This document shows positions 1 through 56,865 of a DNA stretch of 56,865 bases, one piece after another. The translations under genes and the position numbers were made by a program. The notes below the pieces were generated by a model. It saw nothing but the letters and a program-made list of their open reading frames with translations, ran no database searches and was not told the origin of the DNA. Source of the DNA: a virus (taxonomy: Duplodnaviria; Caudoviricetes); IMG/VR virus record IMGVR_UViG_3300032304_002452, positions 1-56,865 of that record. One strand, written 5' to 3'. How positions within the stretch are numbered: position 1 is the stretch's first letter; each line of letters begins with the position of its first letter.

Positions 1-32
1 AGATATAAAGATCGTAAAATACTAAGTAGAAT

Positions 33-764
33 ATGAAATACTTAAAATTATTTGAAGAATTAAAAGCTGAAACATATAATAAGGCTGCTCTTAAATTAAA
101 AACGATGGGTCATGAAAGACGGTCTAAAGAAATATATGATTGGTCTGCTATTGTTCAAAAGAAAGAAACTTATGAAAAGTGGTCTAAATTAGGAACATTT
201 GGAATGTCTTTCTATCAAACAAAATGGAATTCATCTACCAGAACTTCTGAATATAAATTCTTGTTTGAAGGTCAATTTTATATTGCATTAGAAGTAGATT
301 CAGATTTTCTTTGGGAAAGGTTATCTGAAATTCAAGACAATAGTCTTTTCATCATATTCGATTTCGGTGTTTTACCGGCTAATAAAGAAACTGCTCAAAA
401 AATGTTGGAATATGATGAAATCAAAAATGATTCTTGGCAAGGTGGTTATCGGAATTCTAATTTTTCTATAAAATTATCTGAAAGGGGGTATGAGATATTA
501 CCAAAAGCTGAGTCGTATTTTGAACCATTTTATTTTTTAACACACTTACCGACTAATAGAAGAGAAGCTCTTAAATTTCATCGTTTATTAGTTAATTTAT
601 TTGAGCAAAAGATTGAACTTCCAGTTAATTGGGGTAAAATTGCAAAAGCTAAAGACATGATAGAAGAAGAACCAACAATTATAGGAACTGGAGATATGGA
701 AATATGGAGTAGAATTACTAATTCAGTAAAGAATATGCCTCTAAATTATCTTTATCGAGATTAA
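33..764 (+). CDS. Hypothetical protein with N-terminal MKYLKLFEE tag (putative internal head protein)
   Basis: 243 aa ORF; N-terminus shared with many ORFs in the window. Confidence 0.7.
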   Translation: MKYLKLFEELKAETYNKAALKLKTMGHERRSKEIYDWSAIVQKKETYEKWSKLGTFGMSFYQTKWNSSTRTSEYKFLFEGQFYIALEVDSDFLWERLSEIQDNSLFIIFDFGVLPANKETAQKMLEYDEIKNDSWQGGYRNSNFSIKLSERGYEILPKAESYFEPFYFLTHLPTNRREALKFHRLLVNLFEQKIELPVNWGKIAKAKDMIEEEPTIIGTGDMEIWSRITNSVKNMPLNYLYRD

Positions 765-807
765 ATATCATTATTTTAAAATAATATATAAAAAAAAGAA
801 AAAATGT

Positions 808-1017
808 ATGCAACATTTAGAATCATATAATGGATTTTCAGAGACAATGATGATTGTTGAAGGAAAAAATAAACCCACAAACCCTGAATTGTGGGCTGCT
901 TGCACTGCTTGGGCTAAATCAAAATATGATGTTTGGCCATCAGCCTATGCTTGTGGAGCGGCTGCCAAAAGATATAAGTCTAAAGGTGGTAAGTGGAAAA
1001 AAAAGAAGAAAAAATAA
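808..1017 (+). CDS. Small basic phage protein (WPSAYA motif), tagged N-terminus
   Basis: 69 aa; MQHLESYNGFSE start; Lys-rich end; preceded by TAATATATA; TAATG overlap with the next gene. Confidence 0.65.
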   Translation: MQHLESYNGFSETMMIVEGKNKPTNPELWAACTAWAKSKYDVWPSAYACGAAAKRYKSKGGKWKKKKKK

Positions 1018-1328
1018 TGGAACATTTATTAGAATTTGCTGAATTTATTCTTGAGGAAGAGAAGAAAAAACCTTATGCTGGAGCTAAAGGTGGTTTAGAT
1101 AAATGGTTCAAAGAGAAATGGGTTGATATATCTAAAACAAATCCAGATGGTTCACATCCACCATGTGGTAGAAGTGATACAAGTAAAGGTGGTTATCCTA
1201 AATGTCGGAAGGTAAGAGTGGCTGCTAAAATGACAAAAAAACAGAAAAAAGCATCAGTGGCAAGAAAGAGAAAAGTTGAAAAGACAGGGTCGAAGGGTTC
1301 TGGAAGAAAACCAAATTATGCTAAATAA
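1017..1328 (+). CDS. Small basic phage protein (GGLxKWFKEKW..PCGR..YPKC; DUF5872-like)
   Basis: Likely true start is ATG 1017 (TAATG coupling), giving MEHLLEFAEFILEE; very basic C-terminal half. Confidence 0.6.
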   Translation: MEHLLEFAEFILEEEKKKPYAGAKGGLDKWFKEKWVDISKTNPDGSHPPCGRSDTSKGGYPKCRKVRVAAKMTKKQKKASVARKRKVEKTGSKGSGRKPNYAK

Positions 1329-1331
1329 AAT

Positions 1332-1946
1332 ATGAAATATTTAAAACTATTTGAGGAATATAGAGGTGATTTTAAGAATGAATATCACTTAGACGATTTC
1401 TATTTTAAAGTTGAGAATGGTGGTCCTTCTCAAAATGCCGGTGGTACTGAAATTGGTGATATAACTTTTAAATTCTTGAAGGATGGTGAAGAAGTTTTTA
1501 TTGATTTCGAAGTATTTCAAATGGCTTCCGGAGACTCAGGAGCGACTTGTGAAGATGAAATTACAGCAAAGGAATTAGGTATTGAATTAGATGGTAGAGG
1601 TAGAGTGCTAGATGAGTCTTTATTAGATGAAATTATGGATTCTTACGCTTCTGGTGGAGGTGGTAGTGAGTGGAATGATATGGAATATGAAGTAGAAGAT
1701 GTTTCACCAAGAGGTGTAATTGAAGAAGGTTGGTTATTAATAACAATTTATAAAGATGATAAAGAGGAAGAAGTCCAATTTGATATAAGACAAGAAGCTT
1801 TTGGTGTTAATAGGACTGATGAAGTAGAATTTCAGTACGATAATGATATAGAAAAGTTAAGAGAATTAGGAATTGAATTTAATGAGGATTTTCAGAATGA
1901 ACTACTTCAAGCTTATGATGATTACTCAAACTTTATAAGACCGTAA
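1332..1946 (+). CDS. Acidic hypothetical protein with MKYLKLFEE tag
   Basis: 204 aa ORF; first 9 aa identical to ORF 33..764. Confidence 0.7.
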   Translation: MKYLKLFEEYRGDFKNEYHLDDFYFKVENGGPSQNAGGTEIGDITFKFLKDGEEVFIDFEVFQMASGDSGATCEDEITAKELGIELDGRGRVLDESLLDEIMDSYASGGGGSEWNDMEYEVEDVSPRGVIEEGWLLITIYKDDKEEEVQFDIRQEAFGVNRTDEVEFQYDNDIEKLRELGIEFNEDFQNELLQAYDDYSNFIRP

Positions 1947-1947
1947 T

Positions 1948-2196
1948 ATGAAATATTTAAAACTATTTGAAAATTTTGAAACCGAAAAGAAATTTAGTGT
2001 TTCTTTTGAAACTAGATTTTATCCAGATGTTGTAAGTGGGTTGAAAAATTACAATATTAGATTTGAAGAAAAGTAAAATTTATATTTAAATTTAAAAAAA
2101 CAGACTGAGATCATCGCCTGGTCAGAAAATGGATTCAATATAATTCGAGCTATTCCGGCTTGGGTAAAACATCTACAAGTATATAGAGAAAAATAA
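1948..2196 (+). pseudogene. Tagged ORF (MKYLKLFENF) with in-frame TAA at 2074-2076
   Basis: Hand translation: 42 aa, TAA, then 39 more sense codons ending at the terminator. Confidence 0.5.
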
Positions 2197-2219
2197 AAGA
2201 CACCTGAGGTGTCTTTTTT
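2195..2219. terminator. Bidirectional intrinsic terminator
   Basis: aaaagacacc-tga-ggtgtctttt between convergent genes. Confidence 0.75.
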
Positions 2220-2742
2220 AGTAAGTGAAATCTTGTACGAAATAGGTTTGGTTGTTATAAAAAAACTTTTTAACTGCTACCTTTTTGACTTTGGGATTCA
2301 TCAAATTGACTCTGTGTTCTTTTGTAGTATAACCAGCATCAATCAATAAAAGAGCCATTCCGTAAGTAATATCAGAATTAGAAATGACAAGGTTTTCAGT
2401 GCCGTTAGTATTCAAATGAGTGTGTTCACCAACGAAATTGAAATTAGTCAATTTGTTGTAAAATTCTTTATCGAAAGTCAAAGTATCGACTGGCTTAGCT
2501 GTTTTCAAGAAATTGATAGTTTCGTCACATTCTTTTACCCAATCTACGGTAGATTTCCGAGTAACAGTAAATCCACCAATAGTAGTAGTTTTCATTTTCT
2601 TGAAATCTTCAATTACTTTGATATATGAGCTTGGATTAGAACGAATTTTGTTGATTTCAATCATCATCAATTTCTCATCAGTTGTTTGAGAGAAAACGGT
2701 AAGAGTTAGAAACATCAAAAAGAATATGTTCATCATTTTCAT
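2218..2742 (-). CDS. Secreted CAP/SCP-domain protein
   Basis: Signal peptide ending VFSQ; EINKIRSNP, ENL and LLIDAG...HRVNLMNP motifs of CAP domains. Confidence 0.6.
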   Translation of the reverse strand: MKMMNIFFLMFLTLTVFSQTTDEKLMMIEINKIRSNPSSYIKVIEDFKKMKTTTIGGFTVTRKSTVDWVKECDETINFLKTAKPVDTLTFDKEFYNKLTNFNFVGEHTHLNTNGTENLVISNSDITYGMALLLIDAGYTTKEHRVNLMNPKVKKVAVKKFFYNNQTYFVQDFTY

Positions 2743-2746
2743 ATCA

Positions 2747-2754
2747 CAAATATA
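2747..2754 (-). promoter_or_regulatory. Bacteroidetes-type -7 promoter box TATATTTG
   Basis: Matches TAnnTTTG immediately upstream of the CAP gene. Confidence 0.55.
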
Positions 2755-2775
2755 CTAAGAAAAATGATAAAAACA

Positions 2776-2808
2776 AAAAATCCTCGAAAATTATTTTCGA
2801 GGATTTTT
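2776..2808 (-). terminator. Intrinsic terminator
   Basis: aaaaatcctcgaaaat-t-attttcgaggattttt inverted repeat after ORF 2811..3899. Confidence 0.7.
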
Positions 2809-2810
2809 AT

Positions 2811-3899
2811 TTATCCTATTTTCATTTTACAATCAGTTCTTCCAAAATTTTTCGTACCAGTTTTGGCTTTCTTTGGAGGTCCTTTTTTGATAGGTGGAAT
2901 CTCTATTTCAACACTTTTAGCTTTTGTCATTTTAAAAGATTGAATAAGAACATCTTCTTCACCAGTTATCACAATTTCAGGAGCTTGTACATCTTCATTT
3001 ATCTGAGTACAAATGATTGAAATTTTAACATATCTTGCACTTGGATCCTGTTCTGCTACCGCATTATCTTCACCCTTTCCTTGATCATGTAAAATAGTTT
3101 GTCTAATAAGTGGATTCTCTGAACCAGATTCGGAGAATATATTCTCAATTACATTTTTTACCTCATTATTTCTAGCTTCAGACAATCCTTTATTAGTAGC
3201 TTCAAATCCATCTGCTTTTAATTTTGAAGCGGCTCCACCGATTCTTTGTTTATCAGTAGATGATTCAATATTTATTGAAACAACAGATAGACCATTTTCA
3301 TTTAACTGTTGAAAAACTGATTTTAGGGAATCTTCAAACTGTGGAGTCAATTGATATAAACCGGCCGCAAACAACTCATCATTTGACCAGTTAATATCTA
3401 ATGTATCAACGGTGAATTTAGTATCTGCGTAGATTGTATCTTTTTCAATTTTATTAATTGTCTTTTTAGTTGTTATTTCTGAGATGGCCCAACCATTTTT
3501 TAACATGCTAGCCAATTTCTTATAATCGTTTGATTTTACTGTGACTGTATTTGAAGTTTTGAGTACCTTTTTAAGTTCAATTTTAACATCTTCAGCGTTA
3601 TTTTGAATTATGTTAGCAGCATCTTTCATTCCTCTTGCCTCTAACGAATCAATGGCTGTTTTTAACTGTTGTTCATCATTCAAAACTAATTCTATTTTGT
3701 TAGAAATTTCTTTATCAGATAGTTTATTTTGTGCTGATGCTGGACTTACACTACCTCCAACAACACCTGCTAAAAGAGCAAGTCCCATTAGGACATCTTT
3801 GAATCCTGCTTCTTCATTAATTAGAGATTCTTCTAATCTTTGTAAGTACTCAATTTGTGCCTTCTCGACAATGAATTGATTATAACGATTAATCTTCAT
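2811..3899 (-). CDS. Tagged protein with internal signal-peptide-like segment and OmpA-C-like domain
   Basis: MKINRYNQFIVE tag; hydrophobic segment ending ASAQ at aa ~36-57; FAAGLYQL..IESSTD..NKGLSEARNNEV resembles the OmpA-C signature. Confidence 0.5.
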   Translation of the reverse strand: MKINRYNQFIVEKAQIEYLQRLEESLINEEAGFKDVLMGLALLAGVVGGSVSPASAQNKLSDKEISNKIELVLNDEQQLKTAIDSLEARGMKDAANIIQNNAEDVKIELKKVLKTSNTVTVKSNDYKKLASMLKNGWAISEITTKKTINKIEKDTIYADTKFTVDTLDINWSNDELFAAGLYQLTPQFEDSLKSVFQQLNENGLSVVSINIESSTDKQRIGGAASKLKADGFEATNKGLSEARNNEVKNVIENIFSESGSENPLIRQTILHDQGKGEDNAVAEQDPSARYVKISIICTQINEDVQAPEIVITGEEDVLIQSFKMTKAKSVEIEIPPIKKGPPKKAKTGTKNFGRTDCKMKIG

Positions 3900-3944
3900 A
3901 CTACTATGGATATATTTTGTAGTATATATATTAAAAGAAAAATG

Positions 3945-4694
3945 TCAATTTAGTAAAATATTTAATCTATCTTCTCGATTTGGTAAAATATCTTCTTCTT
4001 TGAGTATTGAAATTCCGTCAAAAATTATGACTTCTGATGTAATACTGTTTTCTATTTTAGAAACTTTGTAAGAAATAGTGTTATCTTGTTGAATTGAAAA
4101 ATCTAGAATCATATAATTTCCCGACCTATCTTCTTTAGTAGAAACTATTTCATTAACTTGAAATTTAGTTTTACAGATTTCTTTACCATCTTCATCATAA
4201 TCAAAGTAATTAGAGATTATTTCAACAGCGCTTTCAACTGAATTAACAAAATGAATAATGTCAAACAAATTACAACTTAATTTACAATTGTTTTGTATAT
4301 AATCAACATTGTGAATTTTTATATCTGACTTCTCGATTGTAAAATCTGAAAGATTTTTTTTACAAATCAAAGATTCAGTTAGAGCATACGTTGATTTTGT
4401 CTTGTAATTAAAGATGGTTCCGGATTTTAAAATGGTTTGTAATAAATCATAAAACCTCTTGGCGCATTTTTTAGAAACGGAAAAGTTGAAAAGGTAACCT
4501 ATCTCTGGAACATTATAAATAGGAGTAGGCGCTGTCCTGGGAAATCCCTGATATCCAGAATAACTATTCTCAGATTTCCAAAATGTAATTACATCAGTAG
4601 TAGACCATGTATCATTACTTAATGATAATGAAAGATTGAATTTTTTCAACCTTTCATTCCATTTATCTAAATATTTCTTATCAAATGTTCTCAT
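3945..4694 (-). CDS. Hypothetical protein, last gene of the NAD salvage operon
   Basis: 249 aa; translationally coupled to NAMPT; ends REDRLNILLN. Confidence 0.65.
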   Translation of the reverse strand: MRTFDKKYLDKWNERLKKFNLSLSLSNDTWSTTDVITFWKSENSYSGYQGFPRTAPTPIYNVPEIGYLFNFSVSKKCAKRFYDLLQTILKSGTIFNYKTKSTYALTESLICKKNLSDFTIEKSDIKIHNVDYIQNNCKLSCNLFDIIHFVNSVESAVEIISNYFDYDEDGKEICKTKFQVNEIVSTKEDRSGNYMILDFSIQQDNTISYKVSKIENSITSEVIIFDGISILKEEDILPNREDRLNILLN

Positions 4695-6151
4695 TAAACC
4701 ATTTCGAGTTCTTCAACATCAAAATTGATTTCAGCTCTTTGACGAATTTCTTGGAAATTATAGTCAACTAAAAGATGTCCATTTTCAAATACTTTCACCA
4801 TCACATCACCTTCATCATCCTTAGCCTTTTGAATTGTTTCAAAACCATTATCAGTTTGAACCAATTTCAAATGTCCTTTTTTAGAAGTTTTGAATGATTG
4901 AACGATGTTTCCATATTTATCCACTTCAAGTGGATGTTTTTGAACATCACGTTCTTCACCATTTATGGTGATTGAACAACATTTGAAGGCGAATTTTTGA
5001 GTATCTCGGTCAACTTTTTGAAGAAGAGCGCCACCCATACCAAACACAATATTTTCAGCTGAGAATCCTTCTTCTACCATCATATCTAAGATTTCAATGA
5101 TAGATTCATAATTAACACCATCACCTTGTATTACACGAATATGGTCGTCAATTACTTTGAAACCTTTTGAGTTAGTACGTCCTCCGAATTTATCCCAAAG
5201 TATATTGAATACTTTTTTCAAGGTTTGAACAGGATCTCCACTATCAGGACGAATTACAAGACGACCATTTAAGTTAAGAACTTTTTCACGAAGTTGACCA
5301 CCCCACAATTCTTCACAAGCCCTTAGAATATTATAAGAGTCAGATACACAAGCTCTTATTCCTGTTGGGTAAGCATCTAACATATTTTCATATGCTTTTA
5401 CTTCATTTTCTTCTCCCCAAGAAGTGATAGTTGAGTGTTCAGAAGCTGGAATAGAAAAAGCCAACATTTCATCTGTGTTGTAAATCTCTTGAGCTAGAAG
5501 AATAGCTGTTGCTGTATCAGTACCACGGAAGTTTACCAAGTGAGCTAAACCGCCAATGCCTGAACTTTCAACAGATGATACGCCACGGAATCCAAAATCA
5601 TGTAACATACAGTTCACAATTCCGGTGATTTGTTCTTTATTATAGTCAGTGGTTTTCTTCAAGTATTTGATAAATACTTTTTTAATTTCACGAGAAAGAG
5701 TTCCCACGGTAATAGGATACCAAACTTGCAGTAAAATCGATTCAAGATAGTTAGTCAACCAACGAGTAGGTTCACCACCATTGTTGTGAATATAAACGAG
5801 TACATTTCCCGTTGGTACAACCGTACCTTCTGGTACAGCTTTGATAGTTACAGGAAGATAACCATCATATTTTTCAAGGATATATCTCCAACCAGATTCG
5901 TTGAAGTGTCCGGGTCCTAAGTGAGCATCCCAGAATTTTTTAGCTTTTTGAATTTTTTCTTCGGTTACAACTTGACCAGTTAGGTAAGTTTTCAAAATGT
6001 AGTTAAGACCGATTACGAGTGTTTCTTTAAACATACCACCACGAGATTCGAGGTAAGATGTTACTGTGTCTGTTCCTTGTGGATATTGTGGCCAGTGAGT
6101 TACTTTGTAACTATCAGACAACATTAGGATGTTATTAAAAATTGTATTCAT
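4694..6151 (-). CDS. nadV: Nicotinamide phosphoribosyltransferase (NAMPT)
   Basis: DSYKVTH, LHDFGFRG, PASEHS, VSDSY, RPDSGDP, IQGDG, FGMGGALLQ..RDT motifs. Confidence 0.95.
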   Translation of the reverse strand: MNTIFNNILMLSDSYKVTHWPQYPQGTDTVTSYLESRGGMFKETLVIGLNYILKTYLTGQVVTEEKIQKAKKFWDAHLGPGHFNESGWRYILEKYDGYLPVTIKAVPEGTVVPTGNVLVYIHNNGGEPTRWLTNYLESILLQVWYPITVGTLSREIKKVFIKYLKKTTDYNKEQITGIVNCMLHDFGFRGVSSVESSGIGGLAHLVNFRGTDTATAILLAQEIYNTDEMLAFSIPASEHSTITSWGEENEVKAYENMLDAYPTGIRACVSDSYNILRACEELWGGQLREKVLNLNGRLVIRPDSGDPVQTLKKVFNILWDKFGGRTNSKGFKVIDDHIRVIQGDGVNYESIIEILDMMVEEGFSAENIVFGMGGALLQKVDRDTQKFAFKCCSITINGEERDVQKHPLEVDKYGNIVQSFKTSKKGHLKLVQTDNGFETIQKAKDDEGDVMVKVFENGHLLVDYNFQEIRQRAEINFDVEELEMV

Positions 6152-6161
6152 AAATGTTGAT

Positions 6162-7073
6162 TTATTTTTGTGATGTAAATATACTAAATAATTTTTGGTG
6201 TTCCACCATAAACATTTCTGATTTTAACTCAGAAATATCAAACCATTTCAACTCTTGAATATCATCAGAAGGTTGAATTGGTCCCCAAAGATGTTTACAA
6301 GTGAAAAGTGTGGTCATTATTTTATCATCTTCTCCACGAAATCTCCAATCTTGTATTTGACAAGATGTTACATATTTGTAATCTCCTGATTCTGAATTAG
6401 AACCAGTTTCTTTCATATAAACTCTACGAGCGGCTGATTGAACTGATTCATCTTCTGGTTTAACAAATCCTCCGATAAATCTCCATTTAGATTCATCATA
6501 TTTCTTAGCGAGAAGAACTTTTGTTTCATCTGCATTGAGAGGTGCTATATCAACCGTTGGTATAACACGAGGATAAAGATTATAAGTATGATAGATAACA
6601 CCTGAACGAAAATCTTTTGAGTTTTTAACTTCTTCTGAGATTAATTTTCTAATGTCGGTTCCAGCCCAAGTTCCAAGTGGTTCTAATTCTTTAGTTTTAA
6701 ATTTACCGCCACCATTTAAGTAGTGTGGAATAAATGAATCTCGGCTACCATACATAAGAACTTCACCATGAGGATAAACTTCACGAATTCGTTTATCTAA
6801 TTCTTGAGCCCAACGGTTATTATCAGATTGGTCTTGAATGGCTAAGATGATAGAATCTGGATAATGGGTTTGAACCATCTTTTTACGGGTATCAAAATCG
6901 AGAGGATTTTTCTTAGTTCCAACAAACCGTGGAACTCCCAGGAAGATAATTGTTTTTTTGTGATTTCCGGTTACTTGTTTAATAACGTAGTGGTGACCTT
7001 CGTGTAATTCGTGAACTTGGAATCTCGCGATTGCTACACCGATTGAGTATTTAGAAGGATCTATATTATCCAT
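6162..7073 (-). CDS. nadM: Bifunctional NMN adenylyltransferase / Nudix domain (NadM-Nudix, NatV-like)
   Basis: ARFQ..LHEGH (HxGH), NPL, GTDIRK; C-terminal Nudix fold with GGFV..E...ETG. Confidence 0.85.
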   Translation of the reverse strand: MDNIDPSKYSIGVAIARFQVHELHEGHHYVIKQVTGNHKKTIIFLGVPRFVGTKKNPLDFDTRKKMVQTHYPDSIILAIQDQSDNNRWAQELDKRIREVYPHGEVLMYGSRDSFIPHYLNGGGKFKTKELEPLGTWAGTDIRKLISEEVKNSKDFRSGVIYHTYNLYPRVIPTVDIAPLNADETKVLLAKKYDESKWRFIGGFVKPEDESVQSAARRVYMKETGSNSESGDYKYVTSCQIQDWRFRGEDDKIMTTLFTCKHLWGPIQPSDDIQELKWFDISELKSEMFMVEHQKLFSIFTSQK

Positions 7074-7093
7074 AACTTTTTATTTTTCACTTA

Positions 7094-7101
7094 CAAATAT
7101 A
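7094..7101 (-). promoter_or_regulatory. Bacteroidetes-type -7 promoter box TATATTTG
   Basis: TAnnTTTG ~20 nt upstream of the nadM start. Confidence 0.6.
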
Positions 7102-7106
7102 CAACA

Positions 7107-7418
7107 TTAAATCATTCTCTCCAAAGTTTCTCTCAAATATTTTTCAATTTCTCTGGCTTTTCTACGAGTTGTTTTGACATCTAATTGTAAACGATATTCT
7201 TTAACTGAATCTTCATCTTCTAACTCAGTTAGAGTGACTTCAATTGTTTCTTTTATTTTAATAGAATCTTTAATTTGATTGAATGGTAGTTCTAATTGAC
7301 CAAAACAGGTATTCATAATTAGAGCGTCGTTCTCATTCAACAATTCAATTTCTTCTCCTTTGTTTAAGATTACAGTATCAATTACTTTAATGTCTTTTAT
7401 AATTTGATATTTTGGCAT
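7107..7418 (-). CDS. Hypothetical protein
   Basis: 103 aa ORF filling the gap, divergent from 7435. Confidence 0.6.
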   Translation of the reverse strand: MPKYQIIKDIKVIDTVILNKGEEIELLNENDALIMNTCFGQLELPFNQIKDSIKIKETIEVTLTELEDEDSVKEYRLQLDVKTTRRKAREIEKYLRETLERMI

Positions 7419-7434
7419 ATAATTTTAATATATA

Positions 7435-8664
7435 ATGGATATGATAAAGGGATATAAAAGTTTTTTAATTTTAGAAAAATTAAAAGAATTGCAGATTATT
7501 CTTGAAGGAAATATTGAATTCTCTGATCTTTTCAAAGAAAAGCTTTTCGATATCAAGTCAAAGTCTAAATTGGCTGAAGAGATTTATGATCTTCAAGATA
7601 AATATTATGAAGATGATAAAGTTCTTAAAAATAATTATATTGATGTAACTGATAAGGAAGATAAAGTTACTTTTATATCTCAGGTCAAATTCGACCAGAT
7701 ACAATCTGAGTCTGACGAAGATATAGACCCCTATAAAGTTAAAGGTAGAGTTGAGATTGGAGTTGGTAGATGTGTTAGAACCCTATCAGATATAGCAAAC
7801 ATAAAGTTCACTGATAAGGAACTAGAAGACTTTGTTAATTTGTATAAATCTAAGAACATAACTGAGGGAGAAGAGTTTGATTTAGTTAGTGGTAAAGATA
7901 TTAAATATTGGTACAGTGAAGATAATTACTTCGATGGATATGGAGAAGGATCTTTATCCAATTCTTGTATGGCTGATGTTGATAAATCCTATTTTGACAT
8001 CTATTCTGACTCTAAATCTTGTCAATTATTAATTCTCACAAAAAAGATGGAGGGAAAGAAGTTATTAATTGGAAGAGCTTTAGTTTGGAATCCATCCGAA
8101 ATGAAACTAAAAGGAGATGTAGATTTTAAAGGTACTGAGTATTTTATGGATAGAATTTATTGTATGAAGGATTCTGATGAAAAGAAGTTTTTAAATTATG
8201 CTGATGAACAAGGTTGGTTAGTAAAAGCAAATAACAATTCTGATAATATTAGGGGAATGATCCTAAAATTAAGAGGTGAGACAGTCAAACTAAAAATAGT
8301 TTGTAAAGTTGAAGGGGATTGTGATGATTATCCTTATATGGACACACTTAAATACCTTTCTAAAGAAAAAGATGAGATATCAAACATTGGATTTAAAAAA
8401 GGATATCTATTAGAAGATACAGATGGTGATTTTTCTCGATGTGACGACTGTAATGGAAAAGGATCTTCAGAATGTGGTGATTGTGATAGTGGAAAGGTTT
8501 ATTGTGAAACTTGTGATGGTGATGGTGAGATCACAAAGAAAAGTGGTAAATTAAAGGATTGTAAAGATTGTAAAGGTAAGGGTGAAATAGACTGTCCTAC
8601 TTGTAAGGGTAGTGGATATTCTGGATTATGTGATGAATGTACAGGTTTAATTAAAAGACTTTAA
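7435..8664 (+). CDS. Tagged protein (SCM..GRALVW..FMDRIY family) with C-terminal DnaJ-type CxxCxGxG zinc fingers
   Basis: Paralogue of 18004..19170; six CxxC pairs at the C-terminus; start may be 7441. Confidence 0.65.
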   Translation: MDMIKGYKSFLILEKLKELQIILEGNIEFSDLFKEKLFDIKSKSKLAEEIYDLQDKYYEDDKVLKNNYIDVTDKEDKVTFISQVKFDQIQSESDEDIDPYKVKGRVEIGVGRCVRTLSDIANIKFTDKELEDFVNLYKSKNITEGEEFDLVSGKDIKYWYSEDNYFDGYGEGSLSNSCMADVDKSYFDIYSDSKSCQLLILTKKMEGKKLLIGRALVWNPSEMKLKGDVDFKGTEYFMDRIYCMKDSDEKKFLNYADEQGWLVKANNNSDNIRGMILKLRGETVKLKIVCKVEGDCDDYPYMDTLKYLSKEKDEISNIGFKKGYLLEDTDGDFSRCDDCNGKGSSECGDCDSGKVYCETCDGDGEITKKSGKLKDCKDCKGKGEIDCPTCKGSGYSGLCDECTGLIKRL

Positions 8665-9156
8665 TTATCTACCCAAATAATTAAATAACTCAATAATATT
8701 TTTAATAGTAAATTGAAGTGATTCTAGGTTCTTATTAGATTGTCTTAAAAATTCAATATAGTTTTCAATTAGTTCGATATTTCTTTGTTCTTCAGCAACA
8801 TGAGCTTCTATAAGAAGAGTTTTCTCACCCATATTAGTTTTTATTCCAAAACCTGTAGCGTACCAAATAAACTTATCTTGTTTAAGTCTTTTTAATTTGA
8901 CTTCTTGTTTAGACCTTTTATCTAAAAATACAGAAATTTGTTCGGTAATCATCTGACGATAGGAAAGAGTTAAGGATTGAGTCTCCATAATCTTTTTAGA
9001 AGTTTCAGTAGTGATTTCAAATTTTAAGATTTGATAAAGTGGTTCGATAGTTTTATTCCATTCGGATCTTTTATCTTGAAAAAATGTTTCTAATCTATCG
9101 TTAGTTTCTTTTATCTTATTAATTCTTTCAACTTCGTCTTGAGTATAAACATTCAT
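8665..9156 (-). CDS. UvsY-like recombination mediator
   Basis: 163 aa helical protein; C-terminal YIEFL..S.KNLESLQFTIKNIIEL resembles T4-like UvsY. Confidence 0.5.
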   Translation of the reverse strand: MNVYTQDEVERINKIKETNDRLETFFQDKRSEWNKTIEPLYQILKFEITTETSKKIMETQSLTLSYRQMITEQISVFLDKRSKQEVKLKRLKQDKFIWYATGFGIKTNMGEKTLLIEAHVAEEQRNIELIENYIEFLRQSNKNLESLQFTIKNIIELFNYLGR

Positions 9157-9229
9157 CTTCAGTATCGGTTTTATTTTTATAGAATTTTTTTAATTAAAAG
9201 ATTAGATATATAAAAGAAAAAAGAAAATT

Positions 9230-9826
9230 ATGTGTTATACAAAAGAACAAATTGAAAAGGCTATAAAATCAAAAGGATATGCTTGGTTTGAAGATGCTTC
9301 AAACAAAGGTTTTGATGTAAATATTGTTGGTGTAAGAAACTCAAAAACCGGTCAAACAGTTACAAATGTGTTTGATGATTGTTTAACTGTTTCTTATAAA
9401 GAAAATGGTGTTTGGAAGTTTCACTGTTGGTCGGCAACAACTGATCCAGGTAAAAAGGGTGTTATGGAATATCATAACTCGGCTGGTGTTGCAAGATTAG
9501 TTGAAGGTCAGTATAGAGGATCTCATCAATTAGGTTTACATCAAGGTAAATATGAGGCTTTAAGACAAAAATCAAATGTAAAGGTTTATCGTGATGCTAA
9601 TCGTGATATGACTTATAATGAAAATAAAGTTCAAGAGGGTATATTTGGTATTAATATTCACAAGGCTGGTGCAGATTCTACTTATGTAGAAAATTGGTCA
9701 GAAGGATGTCAAGTATTCAAAAAGGCGGCTGATTTTGAAGCATTTATGTCAATTTGTCGTAAAGCTGCTAAGATTCATGGTAATTCATTTACCTATACAT
9801 TAATCGAATCGAAAGATATTGTTTAA
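9230..9826 (+). CDS. L,D-transpeptidase-like peptidoglycan peptidase (putative endolysin)
   Basis: GINIHKAG...WSEGCQ matches the His..SxGC catalytic signature; TTDPG motif. Confidence 0.6.
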   Translation: MCYTKEQIEKAIKSKGYAWFEDASNKGFDVNIVGVRNSKTGQTVTNVFDDCLTVSYKENGVWKFHCWSATTDPGKKGVMEYHNSAGVARLVEGQYRGSHQLGLHQGKYEALRQKSNVKVYRDANRDMTYNENKVQEGIFGINIHKAGADSTYVENWSEGCQVFKKAADFEAFMSICRKAAKIHGNSFTYTLIESKDIV

Positions 9827-9862
9827 TCAATTTAATATATAAATAAAATTAATTTAAAAAAA

Positions 9863-10255
9863 ATGAGACATTTAAAAAGTTTTAATGAAGAAAATGAGTT
9901 TAATCAAGTAACATATAAAGATATACTTGATTTAGTTGAAAACGATCAAGTTAAGCTAATCAATATTGAAAAAGAAAGTATTATTGATTATATCAATCAA
10001 ATGTTGGAGTACTCTAAAAGACGAGGAGTTGATATATTAAACAATCCTATCGAAACTGGTAGAAGAAAAGGACTTGTTGAAATTGGTGATTCATTTTTAA
10101 TTGTTTTTGAAGAGGGCAAACCAAGTGTTATAATTGGAGAGTATGAACTTTGTAATTCCTTTGAATTTGGTGATGTGGTTATTTGTCCAGGACACGACTC
10201 CATAACCTGTTACAATAAAAAAACTGGAGAACATCAAACCTCTTATATTAGATAA
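9863..10255 (+). CDS. Hypothetical protein with MRHLKSFNEE tag
   Basis: 130 aa; TAATATATA upstream; terminator downstream. Confidence 0.7.
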   Translation: MRHLKSFNEENEFNQVTYKDILDLVENDQVKLINIEKESIIDYINQMLEYSKRRGVDILNNPIETGRRKGLVEIGDSFLIVFEEGKPSVIIGEYELCNSFEFGDVVICPGHDSITCYNKKTGEHQTSYIR

Positions 10256-10272
10256 GATGATTTTAATAAACT

Positions 10273-10300
10273 AAAAACCCTACTTTTCAGTAGGGTTTTT
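10273..10300. terminator. Bidirectional intrinsic terminator
   Basis: aaaaaccctact-tttc-agtagggttttt between convergent genes. Confidence 0.8.
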
Positions 10301-11062
10301 TTATTTCTGTTTAATTTCTAAATACCAGTTTGGAAATCCTCCATTCCACCAAGGTGATATATTAACATAGAATTTTAATCCATGTTTTTCTTCCTTTTCT
10401 TGTTCTTGTGAAAGTCCTTCACCCCATCCATCTGAGCATTGTCCTTCTAAATAATCTTTGATTGAATCAATCTCATCACCTGTTAAATCTCTATTAGTTT
10501 CAATTTCACCAGTAATAATATTTTCATCTTTAAGTCCGGTTATTTCCATTCTTAAAATCTTAAAATCTTGATTAAATTCTCTATAAGGATAAAATTGTTT
10601 CAAATCTTCTTCATTAAAAGTGGTTTGAATGGTATCAAATTCATCTTTACCAATTTCAAATTCTTCAAAATCTAAATCATACATTCTGAAAAACTTAGAC
10701 ATATCATTGTTATAAACTTGTTCAATCCATCTTTCAAAATATTCATCAAAATTAGCTCTAACTTCTGAACTACTTAATTTGTGTGCTTGATATTCTTCTT
10801 CATCTTCATCATAATCACCAGCGGTTGAATATCCTAAATCTAATTCATTAGCGATATCTTGACATATATCATTACCTCTTTCATACTTTAAGAAATCAAT
10901 TAAATTATCACCGTCTAAACCATTACCTTCATCTACATTGAATACCTTTTTAACTGGAAATTCAAATGTATAAATTGATTCACGGCTTTTGGCTTTTGGG
11001 TTTTGTAACCATTCACCAAATGTTCTTTTAATTTCGGCTTCAAATATTTTTAAGTGTTTCAT
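10301..11062 (-). CDS. Acidic protein with MKHLKIFEAE tag and C-terminal GQxSDGWGEG motif
   Basis: 253 aa ORF coupled to the upstream gene. Confidence 0.65.
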   Translation of the reverse strand: MKHLKIFEAEIKRTFGEWLQNPKAKSRESIYTFEFPVKKVFNVDEGNGLDGDNLIDFLKYERGNDICQDIANELDLGYSTAGDYDEDEEEYQAHKLSSSEVRANFDEYFERWIEQVYNNDMSKFFRMYDLDFEEFEIGKDEFDTIQTTFNEEDLKQFYPYREFNQDFKILRMEITGLKDENIITGEIETNRDLTGDEIDSIKDYLEGQCSDGWGEGLSQEQEKEEKHGLKFYVNISPWWNGGFPNWYLEIKQK

Positions 11063-11292
11063 AAAGTGATAATAAATGATTTAATTTTTTCTAATTGAAC
11101 ACTATTAAAGTCATTCTCTTCTAAAAGTGCCATAATATTACTTTTCAATGTTTCAACATCATCAATAAATTCATCAGAATATTCATCTGGTTCAAAGGTA
11201 TTATTTCTAACCACATTTGAATCTGTATTAACTTGGTCAGAACCTAAGTGTGTTCCTCCGAAAAAGTTTTCATATTTTTTAAGCTTCTTCAT
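11059..11292 (-). CDS. Small acidic protein with MKKLKKYENF tag
   Basis: Likely start ATG at 11292 overlapping the PPK2 stop (TAATG). Confidence 0.6.
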   Translation of the reverse strand: MKKLKKYENFFGGTHLGSDQVNTDSNVVRNNTFEPDEYSDEFIDDVETLKSNIMALLEENDFNSVQLEKIKSFIITL

Positions 11293-12449
11293 TAATCTAA
11301 AATATTTATTACTTCTGGGTACCAATGACACTTGTTTGGATCTTTTCCCTCATATTCAACTTTATCCAACACATATCTGATGGCGTTTAATCTACCCACT
11401 TTTTTATCATTTGAATTAACAATGATCCAAGGTGAAACTCTTGATGCGGTTTCAACAAACATCTTATTTTTGAATTCTCCAATTAGCTCAAATTGGTCGA
11501 CAACTTTAGCATCGTTTGGAGAGAATTTCCAATATTTAAGTGGAGATTCTTGTCTTAATTTGAATCGAAGTAATTGTTTTTCTTTAGTAATAGAGAACCA
11601 GAATTTAATTAATATTACTCCTTCACGAATCATCTTTTCTTCCCAATCAAGAACATTCCCCATGAAATCATTATATTGGTCCTCTGAACAGTAACCCATC
11701 GCCGGTTCAACGACTGCTCTATTATACCAAGAACGGTCAAAGAAAACTATCTCACCTGGGTTTGGTAAGTATTTTTCGTATCTACCAAACCAATTAGTTT
11801 TTTCCTCTTCAGTTGGAACTCCCAAAGCAACAACTCTGAAATGTTTAGGGTTCATATATTCAACAAATCTTTTGATTGTCGATCCTTTACCAGCGGCATC
11901 ACGTCCTTCAAAAACTATAGCAACTTTCTTTTTATTTTTAACTACCCATTCTTGTAACTTCATTAACTCAACTTGAAGATCATATTTTTCACCTTCATAT
12001 TTCTTTCTTGGTAGAATTGACCATTCGCCTTCAACTTTATCAAAATGTTCATCATCTGATAGAGTTTCTTTTTGTCTTTTAATTCGAGCGGCTAATGTAT
12101 TGATGTAAGCTGTAAATTCTTCTTTAATTCTACGTCTTGTGTTTCTTTTTTTCAGAACTATAATTTGAGATATTTTTCTGAAAAGAGCTTCAACATTTAG
12201 TTCTCTAATAACATCTTCTCCAAACTCTTTAGTCATGACACCTAATAAAAAATTAACATCGATGTTTTTAAACCCATCGTTAAATTTAATTTTATTGGTA
12301 ATTGTGTCATATTCTATACTTTGAAGTATTCCTAATTTAAGCTCGTTTAATGTTTTGATTAGGCTTTTTTCAACTTCATCTAATTCTTCATCAGATAAGT
12401 TGTTGAAATCGAATTTTTCATTAAATTGATTAAATAATTGGAGTCTCAT
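11292..12449 (-). CDS. ppk2: Polyphosphate kinase 2 with ~150 aa N-terminal extension
   Basis: LQVELMKLQEW, FEGRDAAGKGSTIKR (Walker A), FDRSWYNRA, LIKFWFSI, WKFSPND. Confidence 0.92.
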   Translation of the reverse strand: MRLQLFNQFNEKFDFNNLSDEELDEVEKSLIKTLNELKLGILQSIEYDTITNKIKFNDGFKNIDVNFLLGVMTKEFGEDVIRELNVEALFRKISQIIVLKKRNTRRRIKEEFTAYINTLAARIKRQKETLSDDEHFDKVEGEWSILPRKKYEGEKYDLQVELMKLQEWVVKNKKKVAIVFEGRDAAGKGSTIKRFVEYMNPKHFRVVALGVPTEEEKTNWFGRYEKYLPNPGEIVFFDRSWYNRAVVEPAMGYCSEDQYNDFMGNVLDWEEKMIREGVILIKFWFSITKEKQLLRFKLRQESPLKYWKFSPNDAKVVDQFELIGEFKNKMFVETASRVSPWIIVNSNDKKVGRLNAIRYVLDKVEYEGKDPNKCHWYPEVINILD

Positions 12450-12452
12450 AAC

Positions 12453-12929
12453 TTATATATTATTTTCCCTTTCGAATTTTATTACTATTTTACGGCAAAG
12501 ATTATCTTCATTTCTATAATTTGGTTTATTCATCATACTTTGATCAAATGTTTCTGATTTAACAATGTTTGTTGATTCTCCAACTCTTCCCCTTCCTTTA
12601 GGGAATATCTTTTCATACTCTAATTCATATGAAAGAGTAATTGATTCGGAATGTAAATAGTTTTTCAATTGTTGGATTGTAAGAAATAAACCTTTAGTTT
12701 GTTCTTCTCTCAAGTTTTTAACTTTGATTTGTAGTTCAAACTTGGTGCGTTTTTGACCACCATTTAGATAGATACCAAGTACCATTATATGTATATCGTT
12801 ACTTGGATCAGGAAAAATTTGATATTCAATAAATTCATCTTTTAAATTTAGACAAATATCGGATATGTTATTTAGGACTTCTTTGCCTAAATCGAAGGAT
12901 TTTCCCTCATTAAATTTTAAAATTCTCAT
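12453..12929 (-). CDS. Hypothetical protein with MRILKFNE tag
   Basis: 158 aa in operon with the WYL-like gene and ppk2. Confidence 0.65.
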   Translation of the reverse strand: MRILKFNEGKSFDLGKEVLNNISDICLNLKDEFIEYQIFPDPSNDIHIMVLGIYLNGGQKRTKFELQIKVKNLREEQTKGLFLTIQQLKNYLHSESITLSYELEYEKIFPKGRGRVGESTNIVKSETFDQSMMNKPNYRNEDNLCRKIVIKFERENNI

Positions 12930-13831
12930 ATCTTCTTATCAAATATGTAGAGGTCGTAAATGTTATTTCCTCTTACTTTTTTTATGCTTGTTAGGATTTT
13001 TCCAGTGGTAGAATCTAGACATTTAAAAACTCCTAAAGTTCTACCTTTATCTGTGATAATTTTAACAGTATTACCAGGTTGTCCCATAGCTCCTAAAACC
13101 GCCACATATTGATTTCCATATATTGATTTCAAAAAAGAGATTCTAACATTCTCAGTATTCTTTAAATTATTGATATATGGATTTTCAGTTGATTTAGTTA
13201 AGTCGAGTTTGGTGTCGGTTGTTTTGACTTTAATTGAAACGAATTTTCTTTCTTCTGTTCCTAGTGAAACTTCCTCACGGTTTTGGAGTACGTTTTGTTT
13301 AACTAAATTTTGTTGATTCCTACGAATAACATTAAAATCGGCCTTAGCTATAATTCCACCTCTCATGCCTTTGTCATTCATATTATACCCAGCTGGGGGT
13401 AACCGATAGAATGATCCAGTAAATGTCATAGAAAGAATTCTATCAGCTCTAAAAAGACGCCAGATTTTTTCTATTTTTCTATTTTGTGATACAGACCAAC
13501 CATTTAGGTGCCATCCTCTAATCAGAGGTTTTCCTTTGGATGATCGACCTAACACCATAATTTGTATAGCTCTCTCATGTCCGGCAAAATGGTTATCTTT
13601 TTCGCCTTTATAGTTGATAAGAAAAATCATACCGTATTTTATTGCTTTTATTGCTATTTCATCTGTATATTTAATTGGTTCATTGATGGGTATATTTTCA
13701 AAATCCTTGATTCCTTTCAGTGAAAATTTAGGCAAAAATTCTCTATCCTCCTTTAAATCATTATAGGATTCTCTCACAACATACTCAACTGGCTTTGTAT
13801 TATAATAGCTTTTTGCTTGCGTTAAGTTCAT
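12926..13831 (-). CDS. WYL-like domain protein
   Basis: INYKG..ERAIQIMVLG..LIRGW..WRLFRADRI matches the WYL pattern. Confidence 0.55.
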   Translation of the reverse strand: MNLTQAKSYYNTKPVEYVVRESYNDLKEDREFLPKFSLKGIKDFENIPINEPIKYTDEIAIKAIKYGMIFLINYKGEKDNHFAGHERAIQIMVLGRSSKGKPLIRGWHLNGWSVSQNRKIEKIWRLFRADRILSMTFTGSFYRLPPAGYNMNDKGMRGGIIAKADFNVIRRNQQNLVKQNVLQNREEVSLGTEERKFVSIKVKTTDTKLDLTKSTENPYINNLKNTENVRISFLKSIYGNQYVAVLGAMGQPGNTVKIITDKGRTLGVFKCLDSTTGKILTSIKKVRGNNIYDLYIFDKKI

Positions 13832-13876
13832 TAAAGTTAAATACTTTTTTAGTATATATTAAACTCATATAGGCAC

Positions 13877-13901
13877 AAAAAAACCTCGGAAATCCGAGGT
13901 T
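13877..13901 (-). terminator. Intrinsic terminator after small lipoprotein gene
   Basis: aacctcgga-aa-tccgaggtt followed by a T-run on the minus strand. Confidence 0.7.
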
Positions 13902-13926
13902 ATATTTTGTTGAGGTTTTCGGAACC

Positions 13927-14091
13927 TTATTTAGTTGTTGAGTCAACAACTGCTGTATCAGCAGCTACCGGTGCAACTGTATCTACAGCAACCGCAGTAG
14001 AGTCGGTTGTGGTAACAGTAGTTTCAGCTGGTTGATTTGAGCAAGAAGCTAAAATCAAAGTAATACCGAAAATGAACAATAGTTTTTTCAT
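13927..14091 (-). CDS. 54 aa lipoprotein (not in the ORF track)
   Basis: Hand translation MKKLLFIFGITLILASCSNQPAETTVTTTDSTAVAVDTVAPVAADTAVVDSTTK; lipobox LASC; own TATATA box and terminator. Confidence 0.8.
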   Translation of the reverse strand: MKKLLFIFGITLILASCSNQPAETTVTTTDSTAVAVDTVAPVAADTAVVDSTTK

Positions 14092-14197
14092 CGTTAATAC
14101 GTTATTTTTTAGTATATATAGAAAAGAAAAGCCTTTGTTTAATAATTAAATAATTTTTTTTCGGTTTTTTAAGATTTGGAATTAAATATATAATAAT

Positions 14198-14923
14198 ATG
14201 ATTAGGAATACAGAAGAGGCTAACAAATACTATCAACTTGTGAATCAATATATTGATGAATATACTGATACTCACAAAATCCGTCCTGTTAAATTGGGAA
14301 AATACCTTAAAAACTCTGATAAATTGAAAAACTTCTTAGAAAGAAAGGGTTTGAAAGATGTTCAAAATATCAACCGTGTTATCTCTGATGTGGTTGAAGA
14401 TAGAATTGCTATGGAAAAAGATTTAGTTAGGACTTTTGAAAGTTTTAAGTTATTTGAATCGGACGAATTTAAGATTCTAAATCTTAGACAATGTCTATAT
14501 AAAGGTATTGAAAAGTCAAATATTCACCATGAAAAGATTTTGGCTGATTACTTTGATGTTTCATTAAGTCACGTTGATATAATCAATTCTGATAAACATG
14601 TATTTAAAATTGAATCTTTGGGTAGTGATGTTGAATGTGTGATTTATACTTCAAATGAATTAGAAATAATTCGTGAGAATATGAAAGAATATTGTTTTGA
14701 TCAAGTCTTCAATAAGAAGGTAAAGTTGGAAGGTATTGGTGTTGAATTGAATGTTAATATCAAAGATTTTATTGATAATGAAAAATTTGGAAACCACATT
14801 AGTGAGGTTTTAACTGTGGAAAAGGTAAAAGAAATTATAAGAATTTTAATTTCTTGTGAAAAACCTAAATATAATCCTGATGAAAAAGATAATTTCATTG
14901 GTTTAAATCCATCACATTATTAA
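14198..14923 (+). CDS. Hypothetical protein with internal VRTFESFKLFES motif
   Basis: 241 aa; AAATATATA upstream. Confidence 0.65.
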   Translation: MIRNTEEANKYYQLVNQYIDEYTDTHKIRPVKLGKYLKNSDKLKNFLERKGLKDVQNINRVISDVVEDRIAMEKDLVRTFESFKLFESDEFKILNLRQCLYKGIEKSNIHHEKILADYFDVSLSHVDIINSDKHVFKIESLGSDVECVIYTSNELEIIRENMKEYCFDQVFNKKVKLEGIGVELNVNIKDFIDNEKFGNHISEVLTVEKVKEIIRILISCEKPKYNPDEKDNFIGLNPSHY

Positions 14924-15189
14924 TCTAAAATTTTATCAATCTTTATATCTCTTTGATTTTGAATTGTGAGATATTTGTAACCTCCAATTTCCCAATCATC
15001 TGCAAGTATTTGTGTTAGGTTAATTTCATAATTTACAATTTCTGTTCCGGTTTCAAAAAAGAAATTAATTTTAGTTTTATCTTGATTTAAGTAAATATGT
15101 GCTGATTTATAACCATCAACGATATACCAAGAATTTCTTCTTATTTTCTTTCCATCTTTTAGTGCAGGTAATACTTCTTCGAATGTCAT
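14920..15189 (-). CDS. DUF2829/Tad2-like protein (putative immune-signal sponge)
   Basis: MTFEEVLPALKDGKKIRRNSW...QILADDWEI matches DUF2829 termini; extra C-terminal RDIKIDKILD. Confidence 0.6.
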   Translation of the reverse strand: MTFEEVLPALKDGKKIRRNSWYIVDGYKSAHIYLNQDKTKINFFFETGTEIVNYEINLTQILADDWEIGGYKYLTIQNQRDIKIDKILD

Positions 15190-15449
15190 ATTAATTCTTT
15201 TATTTTCAGGTCTCTTATCTCTTTCTTAAAAAAATCTCCTGTATTTTGAACTCCTGGGTCAGGAATTCTTTTTTGTAATAAACGGACCAAGATATGATCA
15301 GGAACTCCCGTGATATCTATGGTATGTTTACATCGTTTCGATTTTTTTATATGTAGTTTGGTTTCAGTAAGTTGGTAACTTCTGATTTCTTTAGTTTCTA
15401 CTTTTGAATCTAAAGACTTTTTTATTTTTGATTTGGTAAAAATATTCAT
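15186..15449 (-). CDS. Hypothetical basic protein
   Basis: 87 aa; ATGA overlap with the next gene; ends RDLKIKELI. Confidence 0.55.
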   Translation of the reverse strand: MNIFTKSKIKKSLDSKVETKEIRSYQLTETKLHIKKSKRCKHTIDITGVPDHILVRLLQKRIPDPGVQNTGDFFKKEIRDLKIKELI

Positions 15450-15479
15450 ATAAAAAGCTGCAACATCATGATATAACTA

Positions 15480-16946
15480 TTATATAATTTCACTTATTAG
15501 ATAACTTTTAAGTCTATCTAGTGTTTCTCTTTTCCCAAGTATGAACATAGAGTTCTTAACGTCTATACCTTGTGAATTGTAAACTACTGTTTTTCTCAAC
15601 AGTCCTAATACTTTTCCTGACTTCAATCCGTTTGTATTTATGTAATCAGTTATTGTGTTAGATATGTTGTCAAATGTCCAGTCGTTAATTGTTCCGATTG
15701 ATTTGATAACGCTATCAATTATTTTGATGTCATTATCGTCAATAGTTACATTGTCTTTTCTTGTGAACAGATTATCTACGATAGGTTTGAAATCGTGTTT
15801 AAAATTACATCTTTTCTTAGTTTCTGTTATTAAGGCAGTTTTCTGTCCGTCTGTCAAGTTTGACAAATCTACTCCTTGAGTTAAATCATCATCAGATGTC
15901 ATATGTTGAATCCATTGAGAGTTAATCCAAGTTGCTTTAGGCATATCGAATCTTGCTCCAGACTTGTGAACTCTATCTAAAGAGAATGAATTAATCATAT
16001 CGTCCATAGTAAGTAATTCTTTATCATCACCTGGATTCCATCCAACAAATGCCAGTGCGTTCATAAACGCATTAGTGTCATAACCTAAATCTTTCCAACC
16101 TTTTTGGTAAACACCGTTATCATCAGTATAACCGATTGGCGCAATTGGAATACCATATTTAGCTGCAGTTCTTTTAGATAATTTTCCTTTACCATCTGGA
16201 TTCATAATCAAAGGCAAATGTGCAAAAGTAGGTACATTCCATCCAAATGATTTGTAAAGTAATATATGGAATGGAGTTGAGGCAACCCATTCTTGTCCAC
16301 GTAGAACGTGAGTCACTCCCATATCGTGATCGTCACATACATTACAAAGGTGATAAGAACCTACACCGTTTGATTTGAGTAGAACTTTATCATCCACTTG
16401 ATTAGTATTGATAGAAATATCACCAAGTATCGCATCAGTGAAATTTACATCTATGTTAGAAGGAACTTTAAAACGAATTACATAAGGTGATCCTGATATC
16501 AAAAGTGAATCTACATCACTTTTAGACATGCTAAGTGAATTTTTCAAACTCATACGAGTTGAATCATCATATTTGAAATTTGGAATTGTTTTGTGTGCCA
16601 AGTCCAAATCATCTTTTGTATCGAAAGCGTAGTAAGCAAAGTCGTTATCTAATAGGAATTTAATCTTGTCGGAATAATCTCTTTCAGATTGAATAAAAGA
16701 ACCCACAGAAGTATCTGGGTTCCAATAAGAAGCATCTGGAACTATACCGAACCAATCAAGTGTATCCTTGAAATATTGTAGAAATGATGGTGTGTAACGA
16801 TCACGATCGGTATCTTCTAAACGAACAATAAATTTACCTCCATGTCGTTTAGCTAGGAAGTAATTATAAAGTAATGTTCTTAAATTGCCGATGTGACAAA
16901 ATGAAGACGTGGGTGAAGGCGCCAACCTTGTTATGATATTATTCAT
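15480..16946 (-). CDS. gltX: Glutamyl-tRNA synthetase (Glu-depleted)
   Basis: RLAPSPT, HIGN (HIGH), RLEDTD, QSER, YHLCNVCDDHDMGVTHVLRG, KLSKR (KMSKS); full-length with anticodon-binding region. Confidence 0.92.
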   Translation of the reverse strand: MNNIITRLAPSPTSSFCHIGNLRTLLYNYFLAKRHGGKFIVRLEDTDRDRYTPSFLQYFKDTLDWFGIVPDASYWNPDTSVGSFIQSERDYSDKIKFLLDNDFAYYAFDTKDDLDLAHKTIPNFKYDDSTRMSLKNSLSMSKSDVDSLLISGSPYVIRFKVPSNIDVNFTDAILGDISINTNQVDDKVLLKSNGVGSYHLCNVCDDHDMGVTHVLRGQEWVASTPFHILLYKSFGWNVPTFAHLPLIMNPDGKGKLSKRTAAKYGIPIAPIGYTDDNGVYQKGWKDLGYDTNAFMNALAFVGWNPGDDKELLTMDDMINSFSLDRVHKSGARFDMPKATWINSQWIQHMTSDDDLTQGVDLSNLTDGQKTALITETKKRCNFKHDFKPIVDNLFTRKDNVTIDDNDIKIIDSVIKSIGTINDWTFDNISNTITDYINTNGLKSGKVLGLLRKTVVYNSQGIDVKNSMFILGKRETLDRLKSYLISEII

Positions 16947-16977
16947 ATGGGTAATGTTGTTTTTAATATATAGTGTA

Positions 16978-16985
16978 CAAAAGTA
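16978..16985 (-). promoter_or_regulatory. Bacteroidetes-type -7 promoter box TACTTTTG
   Basis: TAnnTTTG ~30 nt upstream of gltX. Confidence 0.5.
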
Positions 16986-16997
16986 AGGAATATTTTT

Positions 16998-17987
16998 ATG
17001 AAAACAAAATTTATATACACACTTTCCGATCCAAATAGTGGATTAGTTAGATATATTGGTAAAGCTAAAGATGTTAAAAAAAGATTATCAAATCATCTAT
17101 CCAATAACCATCTTTCAACTTCAACTAAAAAAAATAATTGGATTATATCTCTTTTAAGAAATCAACAATTGCCTATTATAGAAGTAGTTGATGAGGTCAC
17201 ATCTGAAGAAATTGATTTCTATGAAATATTTTATATTTCATTATTTAAATCATGGGGATTTGATTTATTAAACGGAACCAATGGTGGTGATGGATTTGAT
17301 TGGAGTGGTAAAAAACATAATGATTACTCAAAATTAAAAAAAAAAATAAATAGTCCTCATAGAAAATCCGTTGCTCAATTTGATTTAGATGGAAATTTAA
17401 TTAAAGAACATCATTCACTTAGAGAAGCTGCTCAGTCAGTAAATGGTGATAAATCACATATATCGAAAGTATGTAAAGGTGTGTCTAAATATATAACGTC
17501 ATATGGATTTAAATGGAGTTTTATTGATAGAATAAATAGTCATGATATTGAAGAGGTCAAAAATAGAATTGTAAAATATGAGAAGCCTAGAATTGATAGT
17601 AGAATGAAAAAAATCCAAGTGTTTGATTTGAAGGGTAATCTATTAGATACTTGTAGAAGTTTAAATGGAACATCAAAGAAAACCGGGTGTCATATTCATT
17701 TGATTAAAAAATGTTGTGAAGAGAAACGTTATTATCAAACAAAGAATTTAACGTTTAGATATTTTGGAGACCCATTTGATTATTTTCCTTATAAATATTA
17801 TAGAGTGAATAAAAATTATAGAGTCGGTAAATTCGATAGAGATGGTAATTTATTACAAGAGTTTGATACTTTAAGTTCGATAAGTAAAGAAACTGGTATT
17901 GGTAAACAATATATTTCCAAAAATTGTAAAATTAATCAGAAAGATGGTGTTAGTGAATTGAAAGGATTTGTTTTTAGATTTATTTAA
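16998..17987 (+). CDS. GIY-YIG homing endonuclease with NUMOD1-like repeats
   Basis: FIYTL..VRYIGK..RL..H N-terminus; NGTNGGDG; three (V/I)xQFDLxGNL repeats. Confidence 0.8.
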   Translation: MKTKFIYTLSDPNSGLVRYIGKAKDVKKRLSNHLSNNHLSTSTKKNNWIISLLRNQQLPIIEVVDEVTSEEIDFYEIFYISLFKSWGFDLLNGTNGGDGFDWSGKKHNDYSKLKKKINSPHRKSVAQFDLDGNLIKEHHSLREAAQSVNGDKSHISKVCKGVSKYITSYGFKWSFIDRINSHDIEEVKNRIVKYEKPRIDSRMKKIQVFDLKGNLLDTCRSLNGTSKKTGCHIHLIKKCCEEKRYYQTKNLTFRYFGDPFDYFPYKYYRVNKNYRVGKFDRDGNLLQEFDTLSSISKETGIGKQYISKNCKINQKDGVSELKGFVFRFI

Positions 17988-18003
17988 TAAATATATAACT
18001 GAT

Positions 18004-19170
18004 ATGATTTATAAATATACTGAATTTTTACTTGAAAAGTTAATATTAGAATCTGATGTTATTTATTCTGATAAGTTTCGTACAATTTTATCTAGAATGA
18101 AAGAAGATAAAATCGCTGAAGAATTGTTAAAAATTGAAAATAAAGACTTAGATGTGGTTTCTAATTTCTTTGATGTTAAAATTGATAATGATAATTTGGT
18201 TACTTTTACTCCTGATAGGATTGCGCAACAAATTTTGAATGATTCAAAAGAATATTATCGATATGTAGGAGGTCAAGGAGGCTGGCTTACTAATAATATT
18301 AATGCTAATGGTAATATATTTGAAATATTAGGATTTGTTCCAAAAACTACTGATGTATATAGACCGAATAATACTGAATTAGGTGAAATTCAAAGTAGAT
18401 ATAAATCAAAAAAGAGTGGTAAAACCTGGTGTTATGTTAAATTTCCAGAAGGGGAAGGAGTTTACAACTTTGAAAAGTTAAGAAAAGAAGAAAAAGATTT
18501 AAAGAAAGTAGTTTTTACTAAAAATCGACAGGAAATTAGAACTGGTAGAGCCATTAGATTATTACTTACCGCTAATAGTGTTAGTGTTACAGACTCGGAA
18601 ATAGAGAAATTTGTGAATGGATTTAGGGCAATTTTATCCATAATGAATGATGTCTTTTCTCGATTTGATATTGTTGAAGGAGATGCTTTAGGTTATTGGT
18701 ATAATCGAAAAAATTATCTACATCCAGGTAGAGGAACTATGGGAACTTCTTGTCAAGCCGTTGGAAGGATTGATTGGTTGGAAATTTATATCAAAAATCC
18801 CGAAACAGTTAAATTATTAATTCTTAGATCAGAAGAAAATTGGGATAAAATAATTGGAAGATCTCTTCTTTGGAAATTAGATGATGGAAATACTTTTATG
18901 GACTATATTTATACCTCAAATGATTCAGATGATAAAGTATTTAAAGAGTATGCCAAATCAAAAGGATGGATAAATCTAGATGAATCTTTTGGTAGAAATT
19001 TGACAACTCATATAAAACCCGGTAGGTTGGACGCTTATCCTTCAGTTGATACTATGAATCATTGGAATCCTGAGACAGGAAAAATTAGTAATAAAAGTTT
19101 TCCAGGATCAGAGAGTATAATTTGGTCAAATGATGAAGATGAAGATGATTTTGAAGATGAAGATTACTAA
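18004..19170 (+). CDS. Tagged protein, paralogue of 7435..8664 (no Zn fingers)
   Basis: Start MIYKYTEFLLE at 18004; TSCQ, GRSLLW, FMDYIY, YPSVDT motifs. Confidence 0.65.
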   Translation: MIYKYTEFLLEKLILESDVIYSDKFRTILSRMKEDKIAEELLKIENKDLDVVSNFFDVKIDNDNLVTFTPDRIAQQILNDSKEYYRYVGGQGGWLTNNINANGNIFEILGFVPKTTDVYRPNNTELGEIQSRYKSKKSGKTWCYVKFPEGEGVYNFEKLRKEEKDLKKVVFTKNRQEIRTGRAIRLLLTANSVSVTDSEIEKFVNGFRAILSIMNDVFSRFDIVEGDALGYWYNRKNYLHPGRGTMGTSCQAVGRIDWLEIYIKNPETVKLLILRSEENWDKIIGRSLLWKLDDGNTFMDYIYTSNDSDDKVFKEYAKSKGWINLDESFGRNLTTHIKPGRLDAYPSVDTMNHWNPETGKISNKSFPGSESIIWSNDEDEDDFEDEDY

Positions 19171-19430
19171 TCTAACAAGTATTTCAACTTAACTGCTCTA
19201 AATAATTCTTTATTTTTATTTTGAAAAGTTTCATGGTACTGCCAACCATCAATAAAAAAAGAAGTCACTTCAGTTTCAAATTTAACATAAAGTTTTGATG
19301 TTTCATTATTATAAATGGGCAAATTTGAAGATCGCCAAATGGTGTTTTCATGGAATTTGAATCCAAGAGTTTCTAATACTTCATTCCAAATATCGTACAC
19401 TCGATATGTAGTCCACCACCGATACAACAA
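19167..19430 (-). CDS. Hypothetical protein
   Basis: 87 aa; ends RAVKLKYLLD. Confidence 0.5.
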   Translation of the reverse strand: MLYRWWTTYRVYDIWNEVLETLGFKFHENTIWRSSNLPIYNNETSKLYVKFETEVTSFFIDGWQYHETFQNKNKELFRAVKLKYLLD

Positions 19431-19721
19431 ACACGGTCTATTTTTTGATAAACTTTATCAGAATTGTGAAAGTCTTTCCTATCCATGATGGTCTATTTTC
19501 TCTACCGATTTTGTTTTCATAATCTCGATGATTTCATTAATATGAAATGGTCTGAACTCTCCGAATAACCTGTAAGCCACATCAATTCCAACATCCATAC
19601 TTTTGTTGAAATCTTCTATACTACCGTGTGAGTGTCCATAAAGGTGTATAACTCCTTTATGTGAGCCGTTCCATACTCGGTGTGAATAGTGTGATAGAAA
19701 AAACTTATTTTTACCCAGCTT

Positions 19722-20703
19722 CGTCAATTGTTTCTTGTTTCATATTATTTCTTTTTAAATTGTTCAAACCATTCTGATAATAATTCTTTTGTTGTCTTGT
19801 CAGATTCTTCAACCCTATTTTTCAAGTATGCCCATTTATGAAATTTAATCATATCTTCCTCACTATACATTCTTTCTGCTTGCCATTTAGCACCTTCAAT
19901 AAAATCAACTTCTATTGTACCATCGTCTTCTATGAAAGATTTAGCATACCTTTCAGCAGCTTCTTCAAGTGTTTCTTGTTTAGGTTCTAACGCACCTTTC
20001 AAGGACATATAGTTTTTAGCTCTTTTTTTAGCTTCTTCTAGTATTTTAATCTTGTTTTCTTTTTCACAATAATCACAGGTATTATCAGTAGGGTTTTCAC
20101 AAGTACATTCTTGTTTAGGTTCTTCTTTTGGAATGATGATTTTGTATGGTTTCATATTATGACCATAAATCATATTGTTTGTATCGAAATACTCTTCAAC
20201 TTTAACAAACTCACAACTTGGATTCTTAACAAACCATTCTAAAAACTCATCATCAATAGCTTGAATACCATCTTTTATTAAGTCTTGGTTTGTTGTTAGG
20301 ATGATTTTTTTACAATCAATTCTATAATGTGAGTATTTACTACAATTTACATATCCATCACCATTTTCACAAGCCTTAAATGGTTCAGGTTTTAAAGATA
20401 ATATATTATAAAACCAATTTCCTTCTTTAATTTCTTCATTAGAAGTGATGTAGATGTTTATATTATTTCCCAATGATTTTTTGATAAATTGTGTATCGTG
20501 ACATCTTGCTAAATTTCCTAATTTAGTCATCCATAACCTACTTGGTTTTTCTGTTGGTATTACGTGTATGTTTCGCATTGCGTTTAGTTTTGAGCCTGAA
20601 GTGTTTGTAATCGTGTTTCCAGTAATTGCATTAGCATTATGATATCAAGTCCTGAGTTCAATTGAGCTATTCGCTGCACTGTTTCCACAATCAATTGGTG
20701 TTG
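19722..20703 (-). mobile_element. ~980 bp foreign phage DNA insertion
   Basis: Interrupts the phosphoesterase between DYI and KLG; holds a complete ORF plus truncated flanking pieces; no transposase or terminal repeats seen. Confidence 0.6.
19745..20578 (-). CDS. Hypothetical protein (KQETLEEAAE family)
   Basis: 277 aa; EEPKQE and KQETLEEAAERY..FIEGAKWQAER modules. Confidence 0.65.
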   Translation of the reverse strand: MRNIHVIPTEKPSRLWMTKLGNLARCHDTQFIKKSLGNNINIYITSNEEIKEGNWFYNILSLKPEPFKACENGDGYVNCSKYSHYRIDCKKIILTTNQDLIKDGIQAIDDEFLEWFVKNPSCEFVKVEEYFDTNNMIYGHNMKPYKIIIPKEEPKQECTCENPTDNTCDYCEKENKIKILEEAKKRAKNYMSLKGALEPKQETLEEAAERYAKSFIEDDGTIEVDFIEGAKWQAERMYSEEDMIKFHKWAYLKNRVEESDKTTKELLSEWFEQFKKK

Positions 20704-21012
20704 AATGTAATCAACATCTTTTATAGTTAAAAATGAGTCCTTATATAAATCTATATGTTCATCGTGGTTGCCTCTTAAAATATGTATATTCTGACATCTT
20801 AGAGAATCTCTATAAATTGGTGTTTTATTGTGTCCACCGAAACAGAAATCACCTAGATGATAAAGTATATCATCTTCTTTTACATAATTGTTTTGTTCAT
20901 CTCATTTACTGAATCAAATATTCTATATCCAGATTTCCAATTTGAAATCTTTGGTCCCGCTATGTTAGTGTGGGAAAAATGTGTGTCTGCTGTAAACCAA
21001 ATGTTCATAATA

Positions 21013-21020
21013 CAAATATA
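21013..21020 (-). promoter_or_regulatory. Bacteroidetes-type -7 promoter box TATATTTG
   Basis: Just upstream of ATG 21008. Confidence 0.55.
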
Positions 21021-21050
21021 AGGTAATTTTTTCTAAATATATAATTTTAT

Positions 21051-21320
21051 ATGAATTATTTAGATGACTATGGAAAGTTTAATCCTAAAACTAAGTTAGA
21101 TGCTAAAACTTATGTTGATAATAATTATTATGCCTTAAAACAAATAATGAATATCGATGAAGATGATTATGATTCAATAGAAGATGTTAAAGAAGTCTTA
21201 ATAGAATATTTTACTCGTTTTCCTGATCAGATATCAAGTGTAAGTTTTAATACGTTTGGTGTTGCTAAAAATTACGTTCCTCGATTAAATAATATCGGTG
21301 GTGTTATAAAATATCGATAA
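21051..21320 (+). CDS. Hypothetical protein
   Basis: 89 aa; AAATATATA upstream. Confidence 0.6.
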   Translation: MNYLDDYGKFNPKTKLDAKTYVDNNYYALKQIMNIDEDDYDSIEDVKEVLIEYFTRFPDQISSVSFNTFGVAKNYVPRLNNIGGVIKYR

Positions 21321-21322
21321 AT

Positions 21323-21976
21323 ATGAAATATATTAAATATATTAACCATTTTGAATCTGTTAATTCCTCATCAATTGAAAATTTATTAAAATCTTATGGT
21401 TTCTATTCGGCGGAAGAAATTTCTGAATTAATAGAGGATTCTTTATTAAGTTTAAAAGATTACATACAATATTTAAATGATGAATTTGATAGAGAATTTA
21501 TCACACTAATTCCTGAAGGAACGGGTTATCTACAATATTTTGATAAGTATAATAAAGAGAGGAAGTCAAATATTCAATTAAACAATCGGGTTTTGAGTAT
21601 AGATATGAGATTTGGTAATAAACTACACTATAAAACTACATCTAATATCACATACAAAGATATTTTAGATCGTCTAAATGTGGATTTTAAAGTTGTATAT
21701 CAACATCTAATACATCCTTACTATTATCTACTTATAAACTTAATTCCAGAAAATCTTACTTATTATGAAATTTATGGATATAGTCAGGGTAAAATGAAGG
21801 CGGGTGATTGTTACAGAATAAAACCTTTATATCCAATGTTTAAAGATAACTATACTGATTCGTTGAATTATTCAAGTGAATTAATAAGAGAGTTTTCAGT
21901 TAAATTGAATCACCTACGTGTTTTGTATGATGTTGGTTTTAGTTATGATGGTAAAGTAATTGATATTAGAATTTGA
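21323..21976 (+). CDS. Hypothetical protein with MKYIKYINHFES tag
   Basis: 217 aa ORF. Confidence 0.65.
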   Translation: MKYIKYINHFESVNSSSIENLLKSYGFYSAEEISELIEDSLLSLKDYIQYLNDEFDREFITLIPEGTGYLQYFDKYNKERKSNIQLNNRVLSIDMRFGNKLHYKTTSNITYKDILDRLNVDFKVVYQHLIHPYYYLLINLIPENLTYYEIYGYSQGKMKAGDCYRIKPLYPMFKDNYTDSLNYSSELIREFSVKLNHLRVLYDVGFSYDGKVIDIRI

Positions 21977-21996
21977 CCAAAATAAAAACCCAGAAG

Positions 21997-22200
21997 TTAA
22001 TTCTGGGTTTCTTTTATTTTCTCAATCACTCCTCTTTCAAATAATTCTTTTAAGACAGAATTACAAGTATAAGGTTTATCGTAGTAATATTCAATATTAA
22101 TTAGAATATTATTCATACCAGCTTGATATAAAACATCTAAGTTATATCTCTTAATTTCTAAGTTTCTTTGATTTAACAAATTTATAATTATCTGTTTCAT
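21997..22200 (-). CDS. Hypothetical protein downstream of uvsX
   Basis: 67 aa; stop lies in the hairpin aaacccagaa-gttaa-ttctgggttt. Confidence 0.5.
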   Translation of the reverse strand: MKQIIINLLNQRNLEIKRYNLDVLYQAGMNNILINIEYYYDKPYTCNSVLKELFERGVIEKIKETQN

Positions 22201-22216
22201 ATCAAGTGATTATTTT

Positions 22217-23443
22217 TTATTTGAAAAGATCTCCAGCATCAAATGATTCTGAATCCATTGTATCGTCATCTGGTGAATCAATAATATCATTGAATTGTTT
22301 TTCAGTTTCTTCAATCTCATCTATTGATTTGAATCTAAAATAATCATTTACAATCGGTGCCATTTTTTCAAGAATTTCCATTGTGAATATTTCTTGTGTA
22401 AATAACTGTTTAGTTGTAACTGACTTATCTAGGTGAGAAATATACCATCTGTTTCCACCTGGTGTGAATGTCATTTCTCCTGTATTCTTATCAACTTCCA
22501 TTTTGCCTTGAGCGATTCCAATTTGATTAAAATATTCTGGACGACAGAAGGTATCTAATCCAGTATATGGATTCATACCATGTGCGAATGAAATATCAAA
22601 CCTTATTTTCTTAGGTTTAGCCATACGATTTTTCATAGTTTTGAATAAAACTGAAATACCACTAGAACCTAAATCCATCTCATCCTCTTCACCGGTCTTT
22701 AATTTCGATTTTGACATCATTCCGATTACAGATGCTGAATATAATAGACCATTACCACCTTTAAGTTTCTCAACACTAAACATGTCGAGTGTCATATAAG
22801 TATGGTTTGCTACAATCATTGGTATTTCTAAATATCCAAGGTCTGTATTAATACTTCTAAACATAGAACCTAATGCTTTCGCTTTTGTCATATCTTGTTT
22901 AATATTACCAGCAAGTAGATCTTCTTTTTCTTTATTAGATGCCATTTGACCTAATGAGTCTAATACAATCATTAATTTAGGTAGTTCAAAACCAGCTATT
23001 TTTTGCTCTTTTAAGTCATCTAAAAGTTTAGTTAAAAGCATATTAACATCTTCAACTTTGTTAGATGTTATTAATCTAAATTTATCCAATGAATTATCAA
23101 TACCAAATTTAGGTAAGTCTTCTAAATCAATTGCTTGTTCTGTATCAATATAAATAACAGAATATCCAGCTCTTTGTGCATGTTTGGCGCAAGAGTAACA
23201 TAAGAATGATTTTCCTGCACCTGATTCCCCTGCAAAAGCTGTGATCCGATTTGTAGAAACTCCTCCACCTAATAACTTACCTGATAAAGCAGCGTCCAAT
23301 AAATAAACACCGGTTGTAATAAAAACCTTCTCTACAATTTCTTTTCTTATTTGAACTGGGATAGTTTTTGCAATATTATCTAGTATTGATCCAACTTTAC
23401 TAAATTCAAATTTCTTAACTTCTTTGCCTGTTTGTTTTGCCAT
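22217..23443 (-). CDS. uvsX: RecA/UvsX-like recombinase
   Basis: AGESGAGKS Walker A, YIDTE, IVLDSLG Walker B, ANHTY, GG.GL.Y.AS, KNR. Confidence 0.9.
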   Translation of the reverse strand: MAKQTGKEVKKFEFSKVGSILDNIAKTIPVQIRKEIVEKVFITTGVYLLDAALSGKLLGGGVSTNRITAFAGESGAGKSFLCYSCAKHAQRAGYSVIYIDTEQAIDLEDLPKFGIDNSLDKFRLITSNKVEDVNMLLTKLLDDLKEQKIAGFELPKLMIVLDSLGQMASNKEKEDLLAGNIKQDMTKAKALGSMFRSINTDLGYLEIPMIVANHTYMTLDMFSVEKLKGGNGLLYSASVIGMMSKSKLKTGEEDEMDLGSSGISVLFKTMKNRMAKPKKIRFDISFAHGMNPYTGLDTFCRPEYFNQIGIAQGKMEVDKNTGEMTFTPGGNRWYISHLDKSVTTKQLFTQEIFTMEILEKMAPIVNDYFRFKSIDEIEETEKQFNDIIDSPDDDTMDSESFDAGDLFK

Positions 23444-23553
23444 AAAATATAATTTTTATTATATATATAAAATTATATTTCCCTCTTTTATTATTTTATA
23501 TAATTACCACAGATATTTATTAAGGGTGGGAATATAATTTTTATATATACTAA

Positions 23554-24642
23554 ATGACAAAAGAAGACTTTTTATTAAGAGCACGAGAATTACATGGATA
23601 TAAATATAATTATCCTAATTTAAATAATAGAATATTATCTAATGATGATATTGATATTGAATATAATGGTATCATATATAGACAAAGAGTAGTTAAACAT
23701 ATATTATTAGGAAGATGTCCTGAGAAAAATACACCAAGTAAAACAACTGAACAATTTATATCAGAGGCTAAATTAATATGGTTTGATAAATACGACTATT
23801 CTTTAGTAGAGTATAAAGGAGCTTTGAAAAAAGTTAAAATAATCTATAAAGGAATTGTTTTTGAACAACTTGCTGTTTCACATTTAAATGGTCAATGTTG
23901 TGAAAAGAGTCTTAATCAAGAAAACTTTATTTTAAAATCTAAAGAAAAACATGGCAACCGATATGATTATAGTTTAGTAAAATTTAAAAATGGTAATTTA
24001 CCAGTATTAATTGGATATAAAGGAATTTATTATCTACAAAAACCATATTATCACCTTTCTGGAAATAGGCCAGAAAACATAAAATTGGCTGTTAGAAAAA
24101 CCAATAAACAATTTATTAACGAGTCAAATCAAGTACATGATTTTAAGTATAGTTATGATAAACTAAATTATATTTCCAATCAAACCAAAGTTATAATAAC
24201 TTGTCCAATACATGGAGATTTCAAACAAAGACCTCTTTCACACATCCAAGGAAATGGATGTCCATTATGTAATGAATCAAAGGGTGAAAAAGAGATTGCT
24301 AAATTTTTAGATAAAAAAAACATATCATATTATAGACAACATAAATTTCATGATTGTCGTAATGTATTTGAATTACCATTTGATTTCTATATACCTAAAT
24401 ATAGATTTATAATAGAATTTGATGGTAAGCAACATTATGAGCCTATTGAACACTTTGGAGGATTAAAAGCATATGAATCATTAAAAACCAATGATAAAAT
24501 AAAAAATGATTATTGTGAAGAAAACTATATTAACTTAATAAGAATTAAATATGACCAAGTTAATATAATTTGGGAAATTCTATGGGATAATTTGAAATTA
24601 TTCATAAATAATAAGGAATTTAATACTAAAAAAATCAGGTGA
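23554..24642 (+). CDS. Free-standing Vsr/DUF559-like endonuclease with KYDYS repeats
   Basis: Four F..KxKxxHGxKYxY repeats; CPIHG..GCPLC; SKGEK..PFDFY..IEFDGKQH..D..K. Confidence 0.8.
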   Translation: MTKEDFLLRARELHGYKYNYPNLNNRILSNDDIDIEYNGIIYRQRVVKHILLGRCPEKNTPSKTTEQFISEAKLIWFDKYDYSLVEYKGALKKVKIIYKGIVFEQLAVSHLNGQCCEKSLNQENFILKSKEKHGNRYDYSLVKFKNGNLPVLIGYKGIYYLQKPYYHLSGNRPENIKLAVRKTNKQFINESNQVHDFKYSYDKLNYISNQTKVIITCPIHGDFKQRPLSHIQGNGCPLCNESKGEKEIAKFLDKKNISYYRQHKFHDCRNVFELPFDFYIPKYRFIIEFDGKQHYEPIEHFGGLKAYESLKTNDKIKNDYCEENYINLIRIKYDQVNIIWEILWDNLKLFINNKEFNTKKIR

Positions 24643-25041
24643 TAGTTTTTCAGGCACACCTTCAAGTCTAAATGAGTTTGTAATCATTTTCAGCTCAGAT
24701 TTTAGATTATGAATTGCCTCATTGAAAATATCTTGTGAATTTTCATCTAAATAGATATTCAACCTCGAGCCATCGCCTAATCCTTCATTATAGAAATCTA
24801 CCTTTATACATTTATCATTTTTTCCTTGTAATTTCTGAGTTTTATCTGGGTATTTTCTAATTAAGTCTTTTAAGAATCTTTCAGTCATAAAATTATAACC
24901 AGGTACATAAAATCCATCTTCGAATTCAATAGTCATTACGTAATCTGTGATATAGTCTAAAAAGCAATCTTTGACAGCTTGTTCGATTTCATTTTTTATT
25001 TCATTATCGATAGATTCGTTAAAACGTTTAAGATGTTTCAT
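24598..25041 (-). CDS. Hypothetical protein with MKHLKRFNES tag
   Basis: 147 aa ORF. Confidence 0.65.
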   Translation of the reverse strand: MKHLKRFNESIDNEIKNEIEQAVKDCFLDYITDYVMTIEFEDGFYVPGYNFMTERFLKDLIRKYPDKTQKLQGKNDKCIKVDFYNEGLGDGSRLNIYLDENSQDIFNEAIHNLKSELKMITNSFRLEGVPEKLSPDFFSIKFLIIYE

Positions 25042-25091
25042 AATTGTGTATTCAAAATTAAATATATACTGGAAGAAAAAGATTATTTAAT

Positions 25092-27599
25092 ATGTCTAAA
25101 AACAAAGGAACCTTAGTATCATCCACAATAAGACCACTATCCACCAATTCATCTATGGCAACAGCGGTTGCGAATGAGATATTAGGTGGTTATCATACAG
25201 TAAACACATATACAGATAGAGATGCAATAACATATGATAGAAGAACATTTGGTATGTTGGTATATGTTTTAAATACTGATGAATTTTATCAATTAAAGAC
25301 AACTAATTCGGCTGACTTATCTGATAATTTAAACTGGACACTTGTTACTTTTAGTGGTGGTGGATCTGGTACAGAATGGTTAGATTCTGTTATTTCAAGA
25401 AGTGGAACACCACCGATTTCACCTTCAGTAGGCGATAGATATTTAGTTGTTGGTGGTAGTGGTATTTGGACTACTTTTAATGATTTGATAGTTGAGTGGA
25501 ATGGATTATCATATGATTTAACTGTTCCAACAGAAGGTACAACAGTTAGAGCTGATAATGAGACGACTTGTATTTATGTTTACTTAAATGCCGATTATCC
25601 GAGTGGAACTTGGACTAAACAAGATTTTGTTGTAGATCCATTTGAACCTCTTTGGAATATTGAACCATCAAAGACAATTAATGTTGGAACTAATTCTGAG
25701 TATTTGATTTATGGTGATTTGAATGTTGATGGTGTCGTCAATACATGGGGTAAGGTTGTTGTTTTGAATGGTGCTATTACGGGTAGTGGTTCGGTAAATA
25801 TTTTAGCAGGTGGTTCTGTTCAACAAGTAGATATGTTGACTGAAATATATGGTGGAACTGGAATCTCAATTGAGGCAACTTCGTTAAGTACGAGAAGTGT
25901 GTCAGTTGATATTGTTGCTGGTTCTGGGATTACCTTATCAAATTCAGGTAATTCTTTAGTTGTTTCAGCAATTGGTTCTGCAACGGCGAGTGGTGCTACA
26001 AAATATGTTATTCAGTCAACTGAAACTATTACTGTTCCTGATTATGAAGAGTATTGGATATACGGTGATTTAACTGTTTTTGGTACTCTTGATATTGGAA
26101 CATATGGTAAAGTAGTAGTGGCAAATGGTAATTTTATAGCTGCCTCTGGATCTTTGGTGAATAACATGGGTAATGTTGAAGTCTATGATTTATTGACTGT
26201 TACTGATGATAACTTGAAAGTTGATATTACAGAGATTAAATTTGGTAAAGCTGGTAGAATTCTTTTTGAGAGTGAGTTGAAGTATATTCCTTTAACAGGA
26301 ACTTATGCTCGTGTTTTAACAGAATCAGATAATTTAGTTTATTCAACTTCTAGTGCTTATTTAACTGCAACATACTCATCTGGTTTGGATAACTATTTAG
26401 GTATTTCTACTAATGATCCTTTAAAAAAGGTTCATATAAGAAATTCAGGTCTTTTAATTGATGGTTCTGAGGCTGAACAAGATGAGACAGTAGGTGATCA
26501 GAATTGGGCAAGAATTGTGGTCGATACTAGCACAAGTAATGTACAAGATATTTTAGACTTTAGAAATGATCAAGGTAGAGTTTTATTTGTCTCAGGTGCA
26601 ATTGAAGGTGGGAATAGATATCCGAGTGTTTCGATAGGTACATCTTCAACTGATAAATTGTTTCAGATTACAGATTATTATAGCACTCATACATTTTTAG
26701 AATTAACAAGAACCGGTTCATTTTCACAAATAAACACTAATGGATTCAAGTTGATTAATAATGATTTTGATGGTGTTTTTGCGACAGTTTCCGGTGCTGG
26801 CGCTTATTATGATGATGGAGTTGCTGTTAAATTCGCTGGAGTGGCAGATAACACAAATGGCGGTGGGACTTTTGGTTCTGTATTAGCATCTATTGATAGA
26901 AGTAATGGTTATCTTAATCAAATTGCTGTTCAATCAGATTATGCTTATATTTCAGTAGAAGATACTGTAAATGGTATCGTTTCTGATGTATTTGCATATA
27001 CTCATAGTTTAAGTTTGGAATATGTTTCAGCACCTTCCGCTACAATTGAGGAAATTACACTAAGTGATTATGGTATAAAGAATACTATAACTGGAACTTT
27101 TTCTATACAGGATATAATTGGCAATGATTTGGTATCAGTTTCCGATACTGGAACAGTTTCAATTTATGGTCTCACTAACAGTTCAGATACGAATGTTGTC
27201 ACTTGGAACTCAACAACAAAGGAATTAGGAGTCAGAAATTATTCGAGAAATTTCGTTTTGACTAGAGAAATATCATTTGAAACGGGGGAACAAGGTATAT
27301 ATATGATTGTAGTCCCTGATAAATGTAAATTGATATATCCTGTTGTTAGAGTGACAAAAGATATTGCTGGTACTGATAATGCTACTATTACTCTTCAAAA
27401 TGATGCTGGCACTACTATGACAGGTACAGCAGGAGTAATAACTCTATTAGCATCTACGACATTTGGTTCACAAGTTAGTGGATCCATTACGGGTAATAAT
27501 ACATTTGGAGCTTCAGGAGACCAAATTAGAATAGTAACAGCTAAAACCACTGCTGGTGGAAAATGTTCTATTGATTTACTTTTCGAGCTTGAGGATTAA
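25092..27599 (+). CDS. Virion structural protein (tail fibre/baseplate-like; DUF2793-like segment)
   Basis: G/S/T-rich; SVISRSGTPP..GDRYLV..W..IVEWNG; duplicated EY.IYGDL.V.G module; LGISTNDP repeat. Confidence 0.65.
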   Translation: MSKNKGTLVSSTIRPLSTNSSMATAVANEILGGYHTVNTYTDRDAITYDRRTFGMLVYVLNTDEFYQLKTTNSADLSDNLNWTLVTFSGGGSGTEWLDSVISRSGTPPISPSVGDRYLVVGGSGIWTTFNDLIVEWNGLSYDLTVPTEGTTVRADNETTCIYVYLNADYPSGTWTKQDFVVDPFEPLWNIEPSKTINVGTNSEYLIYGDLNVDGVVNTWGKVVVLNGAITGSGSVNILAGGSVQQVDMLTEIYGGTGISIEATSLSTRSVSVDIVAGSGITLSNSGNSLVVSAIGSATASGATKYVIQSTETITVPDYEEYWIYGDLTVFGTLDIGTYGKVVVANGNFIAASGSLVNNMGNVEVYDLLTVTDDNLKVDITEIKFGKAGRILFESELKYIPLTGTYARVLTESDNLVYSTSSAYLTATYSSGLDNYLGISTNDPLKKVHIRNSGLLIDGSEAEQDETVGDQNWARIVVDTSTSNVQDILDFRNDQGRVLFVSGAIEGGNRYPSVSIGTSSTDKLFQITDYYSTHTFLELTRTGSFSQINTNGFKLINNDFDGVFATVSGAGAYYDDGVAVKFAGVADNTNGGGTFGSVLASIDRSNGYLNQIAVQSDYAYISVEDTVNGIVSDVFAYTHSLSLEYVSAPSATIEEITLSDYGIKNTITGTFSIQDIIGNDLVSVSDTGTVSIYGLTNSSDTNVVTWNSTTKELGVRNYSRNFVLTREISFETGEQGIYMIVVPDKCKLIYPVVRVTKDIAGTDNATITLQNDAGTTMTGTAGVITLLASTTFGSQVSGSITGNNTFGASGDQIRIVTAKTTAGGKCSIDLLFELED

Positions 27600-27904
27600 T
27601 TAGTTTCGAAGGTGAGTATTGTAGTAAGATTCTCTTGACTAAAACCATGTAAAGGTTTCCCACCTTTCTTTAAATAATCTTGATAAATTTCTTGATAATC
27701 ATCATAAGTATAAATCTTCGAATCTATTTCAGAGTAAATTACTTCAGTATCATCAGTTGAAATTGTACTGTTTCTAAGTTTTATAGAACCATAGTTCGGA
27801 CCCATTGGTCCGACTGGTGCAGTTGTTCCCCCACTAGCACCACCAACTGTTTGGTCACCAATTGGAATATTTCTTTCATTAAATTGTTTCCAGGATTTAA
27901 TCAT
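27596..27904 (-). CDS. Hypothetical protein with MIKSWKQFNE tag
   Basis: 102 aa ORF. Confidence 0.6.
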   Translation of the reverse strand: MIKSWKQFNERNIPIGDQTVGGASGGTTAPVGPMGPNYGSIKLRNSTISTDDTEVIYSEIDSKIYTYDDYQEIYQDYLKKGGKPLHGFSQENLTTILTFETN

Positions 27905-28373
27905 TCTTTATTGGTAATTTTTCAAAAAACTCATCTTCCATCTCTAAAGAGAATTCATCTTTATTTGTATTGTAGATTATATTGTAGAGTATATTATCTT
28001 TTAATTTGACTTTTTCTCCATTTTTAAGAGTCATTATAGAAATTTCATCTTCATAGTTATTATAAATTTGAGCAATTTGAATTCCAATTTTACCATCTCT
28101 ATCAAATAAATTACAAATTACCTTTTTTCCTTCATCTAATAGATTAGATATTTTGGTAAAAGTAGTTTCTTTGGATAATAATCTATAATCCATTAAATCC
28201 TCATCCGATGTTTGGTCATAATGATCCAGGAATTCCTGTTCAGTTTTAGATAATTTTATCTTATTAGATATTTTATCTAATATTTGATTTAATCGAACTT
28301 CTTTAAGAGATTCGTTTAATTTGAAATAAGATATGAATTTCTTGAACGTCATGATGTTATTTCTATTTTTCAT
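27897..28373 (-). CDS. Hypothetical protein with tag-like start and DUF6576-like ILDKIS..E.EFL helix
   Basis: TFKKFISYFKLNES; LNQILDKISNKIKLSKTEQEFL. Confidence 0.55.
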   Translation of the reverse strand: MKNRNNIMTFKKFISYFKLNESLKEVRLNQILDKISNKIKLSKTEQEFLDHYDQTSDEDLMDYRLLSKETTFTKISNLLDEGKKVICNLFDRDGKIGIQIAQIYNNYEDEISIMTLKNGEKVKLKDNILYNIIYNTNKDEFSLEMEDEFFEKLPIKND

Positions 28374-28434
28374 ATTCTATATATTAAGAATGATATCATA
28401 ATTTATATATACTCTACAAGATTAAGTTAATTAA

Positions 28435-31400
28435 ATGGATAAACAATTATTAGCAGCATTAGACAACCTTTCAATCGCTTTAGAGATGCTAACCGAATCT
28501 CTTAGTAAAAATAAAGAGGCAAAAAGTCCTACTGCCACTGCTATGCAATCTGGTAATTTTGGAGAACAATTGAAAGAAATTAATAAAGGAATTCAAGAGT
28601 TAAAAGATGATAATAAAAAGATTTTAGATGATACTCAAACCATTATAAAACTCCAGAAAGAGAAGAAAGATAGTTCGATGAATGTTTTCGAAGGAGCAGG
28701 TAAGGAAAATAATAAAAAAATGTTAAAAGATGGAATATCTGTGGTAGTTCTTATTGCTGGTGCTGTTTTGGCGATTGGATTAGCTTTCAAATTAATTGGA
28801 ACAGTTGATTGGAAGTCAGTTTTGGCTATATCAGTTGCGCTTCCAATGATTGCTTTTGCCTTTGAGAAAATGGCAAAAATAAAAGATTTAACTCCAGGTA
28901 AGGTTCTAATGATAGGATTATCAGTTGTTGGTTTATCTATTGCTATTATGTTATCATCAAAAGTTTTAGGTCTTGTTACACCCATAAGTTTATTTCAAGC
29001 ACTGACTGTTGTTTTTATAGCAACGGCATTTGGAGCAGCAGCTTTTGGACTTGGTAGTCTTTTGAAGGCTTTCAAGGATATAAAGGTAGCAGATGCCTTG
29101 AAAGCTTCTTTAGTTTTACCTTTAGTCTTATTAGCTGTTAGTGTTGCAATTGCAGCTTCTTCAGTTGTTTTGCAGGCAGTTCAACCAATAGGTTTATTTC
29201 AAGCCTTGACTGTTGTACTTATTGCGGCCGCATTTGGTGTCGTTTCATATGGTTTAGGTAAACTTATTTCAGCATTTAAGGATATCTCACCTGGTGATGC
29301 AGTAGTTGCAGCATTTTTAATGCCGGTAGTATTGATTGCTTTAAGTTATGCCATAGTAGAGACTTCTAAAATGTTTCAGTCCATAGTGCCAATTGGATTA
29401 TTTCAAGCATTGACCGCTATTCTAATCTCTGCAACTTTTGTTATCTTGGCTTACGCTGTGAAGCCACTTATGAAAGGTGTAGAGGGTGTAACTTTAAAAC
29501 AGATTGGTATGGGAACACTTGTTCTATTAGCGTTGACTGCTGCTGTGGTTGGTGCTTCATGGTTAATGATGGGTCTAAAACCAGTTTCTTTTTCCACTAT
29601 TGCGAAGTTTCTATTTTTATCAATTAGTCTTTCGGTATCAGTTATTGCTTTGGCTTTAGCGGTTAAAATTGTTAATAAACTTGGAACTCCGAAAGATTAT
29701 ATTCAGGGTGGTGCTTCAATTGTTATAATGGCAACCACTATAATGTTGAGTTCTTTGATGATTTCTAAGGGTAATTATAGTAATTATCCAGGATTATTTT
29801 GGAGTTTATTCTCAGGATTGGCAATCGCGGCATTTACCTTAGTAAACTGGTTAGTTATAAAGTTAGGAAGGGTAAAAGACTACATTCAAGGTGGTATATC
29901 AATTGTGGTTATAGCGACGACAATTATGATTACTTCACATTTGATATCAGCCGGTAATTATACTAACTATCCACCATTAATGTGGTCAATTGGAACAGTT
30001 ATAAGTATAGGATTATTTGGAATTGCCGCGGTTCTTTTGGGTACATTCTTGATGAATCCAACATTTTATATGGGACTGGCTGTAATTGTTATAATAGCTG
30101 CAACAATTGTTGCGGTTTCATACATTCTTGGGACTGGTAGTTATGAAAAATATCCAACATTTGGTTGGTCAATGGGTGTTGGTTTGGCACTTGGATTCTT
30201 CGGATTGACAGCTATATTATTAGGTACTCAAGTTTTCAATCCATTCTTTTATGCCGGTCTTGGCATGATTGCTGTTGTTGCACTTGCAATTGTTGGTGTT
30301 TCTTACATTTTTGAACAAGGATCTTATAAAGTTTATCCTCCATCCAGTTGGGTTGTTCCTACTATGTTAATACTTGGAAGTTTTTCGGCAATGGCCGTTT
30401 TACTTGGTATAATAGCTCCAATAGTTCTTTTGGGAGTTGCCACCGCTTTGATTATTAGTGGTTCAATAGTTGCTATTGATAAAATATTTCAAATGGGTTC
30501 CTACAAGGTTTATCCACCTGACGAATGGGTTAATTCAACTATGATGTTGATAGGTAAGTTTGCCATAATGTCATCTGTATTAGCATTAGCTTTACCTTTA
30601 ATTACCCTGGGTACAATTTCAATATTATTGATTGTTGGTGTGATTTATTTAATTGATAAAGTGTTTACTAGTGGTAAATATCGGAAATATCCAAATGAGG
30701 TGTGGCAAAGAGGTGTGACAATGACTATCAATAAATTTGCCAGTTTAATTAAAGATATAAGAAAAAATGTAGGATTTGGAGATTTAATTTTTGGAATTTT
30801 GAAGATTATTGGACTGGCAGAGTCAATAGTTAAAATTGATAAAATATTTAGTGAGGGTAAATATGAAAAGTATCCTAAGAAAGAGTGGGTTGATGGTTCA
30901 ATGTATGCTCTTGAGAAAATGAGAGACTTGGTAGGTAAACAAAGTATGTTTGCTGCAATTGGTGAAGCTATTGGCAACTTTTTTGGAGTTGGAGGTAAAT
31001 CAACTGTGATTAAATTAGCCGAGGGCATTCTTCAATTGGATCAAGTATTCTCAAAAGGTAAATTTCAAAGTTATCCTTCTAAATCTTGGATAGATGGAAT
31101 ACAATATGCTTTGAATAGATTCCAGAATATGTTAGGTGGTAAAACTTTTATGGAATCTCTAAAGTCATTGGTTGGAATGGATTCAAATTCAGCTCTTATA
31201 TCTCTTGCTAAATCAGTTGGTCATGTTGCGGAAGCTTTTGCTAAAGGAGATTATACTAAGTATCCAAAACCTGAGTGGATAGATGGTACAATATATGCTC
31301 TTCAGAAATTTAAGTCTATATTGGGTATGTTGAATTTTGATGATTTGGGTTCTGGGGGCATTATGGGATCAATAACTAGTTTATTTGGTGGTAAGAGTCC

Positions 31401-32106
31401 GTTAGAACAAGCCGTTTCTAATATAACGCTATTAGCAATGGCATTTGAGAAGTTAGGTTCAGCTATGAGTTCTTTCTCAAATTCTATTCAAGACTTAGAT
31501 GTTGAGAAACTTGGATTGGTTAAGAGTATGTCTAATAACGTCATCTTGCTTTCACTTATGGATCCTGATATGTTAGAAAGTGTTCTGACTAAGATAGAAG
31601 AAAAGGGTGGAATATTTGCTGAATTAATTAAAGATTTTGAAGGTAAAAAAGAAACTTCTCCAACCGCAACACCAATGAAAGTGACAACAACCGGAACAAA
31701 ACAAAAAACAGAAGGTCAAATTTTAGCTGAAAAAATAGATGGAATGACAGCTTTACTAGCAGATATATCAAGTGTTGTTGGTTCTAAAGGAGCTTTGAAA
31801 AATTATTTACTTTCAGTTAAAGAAAATCAATTGAATTCGTCAGGAAATGCTCCAAGTACAAGTCGTTCAGATAAAAGACTTAAAAATATATTGAAGAAAG
31901 TTGGTCAATCTATTAGTGGTATAAATATTTATCACTTTACATACACATTCAATCCAAGGATTATTTACCAAGGTGTTATTGCTCAAGAGTTATTAAATAC
32001 TCCGTTTGAACATGCTCTAGTTATAGATAAAAATGGATTCTATTCGGTTGATTATTCTAAATTAGATGTTCAGTTTAAAAAAATATCAACATCTGATACT
32101 TTTTGA
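28435..32106 (+). CDS. Tape-measure-like multi-pass membrane protein with C-terminal S74 intramolecular chaperone domain
   Basis: 1223 aa; coiled-coil N-terminus, many hydrophobic helices, GxYxxYP repeats; SDKRLKNI..IY.FTY..GVIAQEL..VDYSKL. Confidence 0.6.
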   Translation: MDKQLLAALDNLSIALEMLTESLSKNKEAKSPTATAMQSGNFGEQLKEINKGIQELKDDNKKILDDTQTIIKLQKEKKDSSMNVFEGAGKENNKKMLKDGISVVVLIAGAVLAIGLAFKLIGTVDWKSVLAISVALPMIAFAFEKMAKIKDLTPGKVLMIGLSVVGLSIAIMLSSKVLGLVTPISLFQALTVVFIATAFGAAAFGLGSLLKAFKDIKVADALKASLVLPLVLLAVSVAIAASSVVLQAVQPIGLFQALTVVLIAAAFGVVSYGLGKLISAFKDISPGDAVVAAFLMPVVLIALSYAIVETSKMFQSIVPIGLFQALTAILISATFVILAYAVKPLMKGVEGVTLKQIGMGTLVLLALTAAVVGASWLMMGLKPVSFSTIAKFLFLSISLSVSVIALALAVKIVNKLGTPKDYIQGGASIVIMATTIMLSSLMISKGNYSNYPGLFWSLFSGLAIAAFTLVNWLVIKLGRVKDYIQGGISIVVIATTIMITSHLISAGNYTNYPPLMWSIGTVISIGLFGIAAVLLGTFLMNPTFYMGLAVIVIIAATIVAVSYILGTGSYEKYPTFGWSMGVGLALGFFGLTAILLGTQVFNPFFYAGLGMIAVVALAIVGVSYIFEQGSYKVYPPSSWVVPTMLILGSFSAMAVLLGIIAPIVLLGVATALIISGSIVAIDKIFQMGSYKVYPPDEWVNSTMMLIGKFAIMSSVLALALPLITLGTISILLIVGVIYLIDKVFTSGKYRKYPNEVWQRGVTMTINKFASLIKDIRKNVGFGDLIFGILKIIGLAESIVKIDKIFSEGKYEKYPKKEWVDGSMYALEKMRDLVGKQSMFAAIGEAIGNFFGVGGKSTVIKLAEGILQLDQVFSKGKFQSYPSKSWIDGIQYALNRFQNMLGGKTFMESLKSLVGMDSNSALISLAKSVGHVAEAFAKGDYTKYPKPEWIDGTIYALQKFKSILGMLNFDDLGSGGIMGSITSLFGGKSPLEQAVSNITLLAMAFEKLGSAMSSFSNSIQDLDVEKLGLVKSMSNNVILLSLMDPDMLESVLTKIEEKGGIFAELIKDFEGKKETSPTATPMKVTTTGTKQKTEGQILAEKIDGMTALLADISSVVGSKGALKNYLLSVKENQLNSSGNAPSTSRSDKRLKNILKKVGQSISGINIYHFTYTFNPRIIYQGVIAQELLNTPFEHALVIDKNGFYSVDYSKLDVQFKKISTSDTF

Positions 32107-32119
32107 TATATAAATATAT

Positions 32120-32551
32120 ATGAGTATTTTAAAAGATTTGAGATTATTTTTTTCTTATAAATCTTCTATTCGTAAGAATAAAGTTCGCCTTCAGGGAGAT
32201 TTCAATATGAGAATTGATAATGCTGATAGGATGTATACCGTTTTAAATATACCCTCTAATTTGGTAGAGGAACCTTATAATTTAAGAAAGGAAGATATTG
32301 ATAAGATAGCTCAAAATTACATTAGAGATTACATTAATGAGTTATCTACCTTTCTAAATTCAATAGGTATATCAGAATTATATGATTTCTATGAACCTAT
32401 CAAAAAGGTTGATAAATATTCCTATTTAATAGTGATTGGATATAAACAATTAGACTCAGTGGAAATTAATAAGATTTTATATCGGGTAATATTACCAATT
32501 ATTTCAATAGTTGGTTTAATTTCTTTCACATTTTGGTTGTGGAAAGTATAA
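32120..32551 (+). CDS. Hypothetical protein with C-terminal TM helix
   Basis: 143 aa; hydrophobic C-terminus. Confidence 0.6.
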   Translation: MSILKDLRLFFSYKSSIRKNKVRLQGDFNMRIDNADRMYTVLNIPSNLVEEPYNLRKEDIDKIAQNYIRDYINELSTFLNSIGISELYDFYEPIKKVDKYSYLIVIGYKQLDSVEINKILYRVILPIISIVGLISFTFWLWKV

Positions 32552-32595
32552 ACAAATTTTTCAATTTTTCTTATAATATAAAAAAAAATCTATAA

Positions 32596-33021
32596 ATGAG
32601 TAAATTTTACGAAGTTTCTGAGGACTCTCAAAAAGAGTTCTTCAACGTTTTCAACAAAAAATCTTTTCCAATTTCAGTTGGTATCCAATTCATTGGATCT
32701 GAAAAACAAAAACAATTGATTAAAATATCTAAATTGGCTGATCAACATGCCTTTCTTTTAAATAAGGAGTTGTTAGTTTCAGTTAATGAGGATCTATTTA
32801 GTGTGTTTGATGAGGTGTCAATTTATATCCTTATTGAGCAAGAGATTGATAAAATTTCTATTGAGACTGAATCTGGTAAAATAAAAATGATTAAGCCAGA
32901 TTTAACAACTTTCTCATCTTTAATCACTAAATATGGAGTAGAAAAGGTTGCTAAGGCAAATCAAGTTGAGGAGTTATATCAACAACAAAAAGCTGATGGT
33001 GCTGAAGAATTTACCTTTTAA
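32596..33021 (+). CDS. Hypothetical protein
   Basis: 141 aa ORF in operon. Confidence 0.6.
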   Translation: MSKFYEVSEDSQKEFFNVFNKKSFPISVGIQFIGSEKQKQLIKISKLADQHAFLLNKELLVSVNEDLFSVFDEVSIYILIEQEIDKISIETESGKIKMIKPDLTTFSSLITKYGVEKVAKANQVEELYQQQKADGAEEFTF

Positions 33022-33038
33022 ATTAAAAATAAATAATT

Positions 33039-33269
33039 ATGAATATATCAAAAACTTATATCAGTGCTCTTACTAAAAAGTATGAAGCTCAAATGGAAGA
33101 AGCAAAGGCAAACTTAGCTTTATATCTATCAAACTCAAATTTAGCAGCAATTGGAGAACACTCTGACTTATTATCTGAGCATGATAGATGGGTTGGTCAA
33201 TACTGTGAGGCTAAAGATAAATTAGAATCTTTGAATCTTTTAATTGAAGAATTAGGATTAAAAAAATAA
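33039..33269 (+). CDS. Small coiled-coil phage protein (IGEHSD motif)
   Basis: 76 aa ORF. Confidence 0.6.
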   Translation: MNISKTYISALTKKYEAQMEEAKANLALYLSNSNLAAIGEHSDLLSEHDRWVGQYCEAKDKLESLNLLIEELGLKK

Positions 33270-33277
33270 TAAATAAA

Positions 33278-33937
33278 ATGAATCAAAACGTACAAGTAAA
33301 TACTGTAAAACCAGAATTATCATTTTTTGAAAATGATGTTTTAAATAGACTTTTGAATTTCGATCGAGAGCTTTTATTGGACTCTAAAGTTGAAGAAGTT
33401 GAAAACTTCATGAAAAATAATCCAGGACATGGATTATCAGAAGAATATAAAGATGTTCTTTATGGAAATGCTCAAAATTTATATAATGAGTATAAAAAAG
33501 CTTTAAGAGATGTTAAGTTTAACTTCTACTTAAACAGACCACAATATAATCTTTTAACTGATTTACTTTTGAAGAAGTTAGAATATGATGTGAATACTGT
33601 TTTCATCGCCATTGAACTTACTGAACTTCTTGGTGGTATGGAAGGAACTAAGTATCAAAATGATACTGAGATTAAGTTATTTGAGGTTACAGCAACTGAA
33701 TTGACTTATATCTACCATCTAATTCAAAATCATAAGGTTAAAGGATTAGCTAAGGAGGCTTATGTATTTTCTAAACTTCTTGTTAGAATTGGTGAAGTGT
33801 CTAAGGTGATTAATTATTATGATGCAACTGCAAAAAGATTACCAGAAGAAATATCTCAATGGGCTTTGAGAATGGATGCATCTGATGTGATGTTATCGGA
33901 AGTACTTCCTAAATCAGAAACACAATTACAAGATTAA
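33278..33937 (+). CDS. Hypothetical protein
   Basis: 219 aa followed by a terminator. Confidence 0.65.
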   Translation: MNQNVQVNTVKPELSFFENDVLNRLLNFDRELLLDSKVEEVENFMKNNPGHGLSEEYKDVLYGNAQNLYNEYKKALRDVKFNFYLNRPQYNLLTDLLLKKLEYDVNTVFIAIELTELLGGMEGTKYQNDTEIKLFEVTATELTYIYHLIQNHKVKGLAKEAYVFSKLLVRIGEVSKVINYYDATAKRLPEEISQWALRMDASDVMLSEVLPKSETQLQD

Positions 33938-33942
33938 AAATT

Positions 33943-33965
33943 AAACCCTCTTCGGAGGGTTTTTT
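33943..33965 (+). terminator. Intrinsic terminator with TTCG loop
   Basis: aaaccctc-ttcg-gagggttttttt. Confidence 0.85.
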
Positions 33966-33970
33966 ATTAG

Positions 33971-34162
33971 ATGAAAGATAAAATTAAAAAGATTAAACAA
34001 TTAAGAAATAGTAGAAATAATACTATTAATTATAGTCAGTATATATCTGAATCTATTGATAAATCTATTTCTTACACTGACTATTTGAGTCAGAACCTTT
34101 ATATTGATAATCAAACTAATGTAAGTTATTCGGAATATTTAGCTGAAAAAATTAAGCCTTAA
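33971..34162 (+). CDS. Small protein with three Y(S/T)xY(I/L)x(E/Q) repeats
   Basis: INYSQYISE / ISYTDYLSQ / VSYSEYLAE. Confidence 0.5.
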   Translation: MKDKIKKIKQLRNSRNNTINYSQYISESIDKSISYTDYLSQNLYIDNQTNVSYSEYLAEKIKP

Positions 34163-34400
34163 ATTCTGAAAATCTAACTAGGTGTGTTAGTGATTCTTCA
34201 ACTTTTGTAACTTTTTCTGGTAATCCTTTGTGTTTAGTTTTAGCAAAATCTTTAAGAGATTTAGTACCTTTCTTTTTTCCTTTTTTCATGAAAGATTTAG
34301 CCACATCTTTAATCACTTTTGGTGCGTCTTTTAATTCACCCTTTGCGTAGGCATAAGCGGCTCCTAATAGTTTTTGTTGTGCTTTCGATTTGGCTGGCAT
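34152..34400 (-). CDS. DUF3008-like small basic protein
   Basis: MPAKSKAQQK...FAKTKHKGLPEKV; C-terminal tag-like HLVRFSEF. Confidence 0.6.
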   Translation of the reverse strand: MPAKSKAQQKLLGAAYAYAKGELKDAPKVIKDVAKSFMKKGKKKGTKSLKDFAKTKHKGLPEKVTKVEESLTHLVRFSEFKA

Positions 34401-34413
34401 GTTAGTAATTAAT

Positions 34414-34854
34414 TTAATCTATATATTTAATATTAATATTTAAAAGTTCTTTCCCGTATTTTATGGACAGTTCTTTTCCTTTTTCTGTGAGAGTTATTAA
34501 CTTACCTTTTTCATATTCTGATAATTTCCAAATACCATCATCTTCATATTTTTTTATGAAAGCCAATCCGGATTTACTTAAATCTTTAGTATAGTATCTA
34601 CTTCTTTTGTTTATCAAAATGGCTAATAATTTTAGTTTTAAGGCTATTTTATATTGAGAACCTCTATACTCTTTTTTAACGGACATTACTTCGTGATAGG
34701 GTATTTCATCATCTGAGATACTGAATATTACACGACCAGCTAATACATCACTTTGATATGCTTCGATACAATAGGTATCATAATAATCTTTTGGTCCTAC
34801 AAAAATTATTTCTTCTTTAGATTCTTTTATAAACTGTTTAAATTTGTTAATCAT
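34414..34854 (-). CDS. GNAT-like acetyltransferase with MINKFKQFIKES tag
   Basis: MSVKKEYRGSQYKIA resembles GNAT motif A; LSKSGLAF. Confidence 0.45.
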   Translation of the reverse strand: MINKFKQFIKESKEEIIFVGPKDYYDTYCIEAYQSDVLAGRVIFSISDDEIPYHEVMSVKKEYRGSQYKIALKLKLLAILINKRSRYYTKDLSKSGLAFIKKYEDDGIWKLSEYEKGKLITLTEKGKELSIKYGKELLNINIKYID

Positions 34855-34863
34855 TTCTATTTT

Positions 34864-35481
34864 TTATTTTATAGGACAATGTGATGCTGACCAAATATAT
34901 TTATAATTTCGTTTGATTTTAACACCTAATTTTTCAGCTAAAGTGACAACATCTTCTAAACATTCTGAATCAGAACCACCCACTATTTCTACGGTTTTAC
35001 TTTTTAATGATTGTAAAATATCATAAAGCTTTTTAGGAGAGTGAAACCAAACGTGATTATTACCTATGTAAACAATAACGGTTCCTTCTTTGGTCGGAAA
35101 CATATCACCCTTCTTTAATTGTTTCTTTTCTTCTAGATCTGAAATTTTATCATAAACTTCTTTATCTAATATCTTCTTATAGAAATCAGCATCAACTTTA
35201 TAGTTATATCTTTTTTCTATTCTTTCTTTTACGTTGGGAAAATTGTAGAACTCATCTGAAATAGGAATATCCGGATTCTCATCATATAGATAGTCTTTAT
35301 CTACATTTTTACCTTCGTGATGATTATCAAATATCTGATAAACATTTTCAAAATTATTACAGTATTTTGTTAATTGATTAATATACATTTCGGTGAAGTA
35401 CTTACTAAATGCTTTCTGTACGTCAACAATTATTAGATATTTAATTCCGTTGTAATTTTCAAAAGTTTTAATCCATTTCAT
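34864..35481 (-). CDS. Isochorismatase-like cysteine hydrolase with MKWIKTFENY tag
   Basis: LIIVDVQK..F and VEIVGGSDSECLEDV; start reassigned to 35481. Confidence 0.6.
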   Translation of the reverse strand: MKWIKTFENYNGIKYLIIVDVQKAFSKYFTEMYINQLTKYCNNFENVYQIFDNHHEGKNVDKDYLYDENPDIPISDEFYNFPNVKERIEKRYNYKVDADFYKKILDKEVYDKISDLEEKKQLKKGDMFPTKEGTVIVYIGNNHVWFHSPKKLYDILQSLKSKTVEIVGGSDSECLEDVVTLAEKLGVKIKRNYKYIWSASHCPIK

Positions 35482-35499
35482 ATAGTATATATAAAAAAA

Positions 35500-35528
35500 G
35501 AAACGAAACACTTTTGATGTTTCGTTTC
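35500..35528 (-). terminator. Intrinsic terminator
   Basis: gaaacgaaaca-cttttga-tgtttcgtttc, T-run on the minus strand. Confidence 0.7.
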
Positions 35529-35554
35529 AGATATTTTTAAATTTAATTATCTAA

Positions 35555-36142
35555 TTAAAGTGGAAGTTCTTCTTCACCACCTTCTTCTTCACCTTGACCT
35601 TCTTCTTCTTCACCTACTTCTTCAAATTCTCCTTGTCCTTGAGACTGTCCTTGTCCTTGAGCCTGTCCTTGTCCTTGAGCCTGTCCTTGTCCTTGAGCCT
35701 GTCCTTGTCCTTGAGCCTGTCCTTGTGGTTCAGCTTCTGTTTGAACCTGAACTTGACCTTGACCTTGTGGTTGAACTTGAGTTTGACCTTGTGGTTGACC
35801 TTGTCCCTGAGTTTGAGCTTGTGGTTGAGCTTGAGCCTGTCCTTCTGGTGATCCTTGTGCATCACCTGTTAAAGCACCGGCAGGAACCTGATCAACATTA
35901 GTGAAATTAAGGGTAACATACTTTACAATTTCTTCTGCGATATCTATATCACCAAAGAATTGTCTTAAATTTTTTCCAGTATTATCTTTTACTTTTTTAA
36001 CATATGCGTTAATAAGAGATTGAGGAATATCAATCAAAGTTCTTACTTTATAGATATCGTTCACTTGAAGAACGGATTCTTTAATTATTTCATCTTTTCT
36101 CTTGTTATTGCGATAAGATTCAAATTTTCTAATGTGTTTCAT
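35555..36142 (-). CDS. Protein with MKHIRKFESY tag and Q/G-rich then acidic low-complexity tail
   Basis: 195 aa; (QAQGQG)n and EEE-rich end. Confidence 0.7.
   Translation of the reverse strand: MKHIRKFESYRNNKRKDEIIKESVLQVNDIYKVRTLIDIPQSLINAYVKKVKDNTGKNLRQFFGDIDIAEEIVKYVTLNFTNVDQVPAGALTGDAQGSPEGQAQAQPQAQTQGQGQPQGQTQVQPQGQGQVQVQTEAEPQGQAQGQGQAQGQGQAQGQGQAQGQGQSQGQGEFEEVGEEEEGQGEEEGGEEELPL
35631..35727. repeat. Coding tandem repeat, 18-bp unit (tgagcctgtccttgtcct), about 5 copies
   Basis: Read directly; encodes QAQGQG. Confidence 0.85.
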
Positions 36143-36196
36143 CCTATTAAGATATTTTTTATAACATATATATTACTTATAAAAAGTCATTTTTTG

Positions 36197-36718
36197 TTAT
36201 TTTGTTCCTAAAAATATACCAAGAAAAATTGCTATTGCAGAAACAACACCAGTTGTTGTCCACCCAGCTATTCCTTTAACTTTTGCTTTAGTTAGATCTT
36301 TTTTTAATCCTTTAATGATTGTTGAATCATTATTTCTTTGTTGTTCACATAAATCAAGTCTGAAAAGTGCATTAGCTACTTGTGATTTGAGGTCTTTGAC
36401 CATATCATCTTGCTTTTTCATGGCTTCGTCTTGTTTTGTCACTTTGTAGTTTAAAATTGTAATTTTATCATTCATATTATTGATAACACCTACATAGTAA
36501 GTATCCAAACTATCGCATTTAATTGAAAGTTTTTCAAATAAACCTAACAGTTCTGTATTATTGTCTAATTTTTGAACTTGTTCGATAGTTAGAAGAATGC
36601 CGATTGTATCACCATTTTGAACATAGTATTGTGGTAAATCTGCTTTTACGAAAGATGTCTGTGAGAATCCTAACATAACTGTTAAAATTAAACCTAAGGT
36701 TAGTAATAAGCTTTTCAT
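36197..36718 (-). CDS. Signal peptide + coiled coil + C-terminal TM (spanin-like)
   Basis: Topology by eye; paired with the upstream TM-coiled-coil gene. Confidence 0.45.
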   Translation of the reverse strand: MKSLLLTLGLILTVMLGFSQTSFVKADLPQYYVQNGDTIGILLTIEQVQKLDNNTELLGLFEKLSIKCDSLDTYYVGVINNMNDKITILNYKVTKQDEAMKKQDDMVKDLKSQVANALFRLDLCEQQRNNDSTIIKGLKKDLTKAKVKGIAGWTTTGVVSAIAIFLGIFLGTK

Positions 36719-36720
36719 AA

Positions 36721-37173
36721 TTATTTCGTTTTTTCTTTTATAGATTCCAAAAGATTATCACCAGTTCTTTTAATTGGATTATCTCTTAGTTCTTGAATTT
36801 CGGCTTTAGTTTTTGATATACCAGCTTTGAAATCTTTCAAATCTTTATTTGCTTTAACCAATTGAGCTTCTTTGTCTTTTAGTTTTAAATCTAAAGCCTT
36901 TATATCAACCTTAATTTTTTCTAAATCTGTTGAATCCTCTTCAAACTTTTTTTGAAGCTTTTCAAAATCACTTGCAAGAATATCTTTTTGTTTTTGTAAT
37001 TTTTTGTTTTGTTTTTCAAGAGCTATCCTTTCTTTTCTATGATTTTCACCGCTGAAATACCATTGTGTAAAAAATATTCCAGCTATTAGAAATAGAATCA
37101 CAATCATAATTGATTTTATGTCCAGTGTATTTGACTCTGGCTTCATAAATAAACTTTTGAGTAATGTTTTCAT
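36721..37173 (-). CDS. N-terminal TM + coiled coil (i-spanin-like)
   Basis: IMIVILFLIAGIFF then a long heptad region. Confidence 0.45.
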   Translation of the reverse strand: MKTLLKSLFMKPESNTLDIKSIMIVILFLIAGIFFTQWYFSGENHRKERIALEKQNKKLQKQKDILASDFEKLQKKFEEDSTDLEKIKVDIKALDLKLKDKEAQLVKANKDLKDFKAGISKTKAEIQELRDNPIKRTGDNLLESIKEKTK

Positions 37174-37237
37174 TTTTTAATTATTTTTTGTATATTAGCT
37201 GACTTAATATATATCTATAAATTAATCTCTCATTTAG

Positions 37238-37759
37238 ATGAAAAAAATAGTTAGCTTTGACTTTGATGGTACAATGTGTTTCACTCCTGAGCCAATAGAA
37301 GGTGAAAAAGTGTGGCAGGAAAAAACAGGTACCGTTTGGCCCTACACCGGATGGTGGTCAAAAAAAGAAACACTTGACCAGAATATTTTCCATATTCCGA
37401 TTAATCCATTTGTTTATAAAAAATACTTAGAAGTGGTTGCTGAAGATGAAACTATGGTCATTTTGGCTACTGGTCGTTTGATTAAACTACAAAGAGAAGT
37501 TGAAAAGGTTCTAAAATCTCATAATCTTGAGTTTGATTTAATCGCTTGTAATAGTGGTGGTGAAACTTATCGTTTCAAAACTAAACTTTTTGAAGATTTA
37601 ATTAATAAATATAAACCAGAAGTTTTTGTCATGTATGATGATAGACACGATCATCTTGTTCAATTTGAAATGTGGGCAAGATTTCAACCATGTCGTGTTG
37701 AGATTATTGATGTGACTAAATCTGACAAAACCCCTTTGATAATAAACTCTACTAAATAA
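37238..37759 (+). CDS. HAD-superfamily phosphatase (RNA-repair HAD-like)
   Basis: FDFDGT, LATGR, conserved K, MYDDR. Confidence 0.75.
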   Translation: MKKIVSFDFDGTMCFTPEPIEGEKVWQEKTGTVWPYTGWWSKKETLDQNIFHIPINPFVYKKYLEVVAEDETMVILATGRLIKLQREVEKVLKSHNLEFDLIACNSGGETYRFKTKLFEDLINKYKPEVFVMYDDRHDHLVQFEMWARFQPCRVEIIDVTKSDKTPLIINSTK

Positions 37760-37762
37760 AAT

Positions 37763-38044
37763 ATGGCAACAATTACAAAAAAGAAAACTAAATCAGAAGT
37801 CGATCAGATTTTATCTAAACCCTTTAAAATCATACTACATAATGATGATTTTAATTCTTTTGATTGGGTAATCACTTGTTTAATTAAGATTTGTGGACAC
37901 GAGTATGAACAGGCAAATCAAATCGCTCACCTAGTTCATTTCAAAGGTGAATGTGATGTTAAGTATGGTGATTTTGAAAAGCTTTCAATTCTTAAGGAGA
38001 AGTTACAAAATGCTGGTCTTTCAGTCACTATCGAGGCGGTTTAA
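37763..38044 (+). CDS. clpS: ATP-dependent Clp protease adaptor ClpS
   Basis: ILHNDDFNSFDWVI..QA.QIA.LVHFKG.C.VK.G..GL. Confidence 0.88.
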   Translation: MATITKKKTKSEVDQILSKPFKIILHNDDFNSFDWVITCLIKICGHEYEQANQIAHLVHFKGECDVKYGDFEKLSILKEKLQNAGLSVTIEAV

Positions 38045-38617
38045 TATTCTATTAAAGTTTCTAGGTGTATCATAATATTCTTTAGAGTTTATTATAAATT
38101 TTAATTTTTTACCAGTTCCGTATGTTATTGTATTTGGATCAATTTCATTAAATTTTGAAATATATTTCAAAATTTGAGGATGTGTCTTACATATAGAATT
38201 TTCAGAATTTACTTTTTGGGATGAACAAAAGTGACAATTTGTTCCTTTTAGTCTATTTCTTAGCGTTGTTTCATATTCAGAGTTGCATTTATCACATATC
38301 CATTTGTATTTATGTGTTTTCATGGCTCTTTCAATAGAAATGATATTTGTATTGCTCCATGATCTAATAATTTCATCTGGTATTTGGTGGTTTCTTATTT
38401 TAGATTCAATACTTACATTAAGATCCAGTTCCTTAAAATCTATTTTCAAAATTTGACATATTTTCAGTATCGACTCTTCGGTTGACTTTTTTGACGAATT
38501 TTTCTGTTTAATAATTACTACTCTACTACAATTGGGTAATTCTGGTAAGGGTTTAAGTAGGTTTCTTTTATAGTTCCACTCTTTGCATATTTCTGGATAT
38601 TTTTCTAAAAGATTCAT
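38021..38617 (-). CDS. Zinc-ribbon (DUF4379-like) endonuclease-associated protein
   Basis: YPEICKEWNYKRN, WICDKC..CHFC, HPQI repeats; no obvious nuclease domain. Confidence 0.55.
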   Translation of the reverse strand: MNLLEKYPEICKEWNYKRNLLKPLPELPNCSRVVIIKQKNSSKKSTEESILKICQILKIDFKELDLNVSIESKIRNHQIPDEIIRSWSNTNIISIERAMKTHKYKWICDKCNSEYETTLRNRLKGTNCHFCSSQKVNSENSICKTHPQILKYISKFNEIDPNTITYGTGKKLKFIINSKEYYDTPRNFNRILNRLDSD

Positions 38618-38632
38618 AATTTATATATTTCA

Positions 38633-40840
38633 TCAATCCAATCCCCAACCTTTACGAGCTTCTTGAATTCTTCTACTAGATGTTAGATGTCTTCTTTTAA
38701 CATCTAGTAGTTGTTTATAATCAACTCCCTCTGTATATTCAATTCTTTTTAAGACTTCATCAATTAGATTTTGTATTTCGGTGTTTTGTAAACCTGTAAA
38801 TAAATCCTCTACAATGCCCTTAAAGTCATTCTTACCATAAATTGCTGTTAAGTTTACAAGTGTCATTACTGTATCATCGTGTGATGAACCATCTGCTGCA
38901 TATCTAATGTTTCCAGCAGATGTTGTGTGTTTTATGAATGTTGTCATTTCTTGGATAGTTTCGTGTTCACTTACAATAATTGATCTATTGTGTAAACGGT
39001 CTTGATAATCTTTAACCATTAAGTTTTTATTTTCACCTACTTTCAGACCAATCTTTTCTTCTAAAGCATCAACTCTATGTTTAAATCGGAAAAATACACC
39101 GGATCCATAGTCATTATTTCCACCGAAAACATTTGGTAAGTGAGCTAGTAACTCATTGCCATAGGTATTCACCTCTAAAACCGATTTAACATTATCTGAA
39201 TTAAAATGTTCAAAAGATAAGAGATAGACTATTTCCGCCAAATCAGCCACAGATATAATATTACATCTGTAAATGCCAATCTGTTCTAATCTAACAAAAT
39301 CTAAAACATCTTTATAATTAGCTTTTTGTGAGTTTATTAAGTCAATTGGCTTAGGAACCATTTTGAAAATATTGATAACTGAGTAGTCTAATCCCAATCC
39401 TTCAGCAACATCAATAGATAAGACTATTTTGTAATCTTTTCTTAATTGTGAATTATAAACCGATTCATCGGTTGACCATTTTAGGTCTTGATATGAGAAT
39501 CTTAACTTTCTATCGAATTCGTCAATAGGTTTCCATTCAAATTGTTTTTTGTTTCTGGTTAATTCTTCAATAAGTGCCTCATCTAATAAGCTTCTAGATG
39601 AATTGATGAATCTTAAATCAAATTCTTGGTTGAAAGCTTCTTCACCACCAATATCTTTTATTGTTTCTTTTTTCCAAGTTGTAATCTCTGTGATTTGTGG
39701 TAGTTTTACTTCACCAATTGATTCTCTGATAATATCATCTTCAGAACAATCAACCGAATTGAATACATTAATAACCCATTTTTTCAATTCTTCGTTATAG
39801 TATAACTCTGAGTTGTTATTTGGAAATCTTTCTTTTAGATGATTTAAAACCTGTTCAGATGTTATATTGAATTCTTCTAACTTCTTAGTATTCAACCTAA
39901 TGTAAGTTACAAATCTTTTTGGTACTTGCCACCAATAAACTCTTTTAGCTACATAAGATGATTTCTCACCTTCTGGCTTTTCAGCTTCCATAAGTAGTTT
40001 ATGGAACAGATTAAATCCACTTGGTGTGGATGTTATGATAATTTTAGAGTTGTCAATGTTAGCAATGGTTGGGAAAACAGATTTATAGAACTTATCGGCA
40101 ATATTATCTGGTAGATAAGCAAACTCATCTAGATATAGAAAGTCAGCAGATTGTCCAATAGAAGCTGTTTTGGTTGTGGCAAATCCTTTAATTCTACTTT
40201 TGTTTTCAAAAACTCTAAATTTTTGGTTCCAGTTAAGAATACCTTGTTGAAGAAAAAAAGGTAGTCTTTGATATATCTCTCCGATTTTATCAAGTACTTC
40301 AACTGCGGTATCTAATTTATTGGCGGTTACAAGAACGTTTTTATTATTATTGAAAAGAACAAAGTGTAACATCATAATAGATGATGAGATGGTATTGTGT
40401 GATAATATACCGTTTGTGTAGTATCTATGGTTTATGTGATCTATTGATAAGTCAAACATAGATGATTTGAATTTATCTTTTTTAATAAGTAAAACCTTTT
40501 CTAATCCATTTGTCGTTTGTATTGATTGACCTACTTTCAGGTCCTTGACTCTTATTTGGCTAAATTTATCATCAAATACTAAGTGGTTGTCAGCGCAAAC
40601 TAATCTGTGTGTGTCTGTATTAAGAATATAATTTGTGTATGGTTGTGTTATATGAATCGAATCAACATTTTCAAATCCTGTGTCAGTTGATGTTCTATAT
40701 CCATCAATTGAAATAGAACTTAATATTTTTTTTGAGTCATCATTTTCGTCTAATTTAATATTTCTATATTCTATTTTTTCGATGACCTGAATACAAAATT
40801 TGAGAGTGTATATTATTATTGATTTAAAAAATTCAAACAT
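38633..40840 (-). CDS. terL: Terminase large subunit, C-terminal fragment preceded by C-intein
   Basis: 149 aa IntC ending NGILSHN then T; LYLDEFAY Walker B, ITSTPSG, FNQEF, IDVAEGLGLDYS, HDDTVM (gp17-like). Confidence 0.9.
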   Translation of the reverse strand: MFEFFKSIIIYTLKFCIQVIEKIEYRNIKLDENDDSKKILSSISIDGYRTSTDTGFENVDSIHITQPYTNYILNTDTHRLVCADNHLVFDDKFSQIRVKDLKVGQSIQTTNGLEKVLLIKKDKFKSSMFDLSIDHINHRYYTNGILSHNTISSSIMMLHFVLFNNNKNVLVTANKLDTAVEVLDKIGEIYQRLPFFLQQGILNWNQKFRVFENKSRIKGFATTKTASIGQSADFLYLDEFAYLPDNIADKFYKSVFPTIANIDNSKIIITSTPSGFNLFHKLLMEAEKPEGEKSSYVAKRVYWWQVPKRFVTYIRLNTKKLEEFNITSEQVLNHLKERFPNNNSELYYNEELKKWVINVFNSVDCSEDDIIRESIGEVKLPQITEITTWKKETIKDIGGEEAFNQEFDLRFINSSRSLLDEALIEELTRNKKQFEWKPIDEFDRKLRFSYQDLKWSTDESVYNSQLRKDYKIVLSIDVAEGLGLDYSVINIFKMVPKPIDLINSQKANYKDVLDFVRLEQIGIYRCNIISVADLAEIVYLLSFEHFNSDNVKSVLEVNTYGNELLAHLPNVFGGNNDYGSGVFFRFKHRVDALEEKIGLKVGENKNLMVKDYQDRLHNRSIIVSEHETIQEMTTFIKHTTSAGNIRYAADGSSHDDTVMTLVNLTAIYGKNDFKGIVEDLFTGLQNTEIQNLIDEVLKRIEYTEGVDYKQLLDVKRRHLTSSRRIQEARKGWGLD
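40394..40840 (-). mobile_element. Split intein C-fragment
   Basis: Block B CADNH, block F MFDLSI, block G YYTNGILSHN/T. Confidence 0.88.
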
Positions 40841-41805
40841 TTTTCTATTATTTCTTTTTTGTTCTTTTTGAATTCAGAATCCCAGATAACTAAAACTTTG
40901 AATCCCTCTTCTTCAGCAACTCTTATTTTCACGGCATCTTTTTCCCATATTTCTTTGGATGTAGGACCATTTTCTTTAAAAAATGGGTGTGGATAATCAT
41001 CTTCTTTAAATTTTTCTGGATTCGCATGAAAATAATCACCGTTGTATTCTATTATTTTCATTTCATTGATATCAACAAAGTCGTATGAGTAAAACTCCTT
41101 TCCTTTTATTGATAAAAAGTATTCTTTATTTTTTGTTGCAAAATATACTTTATTAAGTAATTCATTTTTTTGATATCCATTTAATACTTCATAAAATAAT
41201 TCTTGACTGATTCTTGAAAATCCACACTTCATATTTCCATTTTCCAATAGACTTTTTTGCCATTTAGATTGTCTTTCTGAGAATATTTTAATTCCCTCTT
41301 CTTCTCCATATTTATCTATACATTTTTCTAAATTAAATGTGGATTGTCTTTCTTTTCTTTTTATTAAAGACTCTTCTTCTGAGAATCCTCTATCCATCCA
41401 GTATGATAGTTGAGTGCTGTTGGATTTATATTTATTTATATTTGATATAAATAAATTTCTTTCATCGTCTGATTTCCAATTAATAAAATTTTTTGAAAAA
41501 GGACTTCTAGATTTTCTCTCTTCTTCTGTTGTCCTACTTTTATGATTTGGATTATTCTCACCAGAAAACATCTTTGAAAACATTTTTTTATAAACTTCAC
41601 TCTTCATGTGTTTTCCTGAGTTTTTAGAGGTTGATTTTAGATCTTCATTCGCCATTATGGGAGCATCAGGAAACATTTTTTTATATTCTTTTGTTGTTAT
41701 GTTTCCATGTTTGAATTTTAAATGTTTTCCGTATATCCTCTTACACTTTTCTCCACATATCCTACAAGTTACTAATTCATTATTATCTATTATTTCAAAA
41801 CTCAT
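40816..41805 (-). CDS. Free-standing Vsr/EDxHD-like homing endonuclease between the terL halves
   Basis: N-terminal CRICG..H..H; YDF..IIEYNGDYFH..KD..K..GFKVLVIWDSE. Confidence 0.8.
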   Translation of the reverse strand: MSFEIIDNNELVTCRICGEKCKRIYGKHLKFKHGNITTKEYKKMFPDAPIMANEDLKSTSKNSGKHMKSEVYKKMFSKMFSGENNPNHKSRTTEEERKSRSPFSKNFINWKSDDERNLFISNINKYKSNSTQLSYWMDRGFSEEESLIKRKERQSTFNLEKCIDKYGEEEGIKIFSERQSKWQKSLLENGNMKCGFSRISQELFYEVLNGYQKNELLNKVYFATKNKEYFLSIKGKEFYSYDFVDINEMKIIEYNGDYFHANPEKFKEDDYPHPFFKENGPTSKEIWEKDAVKIRVAEEEGFKVLVIWDSEFKKNKKEIIEKCLNFLNQ

Positions 41806-41827
41806 ATAAACTTTTTTATTTTATATA

Positions 41828-42004
41828 TTAAAACGATGGCTTCCCCTCAATCAGGAAAATAGTATCATATATTTTTATTTTAATCCTTTCTAATATTGAT
41901 AATTTTCTTTGTTGAGATATCATAAAATAGTACAATTTTCCTACCCTTGTGTAAATTTTTAATCCGTTTTTCTCTATCTCTATTATGGTATTAAAATTGG
42001 AGCA
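41828..42004 (-). mobile_element. Split intein N-fragment (58 aa)
   Basis: CSNFNTIIEI block A directly after the Walker A GK. Confidence 0.8.
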
Positions 42005-42340
42005 TTTACCTGTTTGTCTACTCGCCATTAGAATATTAAATCGGTTGTTAAAGAAGTTATCTAAGATTTCTTTTTGATAGTCTCTCAATCTTAATTGTAC
42101 AGGCTCACCTTTTTCACCTTTAACCCAACAGTATTTCTCAGCGAAATGGTGAATATCCATTTTACATTTTACATATTCGTCAATTTCAGTAGCTGACATT
42201 CGGAATGTTAACCCGGCTTTTCTTAGTCCAATTGTATTCTCATAGAAAGGATTTTCTATACGACTCAAAACAAAACCGTTATTAATCTTTTCAGAGGCTT
42301 CATCTATCATTTTTGTGTTCCAAATTATTTGTTTTGACAT
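41828..42340 (-). CDS. terL: Terminase large subunit, N-terminal fragment followed by N-intein
   Basis: Start MSKQIIW at 42340; EYVKC..HFAEKY, LRDYQ, ASRQTGK then intein Cys1. Confidence 0.88.
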   Translation of the reverse strand: MSKQIIWNTKMIDEASEKINNGFVLSRIENPFYENTIGLRKAGLTFRMSATEIDEYVKCKMDIHHFAEKYCWVKGEKGEPVQLRLRDYQKEILDNFFNNRFNILMASRQTGKCSNFNTIIEIEKNGLKIYTRVGKLYYFMISQQRKLSILERIKIKIYDTIFLIEGKPSF

Positions 42341-42399
42341 AAAGGAAATAAACTTTTTTATATATACTTTACATATATATACAAATACTACATTCACTT

Positions 42400-43026
42400 A
42401 TGGCAGGCACACAATCAAAACTAGAAAAAGAGAAAAGCAGATTAACTGATGAATTTGATTTAATTCAAGAGGAAAATAAAGAGTTTGATATCAGTCAACA
42501 TTTAGCTACAATAGATGATCTACCAGATTTGGGTCAAATTGAACTTTATGATTATGATGCAGACTTAACAATGGTTAGTCAAAAAGGTATGGAAGTACTT
42601 GAGTCATTGGTTGATTTATATCTAGGTGAGTTTCCGGAACTCAAACACAATGCCTATATCAGAAATAAAGTAAAAGAGGATTCACTTGTATATGCTGAAA
42701 CTCTTTTCTTACAGAAAATGACTCGCAAAAACTTTCTTTCTCAATTACGACAAGTTGATAATGGTGATAATTCAGCAAGAATGCACGAAGTTATTAATCA
42801 AACTATTAGAGAGGTGAGAGAAAACTCTAAATTTGCCTCTACAATGAGATCGGATTTAGAAAAATTCTATAAAGATTTCCGTGTTGATTTAATTGAAGTA
42901 GCTGATAAGATGAAACAAAACAATACACAATCTACTTCAAATGATTCAGAAGATGATGGTCAAGTGGTTGACTCTAAGAAATTGAATGATATGATTAACG
43001 AGGCACTTTTGAAAAAGAAAAGTTAA
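42400..43026 (+). CDS. Helical protein divergent from terL (possible terminase small subunit)
   Basis: Position next to terL; SARMHEV resembles the gp16-type R..EV motif. Confidence 0.4.
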   Translation: MAGTQSKLEKEKSRLTDEFDLIQEENKEFDISQHLATIDDLPDLGQIELYDYDADLTMVSQKGMEVLESLVDLYLGEFPELKHNAYIRNKVKEDSLVYAETLFLQKMTRKNFLSQLRQVDNGDNSARMHEVINQTIREVRENSKFASTMRSDLEKFYKDFRVDLIEVADKMKQNNTQSTSNDSEDDGQVVDSKKLNDMINEALLKKKS

Positions 43027-43858
43027 AACTTTCGAAATTTTTAATCACATTAGAATATTCTAACTGAACAATAGTTTCTAAAAATTTCTTGGATTTATTA
43101 TGAGTGTATTCTTTTACCACTAAAACATTTTCCATATTTTTAATCTTATCTTTAACTTTTAATTTAACATCTTTTTCAGTTTTCATTAAGAGAGATTCCA
43201 AAACATTATTTATTCTTTTGGATAACTCAATAGCTGATTTACTATCATCATAGAAGGTGATTTGAGTATAGTCTTTTATTTCCTCATTTACTATCTTATC
43301 CACTTCAGTTTTCAAACCAATGAGATGTTGTAGAATGAGTTTAACTTTAAGATGAGCAATATCATCTTCATTGCGATTCATAAATGTTTCGGATATATAA
43401 TAGAATTTTTTTATTTTTAAACCTTTTTCTTTTAAATCTTCCTCCAATTTTTGAATCTGTTTTTCGTAGTTTCTTTTATTATTCTTTGAACAGATGATAT
43501 AAATATCATCGTCGGTGTTAATTATTGAATTAAAGACAGATAGATCAATTTGAAAAGGTATATTCTCAATTAGTTGAGGATTAAGATACTCTTGCATTGA
43601 AATAGCAAGATTTGAAAGATCTGCTCTGTATTTTTTTGCTGATAATTTGACTTTATTCATAGCTTCAATAGAAAGCCAGAATGTTTTGCCGTTGAATTCT
43701 ATTTTATTATTTTGATTTCGATAGATTCCAGATTGAAATGTTTTGAAATCAGCAGGATCTATTTTCAAAATAGGAATATTAGGATTTTCCTTAGAAACAA
43801 TCCAAGGTTTCGATTCGGTTTTTAAAATTATATCTAAGTCTATAAAATGGGAATTCAT
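42995..43858 (-). CDS. HAD-like protein
   Basis: FIDLD N-terminal motif, ITFYDDS; C-terminal VIKNFESF. Confidence 0.5.
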   Translation of the reverse strand: MNSHFIDLDIILKTESKPWIVSKENPNIPILKIDPADFKTFQSGIYRNQNNKIEFNGKTFWLSIEAMNKVKLSAKKYRADLSNLAISMQEYLNPQLIENIPFQIDLSVFNSIINTDDDIYIICSKNNKRNYEKQIQKLEEDLKEKGLKIKKFYYISETFMNRNEDDIAHLKVKLILQHLIGLKTEVDKIVNEEIKDYTQITFYDDSKSAIELSKRINNVLESLLMKTEKDVKLKVKDKIKNMENVLVVKEYTHNKSKKFLETIVQLEYSNVIKNFESFNFSFSKVPR

Positions 43859-43871
43859 GATACTATATATT

Positions 43872-43901
43872 AAAAAACCCAGTCATTTTTGACTGGGTTT
43901 T
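43872..43901 (-). terminator. Intrinsic terminator
   Basis: aaaacccagtca-tttt-tgactgggtttt. Confidence 0.75.
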
Positions 43902-43904
43902 AAT

Positions 43905-44354
43905 TTAAGCTATTCCTTTTTCAATTGCGAAGTTGTAAAGTGTTACCAGATTCAAATATTTTAAGAATCCTGTTCTTACATCTTTTAGTGTTTTAGATTT
44001 TTTCAAGATTGAAATAATAATGATTCCAAATTCTTCTTGAAATTCTAGTTGTGATTCATACCAGTTTTTTTTGTAATTTTCACCGTCTCCCCATTCTTTA
44101 TCACCACCACTTAACCAATATAAACATTTTGAAGGATCGATATTATAGTAGTCAATGTCTGATATTTTTATATTCCAAATTTCATCATTCCATTTAGATT
44201 TTAATCTCATCAAAATTGCCACTGCTTCTGCTAAATCAGTTGTCAATTCCATACCTATTTCAAAGTAATAACCATTGTAGTCTTGGCTGATTTTAATCAT
44301 CTCAGATTCCCAAACATTATTAGGTCTCATTACAGATACTTTCTTCTTTTTCAT
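43905..44354 (-). CDS. Hypothetical protein
   Basis: 149 aa ORF. Confidence 0.6.
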   Translation of the reverse strand: MKKKKVSVMRPNNVWESEMIKISQDYNGYYFEIGMELTTDLAEAVAILMRLKSKWNDEIWNIKISDIDYYNIDPSKCLYWLSGGDKEWGDGENYKKNWYESQLEFQEEFGIIIISILKKSKTLKDVRTGFLKYLNLVTLYNFAIEKGIA

Positions 44355-44370
44355 GTTAATTGGTTGTTTT

Positions 44371-44670
44371 TTATATCCTTTCAGATTTTAAATTGATTCC
44401 CGATTGCCATTTTCCCTTGAAATTTCCATCCTCGAATATTCCGTTTATGAAATTTCCATAGAAATTACCGGATTTGAAAATGCCATATTCCCAGTCACCA
44501 GAGTAGAAATCTCCCGAATGCCAAATTAGAGTGTCATTTTTAATCTCTATTTGAGCATTCTCGATTTCAGAGTCTAAGAGCCAGTAAAACTTTTTCAGGA
44601 GTAATTGTTTATGAATTTCATTTTGTGATTTGATTGCCTTGCCATCAATCACTAGTTCGGAGTATCTCAT
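44371..44670 (-). CDS. Protein with (W/F)xxG pentapeptide-like repeats
   Basis: WHSGDFYSGDWEYGIFKSGNF.. Confidence 0.6.
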   Translation of the reverse strand: MRYSELVIDGKAIKSQNEIHKQLLLKKFYWLLDSEIENAQIEIKNDTLIWHSGDFYSGDWEYGIFKSGNFYGNFINGIFEDGNFKGKWQSGINLKSERI

Positions 44671-44756
44671 AATGGTTTAACCAAAATTATTATTACGTTA
44701 TATATTGAGGTCTCGAAACCGATTTGGAGAGAATGTGGATTTTTTTTAGAAAAAAT

Positions 44757-44784
44757 AAAAAACCCAACCTTTTGGGTTGGGTTT
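44757..44784 (-). terminator. Intrinsic terminator
   Basis: aaacccaacc-tttt-gggttgggttt with an A-run on the left. Confidence 0.7.
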
Positions 44785-44803
44785 GTCTTTACTTTTTAAA
44801 GAA

Positions 44804-45178
44804 TTATTTGGAATTATTCTCTAAAAAAGCTTTTTCATATCGATTAAGAGAGTTTAAACCTTTAGAACTAATTTTATCAAGAATTATGTCAATTGATAAT
44901 TCTCCAACCTCTCTGTTGTATTCTATTGACTTTAGATTTTTTAGAAAATCTGTGAATTCATCTTGAAGTTGAATTTTCTTTTTGTTGTCTTTATGTGTAT
45001 AAGCGATTATACTTTGAGTAGTCTTATCAAAAAAAACTTTTAAGTAGCCTTTTTCTTTGTGTTCAAAAATTTTCTGAGCACAAAAGTTAGTGATATTGTT
45101 ATCAAGTAGCACCTTTTCAACTTCAGATACACTATTGAATTTAGTTAAATGTAATGATATGATGTTATTGTAGTTCAT
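44804..45178 (-). CDS. Hypothetical protein with C-terminal DUF6576-like motif
   Basis: IDIILDKISSKGLNSLNRYEKAFL. Confidence 0.6.
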   Translation of the reverse strand: MNYNNIISLHLTKFNSVSEVEKVLLDNNITNFCAQKIFEHKEKGYLKVFFDKTTQSIIAYTHKDNKKKIQLQDEFTDFLKNLKSIEYNREVGELSIDIILDKISSKGLNSLNRYEKAFLENNSK

Positions 45179-45194
45179 ATGATGTTTGTTTAGT

Positions 45195-45202
45195 CAAATA
45201 TA
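45195..45202 (-). promoter_or_regulatory. Bacteroidetes-type -7 promoter box TATATTTG
   Basis: 16 nt upstream of ATG 45178. Confidence 0.55.
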
Positions 45203-45265
45203 CGGAATAATTTTCAAAAATGGAAAAATAATTTTAATATATATCATAAAAATACAATTCTTTTA

Positions 45266-48184
45266 ATGAGAAAGATTTTAACAAGAGATCAATATTTAGA
45301 TACTTTAAGAACACAGAACTATTCAAAGTTCACCGGCATTCCAAAGTCAAATGAGGCTTTTGCAAATGATGTTAATTGGGGAGACTCTTGGGTCGGTAGA
45401 TTGATAAACTCTATAAAAAGGAAGGCTAAAGTTGCCATAAATTTGAGAAGAGTTGATTCTCTTGCAAAAAGACTAAGATCATTATTCGATGAGTTACTTG
45501 AAATAGGTAAAATAGTTGTGGATTCATCTACAATATCCTTTTTAACAACATTGACATATTTTGATGAATTAGCTGATAAGATTAATAACAAAGAGGATGT
45601 ACAAGTTATAATAAGTCATATTGATATTATGATTTCTCAAATAAAGTCATATAATCTAGTTGATGGTGAAAAACTTATCGATAAATTAAATGAATTTAAG
45701 GACTTTTTGAAAGGATTAGAATCTGAGAAAGAAAGTAAAGAAAATGTTGAGTCTGAGGAAAAGTTAGTGTCAAATGTTGACGATTATTTTAAGAATTTGG
45801 AATTATTAAAAGAGGTTTTAAAGTTGGTTCAAGGTCCTTCTTCTCCAGCACCAGTTACACCATCTTCTGAAACTGGTGGTGAAGTTGGGAAGGGTGCAGG
45901 ATTCAAAGAAGATGAGCTTAAAAATCCAAATATGGTAGTTTATAAAAACAAGGAGGGTCAAATTAAACCCAATATCATTTCAAAAGACCAATCCAAAATA
46001 GTTAGTGGTAATATAAGCTTGGAAACTCCAAAATTTGAGAATAATTGGGCAGGTTTAAAAAAGAATATTTTGAATGTTGTTCCTCCTGTTAAAATGGGTT
46101 CAAAAATTTCATTTATCAAAAATGGTCAGAAAATTATTGGTACAATAGTATCTATAAGTGATAAAAATGATACTATCAAGGTAAAAAGTGAAGATGGAAA
46201 GGAACACTCATTTGTAATGAGAAATACCGATTTCAAAAAAGTTGAATCTTTTATTTTTGAAGATACTACTCCAAATCCTGACGATAAGTCTAAAAAAGTT
46301 TTAGAAAAATTAAAAGGAGCTGCTAATATTCTAACTTCATCTAAAGATAAAGGTTTGGCTATTGATATTAAATGGATAGATCAGATTTTATCACTTAGAA
46401 ATGATGAGAAAGTTCAAGAGTTAGCTACAGGATTGTACAAAACTATTTATGCTTATCTATTAGGTGATAAAAAACAAACTTTAAATCCAAATACTAGTGG
46501 ATTGATGGAAGGTTTTGTCGATGATTATAAGTTAGATACAAAATATGGTTATGGTGTTGGTAAAACACAAATTGCTGCTGAAAAGATGGCACGATTTTAC
46601 TATTTTTGTTTGAAATTCACAAGTGATAAACCTCTTGAATTGTCTAACGGTGATATTGGTGCCTATAAATTGATTGGAAATATAGGTTCTAAATTGAAAG
46701 AATTAAATGATTCTACAACTGAAATTCTTAAAAAGGAATTCAATGAAAAAGAAGAAAAGAAAGAAGTTGAATTCAAAGTAGGAGATGTTGTTAAATATAA
46801 ACGAGATAATGGAGAAGAAGCTGAGAATGAGATAATAAAAGTTGAAGGAGATAAGATATTCTTCAAGGATAAGGAGGGTAAAGAATTCTCTAAGACGTTT
46901 GGTGAAATAATTTCTAAAGTAGATAAGAAAAATGAATCAGTTATAAGAAAATATAATCAATTCAAAAAGATTTTCGAAGCAACAGAAGGTGTTGATTATG
47001 ATTCTATCTCAGATAAATTTAATGAAGTTTTTGATGATGATACTAAAGAAACTTTTAAAATTACAGAAGAAACCAAAGAAAGGTTGGAGAAAATTGTAAC
47101 CGCAGGAGATTCTATTGTCATAACTAATTCAGATCCTATTATGGAGATAGTAAGATTATTTAATAGAGCTTGGAGATTACACACTCCTGGTAGAATTCCT
47201 TCTGGTAGAGGTGGTGGTAAAGTATCTATGTCAGTCTTTCAAGAGTATGAAAATCTTGGAGATGGTGGTGGTAGTCCAGATGATCCTGGTAATGGTCCTT
47301 ATAGAAATATTGAATTATATGAAAAGTGGCAAGAAGCTGTTCTAAGTATATTAGGTGATACAAAATATAGAACTACTATATTTAGTGATGATGCAAAATT
47401 TGTATTTGTTAGTGGAGAGGAGCTAAAACAAGCAGTTTCATTGACTTCTATTACAAAGGGTGAAAATAAAGTAGATGTTGCTAAGTCAAAACCTTTAGGT
47501 AAAATTTTATTAAGGTTTATTAATAATCTTCTAGCTGATACTCAGATGTACAAAAAAGGTGGAGCGATGCCTAAGTTTATGGAAGAGTATTTCGGAATAA
47601 AAGGAGAAGATGTTGATAATTTGAGTTATGGTGGATTCCAGGATGTTAAAAATAACATTAAAACAAGTGAAGGTATAGTTACTCCTAAGGTTAAATTTGA
47701 GAGTTTCTCTGTTTCTGGCGGTGCTGGTGATTTGAAAACTTCATTAAAGGAAGGTGCTTTAAGTTCTGGAGATATTTTCAGATTGCAATTTAAAGAAAAG
47801 GCTACTAAGTATTTTAGGATAGTTAGTGATGATCAGAATAATAATTGTTTTGTTGAAGTTTTCAATAGTTTTCCATTAGAAAGAGTTCAGATATCAGGAA
47901 TTCGACTTCAGATGCCGACTGATGTTAGAATCGCATCAATTAATGTTAGAAAACCAGTCAGGATAAATGATGTGCTTAATTTGAAACAATGTAAGTTTAA
48001 TGTAATAAAGGACAAATTTGTTACTGGTTTTGAAGTCTTGAGTGTTGAAATTAAAAAATTTGAGATTCTGAAAACAGAAGAAGGTGATTCTTTTTCGGAG
48101 ACTGATAAATATTTATCGCCTATAATTTTGAAGAAAATCAGAGAATCTGATTTGAAAAAATTAAAAAATGAAGTCAAACATTAG
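45266..48184 (+). CDS. Large putative virion/internal protein with internal tag-like motifs and SH3/KOW-like modules
   Basis: 972 aa; VESFIFE, NESVIRKYNQFKKIFEA; FKVGDVVKY. Confidence 0.65.
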   Translation: MRKILTRDQYLDTLRTQNYSKFTGIPKSNEAFANDVNWGDSWVGRLINSIKRKAKVAINLRRVDSLAKRLRSLFDELLEIGKIVVDSSTISFLTTLTYFDELADKINNKEDVQVIISHIDIMISQIKSYNLVDGEKLIDKLNEFKDFLKGLESEKESKENVESEEKLVSNVDDYFKNLELLKEVLKLVQGPSSPAPVTPSSETGGEVGKGAGFKEDELKNPNMVVYKNKEGQIKPNIISKDQSKIVSGNISLETPKFENNWAGLKKNILNVVPPVKMGSKISFIKNGQKIIGTIVSISDKNDTIKVKSEDGKEHSFVMRNTDFKKVESFIFEDTTPNPDDKSKKVLEKLKGAANILTSSKDKGLAIDIKWIDQILSLRNDEKVQELATGLYKTIYAYLLGDKKQTLNPNTSGLMEGFVDDYKLDTKYGYGVGKTQIAAEKMARFYYFCLKFTSDKPLELSNGDIGAYKLIGNIGSKLKELNDSTTEILKKEFNEKEEKKEVEFKVGDVVKYKRDNGEEAENEIIKVEGDKIFFKDKEGKEFSKTFGEIISKVDKKNESVIRKYNQFKKIFEATEGVDYDSISDKFNEVFDDDTKETFKITEETKERLEKIVTAGDSIVITNSDPIMEIVRLFNRAWRLHTPGRIPSGRGGGKVSMSVFQEYENLGDGGGSPDDPGNGPYRNIELYEKWQEAVLSILGDTKYRTTIFSDDAKFVFVSGEELKQAVSLTSITKGENKVDVAKSKPLGKILLRFINNLLADTQMYKKGGAMPKFMEEYFGIKGEDVDNLSYGGFQDVKNNIKTSEGIVTPKVKFESFSVSGGAGDLKTSLKEGALSSGDIFRLQFKEKATKYFRIVSDDQNNNCFVEVFNSFPLERVQISGIRLQMPTDVRIASINVRKPVRINDVLNLKQCKFNVIKDKFVTGFEVLSVEIKKFEILKTEEGDSFSETDKYLSPIILKKIRESDLKKLKNEVKH

Positions 48185-48799
48185 ATGAGAATAGATAGAT
48201 TTAGTGATTTTAAGGTTAATGAAATATTTGGTATAGGAAAGCCTCTACAATACGATGGTATTGCTAAAGAGAACTTTAAAAAACTTCTAGATAATTTGGA
48301 AGATGTTAAGGTGAACAAATACGCTGATTATAAAAGAGAAGTTTTAATTAACTTGAAAAGTGAAAAATCCAAAGAAACTAATGATAAGGTTCAGGAAGGA
48401 CAAGTCGTTGGTCTAAAGAAAAAAAATACTTCAGTGTCATATAAGCCTCAGACTTCTATTCATGATGCAATTAAGAGTCCAGATTACTCAAATGTTACTA
48501 AAATTGAAATAATGAAAAATTATTCTAAACATAGAATGAGTAGTAAGATATTTGGTGTTGGTAAAGAGGATACTTATAGTTTATCTATAAATGGTAAACA
48601 TTTTATATCTGATGTTCGTGGGGAGGAGGGTAAAGTTTTAGTATCCAATAAAATATCCAAAGCTTTTTGGGAATTGTTATCCGAGTTATCAGTAATACAA
48701 GAAGATTTTAGAAAGAAATTGATAAAAGAAGATGTTTATAAGAAAAAATTATCCGATTTGAAAAATAAATATACCAATTGGTTTAATAAACTAAAATAA
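48185..48799 (+). CDS. Basic protein with MRIDRFSDFKVNE tag
   Basis: 204 aa abutting the upstream stop. Confidence 0.65.
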   Translation: MRIDRFSDFKVNEIFGIGKPLQYDGIAKENFKKLLDNLEDVKVNKYADYKREVLINLKSEKSKETNDKVQEGQVVGLKKKNTSVSYKPQTSIHDAIKSPDYSNVTKIEIMKNYSKHRMSSKIFGVGKEDTYSLSINGKHFISDVRGEEGKVLVSNKISKAFWELLSELSVIQEDFRKKLIKEDVYKKKLSDLKNKYTNWFNKLK

Positions 48800-48831
48800 C
48801 TAAAAACCCCCAAATCTGGGGGTTTTTAGTT
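48798..48831 (+). terminator. Intrinsic terminator
   Basis: aactaaaaaccccca-aatc-tgggggtttttagtt. Confidence 0.8.
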
Positions 48832-48854
48832 ATATTAAATCAATATATAGAATT

Positions 48855-49460
48855 ATGAAATTTCTTAAAGGTTTTAAACTATTCCTAGAGGCAGATGATG
48901 TAGAGATTCAAGAAACACCAGGATCAGATGAGTTAGTCAAAGATAATGAAAAGACTAATAAAGAATCACTTGATATGATTCAAAAGGATATTGCTTATTA
49001 TAGATCGAAGAAAGATGTTATGCAAAAAATATTTGATGATTCCCAAAGACAAGATTCGGAAGTAAATATTGATTTACAAAAAAATGTTTATGCTAATGAA
49101 AAAGATGTTAAAAAAAGAAATCGATATCTCAAAGAACTTGAAAGTGTTTATACTTTAAAAAGAACAGCTGATAGATTATCAACTCAGATTGAAACTGATA
49201 AAAAAAGAGTAGATGAATTAACGAAACAAATGAATGATTTAAAAGATAGATTTAATCAATTAGATGACTCATCTCAAAAGGTTAAGGTTTCGGAAAGAAT
49301 TGAAAAGAGTCGTGATTATTTAAAGACTTTAAATCAAACAATACTCTTCAACAATTCAGAATATGCTAAGATTGATAAAAATTACAAAACTAAGAAGACT
49401 AATTTCGAAGCGATGATGAAAGTAGAAGAGCAGAAAATTAAAAATCTTAGTCAAAAATAG
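48855..49460 (+). CDS. Coiled-coil protein with MKFLKGFKLFLEA tag
   Basis: 201 aa ORF. Confidence 0.65.
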   Translation: MKFLKGFKLFLEADDVEIQETPGSDELVKDNEKTNKESLDMIQKDIAYYRSKKDVMQKIFDDSQRQDSEVNIDLQKNVYANEKDVKKRNRYLKELESVYTLKRTADRLSTQIETDKKRVDELTKQMNDLKDRFNQLDDSSQKVKVSERIEKSRDYLKTLNQTILFNNSEYAKIDKNYKTKKTNFEAMMKVEEQKIKNLSQK

Positions 49461-49517
49461 AAAAATATGGTTTTTTCTATTTTATATATAACATAAATAA
49501 AAAATAAATTTAAAAAT

Positions 49518-52500
49518 ATGGCAATCCAAATCGGTAAATACAAAAGACCAGGAATCTTCATCGAAGAATTTGATAATTCAGTTATTTCAAGTCCGATTGT
49601 AGAGGGTATAACAAACACCATCATTGGAGTTTCCAAGAAAGGACCAGTTAACACACCTATTTTGTTAAAGACAATAGGTGAATTGGAAAATATATTTGGA
49701 CCTCTTGATAGACAATTGGAAAGAAAGGGTTCTTTCTTTCATAGAACAATTTCTAAGATGTTGGAAACCTCTCCAATTTTTGCAATCAACTTGTTGCTAA
49801 CTGATGATGCGCTTGATAGAATTGAGTATCAATCTCTTTCTGCTCAAACAACTGCTCAAAATGATATTGAAAGATTAGCTCCATATAGAAGATTTTTTGA
49901 TACTACTGGTTTCTGGAAAAGAGATACAGAATCATTCATCAATATAACTAAAGCTGATCTTGATTATGAAAAAAGAGTTTTAAATTTTACAAACTTATCT
50001 GATAAGTATGTAACAATCTTTGTTTTCAAATCAAAGAAAGTTGGTTTTGATAGACCGCTTCTTGAGTGGTATGGTAGTATTGAAAAATTACCTCCTTATG
50101 TTAATCCTACCGATTTAGCATCTGACTATCTAGTGGATGTTGTTGTGATTGCTGGTGATTATTCTGATTATAGAAGTTTATCAGTTGATCCAAGATTTTC
50201 TTCATATTTCTCACCAACTGGTTTGAGAAAGGATCAAGTGATTCCATTTACAAATGATAGAAACATAACAACATTGGCTTATGCTGATGGATTGTCCCTA
50301 ATACCTTATTTTAGAGATTTAAACGGTCAAAATATTTTTATTGAAACTGTAATTAATAGAGGAACAGACCAACATGGTGTTTTCTGTTCATTCAATGCTG
50401 ATCTTTTTGAAACTGATTACCCAACAGGTTTAGTTGACCTTATTGGTAATAACTTAGTTGGTGATGACTTACTATCAAATCCACCAACATCTAACTTCAC
50501 TAACTTGACAGAATTGGATGGTAATGATGGATCTGGTGATGGTGAGGTAAAAATCAAATTCCTTTCTTATGATGAAACAATCACTGAAAGTAATCCATTC
50601 GTTCAGACCGTTCTTGATAGACCAGGAAATGTTATGACATTATTTGGAACTCAGTCTAAACCAAGTGCTGCAGGAGATCATTCATATTTGAGTAATGATA
50701 TGTCAGGTATTCAGGGAGGTGTTTTAGAAGGGTATGTTGATGTAAAGGAGAGAACTTATTGGTTTTCTGAGGGGTATGTAAATGACCTTTATTTATCAAA
50801 TACTACCACTAGTGGAGCAACAATTTCTGTGGTATATGATCTTTTATCAAATCCTTTTCCTAATGGATATGCGATTATAAACGGAAATTATGTAGAAATT
50901 AGCAATACTCTATCTGATCCGAATGGTTCTACTAATTTGAATGGTAGAATTCAGTTAAGTTCAAGTTTCTATACTAACTTAACAATATCTGCTACAAAAT
51001 CTTACTACTCAGCGTTTGTAGTGGATACTTCAGGAACTATAAAGTCTTATCAAACTTCAACTCCGAATACTAAGCCACTTGTTGCGACTACTGATATTGT
51101 TTTAGGTTATGCTTCGTTTTCACACTATGCTGGATCTTTTGTAACCTCTTCTGTAACATTTCATAATGTTACAATTGGCACAGCAAGTAATGGTGGAGAT
51201 GATTCTTTCTTACCTTTAGTTGGTGGTGTAGATTATACTTATACTATCACAGGTTCAGCTTCATTTAAAGTTGAGTTCACGGACACAAATCAATCAATTT
51301 CTCCAAGAGATTATGAGAGATATAGAAAGATTAAGTCATTCAATTATCTTTTAGATTACTTGAATGGTTCAACTTCTAATAAAGGAGCTTTACTGTTCGA
51401 TCCGCTACGTAATTTAGATGGATTTAGTCAAAAAATAAGTTTGGCATTAATCGATATAAAAAATATCAGAGATGTGAATACTTTGAATAGATCTTTTGAA
51501 ATTCACGGAGTTATTCCTACAACTAATCCATCCAGTAACGTAGTTGTTGAGGATGATTATATAGATAACTATTTTGTTTCTGGAAATGATGTTGCTTCTT
51601 TAGCAAGTTACGATATTCCTTTAGTAGTTTATAAGTTTGATAATGAGTATATACTTGGTGAAAAGGGTGTCGAAACAAAATCTACAATTGCTGGATTGAC
51701 TCCTGATGGTGCTTCTGCATCTGAATATGGTGTTGTTTCAAGGTACTCAAATTACTATGAGTCTTATGAGCAAGGTTTTATCAATACAACAGATGTTATC
51801 TATCAAAAAACTAACTATACTCCAATAAGAGTTCAGTGGATTAGTGGTGAGTCTGTAACAGCTTCAATTGCTGGATATGACTACGTTGTTTTTGGTGTGG
51901 ATCAAACACAAGCTAATTATTTTGGATTTACTGTAAGTGCATTAATAACAAGAAATGAAGAATTTTTCAGAAATGTATCAGATGATTATCAATTTTTGTT
52001 ATCTGGTAACTTAAATTCAGGAACACTTAAAGTTATAAATGATACTGGTCTAAATCCTCAAGAAAATCCAGCATTTACTTTACCTGTTGGATACTCTTCA
52101 CCTTTAGATGCTGAAGAAAGAGCTAATTTATTAGATACTTTATCTGGTACAGCTTTAGGGTTTATAAATTCTGCAACATTTAGTTTCTTTGCATTCGAAG
52201 TAGAGGAAAATGTAAAAGATGAGATATTGAATAGACTTGAAAATCTTTACGCTTATAATAATAACTTTGCTGATAGACCAATTTATTTAGATATGTTTTT
52301 AGACAATGAGTTGAATTTGAAGGTCAATTTCGAGGATTCGTTGCTACAACAATCAGTTCCATTCGATAGTATCGATACAACAACTCCAGGAAGTCCACTT
52401 TGGGCTAATAACACAACTTGGGTTAAATCTCTGGATTCTAACTACAAACAGTCAATTGAGTTGGAGTTTCCAAGTGGATACGTTACAAGTCCTAACAAAA

Positions 52501-53795
52501 TACTTGTTAGAGGTTCAAGATATACTGAAGTTAAAATTGGTGATTATTTAGAAGCTAATTATGCAACAGCTTCTTTGGAACCAGATCAAATGCCTAAGAA
52601 ACTCACTAGAATTCTTTCTAAGAGGACATGGACGGGTGATACTACTTTGGTTGAAATTACTTGTGATGCTGAAATCAAGATTTCTGATTTTGGTTCTGGT
52701 GATAAACAAACATTTAGATATACATCAATTGATGATTATGTATCTACTTACAAAGCAATTAGTCTTAAAGGATTCAGAGTTAGACAAGATTCTTTGCCTG
52801 ATGGTACAGAGGCTAAACAACAAGCAATTCTTAATTTAGTTGCGAAAGGTACACCTCTTTTCAATGCTGTAACAAATAAAGAAGCTTTTGATTTCAGATA
52901 CTTAATCGATTCATTCGGTTTAGGTTTAACTGAAAGAAGTAAACAACAATTAGTAGATATTTGTGGTGAAAGACTTGATTGTTTTGGTATCTTAAATATG
53001 CCTTCATTAAGAAGTTTCAAAAACTCTTCATCTCCATCTTTTGTTAATTCAGAGGGTGTATTACAGACTGAGTTTATTGCTAAAGGTGGTGATCCAGAAA
53101 GCAACCCAGCGTTTCTTTACACATTTGGTGATGGTCGTGGTGTATCATCTGTGGGTTACTTTACACCTTACTTAACTGTAAATGATAATGGAAGACCAAT
53201 TGATGTTCCACCTTCAGCTTATGTTGGATTAACTTTTATGAGAAAACATAACTCAACAGTTACAACTATTGTTCCTTGGACAATTGCAGCTGGTGTGACA
53301 AATGGTAGAATTACAAATATCTCTGGTCTTGAAGGAGACTTTACTCCAACAGATATTGAAAACCTTAATCAAGCTCAAATGAACCCAATCGTGTTCAAGA
53401 GAAATAGAGGTTATATCATTGAAACTGAAAATACTGCTCAAACTCTTTATAGATCTGCTCTTTCTTTCATACACGTAAGAGAGGTATTGATTGAACTTGA
53501 GAGAGAATTATCGAGAATGTTGTTAGATTTCCAATGGAAATTCAACACACCTGAAATCAGAGCTGAAATTAAGTTAAGAGCTGATGTAATTTGTGAGAAA
53601 TACGTTTCTAAAAATGGTCTTTTCAACTACTTTAACAAGTGTGACGAAGAGAATAACACATCTGAAATTATCGATAACCAAATCGGTGTTCTTGATACTT
53701 ATGTAGAACCAATTAAGGGTATGGGTATCATTGTGAATAACATCACAATTCTTAGAACTGGAGCAATTCAAGCAGGTGGTTTCATCACATCTTAG
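49518..53795 (+). CDS. Contractile tail sheath protein (T4 gp18-like, enlarged)
   Basis: RPGIFIEEFD, KGPVNTP, PW..AG..G, NPI, IHVRE..IE, FNT, CDEENNT..ID..YVEP. Confidence 0.93.
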   Translation: MAIQIGKYKRPGIFIEEFDNSVISSPIVEGITNTIIGVSKKGPVNTPILLKTIGELENIFGPLDRQLERKGSFFHRTISKMLETSPIFAINLLLTDDALDRIEYQSLSAQTTAQNDIERLAPYRRFFDTTGFWKRDTESFINITKADLDYEKRVLNFTNLSDKYVTIFVFKSKKVGFDRPLLEWYGSIEKLPPYVNPTDLASDYLVDVVVIAGDYSDYRSLSVDPRFSSYFSPTGLRKDQVIPFTNDRNITTLAYADGLSLIPYFRDLNGQNIFIETVINRGTDQHGVFCSFNADLFETDYPTGLVDLIGNNLVGDDLLSNPPTSNFTNLTELDGNDGSGDGEVKIKFLSYDETITESNPFVQTVLDRPGNVMTLFGTQSKPSAAGDHSYLSNDMSGIQGGVLEGYVDVKERTYWFSEGYVNDLYLSNTTTSGATISVVYDLLSNPFPNGYAIINGNYVEISNTLSDPNGSTNLNGRIQLSSSFYTNLTISATKSYYSAFVVDTSGTIKSYQTSTPNTKPLVATTDIVLGYASFSHYAGSFVTSSVTFHNVTIGTASNGGDDSFLPLVGGVDYTYTITGSASFKVEFTDTNQSISPRDYERYRKIKSFNYLLDYLNGSTSNKGALLFDPLRNLDGFSQKISLALIDIKNIRDVNTLNRSFEIHGVIPTTNPSSNVVVEDDYIDNYFVSGNDVASLASYDIPLVVYKFDNEYILGEKGVETKSTIAGLTPDGASASEYGVVSRYSNYYESYEQGFINTTDVIYQKTNYTPIRVQWISGESVTASIAGYDYVVFGVDQTQANYFGFTVSALITRNEEFFRNVSDDYQFLLSGNLNSGTLKVINDTGLNPQENPAFTLPVGYSSPLDAEERANLLDTLSGTALGFINSATFSFFAFEVEENVKDEILNRLENLYAYNNNFADRPIYLDMFLDNELNLKVNFEDSLLQQSVPFDSIDTTTPGSPLWANNTTWVKSLDSNYKQSIELEFPSGYVTSPNKILVRGSRYTEVKIGDYLEANYATASLEPDQMPKKLTRILSKRTWTGDTTLVEITCDAEIKISDFGSGDKQTFRYTSIDDYVSTYKAISLKGFRVRQDSLPDGTEAKQQAILNLVAKGTPLFNAVTNKEAFDFRYLIDSFGLGLTERSKQQLVDICGERLDCFGILNMPSLRSFKNSSSPSFVNSEGVLQTEFIAKGGDPESNPAFLYTFGDGRGVSSVGYFTPYLTVNDNGRPIDVPPSAYVGLTFMRKHNSTVTTIVPWTIAAGVTNGRITNISGLEGDFTPTDIENLNQAQMNPIVFKRNRGYIIETENTAQTLYRSALSFIHVREVLIELERELSRMLLDFQWKFNTPEIRAEIKLRADVICEKYVSKNGLFNYFNKCDEENNTSEIIDNQIGVLDTYVEPIKGMGIIVNNITILRTGAIQAGGFITS

Positions 53796-53810
53796 TAGAG
53801 TTTATACAGA

Positions 53811-53846
53811 AATAAAAAAGAGGGATTCATTCCCTCTTTTTTATTA
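53811..53846 (+). terminator. Intrinsic terminator
   Basis: aataaaaaagaggga-ttcat-tccctcttttttatt. Confidence 0.85.
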
Positions 53847-53889
53847 AACAGATATAGGTATATTTAATATATATGTAAAAAGGTATGTA

Positions 53890-55602
53890 ATGAATCTACA
53901 AATATTTAAAAATCCAGATCCTTCTGGTAGGATGTGTAAAGAATCGTTTTTAGTAAAAAATCATATGGAAGAATATCAATATATTATAGATTATTGCATT
54001 TCAAACAATATATTAGATATTTCTCTGAAGGAAAAGGTTTATTTGTGTTTAAATGATATGAAATGTATTCCGACATGTAAAAATTTAAATTGTAATAATC
54101 AAGTTAAATTTAAAAATTCAACTTTAGGTTATTATAATTATTGTTCTAATAGGTGTGTTGGCATTGATCCTAATGTTATTAAATTAAAGGAACAAAAGTC
54201 ATTAGAGAAGTTTGGAACAAAAACACCTGCTCAATCTAAAGAAGTTAAGGATAAATCTATGAAAACCAATCAGGAAAGATATGGTCATAATTCGGCTATG
54301 TGTCTTTTAGAAACTCAAGATAAATCCAAGAAAACATTATTAAAAAACTATGGAGTTGATAATCCAGGTAAGTCTCTTGAGATAGTTCAGAGGAGGGTTG
54401 AATCTTTTAAATTAAGCGATTATAAAGAATCATATAGAAAAACATCACTAAAGAAGTATGGAGTTGATCATCCTTGGTCTAATAAAGATATTCACTCTAA
54501 GACAATTGACTTTTTTTATGCTTCTTATAAAAGCAGAGTAGAAAGTAAGATAGATATCACAAGGTTTAAATTTAGAGGGTTTCAAAGGAGAATATCAACA
54601 AGTTTATTGTTTCATTGTAGCGAATGTGATAGACAATTTGATATATTAACATATCAATTTTATTATAGGATGAATAGTGGAGTTAATATATGTACAAACT
54701 GTTTTCCGATATCTGAAAATGCTTCAATCTCCCAGATTGAAGTATATAACTTTATTAAAAGAAATTATAATGGTGAGGTTATATTAGACTGTAAAAATAT
54801 AATTAATCCATATGAGATAGATATTTATCTACCAGATTTAGAATTGGGATTTGAGTTTAATGGAGTTTGGTGGCATTCTGAGAAATTTAAGGGTGAAAAC
54901 TATCATTTAAAAAAGTATGAGATATCAAATCTAAATGGTGTGCATTTGATAACAATATGGGAAGATGATTGGGTAACAAATAGAGAAATATGTGAGTCTT
55001 TTATTCTAAACAAATTAGGTAAAACTCAGAATCGAATATATGCTAGAAAGTGTGAAATAAAAGAAATATCATATAACGATTCAAAGGGTTTTTTGGATAG
55101 TAATCATCTACAAGGAGATTGTAAATCATCTATAAGAATTGGATTATTTAACAATGAAGAATTGGTTAGTTTAATGACATTTTCTAAACTACGTTTGCCA
55201 TTACAAAGACAGGAGAGGAATAGGAAAAAAGAAAGTCATTATGAATTAACTAGGTTTTGTAATAAAATAAATTCAAATGTGATTGGTGGTGCATCAAAAT
55301 TAATGAGATATTTTACTAAAAAGTATTTACCTATTCAAATAGAGACATATTCGGATAATTTAATTTCAAATGGTGGTCTATATGAGGTATTAGGATTTAA
55401 ATACTCACATACCTCCAAACCTGGATATTGGTATGTAATTGATGGTATCAGAAGTCATAGATTTAATTGGAGGAAACAAAAACTTATAGAAATGGGTTAT
55501 AATATAGATAAAACAGAAGAGGAAATTATGTCTGAGTTGGGATATTATAGAATTTACAACGCTGGTAATAAAAAATGGATTTTAAATTTTGAAAATTCAT
55601 AA
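53890..55602 (+). CDS. Free-standing homing endonuclease (Hef-like, KYGV repeats, Vsr-like core)
   Basis: YCSNRC, repeated KYGVD, EIDIY..FEFNGVWWHS..IWEDDW, YARKC, ELTRFC..GGASKL. Confidence 0.78.
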   Translation: MNLQIFKNPDPSGRMCKESFLVKNHMEEYQYIIDYCISNNILDISLKEKVYLCLNDMKCIPTCKNLNCNNQVKFKNSTLGYYNYCSNRCVGIDPNVIKLKEQKSLEKFGTKTPAQSKEVKDKSMKTNQERYGHNSAMCLLETQDKSKKTLLKNYGVDNPGKSLEIVQRRVESFKLSDYKESYRKTSLKKYGVDHPWSNKDIHSKTIDFFYASYKSRVESKIDITRFKFRGFQRRISTSLLFHCSECDRQFDILTYQFYYRMNSGVNICTNCFPISENASISQIEVYNFIKRNYNGEVILDCKNIINPYEIDIYLPDLELGFEFNGVWWHSEKFKGENYHLKKYEISNLNGVHLITIWEDDWVTNREICESFILNKLGKTQNRIYARKCEIKEISYNDSKGFLDSNHLQGDCKSSIRIGLFNNEELVSLMTFSKLRLPLQRQERNRKKESHYELTRFCNKINSNVIGGASKLMRYFTKKYLPIQIETYSDNLISNGGLYEVLGFKYSHTSKPGYWYVIDGIRSHRFNWRKQKLIEMGYNIDKTEEEIMSELGYYRIYNAGNKKWILNFENS

Positions 55603-55626
55603 AATAACCTCCATTGGAGGTTATTT
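55602..55626. terminator. Hairpin between convergent genes
   Basis: aaataacctcca-t-tggaggttattt. Confidence 0.6.
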
Positions 55627-55869
55627 GAATTTGTTTACCATGCTATTCATATTGTTCATGTAGGAACTTGGATTAAAGTTTGGTTGTGAACCTTGTTGTT
55701 GTTCCTCTTGCTTCTTTCTTTGCTTTTCTTCTTCGTCACTTAATTCATTGACGATTGAAATGTTTTCTTCTAACATCCAGAAAGGCCAATTATCAATCGC
55801 TTCTTCTTGAACGTGATAATGTTTTTGAAGTAAGAGTTTATTTTTTAATAAAGGTCTCAAAGGCATCAT
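55621..55869 (-). CDS. Small baseplate/tail assembly chaperone-like protein
   Basis: HYH..IDNWPFW pattern typical of the small gene after gp26-like hubs; overlaps the upstream gene. Confidence 0.5.
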   Translation of the reverse strand: MMPLRPLLKNKLLLQKHYHVQEEAIDNWPFWMLEENISIVNELSDEEEKQRKKQEEQQQGSQPNFNPSSYMNNMNSMVNKFK

Positions 55870-56782
55870 GAACAACGAAAATACCTGACGCTCCGTTGGG
55901 AAATGTCATATCAGTGCGGACCTCCACTCCGCAAGCAGTACAGTTGTTAGCCAATTCTTTTACACCAAACGTCATTTTTCCAACAGCAGCATTCAAGAAT
56001 TGGAAAGAAATATCATCTAAATCTTCGAATTCTTTTAATTTAACTTTAACTCCTTCATAAGTGATAGCAGTTCTACCATTTAACATAAAAGGAATGATTT
56101 TTAAGAATGCTAAGTTTGGTGGCCTTTTTTCATTATTTTCTTTGATGATATAATCAGCAAAAGATTTTTGTAAACCGATATTTGGTGGAGTTAATTCAAA
56201 CTCTTTACTATTTACGGTTGTGAAAGAGAATGAGCTTTTGCCTTTATCATAAAATCTATCAAGTTTCTCATCGATTTCATGAAATCTAAAGTTCTTACGA
56301 ACCAATTCGATTGAGTTGTCAGCACCGCAAGTACACTTTACATTTACCGCTAAAGCGTTTCCTTGTTGAAAGGTCAATTCACGAATAAGGAAAATTAGAT
56401 ATAGTCTGTCTTGATCTTTGATATCCAAATAAGTACCCATTTTGCCATCCGAGTATTTAACACGAACACAAGCTTGTAACATATCATTCATTTTTTCAAT
56501 GATATCATAAAAATTATTATCATCGACCATTGAATATGATTGAATTTCTTTTACTTGTGCAGCTCTTACAAGAAAAGTAGTACCTTGTGGATAAAATTTA
56601 CCACATGGTAGTTCTTTAATATCGAATGATAAAAATTGTAAATCGGTTACACGATTTGTATTAGGTTGTGTTTGGGTTACAAAGTCAAACATACTTTGAT
56701 TTGGATTTACTTTCTCATTTCCACCTTCTAAATCTTTTATGTGTTTTTTGAGATAGTCCTCTTCTGATAAATTATCTGCCAT
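55838..56782 (-). CDS. Baseplate hub assembly protein (T4 gp26-like)
   Basis: LPCGKFY, VRA..VKE, DRLYLIFLIR, CTCG and C-terminal CTACG. Confidence 0.65.
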   Translation of the reverse strand: MADNLSEEDYLKKHIKDLEGGNEKVNPNQSMFDFVTQTQPNTNRVTDLQFLSFDIKELPCGKFYPQGTTFLVRAAQVKEIQSYSMVDDNNFYDIIEKMNDMLQACVRVKYSDGKMGTYLDIKDQDRLYLIFLIRELTFQQGNALAVNVKCTCGADNSIELVRKNFRFHEIDEKLDRFYDKGKSSFSFTTVNSKEFELTPPNIGLQKSFADYIIKENNEKRPPNLAFLKIIPFMLNGRTAITYEGVKVKLKEFEDLDDISFQFLNAAVGKMTFGVKELANNCTACGVEVRTDMTFPNGASGIFVVHDAFETFIKK

Positions 56783-56865
56783 ATTAATTGTTATTTTTTA
56801 TAGTTTATATATAGTTATATCTTTTTTTCCTTGTATGGTTGAATAATAGAGAGTATGTCATCTAT

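What the first reader, a model, noticed from the sequence alone, without database searches (positions are those of the whole stretch)
15480..16946. Phage glutamyl-tRNA synthetase almost purged of glutamate: possible translation-rescue/anti-defence enzyme
Seen: 7 Glu against about 55 Asp in 488 aa (hand count; ~1.4% Glu), while neighbouring enzymes (UvsX, NAMPT, PPK2) are Glu-rich. Three of the remaining Glu sit in core motifs (RLEDTD, QSER, RGQEW), and the usual RGEEW has lost one Glu. Acidic surface positions read DD/DDD. Known: E. coli HipA kinase inactivates GltX by phosphorylating the Ser of KLSKR, depleting Glu-tRNA(Glu). Inference: selection removed Glu codons so the phage can still translate a replacement GluRS after a host toxin or defence system (or starvation) stops Glu-tRNA charging. 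A host-type promoter box and co-orientation with a Tad2-like gene fit an early counter-defence role. The KLSKR Ser is retained, so any kinase resistance would have to come from elsewhere.
Basis: partly seen in the sequence, partly recalled or inferred. Interest (0 to 1): 0.92.

Follow-up and report, generated by a model that had tools for sequence, protein, structure and literature searches.

The report
Phage glutamate-charging enzyme nearly without glutamate
A bacteriophage carries its own enzyme for loading glutamate onto tRNA, and the gene has been stripped of almost every glutamate codon except a few conserved ones, probably so the enzyme can still be made when glutamate-loaded tRNA runs short during infection.

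Summary
The ORF at 15480-16946 (-) is an intact bacterial-type GluRS (TIGR00464, 363.6 bits against a cut-off of 289.95). It has 7 Glu and 55 Asp in 488 aa, the lowest E/(D+E) in the window.

The depletion is seen only in the reading frame. Total acidic content is kept (12.7% against a family median of 14.2%). Four of the seven Glu (E44, E88, E219, E310) are invariant in 25 of 25 Glu-poor relatives and conserved in ordinary GluRS.

The trait belongs to a phage clade. 119 of the 120 closest homologues are Glu-poor, including the published 634-kb phage LR745206. GluRS in general has a median of 7.55% Glu.

Phage GlnRS in related huge phages is purged of Gln (120 of 120 homologues have 4 Gln or fewer, 114 have exactly one) yet stays Glu-rich. 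Trimmed HisRS-like genes have no His, and a trimmed LeuRS writes 19 of 19 Leu as TTG. So the avoided residue follows each enzyme's own substrate.

The best reading is a "cold-start" synthetase that can be translated when its own product is scarce.

This scan noted the same rule earlier on other DNA (e1-5689624 and others). I did not find it in the papers I searched.

The parts
15480..16946 (-). Complete bacterial-type glutamyl-tRNA synthetase gene, 488 aa, with 7 Glu (all GAA) and 55 Asp
   Evidence: ORF and composition. (PF00749 at residues 4-338, PF19269 at 377-481). (TIGR00464, 363.6 bits against a cut-off of 289.95). (PDB 6brl/6b1z, E=1e-111). (67 of 73 outgroup-conserved columns kept).
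16884..16895 (-). HIGH-type signature (HIGN, residues 18-21)
   Evidence: aligned to the H.G of PDB GluRS.
16815..16817 (-). Retained Glu codon E44 (in RLEDTD)
   Evidence: E in 56 of 57 outgroup rows and 25 of 25 Glu-poor rows; kept even in relatives with only 4 Glu.
16683..16685 (-). Retained Glu codon E88 (in QSER)
   Evidence: E in 41 of 57 outgroup rows and 25 of 25 Glu-poor rows.
16290..16292 (-). Retained Glu codon E219 (in RGQEW); the preceding family-typical Glu is Gln here
   Evidence: E in 57 of 57 outgroup rows and 25 of 25 Glu-poor rows. At column 218 the outgroup has E in 82% of rows, and the clade has Q, N or D.
16017..16019 (-). Retained Glu codon E310 (in DKELL)
   Evidence: E in 51 of 57 outgroup rows and 25 of 25 Glu-poor rows.
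16170..16184 (-). KMSKS-type signature KLSKR (residues 255-259), serine retained
   Evidence: aligned to GKLSKR of PDB GluRS.
16978..17008 (-). Candidate Bacteroidota-type promoter, TTTG-N19-TACTTTTG, ending 32 nt before the ATG
   Evidence: Nearly the same sequence stands before the 86%-identical gene in L001. TAnnTTTG boxes occur within 130 nt upstream in 8 of 12 related GluRS loci, read by eye. This is a consensus match only: 4 sites in the window against 2.41 expected.
15186..15449 (-). 87-aa ORF directly downstream and co-oriented; conserved downstream of GluRS in L001; no family match; Glu-normal (5 of 87)
14920..15189 (-). Tad2-like (DUF2829) gene, last in the co-oriented run; absent from L001; Glu-normal (6 of 89)
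   Evidence: PF11195, E=3.8e-10.
16998..17987 (+). GIY-YIG/NUMOD1 homing-endonuclease-like gene, divergent from GluRS; absent at this place in L001. It is context, not part of the enzyme.
   Evidence: PF01541, PF07453.

Best explanation
The gene encodes a working phage copy of bacterial-type GluRS. It has been rewritten under selection so that translating it needs almost no Glu-tRNA(Glu).

Shown: Glu is kept only at positions the family cannot change, and elsewhere it is replaced mainly by Asp. Total acidic content and the catalytic signatures are preserved. The trait is shared by a phage-only clade, and the avoided residue follows the substrate in other phage synthetases.

Inferred: the gene is transcribed by host RNA polymerase from a Bacteroidota-type promoter. 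Its mRNA has 7 rather than about 36 hungry codons, so it can still be completed when charged tRNA-Glu is scarce. If each hungry codon is passed with probability 0.9, yield is about 24-fold higher than for a Glu-normal version. The enzyme then recharges tRNA-Glu, which lets the Glu-rich rest of the phage proteome (7.4% Glu) be made. It acts as a self-starting spare part.

What causes the shortage is not known. It could be a host toxin or defence against GluRS or tRNA-Glu, a starved or dormant host, or the phage's own demand.
For: Enzyme integrity:
- TIGR00464 scores above its cut-off, and both Pfam domains are present.
- 67 of 73 columns that are at least 90% conserved in 57 ordinary GluRS are kept, and the 6 changes are conservative.

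Selective purge:
- 7 E against 55 D, seen only in frame.
- D+E is 12.7% against a median of 14.2%.
- Columns where the outgroup has E read D in the clade. E44, E88, E219 and E310 are invariant in 25 of 25 Glu-poor rows.
- Relatives with only 4 Glu keep E44, E219 and E310.

Clade-wide and phage-borne:
- 119 of 120 nearest homologues have 3.5% E or less.
- 9 of 14 IMG/VR loci are Glu-poor, on contigs of up to 483 kb.
- LR745206 has E6 and D58.
- The GluRS has the lowest E/(D+E) of 200 ORFs in a 381-kb phage.
- 150 family representatives have a median of 7.55% E.
- No close relative was found in 185,579 species genomes by pattern scan.
- A tree built with D and E masked gives one clade at SH-aLRT 100 with at least 2 changes of state.

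The avoided residue tracks the substrate:
- An unbiased scan of the 381-kb phage flagged a 544-aa ORF with 1 Gln (14.6 expected). It is GlnRS and has 50 Glu.
- 120 of 120 of its homologues have 4 Q or fewer, and 114 have exactly 1.
- HisRS-like 210-211-aa proteins in 3 phages have 0 His.
- A trimmed LeuRS writes 19 of 19 Leu as TTG, while TTG makes up 20% of Leu codons nearby.

Relatives seem to monitor Glu decoding: a leader ORF with the run YYYEE, followed by a hairpin and T-run, precedes a tRNA-Glu/Tyr block.

The principle is known for biosynthetic enzymes (PMC4209129, passages read).
Against: - There is no direct evidence of a Glu-tRNA shortage, and no expression data (no RNA run was listed).
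- Seven Glu codons remain, so a complete block could not be bypassed.
- Not all phage GluRS are purged. L002-L004 (E28) sit inside the clade. L013/L014 (E31), LR756504 (E40) and LR756501 (E44) are normal.
- One phage (G004) has a purged GlnRS but a normal GluRS.
- A 282-aa catalytic-only GluRS/GluQRS-like paralogue in G001 has 20 Glu.
- The two genes co-oriented downstream of the window's GluRS are Glu-normal.
- No Glu-rich leader or sensor precedes this gene.
- Residue-poor ORFs also occur among non-synthetases. Of 10 flagged or neighbouring ORFs annotated in the 381-kb phage, 9 were not synthetases.
- In cells the glutamate biosynthetic pathway shows a high, not low, cognate bias. Simple glutamate starvation is therefore an unlikely cause.
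Confidence: 0.6

Rival explanations
1. Counter-defence version. The shortage is caused by a host toxin or defence that inactivates host GluRS (a HipA-type kinase) or destroys tRNA-Glu. The Glu-poor GluRS is an early anti-defence gene that replaces the disabled host enzyme. This is a special case of the best explanation that names the trigger.
For: - HipA is reported to phosphorylate and inactivate GluRS (abstracts of PMC8262856 and PMC6581861 in the listing).
- A host-type promoter box precedes the gene.
- The window also holds a Tad2-like gene and a NAMPT plus cytidylyltransferase/NUDIX pair, so the phage does carry counter-defence-like cargo.
- Phage tRNAs are reported to evade tRNA-targeting immunity (reference list of PMC13359090).
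Against: - The serine of KLSKR is retained, so there is no sign of kinase resistance.
- Tad2 is absent from the closest relative.
- There was no PADLOC match.
- The same habit in GlnRS, HisRS-like and LeuRS-like genes would need many amino-acid-specific defences, or else a general cause.
- No host or defence system is identified.
Confidence: 0.2
2. Insulation or fidelity rather than rescue. The purge makes the amount and accuracy of the synthetase independent of its own product. It would avoid a feedback loop, or avoid misreading of hungry Glu codons in the enzyme that sets Glu fidelity. No recurrent shortage would have to be overcome.
For: The depletion is cognate-specific in GluRS and GlnRS. 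GlnRS stays Glu-rich, so each enzyme is uncoupled only from its own substrate.
Against: Cellular GluRS faces the same loop and is not purged (median 7.55% E). The depth of the purge, down to 4 Glu, and the single-codon LeuRS suggest strong pressure from real scarcity.
Confidence: 0.1
3. Protein-level cause. Glu side chains are a liability in this protein, for example as targets of a Glu-specific protease or modification, or Asp is preferred for folding or tRNA handling. On this view the effect has nothing to do with decoding.
For: Replacement is mostly by Asp, with acidic content kept. This is also what a protein-level constraint would give.
Against: It does not explain why GlnRS loses Gln but keeps 50 Glu, why HisRS-like proteins have no His, or why a LeuRS uses one Leu codon only. 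A codon choice cannot be a protein-level effect. The neighbouring phage proteins are Glu-normal.
Confidence: 0.05
4. The enzyme feeds a use of Glu-tRNA outside translation, such as a tRNA-dependent modification or tetrapyrrole synthesis. That use drains the pool, and the purge is a side effect of the self-made drain.
For: A tRNA-dependent phage DNA modification appears in the listing (PMC13219725, title and abstract start only). The window has many unassigned ORFs.
Against: No partner enzyme was identified next to the gene. The same purge in GlnRS, HisRS-like and LeuRS-like genes argues for a translation-wide logic.
Confidence: 0.05

Closest known systems
Bacterial (Bacteroidota-type) GluRS, solved as PDB 6brl/6b1z; NCBIfam TIGR00464 gltX_bact
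   Same: Full-length match over residues 3-481 (E=1e-111). It has the class I catalytic domain plus the Anticodon_2 domain, HIGH and KLSKR signatures, and 67 of 73 conserved columns.
   Different: Ordinary members have a median of about 7.6% Glu and E/(D+E) of about 0.55. This one has 1.4% and 0.11.
GluRS of huge phages of Bacteroidetes (Al-Shayeb et al. 2020, PMC7162821; records LR745206 and LR756502)
   Same: 62% identical by tblastn. The LR745206 copy is also Glu-poor (E6, D58). The paper shows a phage GluRS subtree placed next to Bacteroidetes (legend of Extended Data Fig. 7a).
   Different: The passages shown for 'synthetase' say nothing about composition. Other huge phages from that paper (LR756504, LR756501) carry Glu-normal GluRS.
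Cognate bias of amino-acid biosynthetic enzymes (Fasani and Savageau 2014, PMC4209129; Alves and Savageau 2005, recalled)
   Same: The logic is the same: a protein needed to restore supply of X is written with little X, so it can be made when X is short (passages).
   Different: That work concerns cellular biosynthetic enzymes and modest biases, and glutamate is its exception, with a high bias. Here the protein is a viral tRNA-charging enzyme, the limiting species would be charged tRNA, and the purge is near-total.
Phage tRNA genes as spare parts against loss of host tRNAs (Yang et al. 2021; Azam et al. 2024; both seen only as references in PMC13359090)
   Same: The idea is the same: the phage brings its own translation parts to keep decoding going during infection. 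In huge-phage relatives the Glu-poor GluRS sits inside tRNA arrays that include tRNA-Glu.
   Different: Those are RNAs. Here the adaptation is in the coding sequence of a protein part, and this window has no tRNA gene.
Earlier notes of this scan on other DNA (e1-5689624, e1-5617988, e1-5689627)
   Same: They state the same rule: phage synthetases avoid their own amino acid or all but one of its codons.
   Different: They concern other genomes and mostly trimmed synthetases behind leader sensors. This case is a full-length GluRS behind a plain promoter in a different phage clade.

Membership tests
Bacterial-type glutamyl-tRNA synthetase (TIGR00464 / PF00749 + PF19269) | Whole-protein score above the curated equivalog cut-off | tested here: met
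   363.6 bits against a cut-off of 289.95, covering residues 4-482.
Bacterial-type glutamyl-tRNA synthetase (TIGR00464 / PF00749 + PF19269) | Class I catalytic domain with HIGH and KMSKS signatures, plus the helical anticodon-binding domain | tested here: met
   (PF00749 E=5.9e-69; PF19269 E=4.8e-14). (HIGN at 18-21, KLSKR at 255-259).
Bacterial-type glutamyl-tRNA synthetase (TIGR00464 / PF00749 + PF19269) | Family-invariant residues retained | tested here: met
   67 of 73 columns that are at least 90% conserved in 57 outgroup rows are identical. The 6 changes are G>S, I>L, I>F, P>G, T>S and A>C.
Bacterial-type glutamyl-tRNA synthetase (TIGR00464 / PF00749 + PF19269) | Charges tRNA-Glu with glutamate; discriminating or non-discriminating towards tRNA-Gln | tested here: inconclusive
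   Activity cannot be tested with these tools. I tried to align the anticodon-binding domain to the Thermus enzyme to read the recalled discriminating Arg position. The match covered only chain residues 296-332.
GluQRS (YadB, TIGR03838) | Catalytic domain only, no anticodon-binding domain; score above cut-off | tested here: not met
   157.3 bits against a cut-off of 276.7. An anticodon-binding domain is present.
Low-cognate-bias proteins (Savageau's cognate bias) | Cognate residue far below both the proteome's and the family's expectation, while other residues are not | tested here: met
   E is 1.4% against 7.4% in the window's ORFs and 7.6% in the family. D+E is preserved.
Low-cognate-bias proteins (Savageau's cognate bias) | The depleted residue tracks the enzyme's own substrate in sister enzymes | tested here: met
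   GlnRS: Q is 1 of 544 with E 50, and 120 of 120 homologues have Q of 4 or less. HisRS-like: 0 His in 3 of 3. Trimmed LeuRS: 19 of 19 Leu as TTG. Exceptions: the GluRS of G004 and the 282-aa paralogue of G001.
Low-cognate-bias proteins (Savageau's cognate bias) | Needed and made when the cognate supply is short | not testable with these tools
   No expression or tRNA-charging data. No RNA run was listed.
   KLSKR is intact at residues 255-259.
   A Tad2-like neighbour is present in the window but absent from the 86%-identical locus L001.

The most novel reading that the evidence does not exclude
Phage tRNA synthetases may be cold-start modules. Each would be written without its own amino acid, or with a single codon for it, so that it can be made exactly when that one charged tRNA has failed. 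If so, amino-acid-specific collapse of tRNA charging is a routine event in infections of Bacteroidota, whether imposed by host defences, by dormancy or by the phage itself. The depth of the purge in each synthetase would then show which charged tRNAs fail. That would give the long-unexplained phage synthetase genes a concrete, testable job. It would also supply natural templates for enzymes that can be expressed without their own substrate.
Probability: 0.4. Interest if true: 0.9.

Novelty: new variant of a known kind. Interest (0 to 1): 0.8.

Why it matters
Why large phages carry tRNA synthetases is still open; a 2026 review calls the role of their translation genes unknown (PMC13359090, passages). 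A synthetase stripped of its own amino acid down to the catalytic minimum is a clear signature of selection. It says when the enzyme must be made: while its own product is missing.

This turns a vague idea, that phages boost translation, into a testable one, that phages restart a specific failed charging step. It points to charged-tRNA depletion as a recurrent condition of infection. It also extends the cognate-bias principle from cellular biosynthetic enzymes to viral translation parts, in a far more extreme form.

On the practical side, these natural sequences show which Glu or Gln positions a GluRS or GlnRS can do without.

Tried and rejected
- DNA-level avoidance of GAA/GAG (restriction-site-like or mutational bias): rejected, because the off-frame counts are normal.
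- General acid loss: rejected, because D+E is preserved.
- Glu-rich leader peptide or attenuator before this gene: none. The intergenic gap to the next gene is 51 nt, and the 15-codon upstream ORF in L001 has 3 scattered Glu.
- Promoter enrichment: the composite box is not more frequent than chance (4 sites against 2.41 expected; 26 of 100 shuffles reach 4). I use it only as a conserved local feature.
- Alternative genetic code: not needed. The ORF aligns full-length under table 11.
- tRNA genes: none in the window or its record.
- Discriminating versus non-discriminating type: the Thermus chain aligned only up to residue 332, so this gave no answer.
- Independent Glu-poor or Gln-poor GluRS (P0163, P0132): no relative in IMG/VR, so their origin is unknown.
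- Other synthetase families in five huge-phage records: PF00579, PF00750 and PF01411 found nothing. PF00133 and PF09334 found only the trimmed LeuRS of G004. PF00152 and PF00587 found only the HisRS-like proteins.
- PHROGs and PADLOC gave nothing useful for the neighbours.
- RNA evidence: no RNA holder was listed.
- Literature: eight full-text searches and term look-ups in PMC4209129, PMC9437257, PMC7162821, PMC11304981 and PMC13359090 showed no statement that phage synthetases lack their cognate residue. Subscription papers and all supplements, including Supplementary Tables 6 and 7 of PMC7162821, were not visible.
- Structure prediction, complex prediction and the protein atlas were not used, because the sequence evidence was already decisive for fold and family.
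Full report
**What is there.** The window is a 56,865-base virus record and is the whole of what is held for this genome. It has about 30% G+C and no tRNA gene. It carries phage genes: a RecA/UvsX-like protein and a T4-type large terminase, and NAMPT, PPK2 and a GIY-YIG/NUMOD1 endonuclease.

The ORF at 15480-16946 on the minus strand encodes 488 aa. It matches the class I Glu/Gln catalytic domain (PF00749, E=5.9e-69) and the Anticodon_2 domain (PF19269). It scores 363.6 bits against NCBIfam gltX_bact, whose cut-off is 289.95, and stays far below the GluQRS cut-offs. Its best solved relatives are the GluRS chains 6brl and 6b1z, aligned over residues 3-481 (E about 1e-111).

Of 73 alignment columns that are at least 90% conserved in 57 ordinary GluRS, 67 are identical here, and the six changes are conservative. 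HIGN (residues 18-21) and KLSKR (255-259) are in place. I take it to be an intact GluRS. Its activity is inferred, not shown.

**The observation.** The hand count was exact: 7 Glu (all GAA) and 55 Asp. E/(D+E) is 0.11, the lowest of 56 ORFs of at least 100 aa. The next real gene stands at 0.28. The named neighbours have 6.9-10.6% Glu.

The chance of 7 or fewer Glu is 1.4e-9 against the window's other ORFs and 5.3e-10 against the family median. For 7 of 62 acidic residues it is 1.2e-12.

In-frame GAA falls to 14.3 per 1000 codons, against 57.9 in 42 other ORFs, and GAG falls to zero. In the two other frames the same trinucleotides occur at background rates. The pressure therefore acts on codons or residues, not on DNA words. 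Total acidic content is kept: 12.7% against a family median of 14.2%.

**It is a clade trait with a floor.**
- Of the 120 best homologues in the 5.8-billion-protein collection, 119 have between 4 and 17 Glu (0.8-3.5%). One, at 61% identity, is normal.
- A large group at 63-65% identity has only 4-6 Glu.
- 150 representatives of the wider family (clustered at 50% identity) have a median of 7.55% Glu and E/(D+E) of 0.545.
- In IMG/VR, 9 of 14 related loci are Glu-poor. They lie on contigs of 43 to 483 kb, several of them inside tRNA arrays that include one to three tRNA-Glu genes. The other 5 are normal.
- The published 634-kb phage LR745206 carries a copy with 6 Glu and 58 Asp. LR756504 and LR756501 carry normal ones.
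- In a 381-kb stretch of one such phage, the GluRS has the lowest E/(D+E) of 200 ORFs.
- A pattern scan of one genome for each of 185,579 prokaryote species found no close relative. The only hit was 34% identical, with 44 Glu. That scan can only see close relatives.

I built a tree from 84 rows, chosen from 142 left after removing near-duplicates among 248 sequences of 440-560 aa. The more distant representatives P0191 to P0269 were left out. D and E were masked so that the trait could not shape the tree. All Glu-poor rows and one normal lineage (L002) fall into one clade with SH-aLRT 100. The clade splits into the window's subclade (7-17 Glu, plus L002 with 28) and a huge-phage subclade (4-11 Glu).

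Forcing the 25 Glu-poor rows into one clade without L002 is rejected (AU p=0.013). The caveat is that I named the group after seeing the tree. At least two changes of state are needed. That means either two purges or one purge and one reversal.

Where ordinary GluRS has Glu, the clade mostly has Asp. E44, E88, E219 and E310 are Glu in 25 of 25 Glu-poor rows, and in 56, 41, 57 and 51 of 57 outgroup rows. Relatives with only four Glu keep E44, E219 and E310. The purge has thus run down to residues the enzyme seemingly cannot change.

**The avoided residue follows the substrate.** I scanned the 381-kb phage for ORFs that nearly lack any one residue. The scan flagged a 544-aa ORF with 1 Gln where 14.6 were expected. 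It has the GlnRS architecture and scores 645 bits on glnS. It contains 50 Glu.

All 120 of its nearest homologues have four Gln or fewer, and 114 have exactly one. Their median Glu count is 48.

I searched five huge-phage records with eight synthetase families and found the following:
- Four purged GluRS and one normal GluRS.
- Two Gln-poor GlnRS.
- Three HisRS-like 210-211-aa proteins with no His at all. Taken singly this is weak (P about 0.06).
- A trimmed LeuRS whose 19 Leu are all TTG, in a region where TTG makes up 20% of Leu codons.
- A 282-aa catalytic-only GluRS/GluQRS-like protein with a normal 20 Glu.

So 10 of 12 synthetase-like genes avoid their own residue or codons, and 2 do not. 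Other ORFs flagged by the scan were not synthetases: a Rad50-like protein, Hsp70, a glycosyltransferase, DUF7487 proteins and others. Residue poverty as such is therefore not unique to synthetases. What is special here is the match between the missing residue and the enzyme's substrate.

**How it most likely works.** A protein-level reason cannot explain a GlnRS that sheds Gln but keeps Glu, nor a LeuRS that uses a single Leu codon. A decoding-level reason can. The fewer hungry codons an mRNA holds, the more often a ribosome finishes it when that charged tRNA is scarce. This is the cognate-bias argument made for amino-acid biosynthetic enzymes (PMC4209129, passages read).

With 7 instead of about 37 Glu codons, and a 0.9 chance of passing each hungry codon, yield rises about 24-fold (an illustration, not a measurement). 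The product then recharges tRNA-Glu and re-opens translation of the other phage proteins, which hold 7.4% Glu.

The gene has its own TTTG-N19-TACTTTTG box ending 32 nt before the ATG. The box is conserved in the 86%-identical locus L001. Boxes of the same TAnnTTTG kind stand before most related GluRS genes. This fits transcription by the RNA polymerase of a Bacteroidota host. The consensus itself is recalled, not taken from a call, and the pattern is not enriched in the window.

In a huge-phage relative, a promoter box, a leader ORF containing the run YYYEE, and a hairpin with a T-run precede a tRNA block of Glu, Glu, Tyr, Glu, Tyr. This agrees with earlier notes of this scan that these phages gauge the decoding of particular codons. 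I did not test the alternative RNA folds.

**What is not shown.** Nothing identifies the cause of a shortage. Cells show no low cognate bias for glutamate biosynthesis, so plain glutamate starvation is unlikely. A failure of charging or of the tRNA is more plausible (inference).

The target serine is kept, Tad2 is not a conserved neighbour, PADLOC is silent, and several synthetase types share the habit. Some phage GluRS are not purged. The huge-phage GluRS subclade is also poor in Gln (1-6 against an outgroup median of 11), for which I have no tested explanation.

**Novelty.** Phage GluRS genes near Bacteroidetes are published (PMC7162821). I saw the cognate-purge rule in none of my eight searches or the five papers I queried, and supplements were closed. 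The scan itself noted the rule before on other DNA. This case adds a full-length GluRS clade with a clear floor at conserved residues, a matching GlnRS family, and a presence in already published genomes.

Noticed in passing
L011:17413-19047 (+) = G002:271877-273511: A huge-phage GlnRS (544 aa) with a single Gln and 50 Glu, directly after two tRNA-Gln genes. 114 of its 120 nearest homologues also have exactly one Gln.
   Followed up: yes
L015:1504-2769 (+) in G004; L048:1444-2079 and L049:1447-2079: A trimmed LeuRS (421 aa) writes all 19 Leu as TTG. HisRS-like catalytic cores of 210-211 aa in three huge phages contain no His.
   Followed up: partly
L030:7657-7737 (+) (G002), upstream of the tRNA-Glu/Tyr block at L011:448-1276: A leader ORF (26 codons) with the run YYYEE follows a TATATTTG box and is followed by a strong hairpin with a T-run. 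It stands before tRNA-Glu, Glu, Tyr, Glu, Tyr and looks like a codon-matched attenuator. The alternative folds were not tested.
   Followed up: partly
Huge-phage GluRS subclade (for example L007, L009, P0065, P0107): These GluRS are poor in Gln as well as Glu (1-6 Gln against an outgroup median of 11), whereas the window's subclade has 7-12 Gln. Possible reasons are a non-discriminating enzyme or a joint Glu/Gln shortage. This is unexplained.
   Followed up: partly
window 4694-7073 (-), box at 7094-7125: NAMPT is followed by a cytidylyltransferase-like plus NUDIX protein, an NAD-salvage pair. It sits behind the same TTTG-N-TAnnTTTG box type as the GluRS. It may be a counter to NAD-depleting defences.
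   Followed up: no
window 16998-17987 (+): A GIY-YIG/NUMOD1 homing-endonuclease-like gene lies divergent from the GluRS start and is absent at this place in the closest relative L001. It looks like a mobile insertion next to the promoter.
   Followed up: partly
window 15186-15449 (-) and 14198-14923 (+): An 87-aa ORF directly after GluRS and a convergent 241-aa ORF are both conserved in L001. Neither has a Pfam, PHROG or PADLOC match.
   Followed up: partly
window 15480-16946 (-): Among Asp codons the GluRS uses GAC more than the rest of the window does (13 of 55, against about 13%; Fisher p=0.04). This may be a translation-efficiency signature.
   Followed up: partly
window 25092-27599, 28435-32106 and 49518-53795 (+): Three very large ORFs with no Pfam match. 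25092-27599 and 49518-53795 are strongly Lys-poor (24 K against 80 expected, and 61 against 136). 28435-32106 is poor in Arg, Glu, Asn and Asp and has no Cys. They are probably virion proteins.
   Followed up: no
L014:18242-18804, L011:16760-16911, L013:10699-10909: Two to four tRNA-Asp genes cluster a few kb from the GluRS genes in huge phages.
   Followed up: no
L044:913-1761 (-) in G001: A 282-aa catalytic-domain-only GluRS/GluQRS-like paralogue with normal Glu content (20 Glu) sits beside a purged full-length GluRS in the same phage. It is either a control or an exception to the rule.
   Followed up: partly
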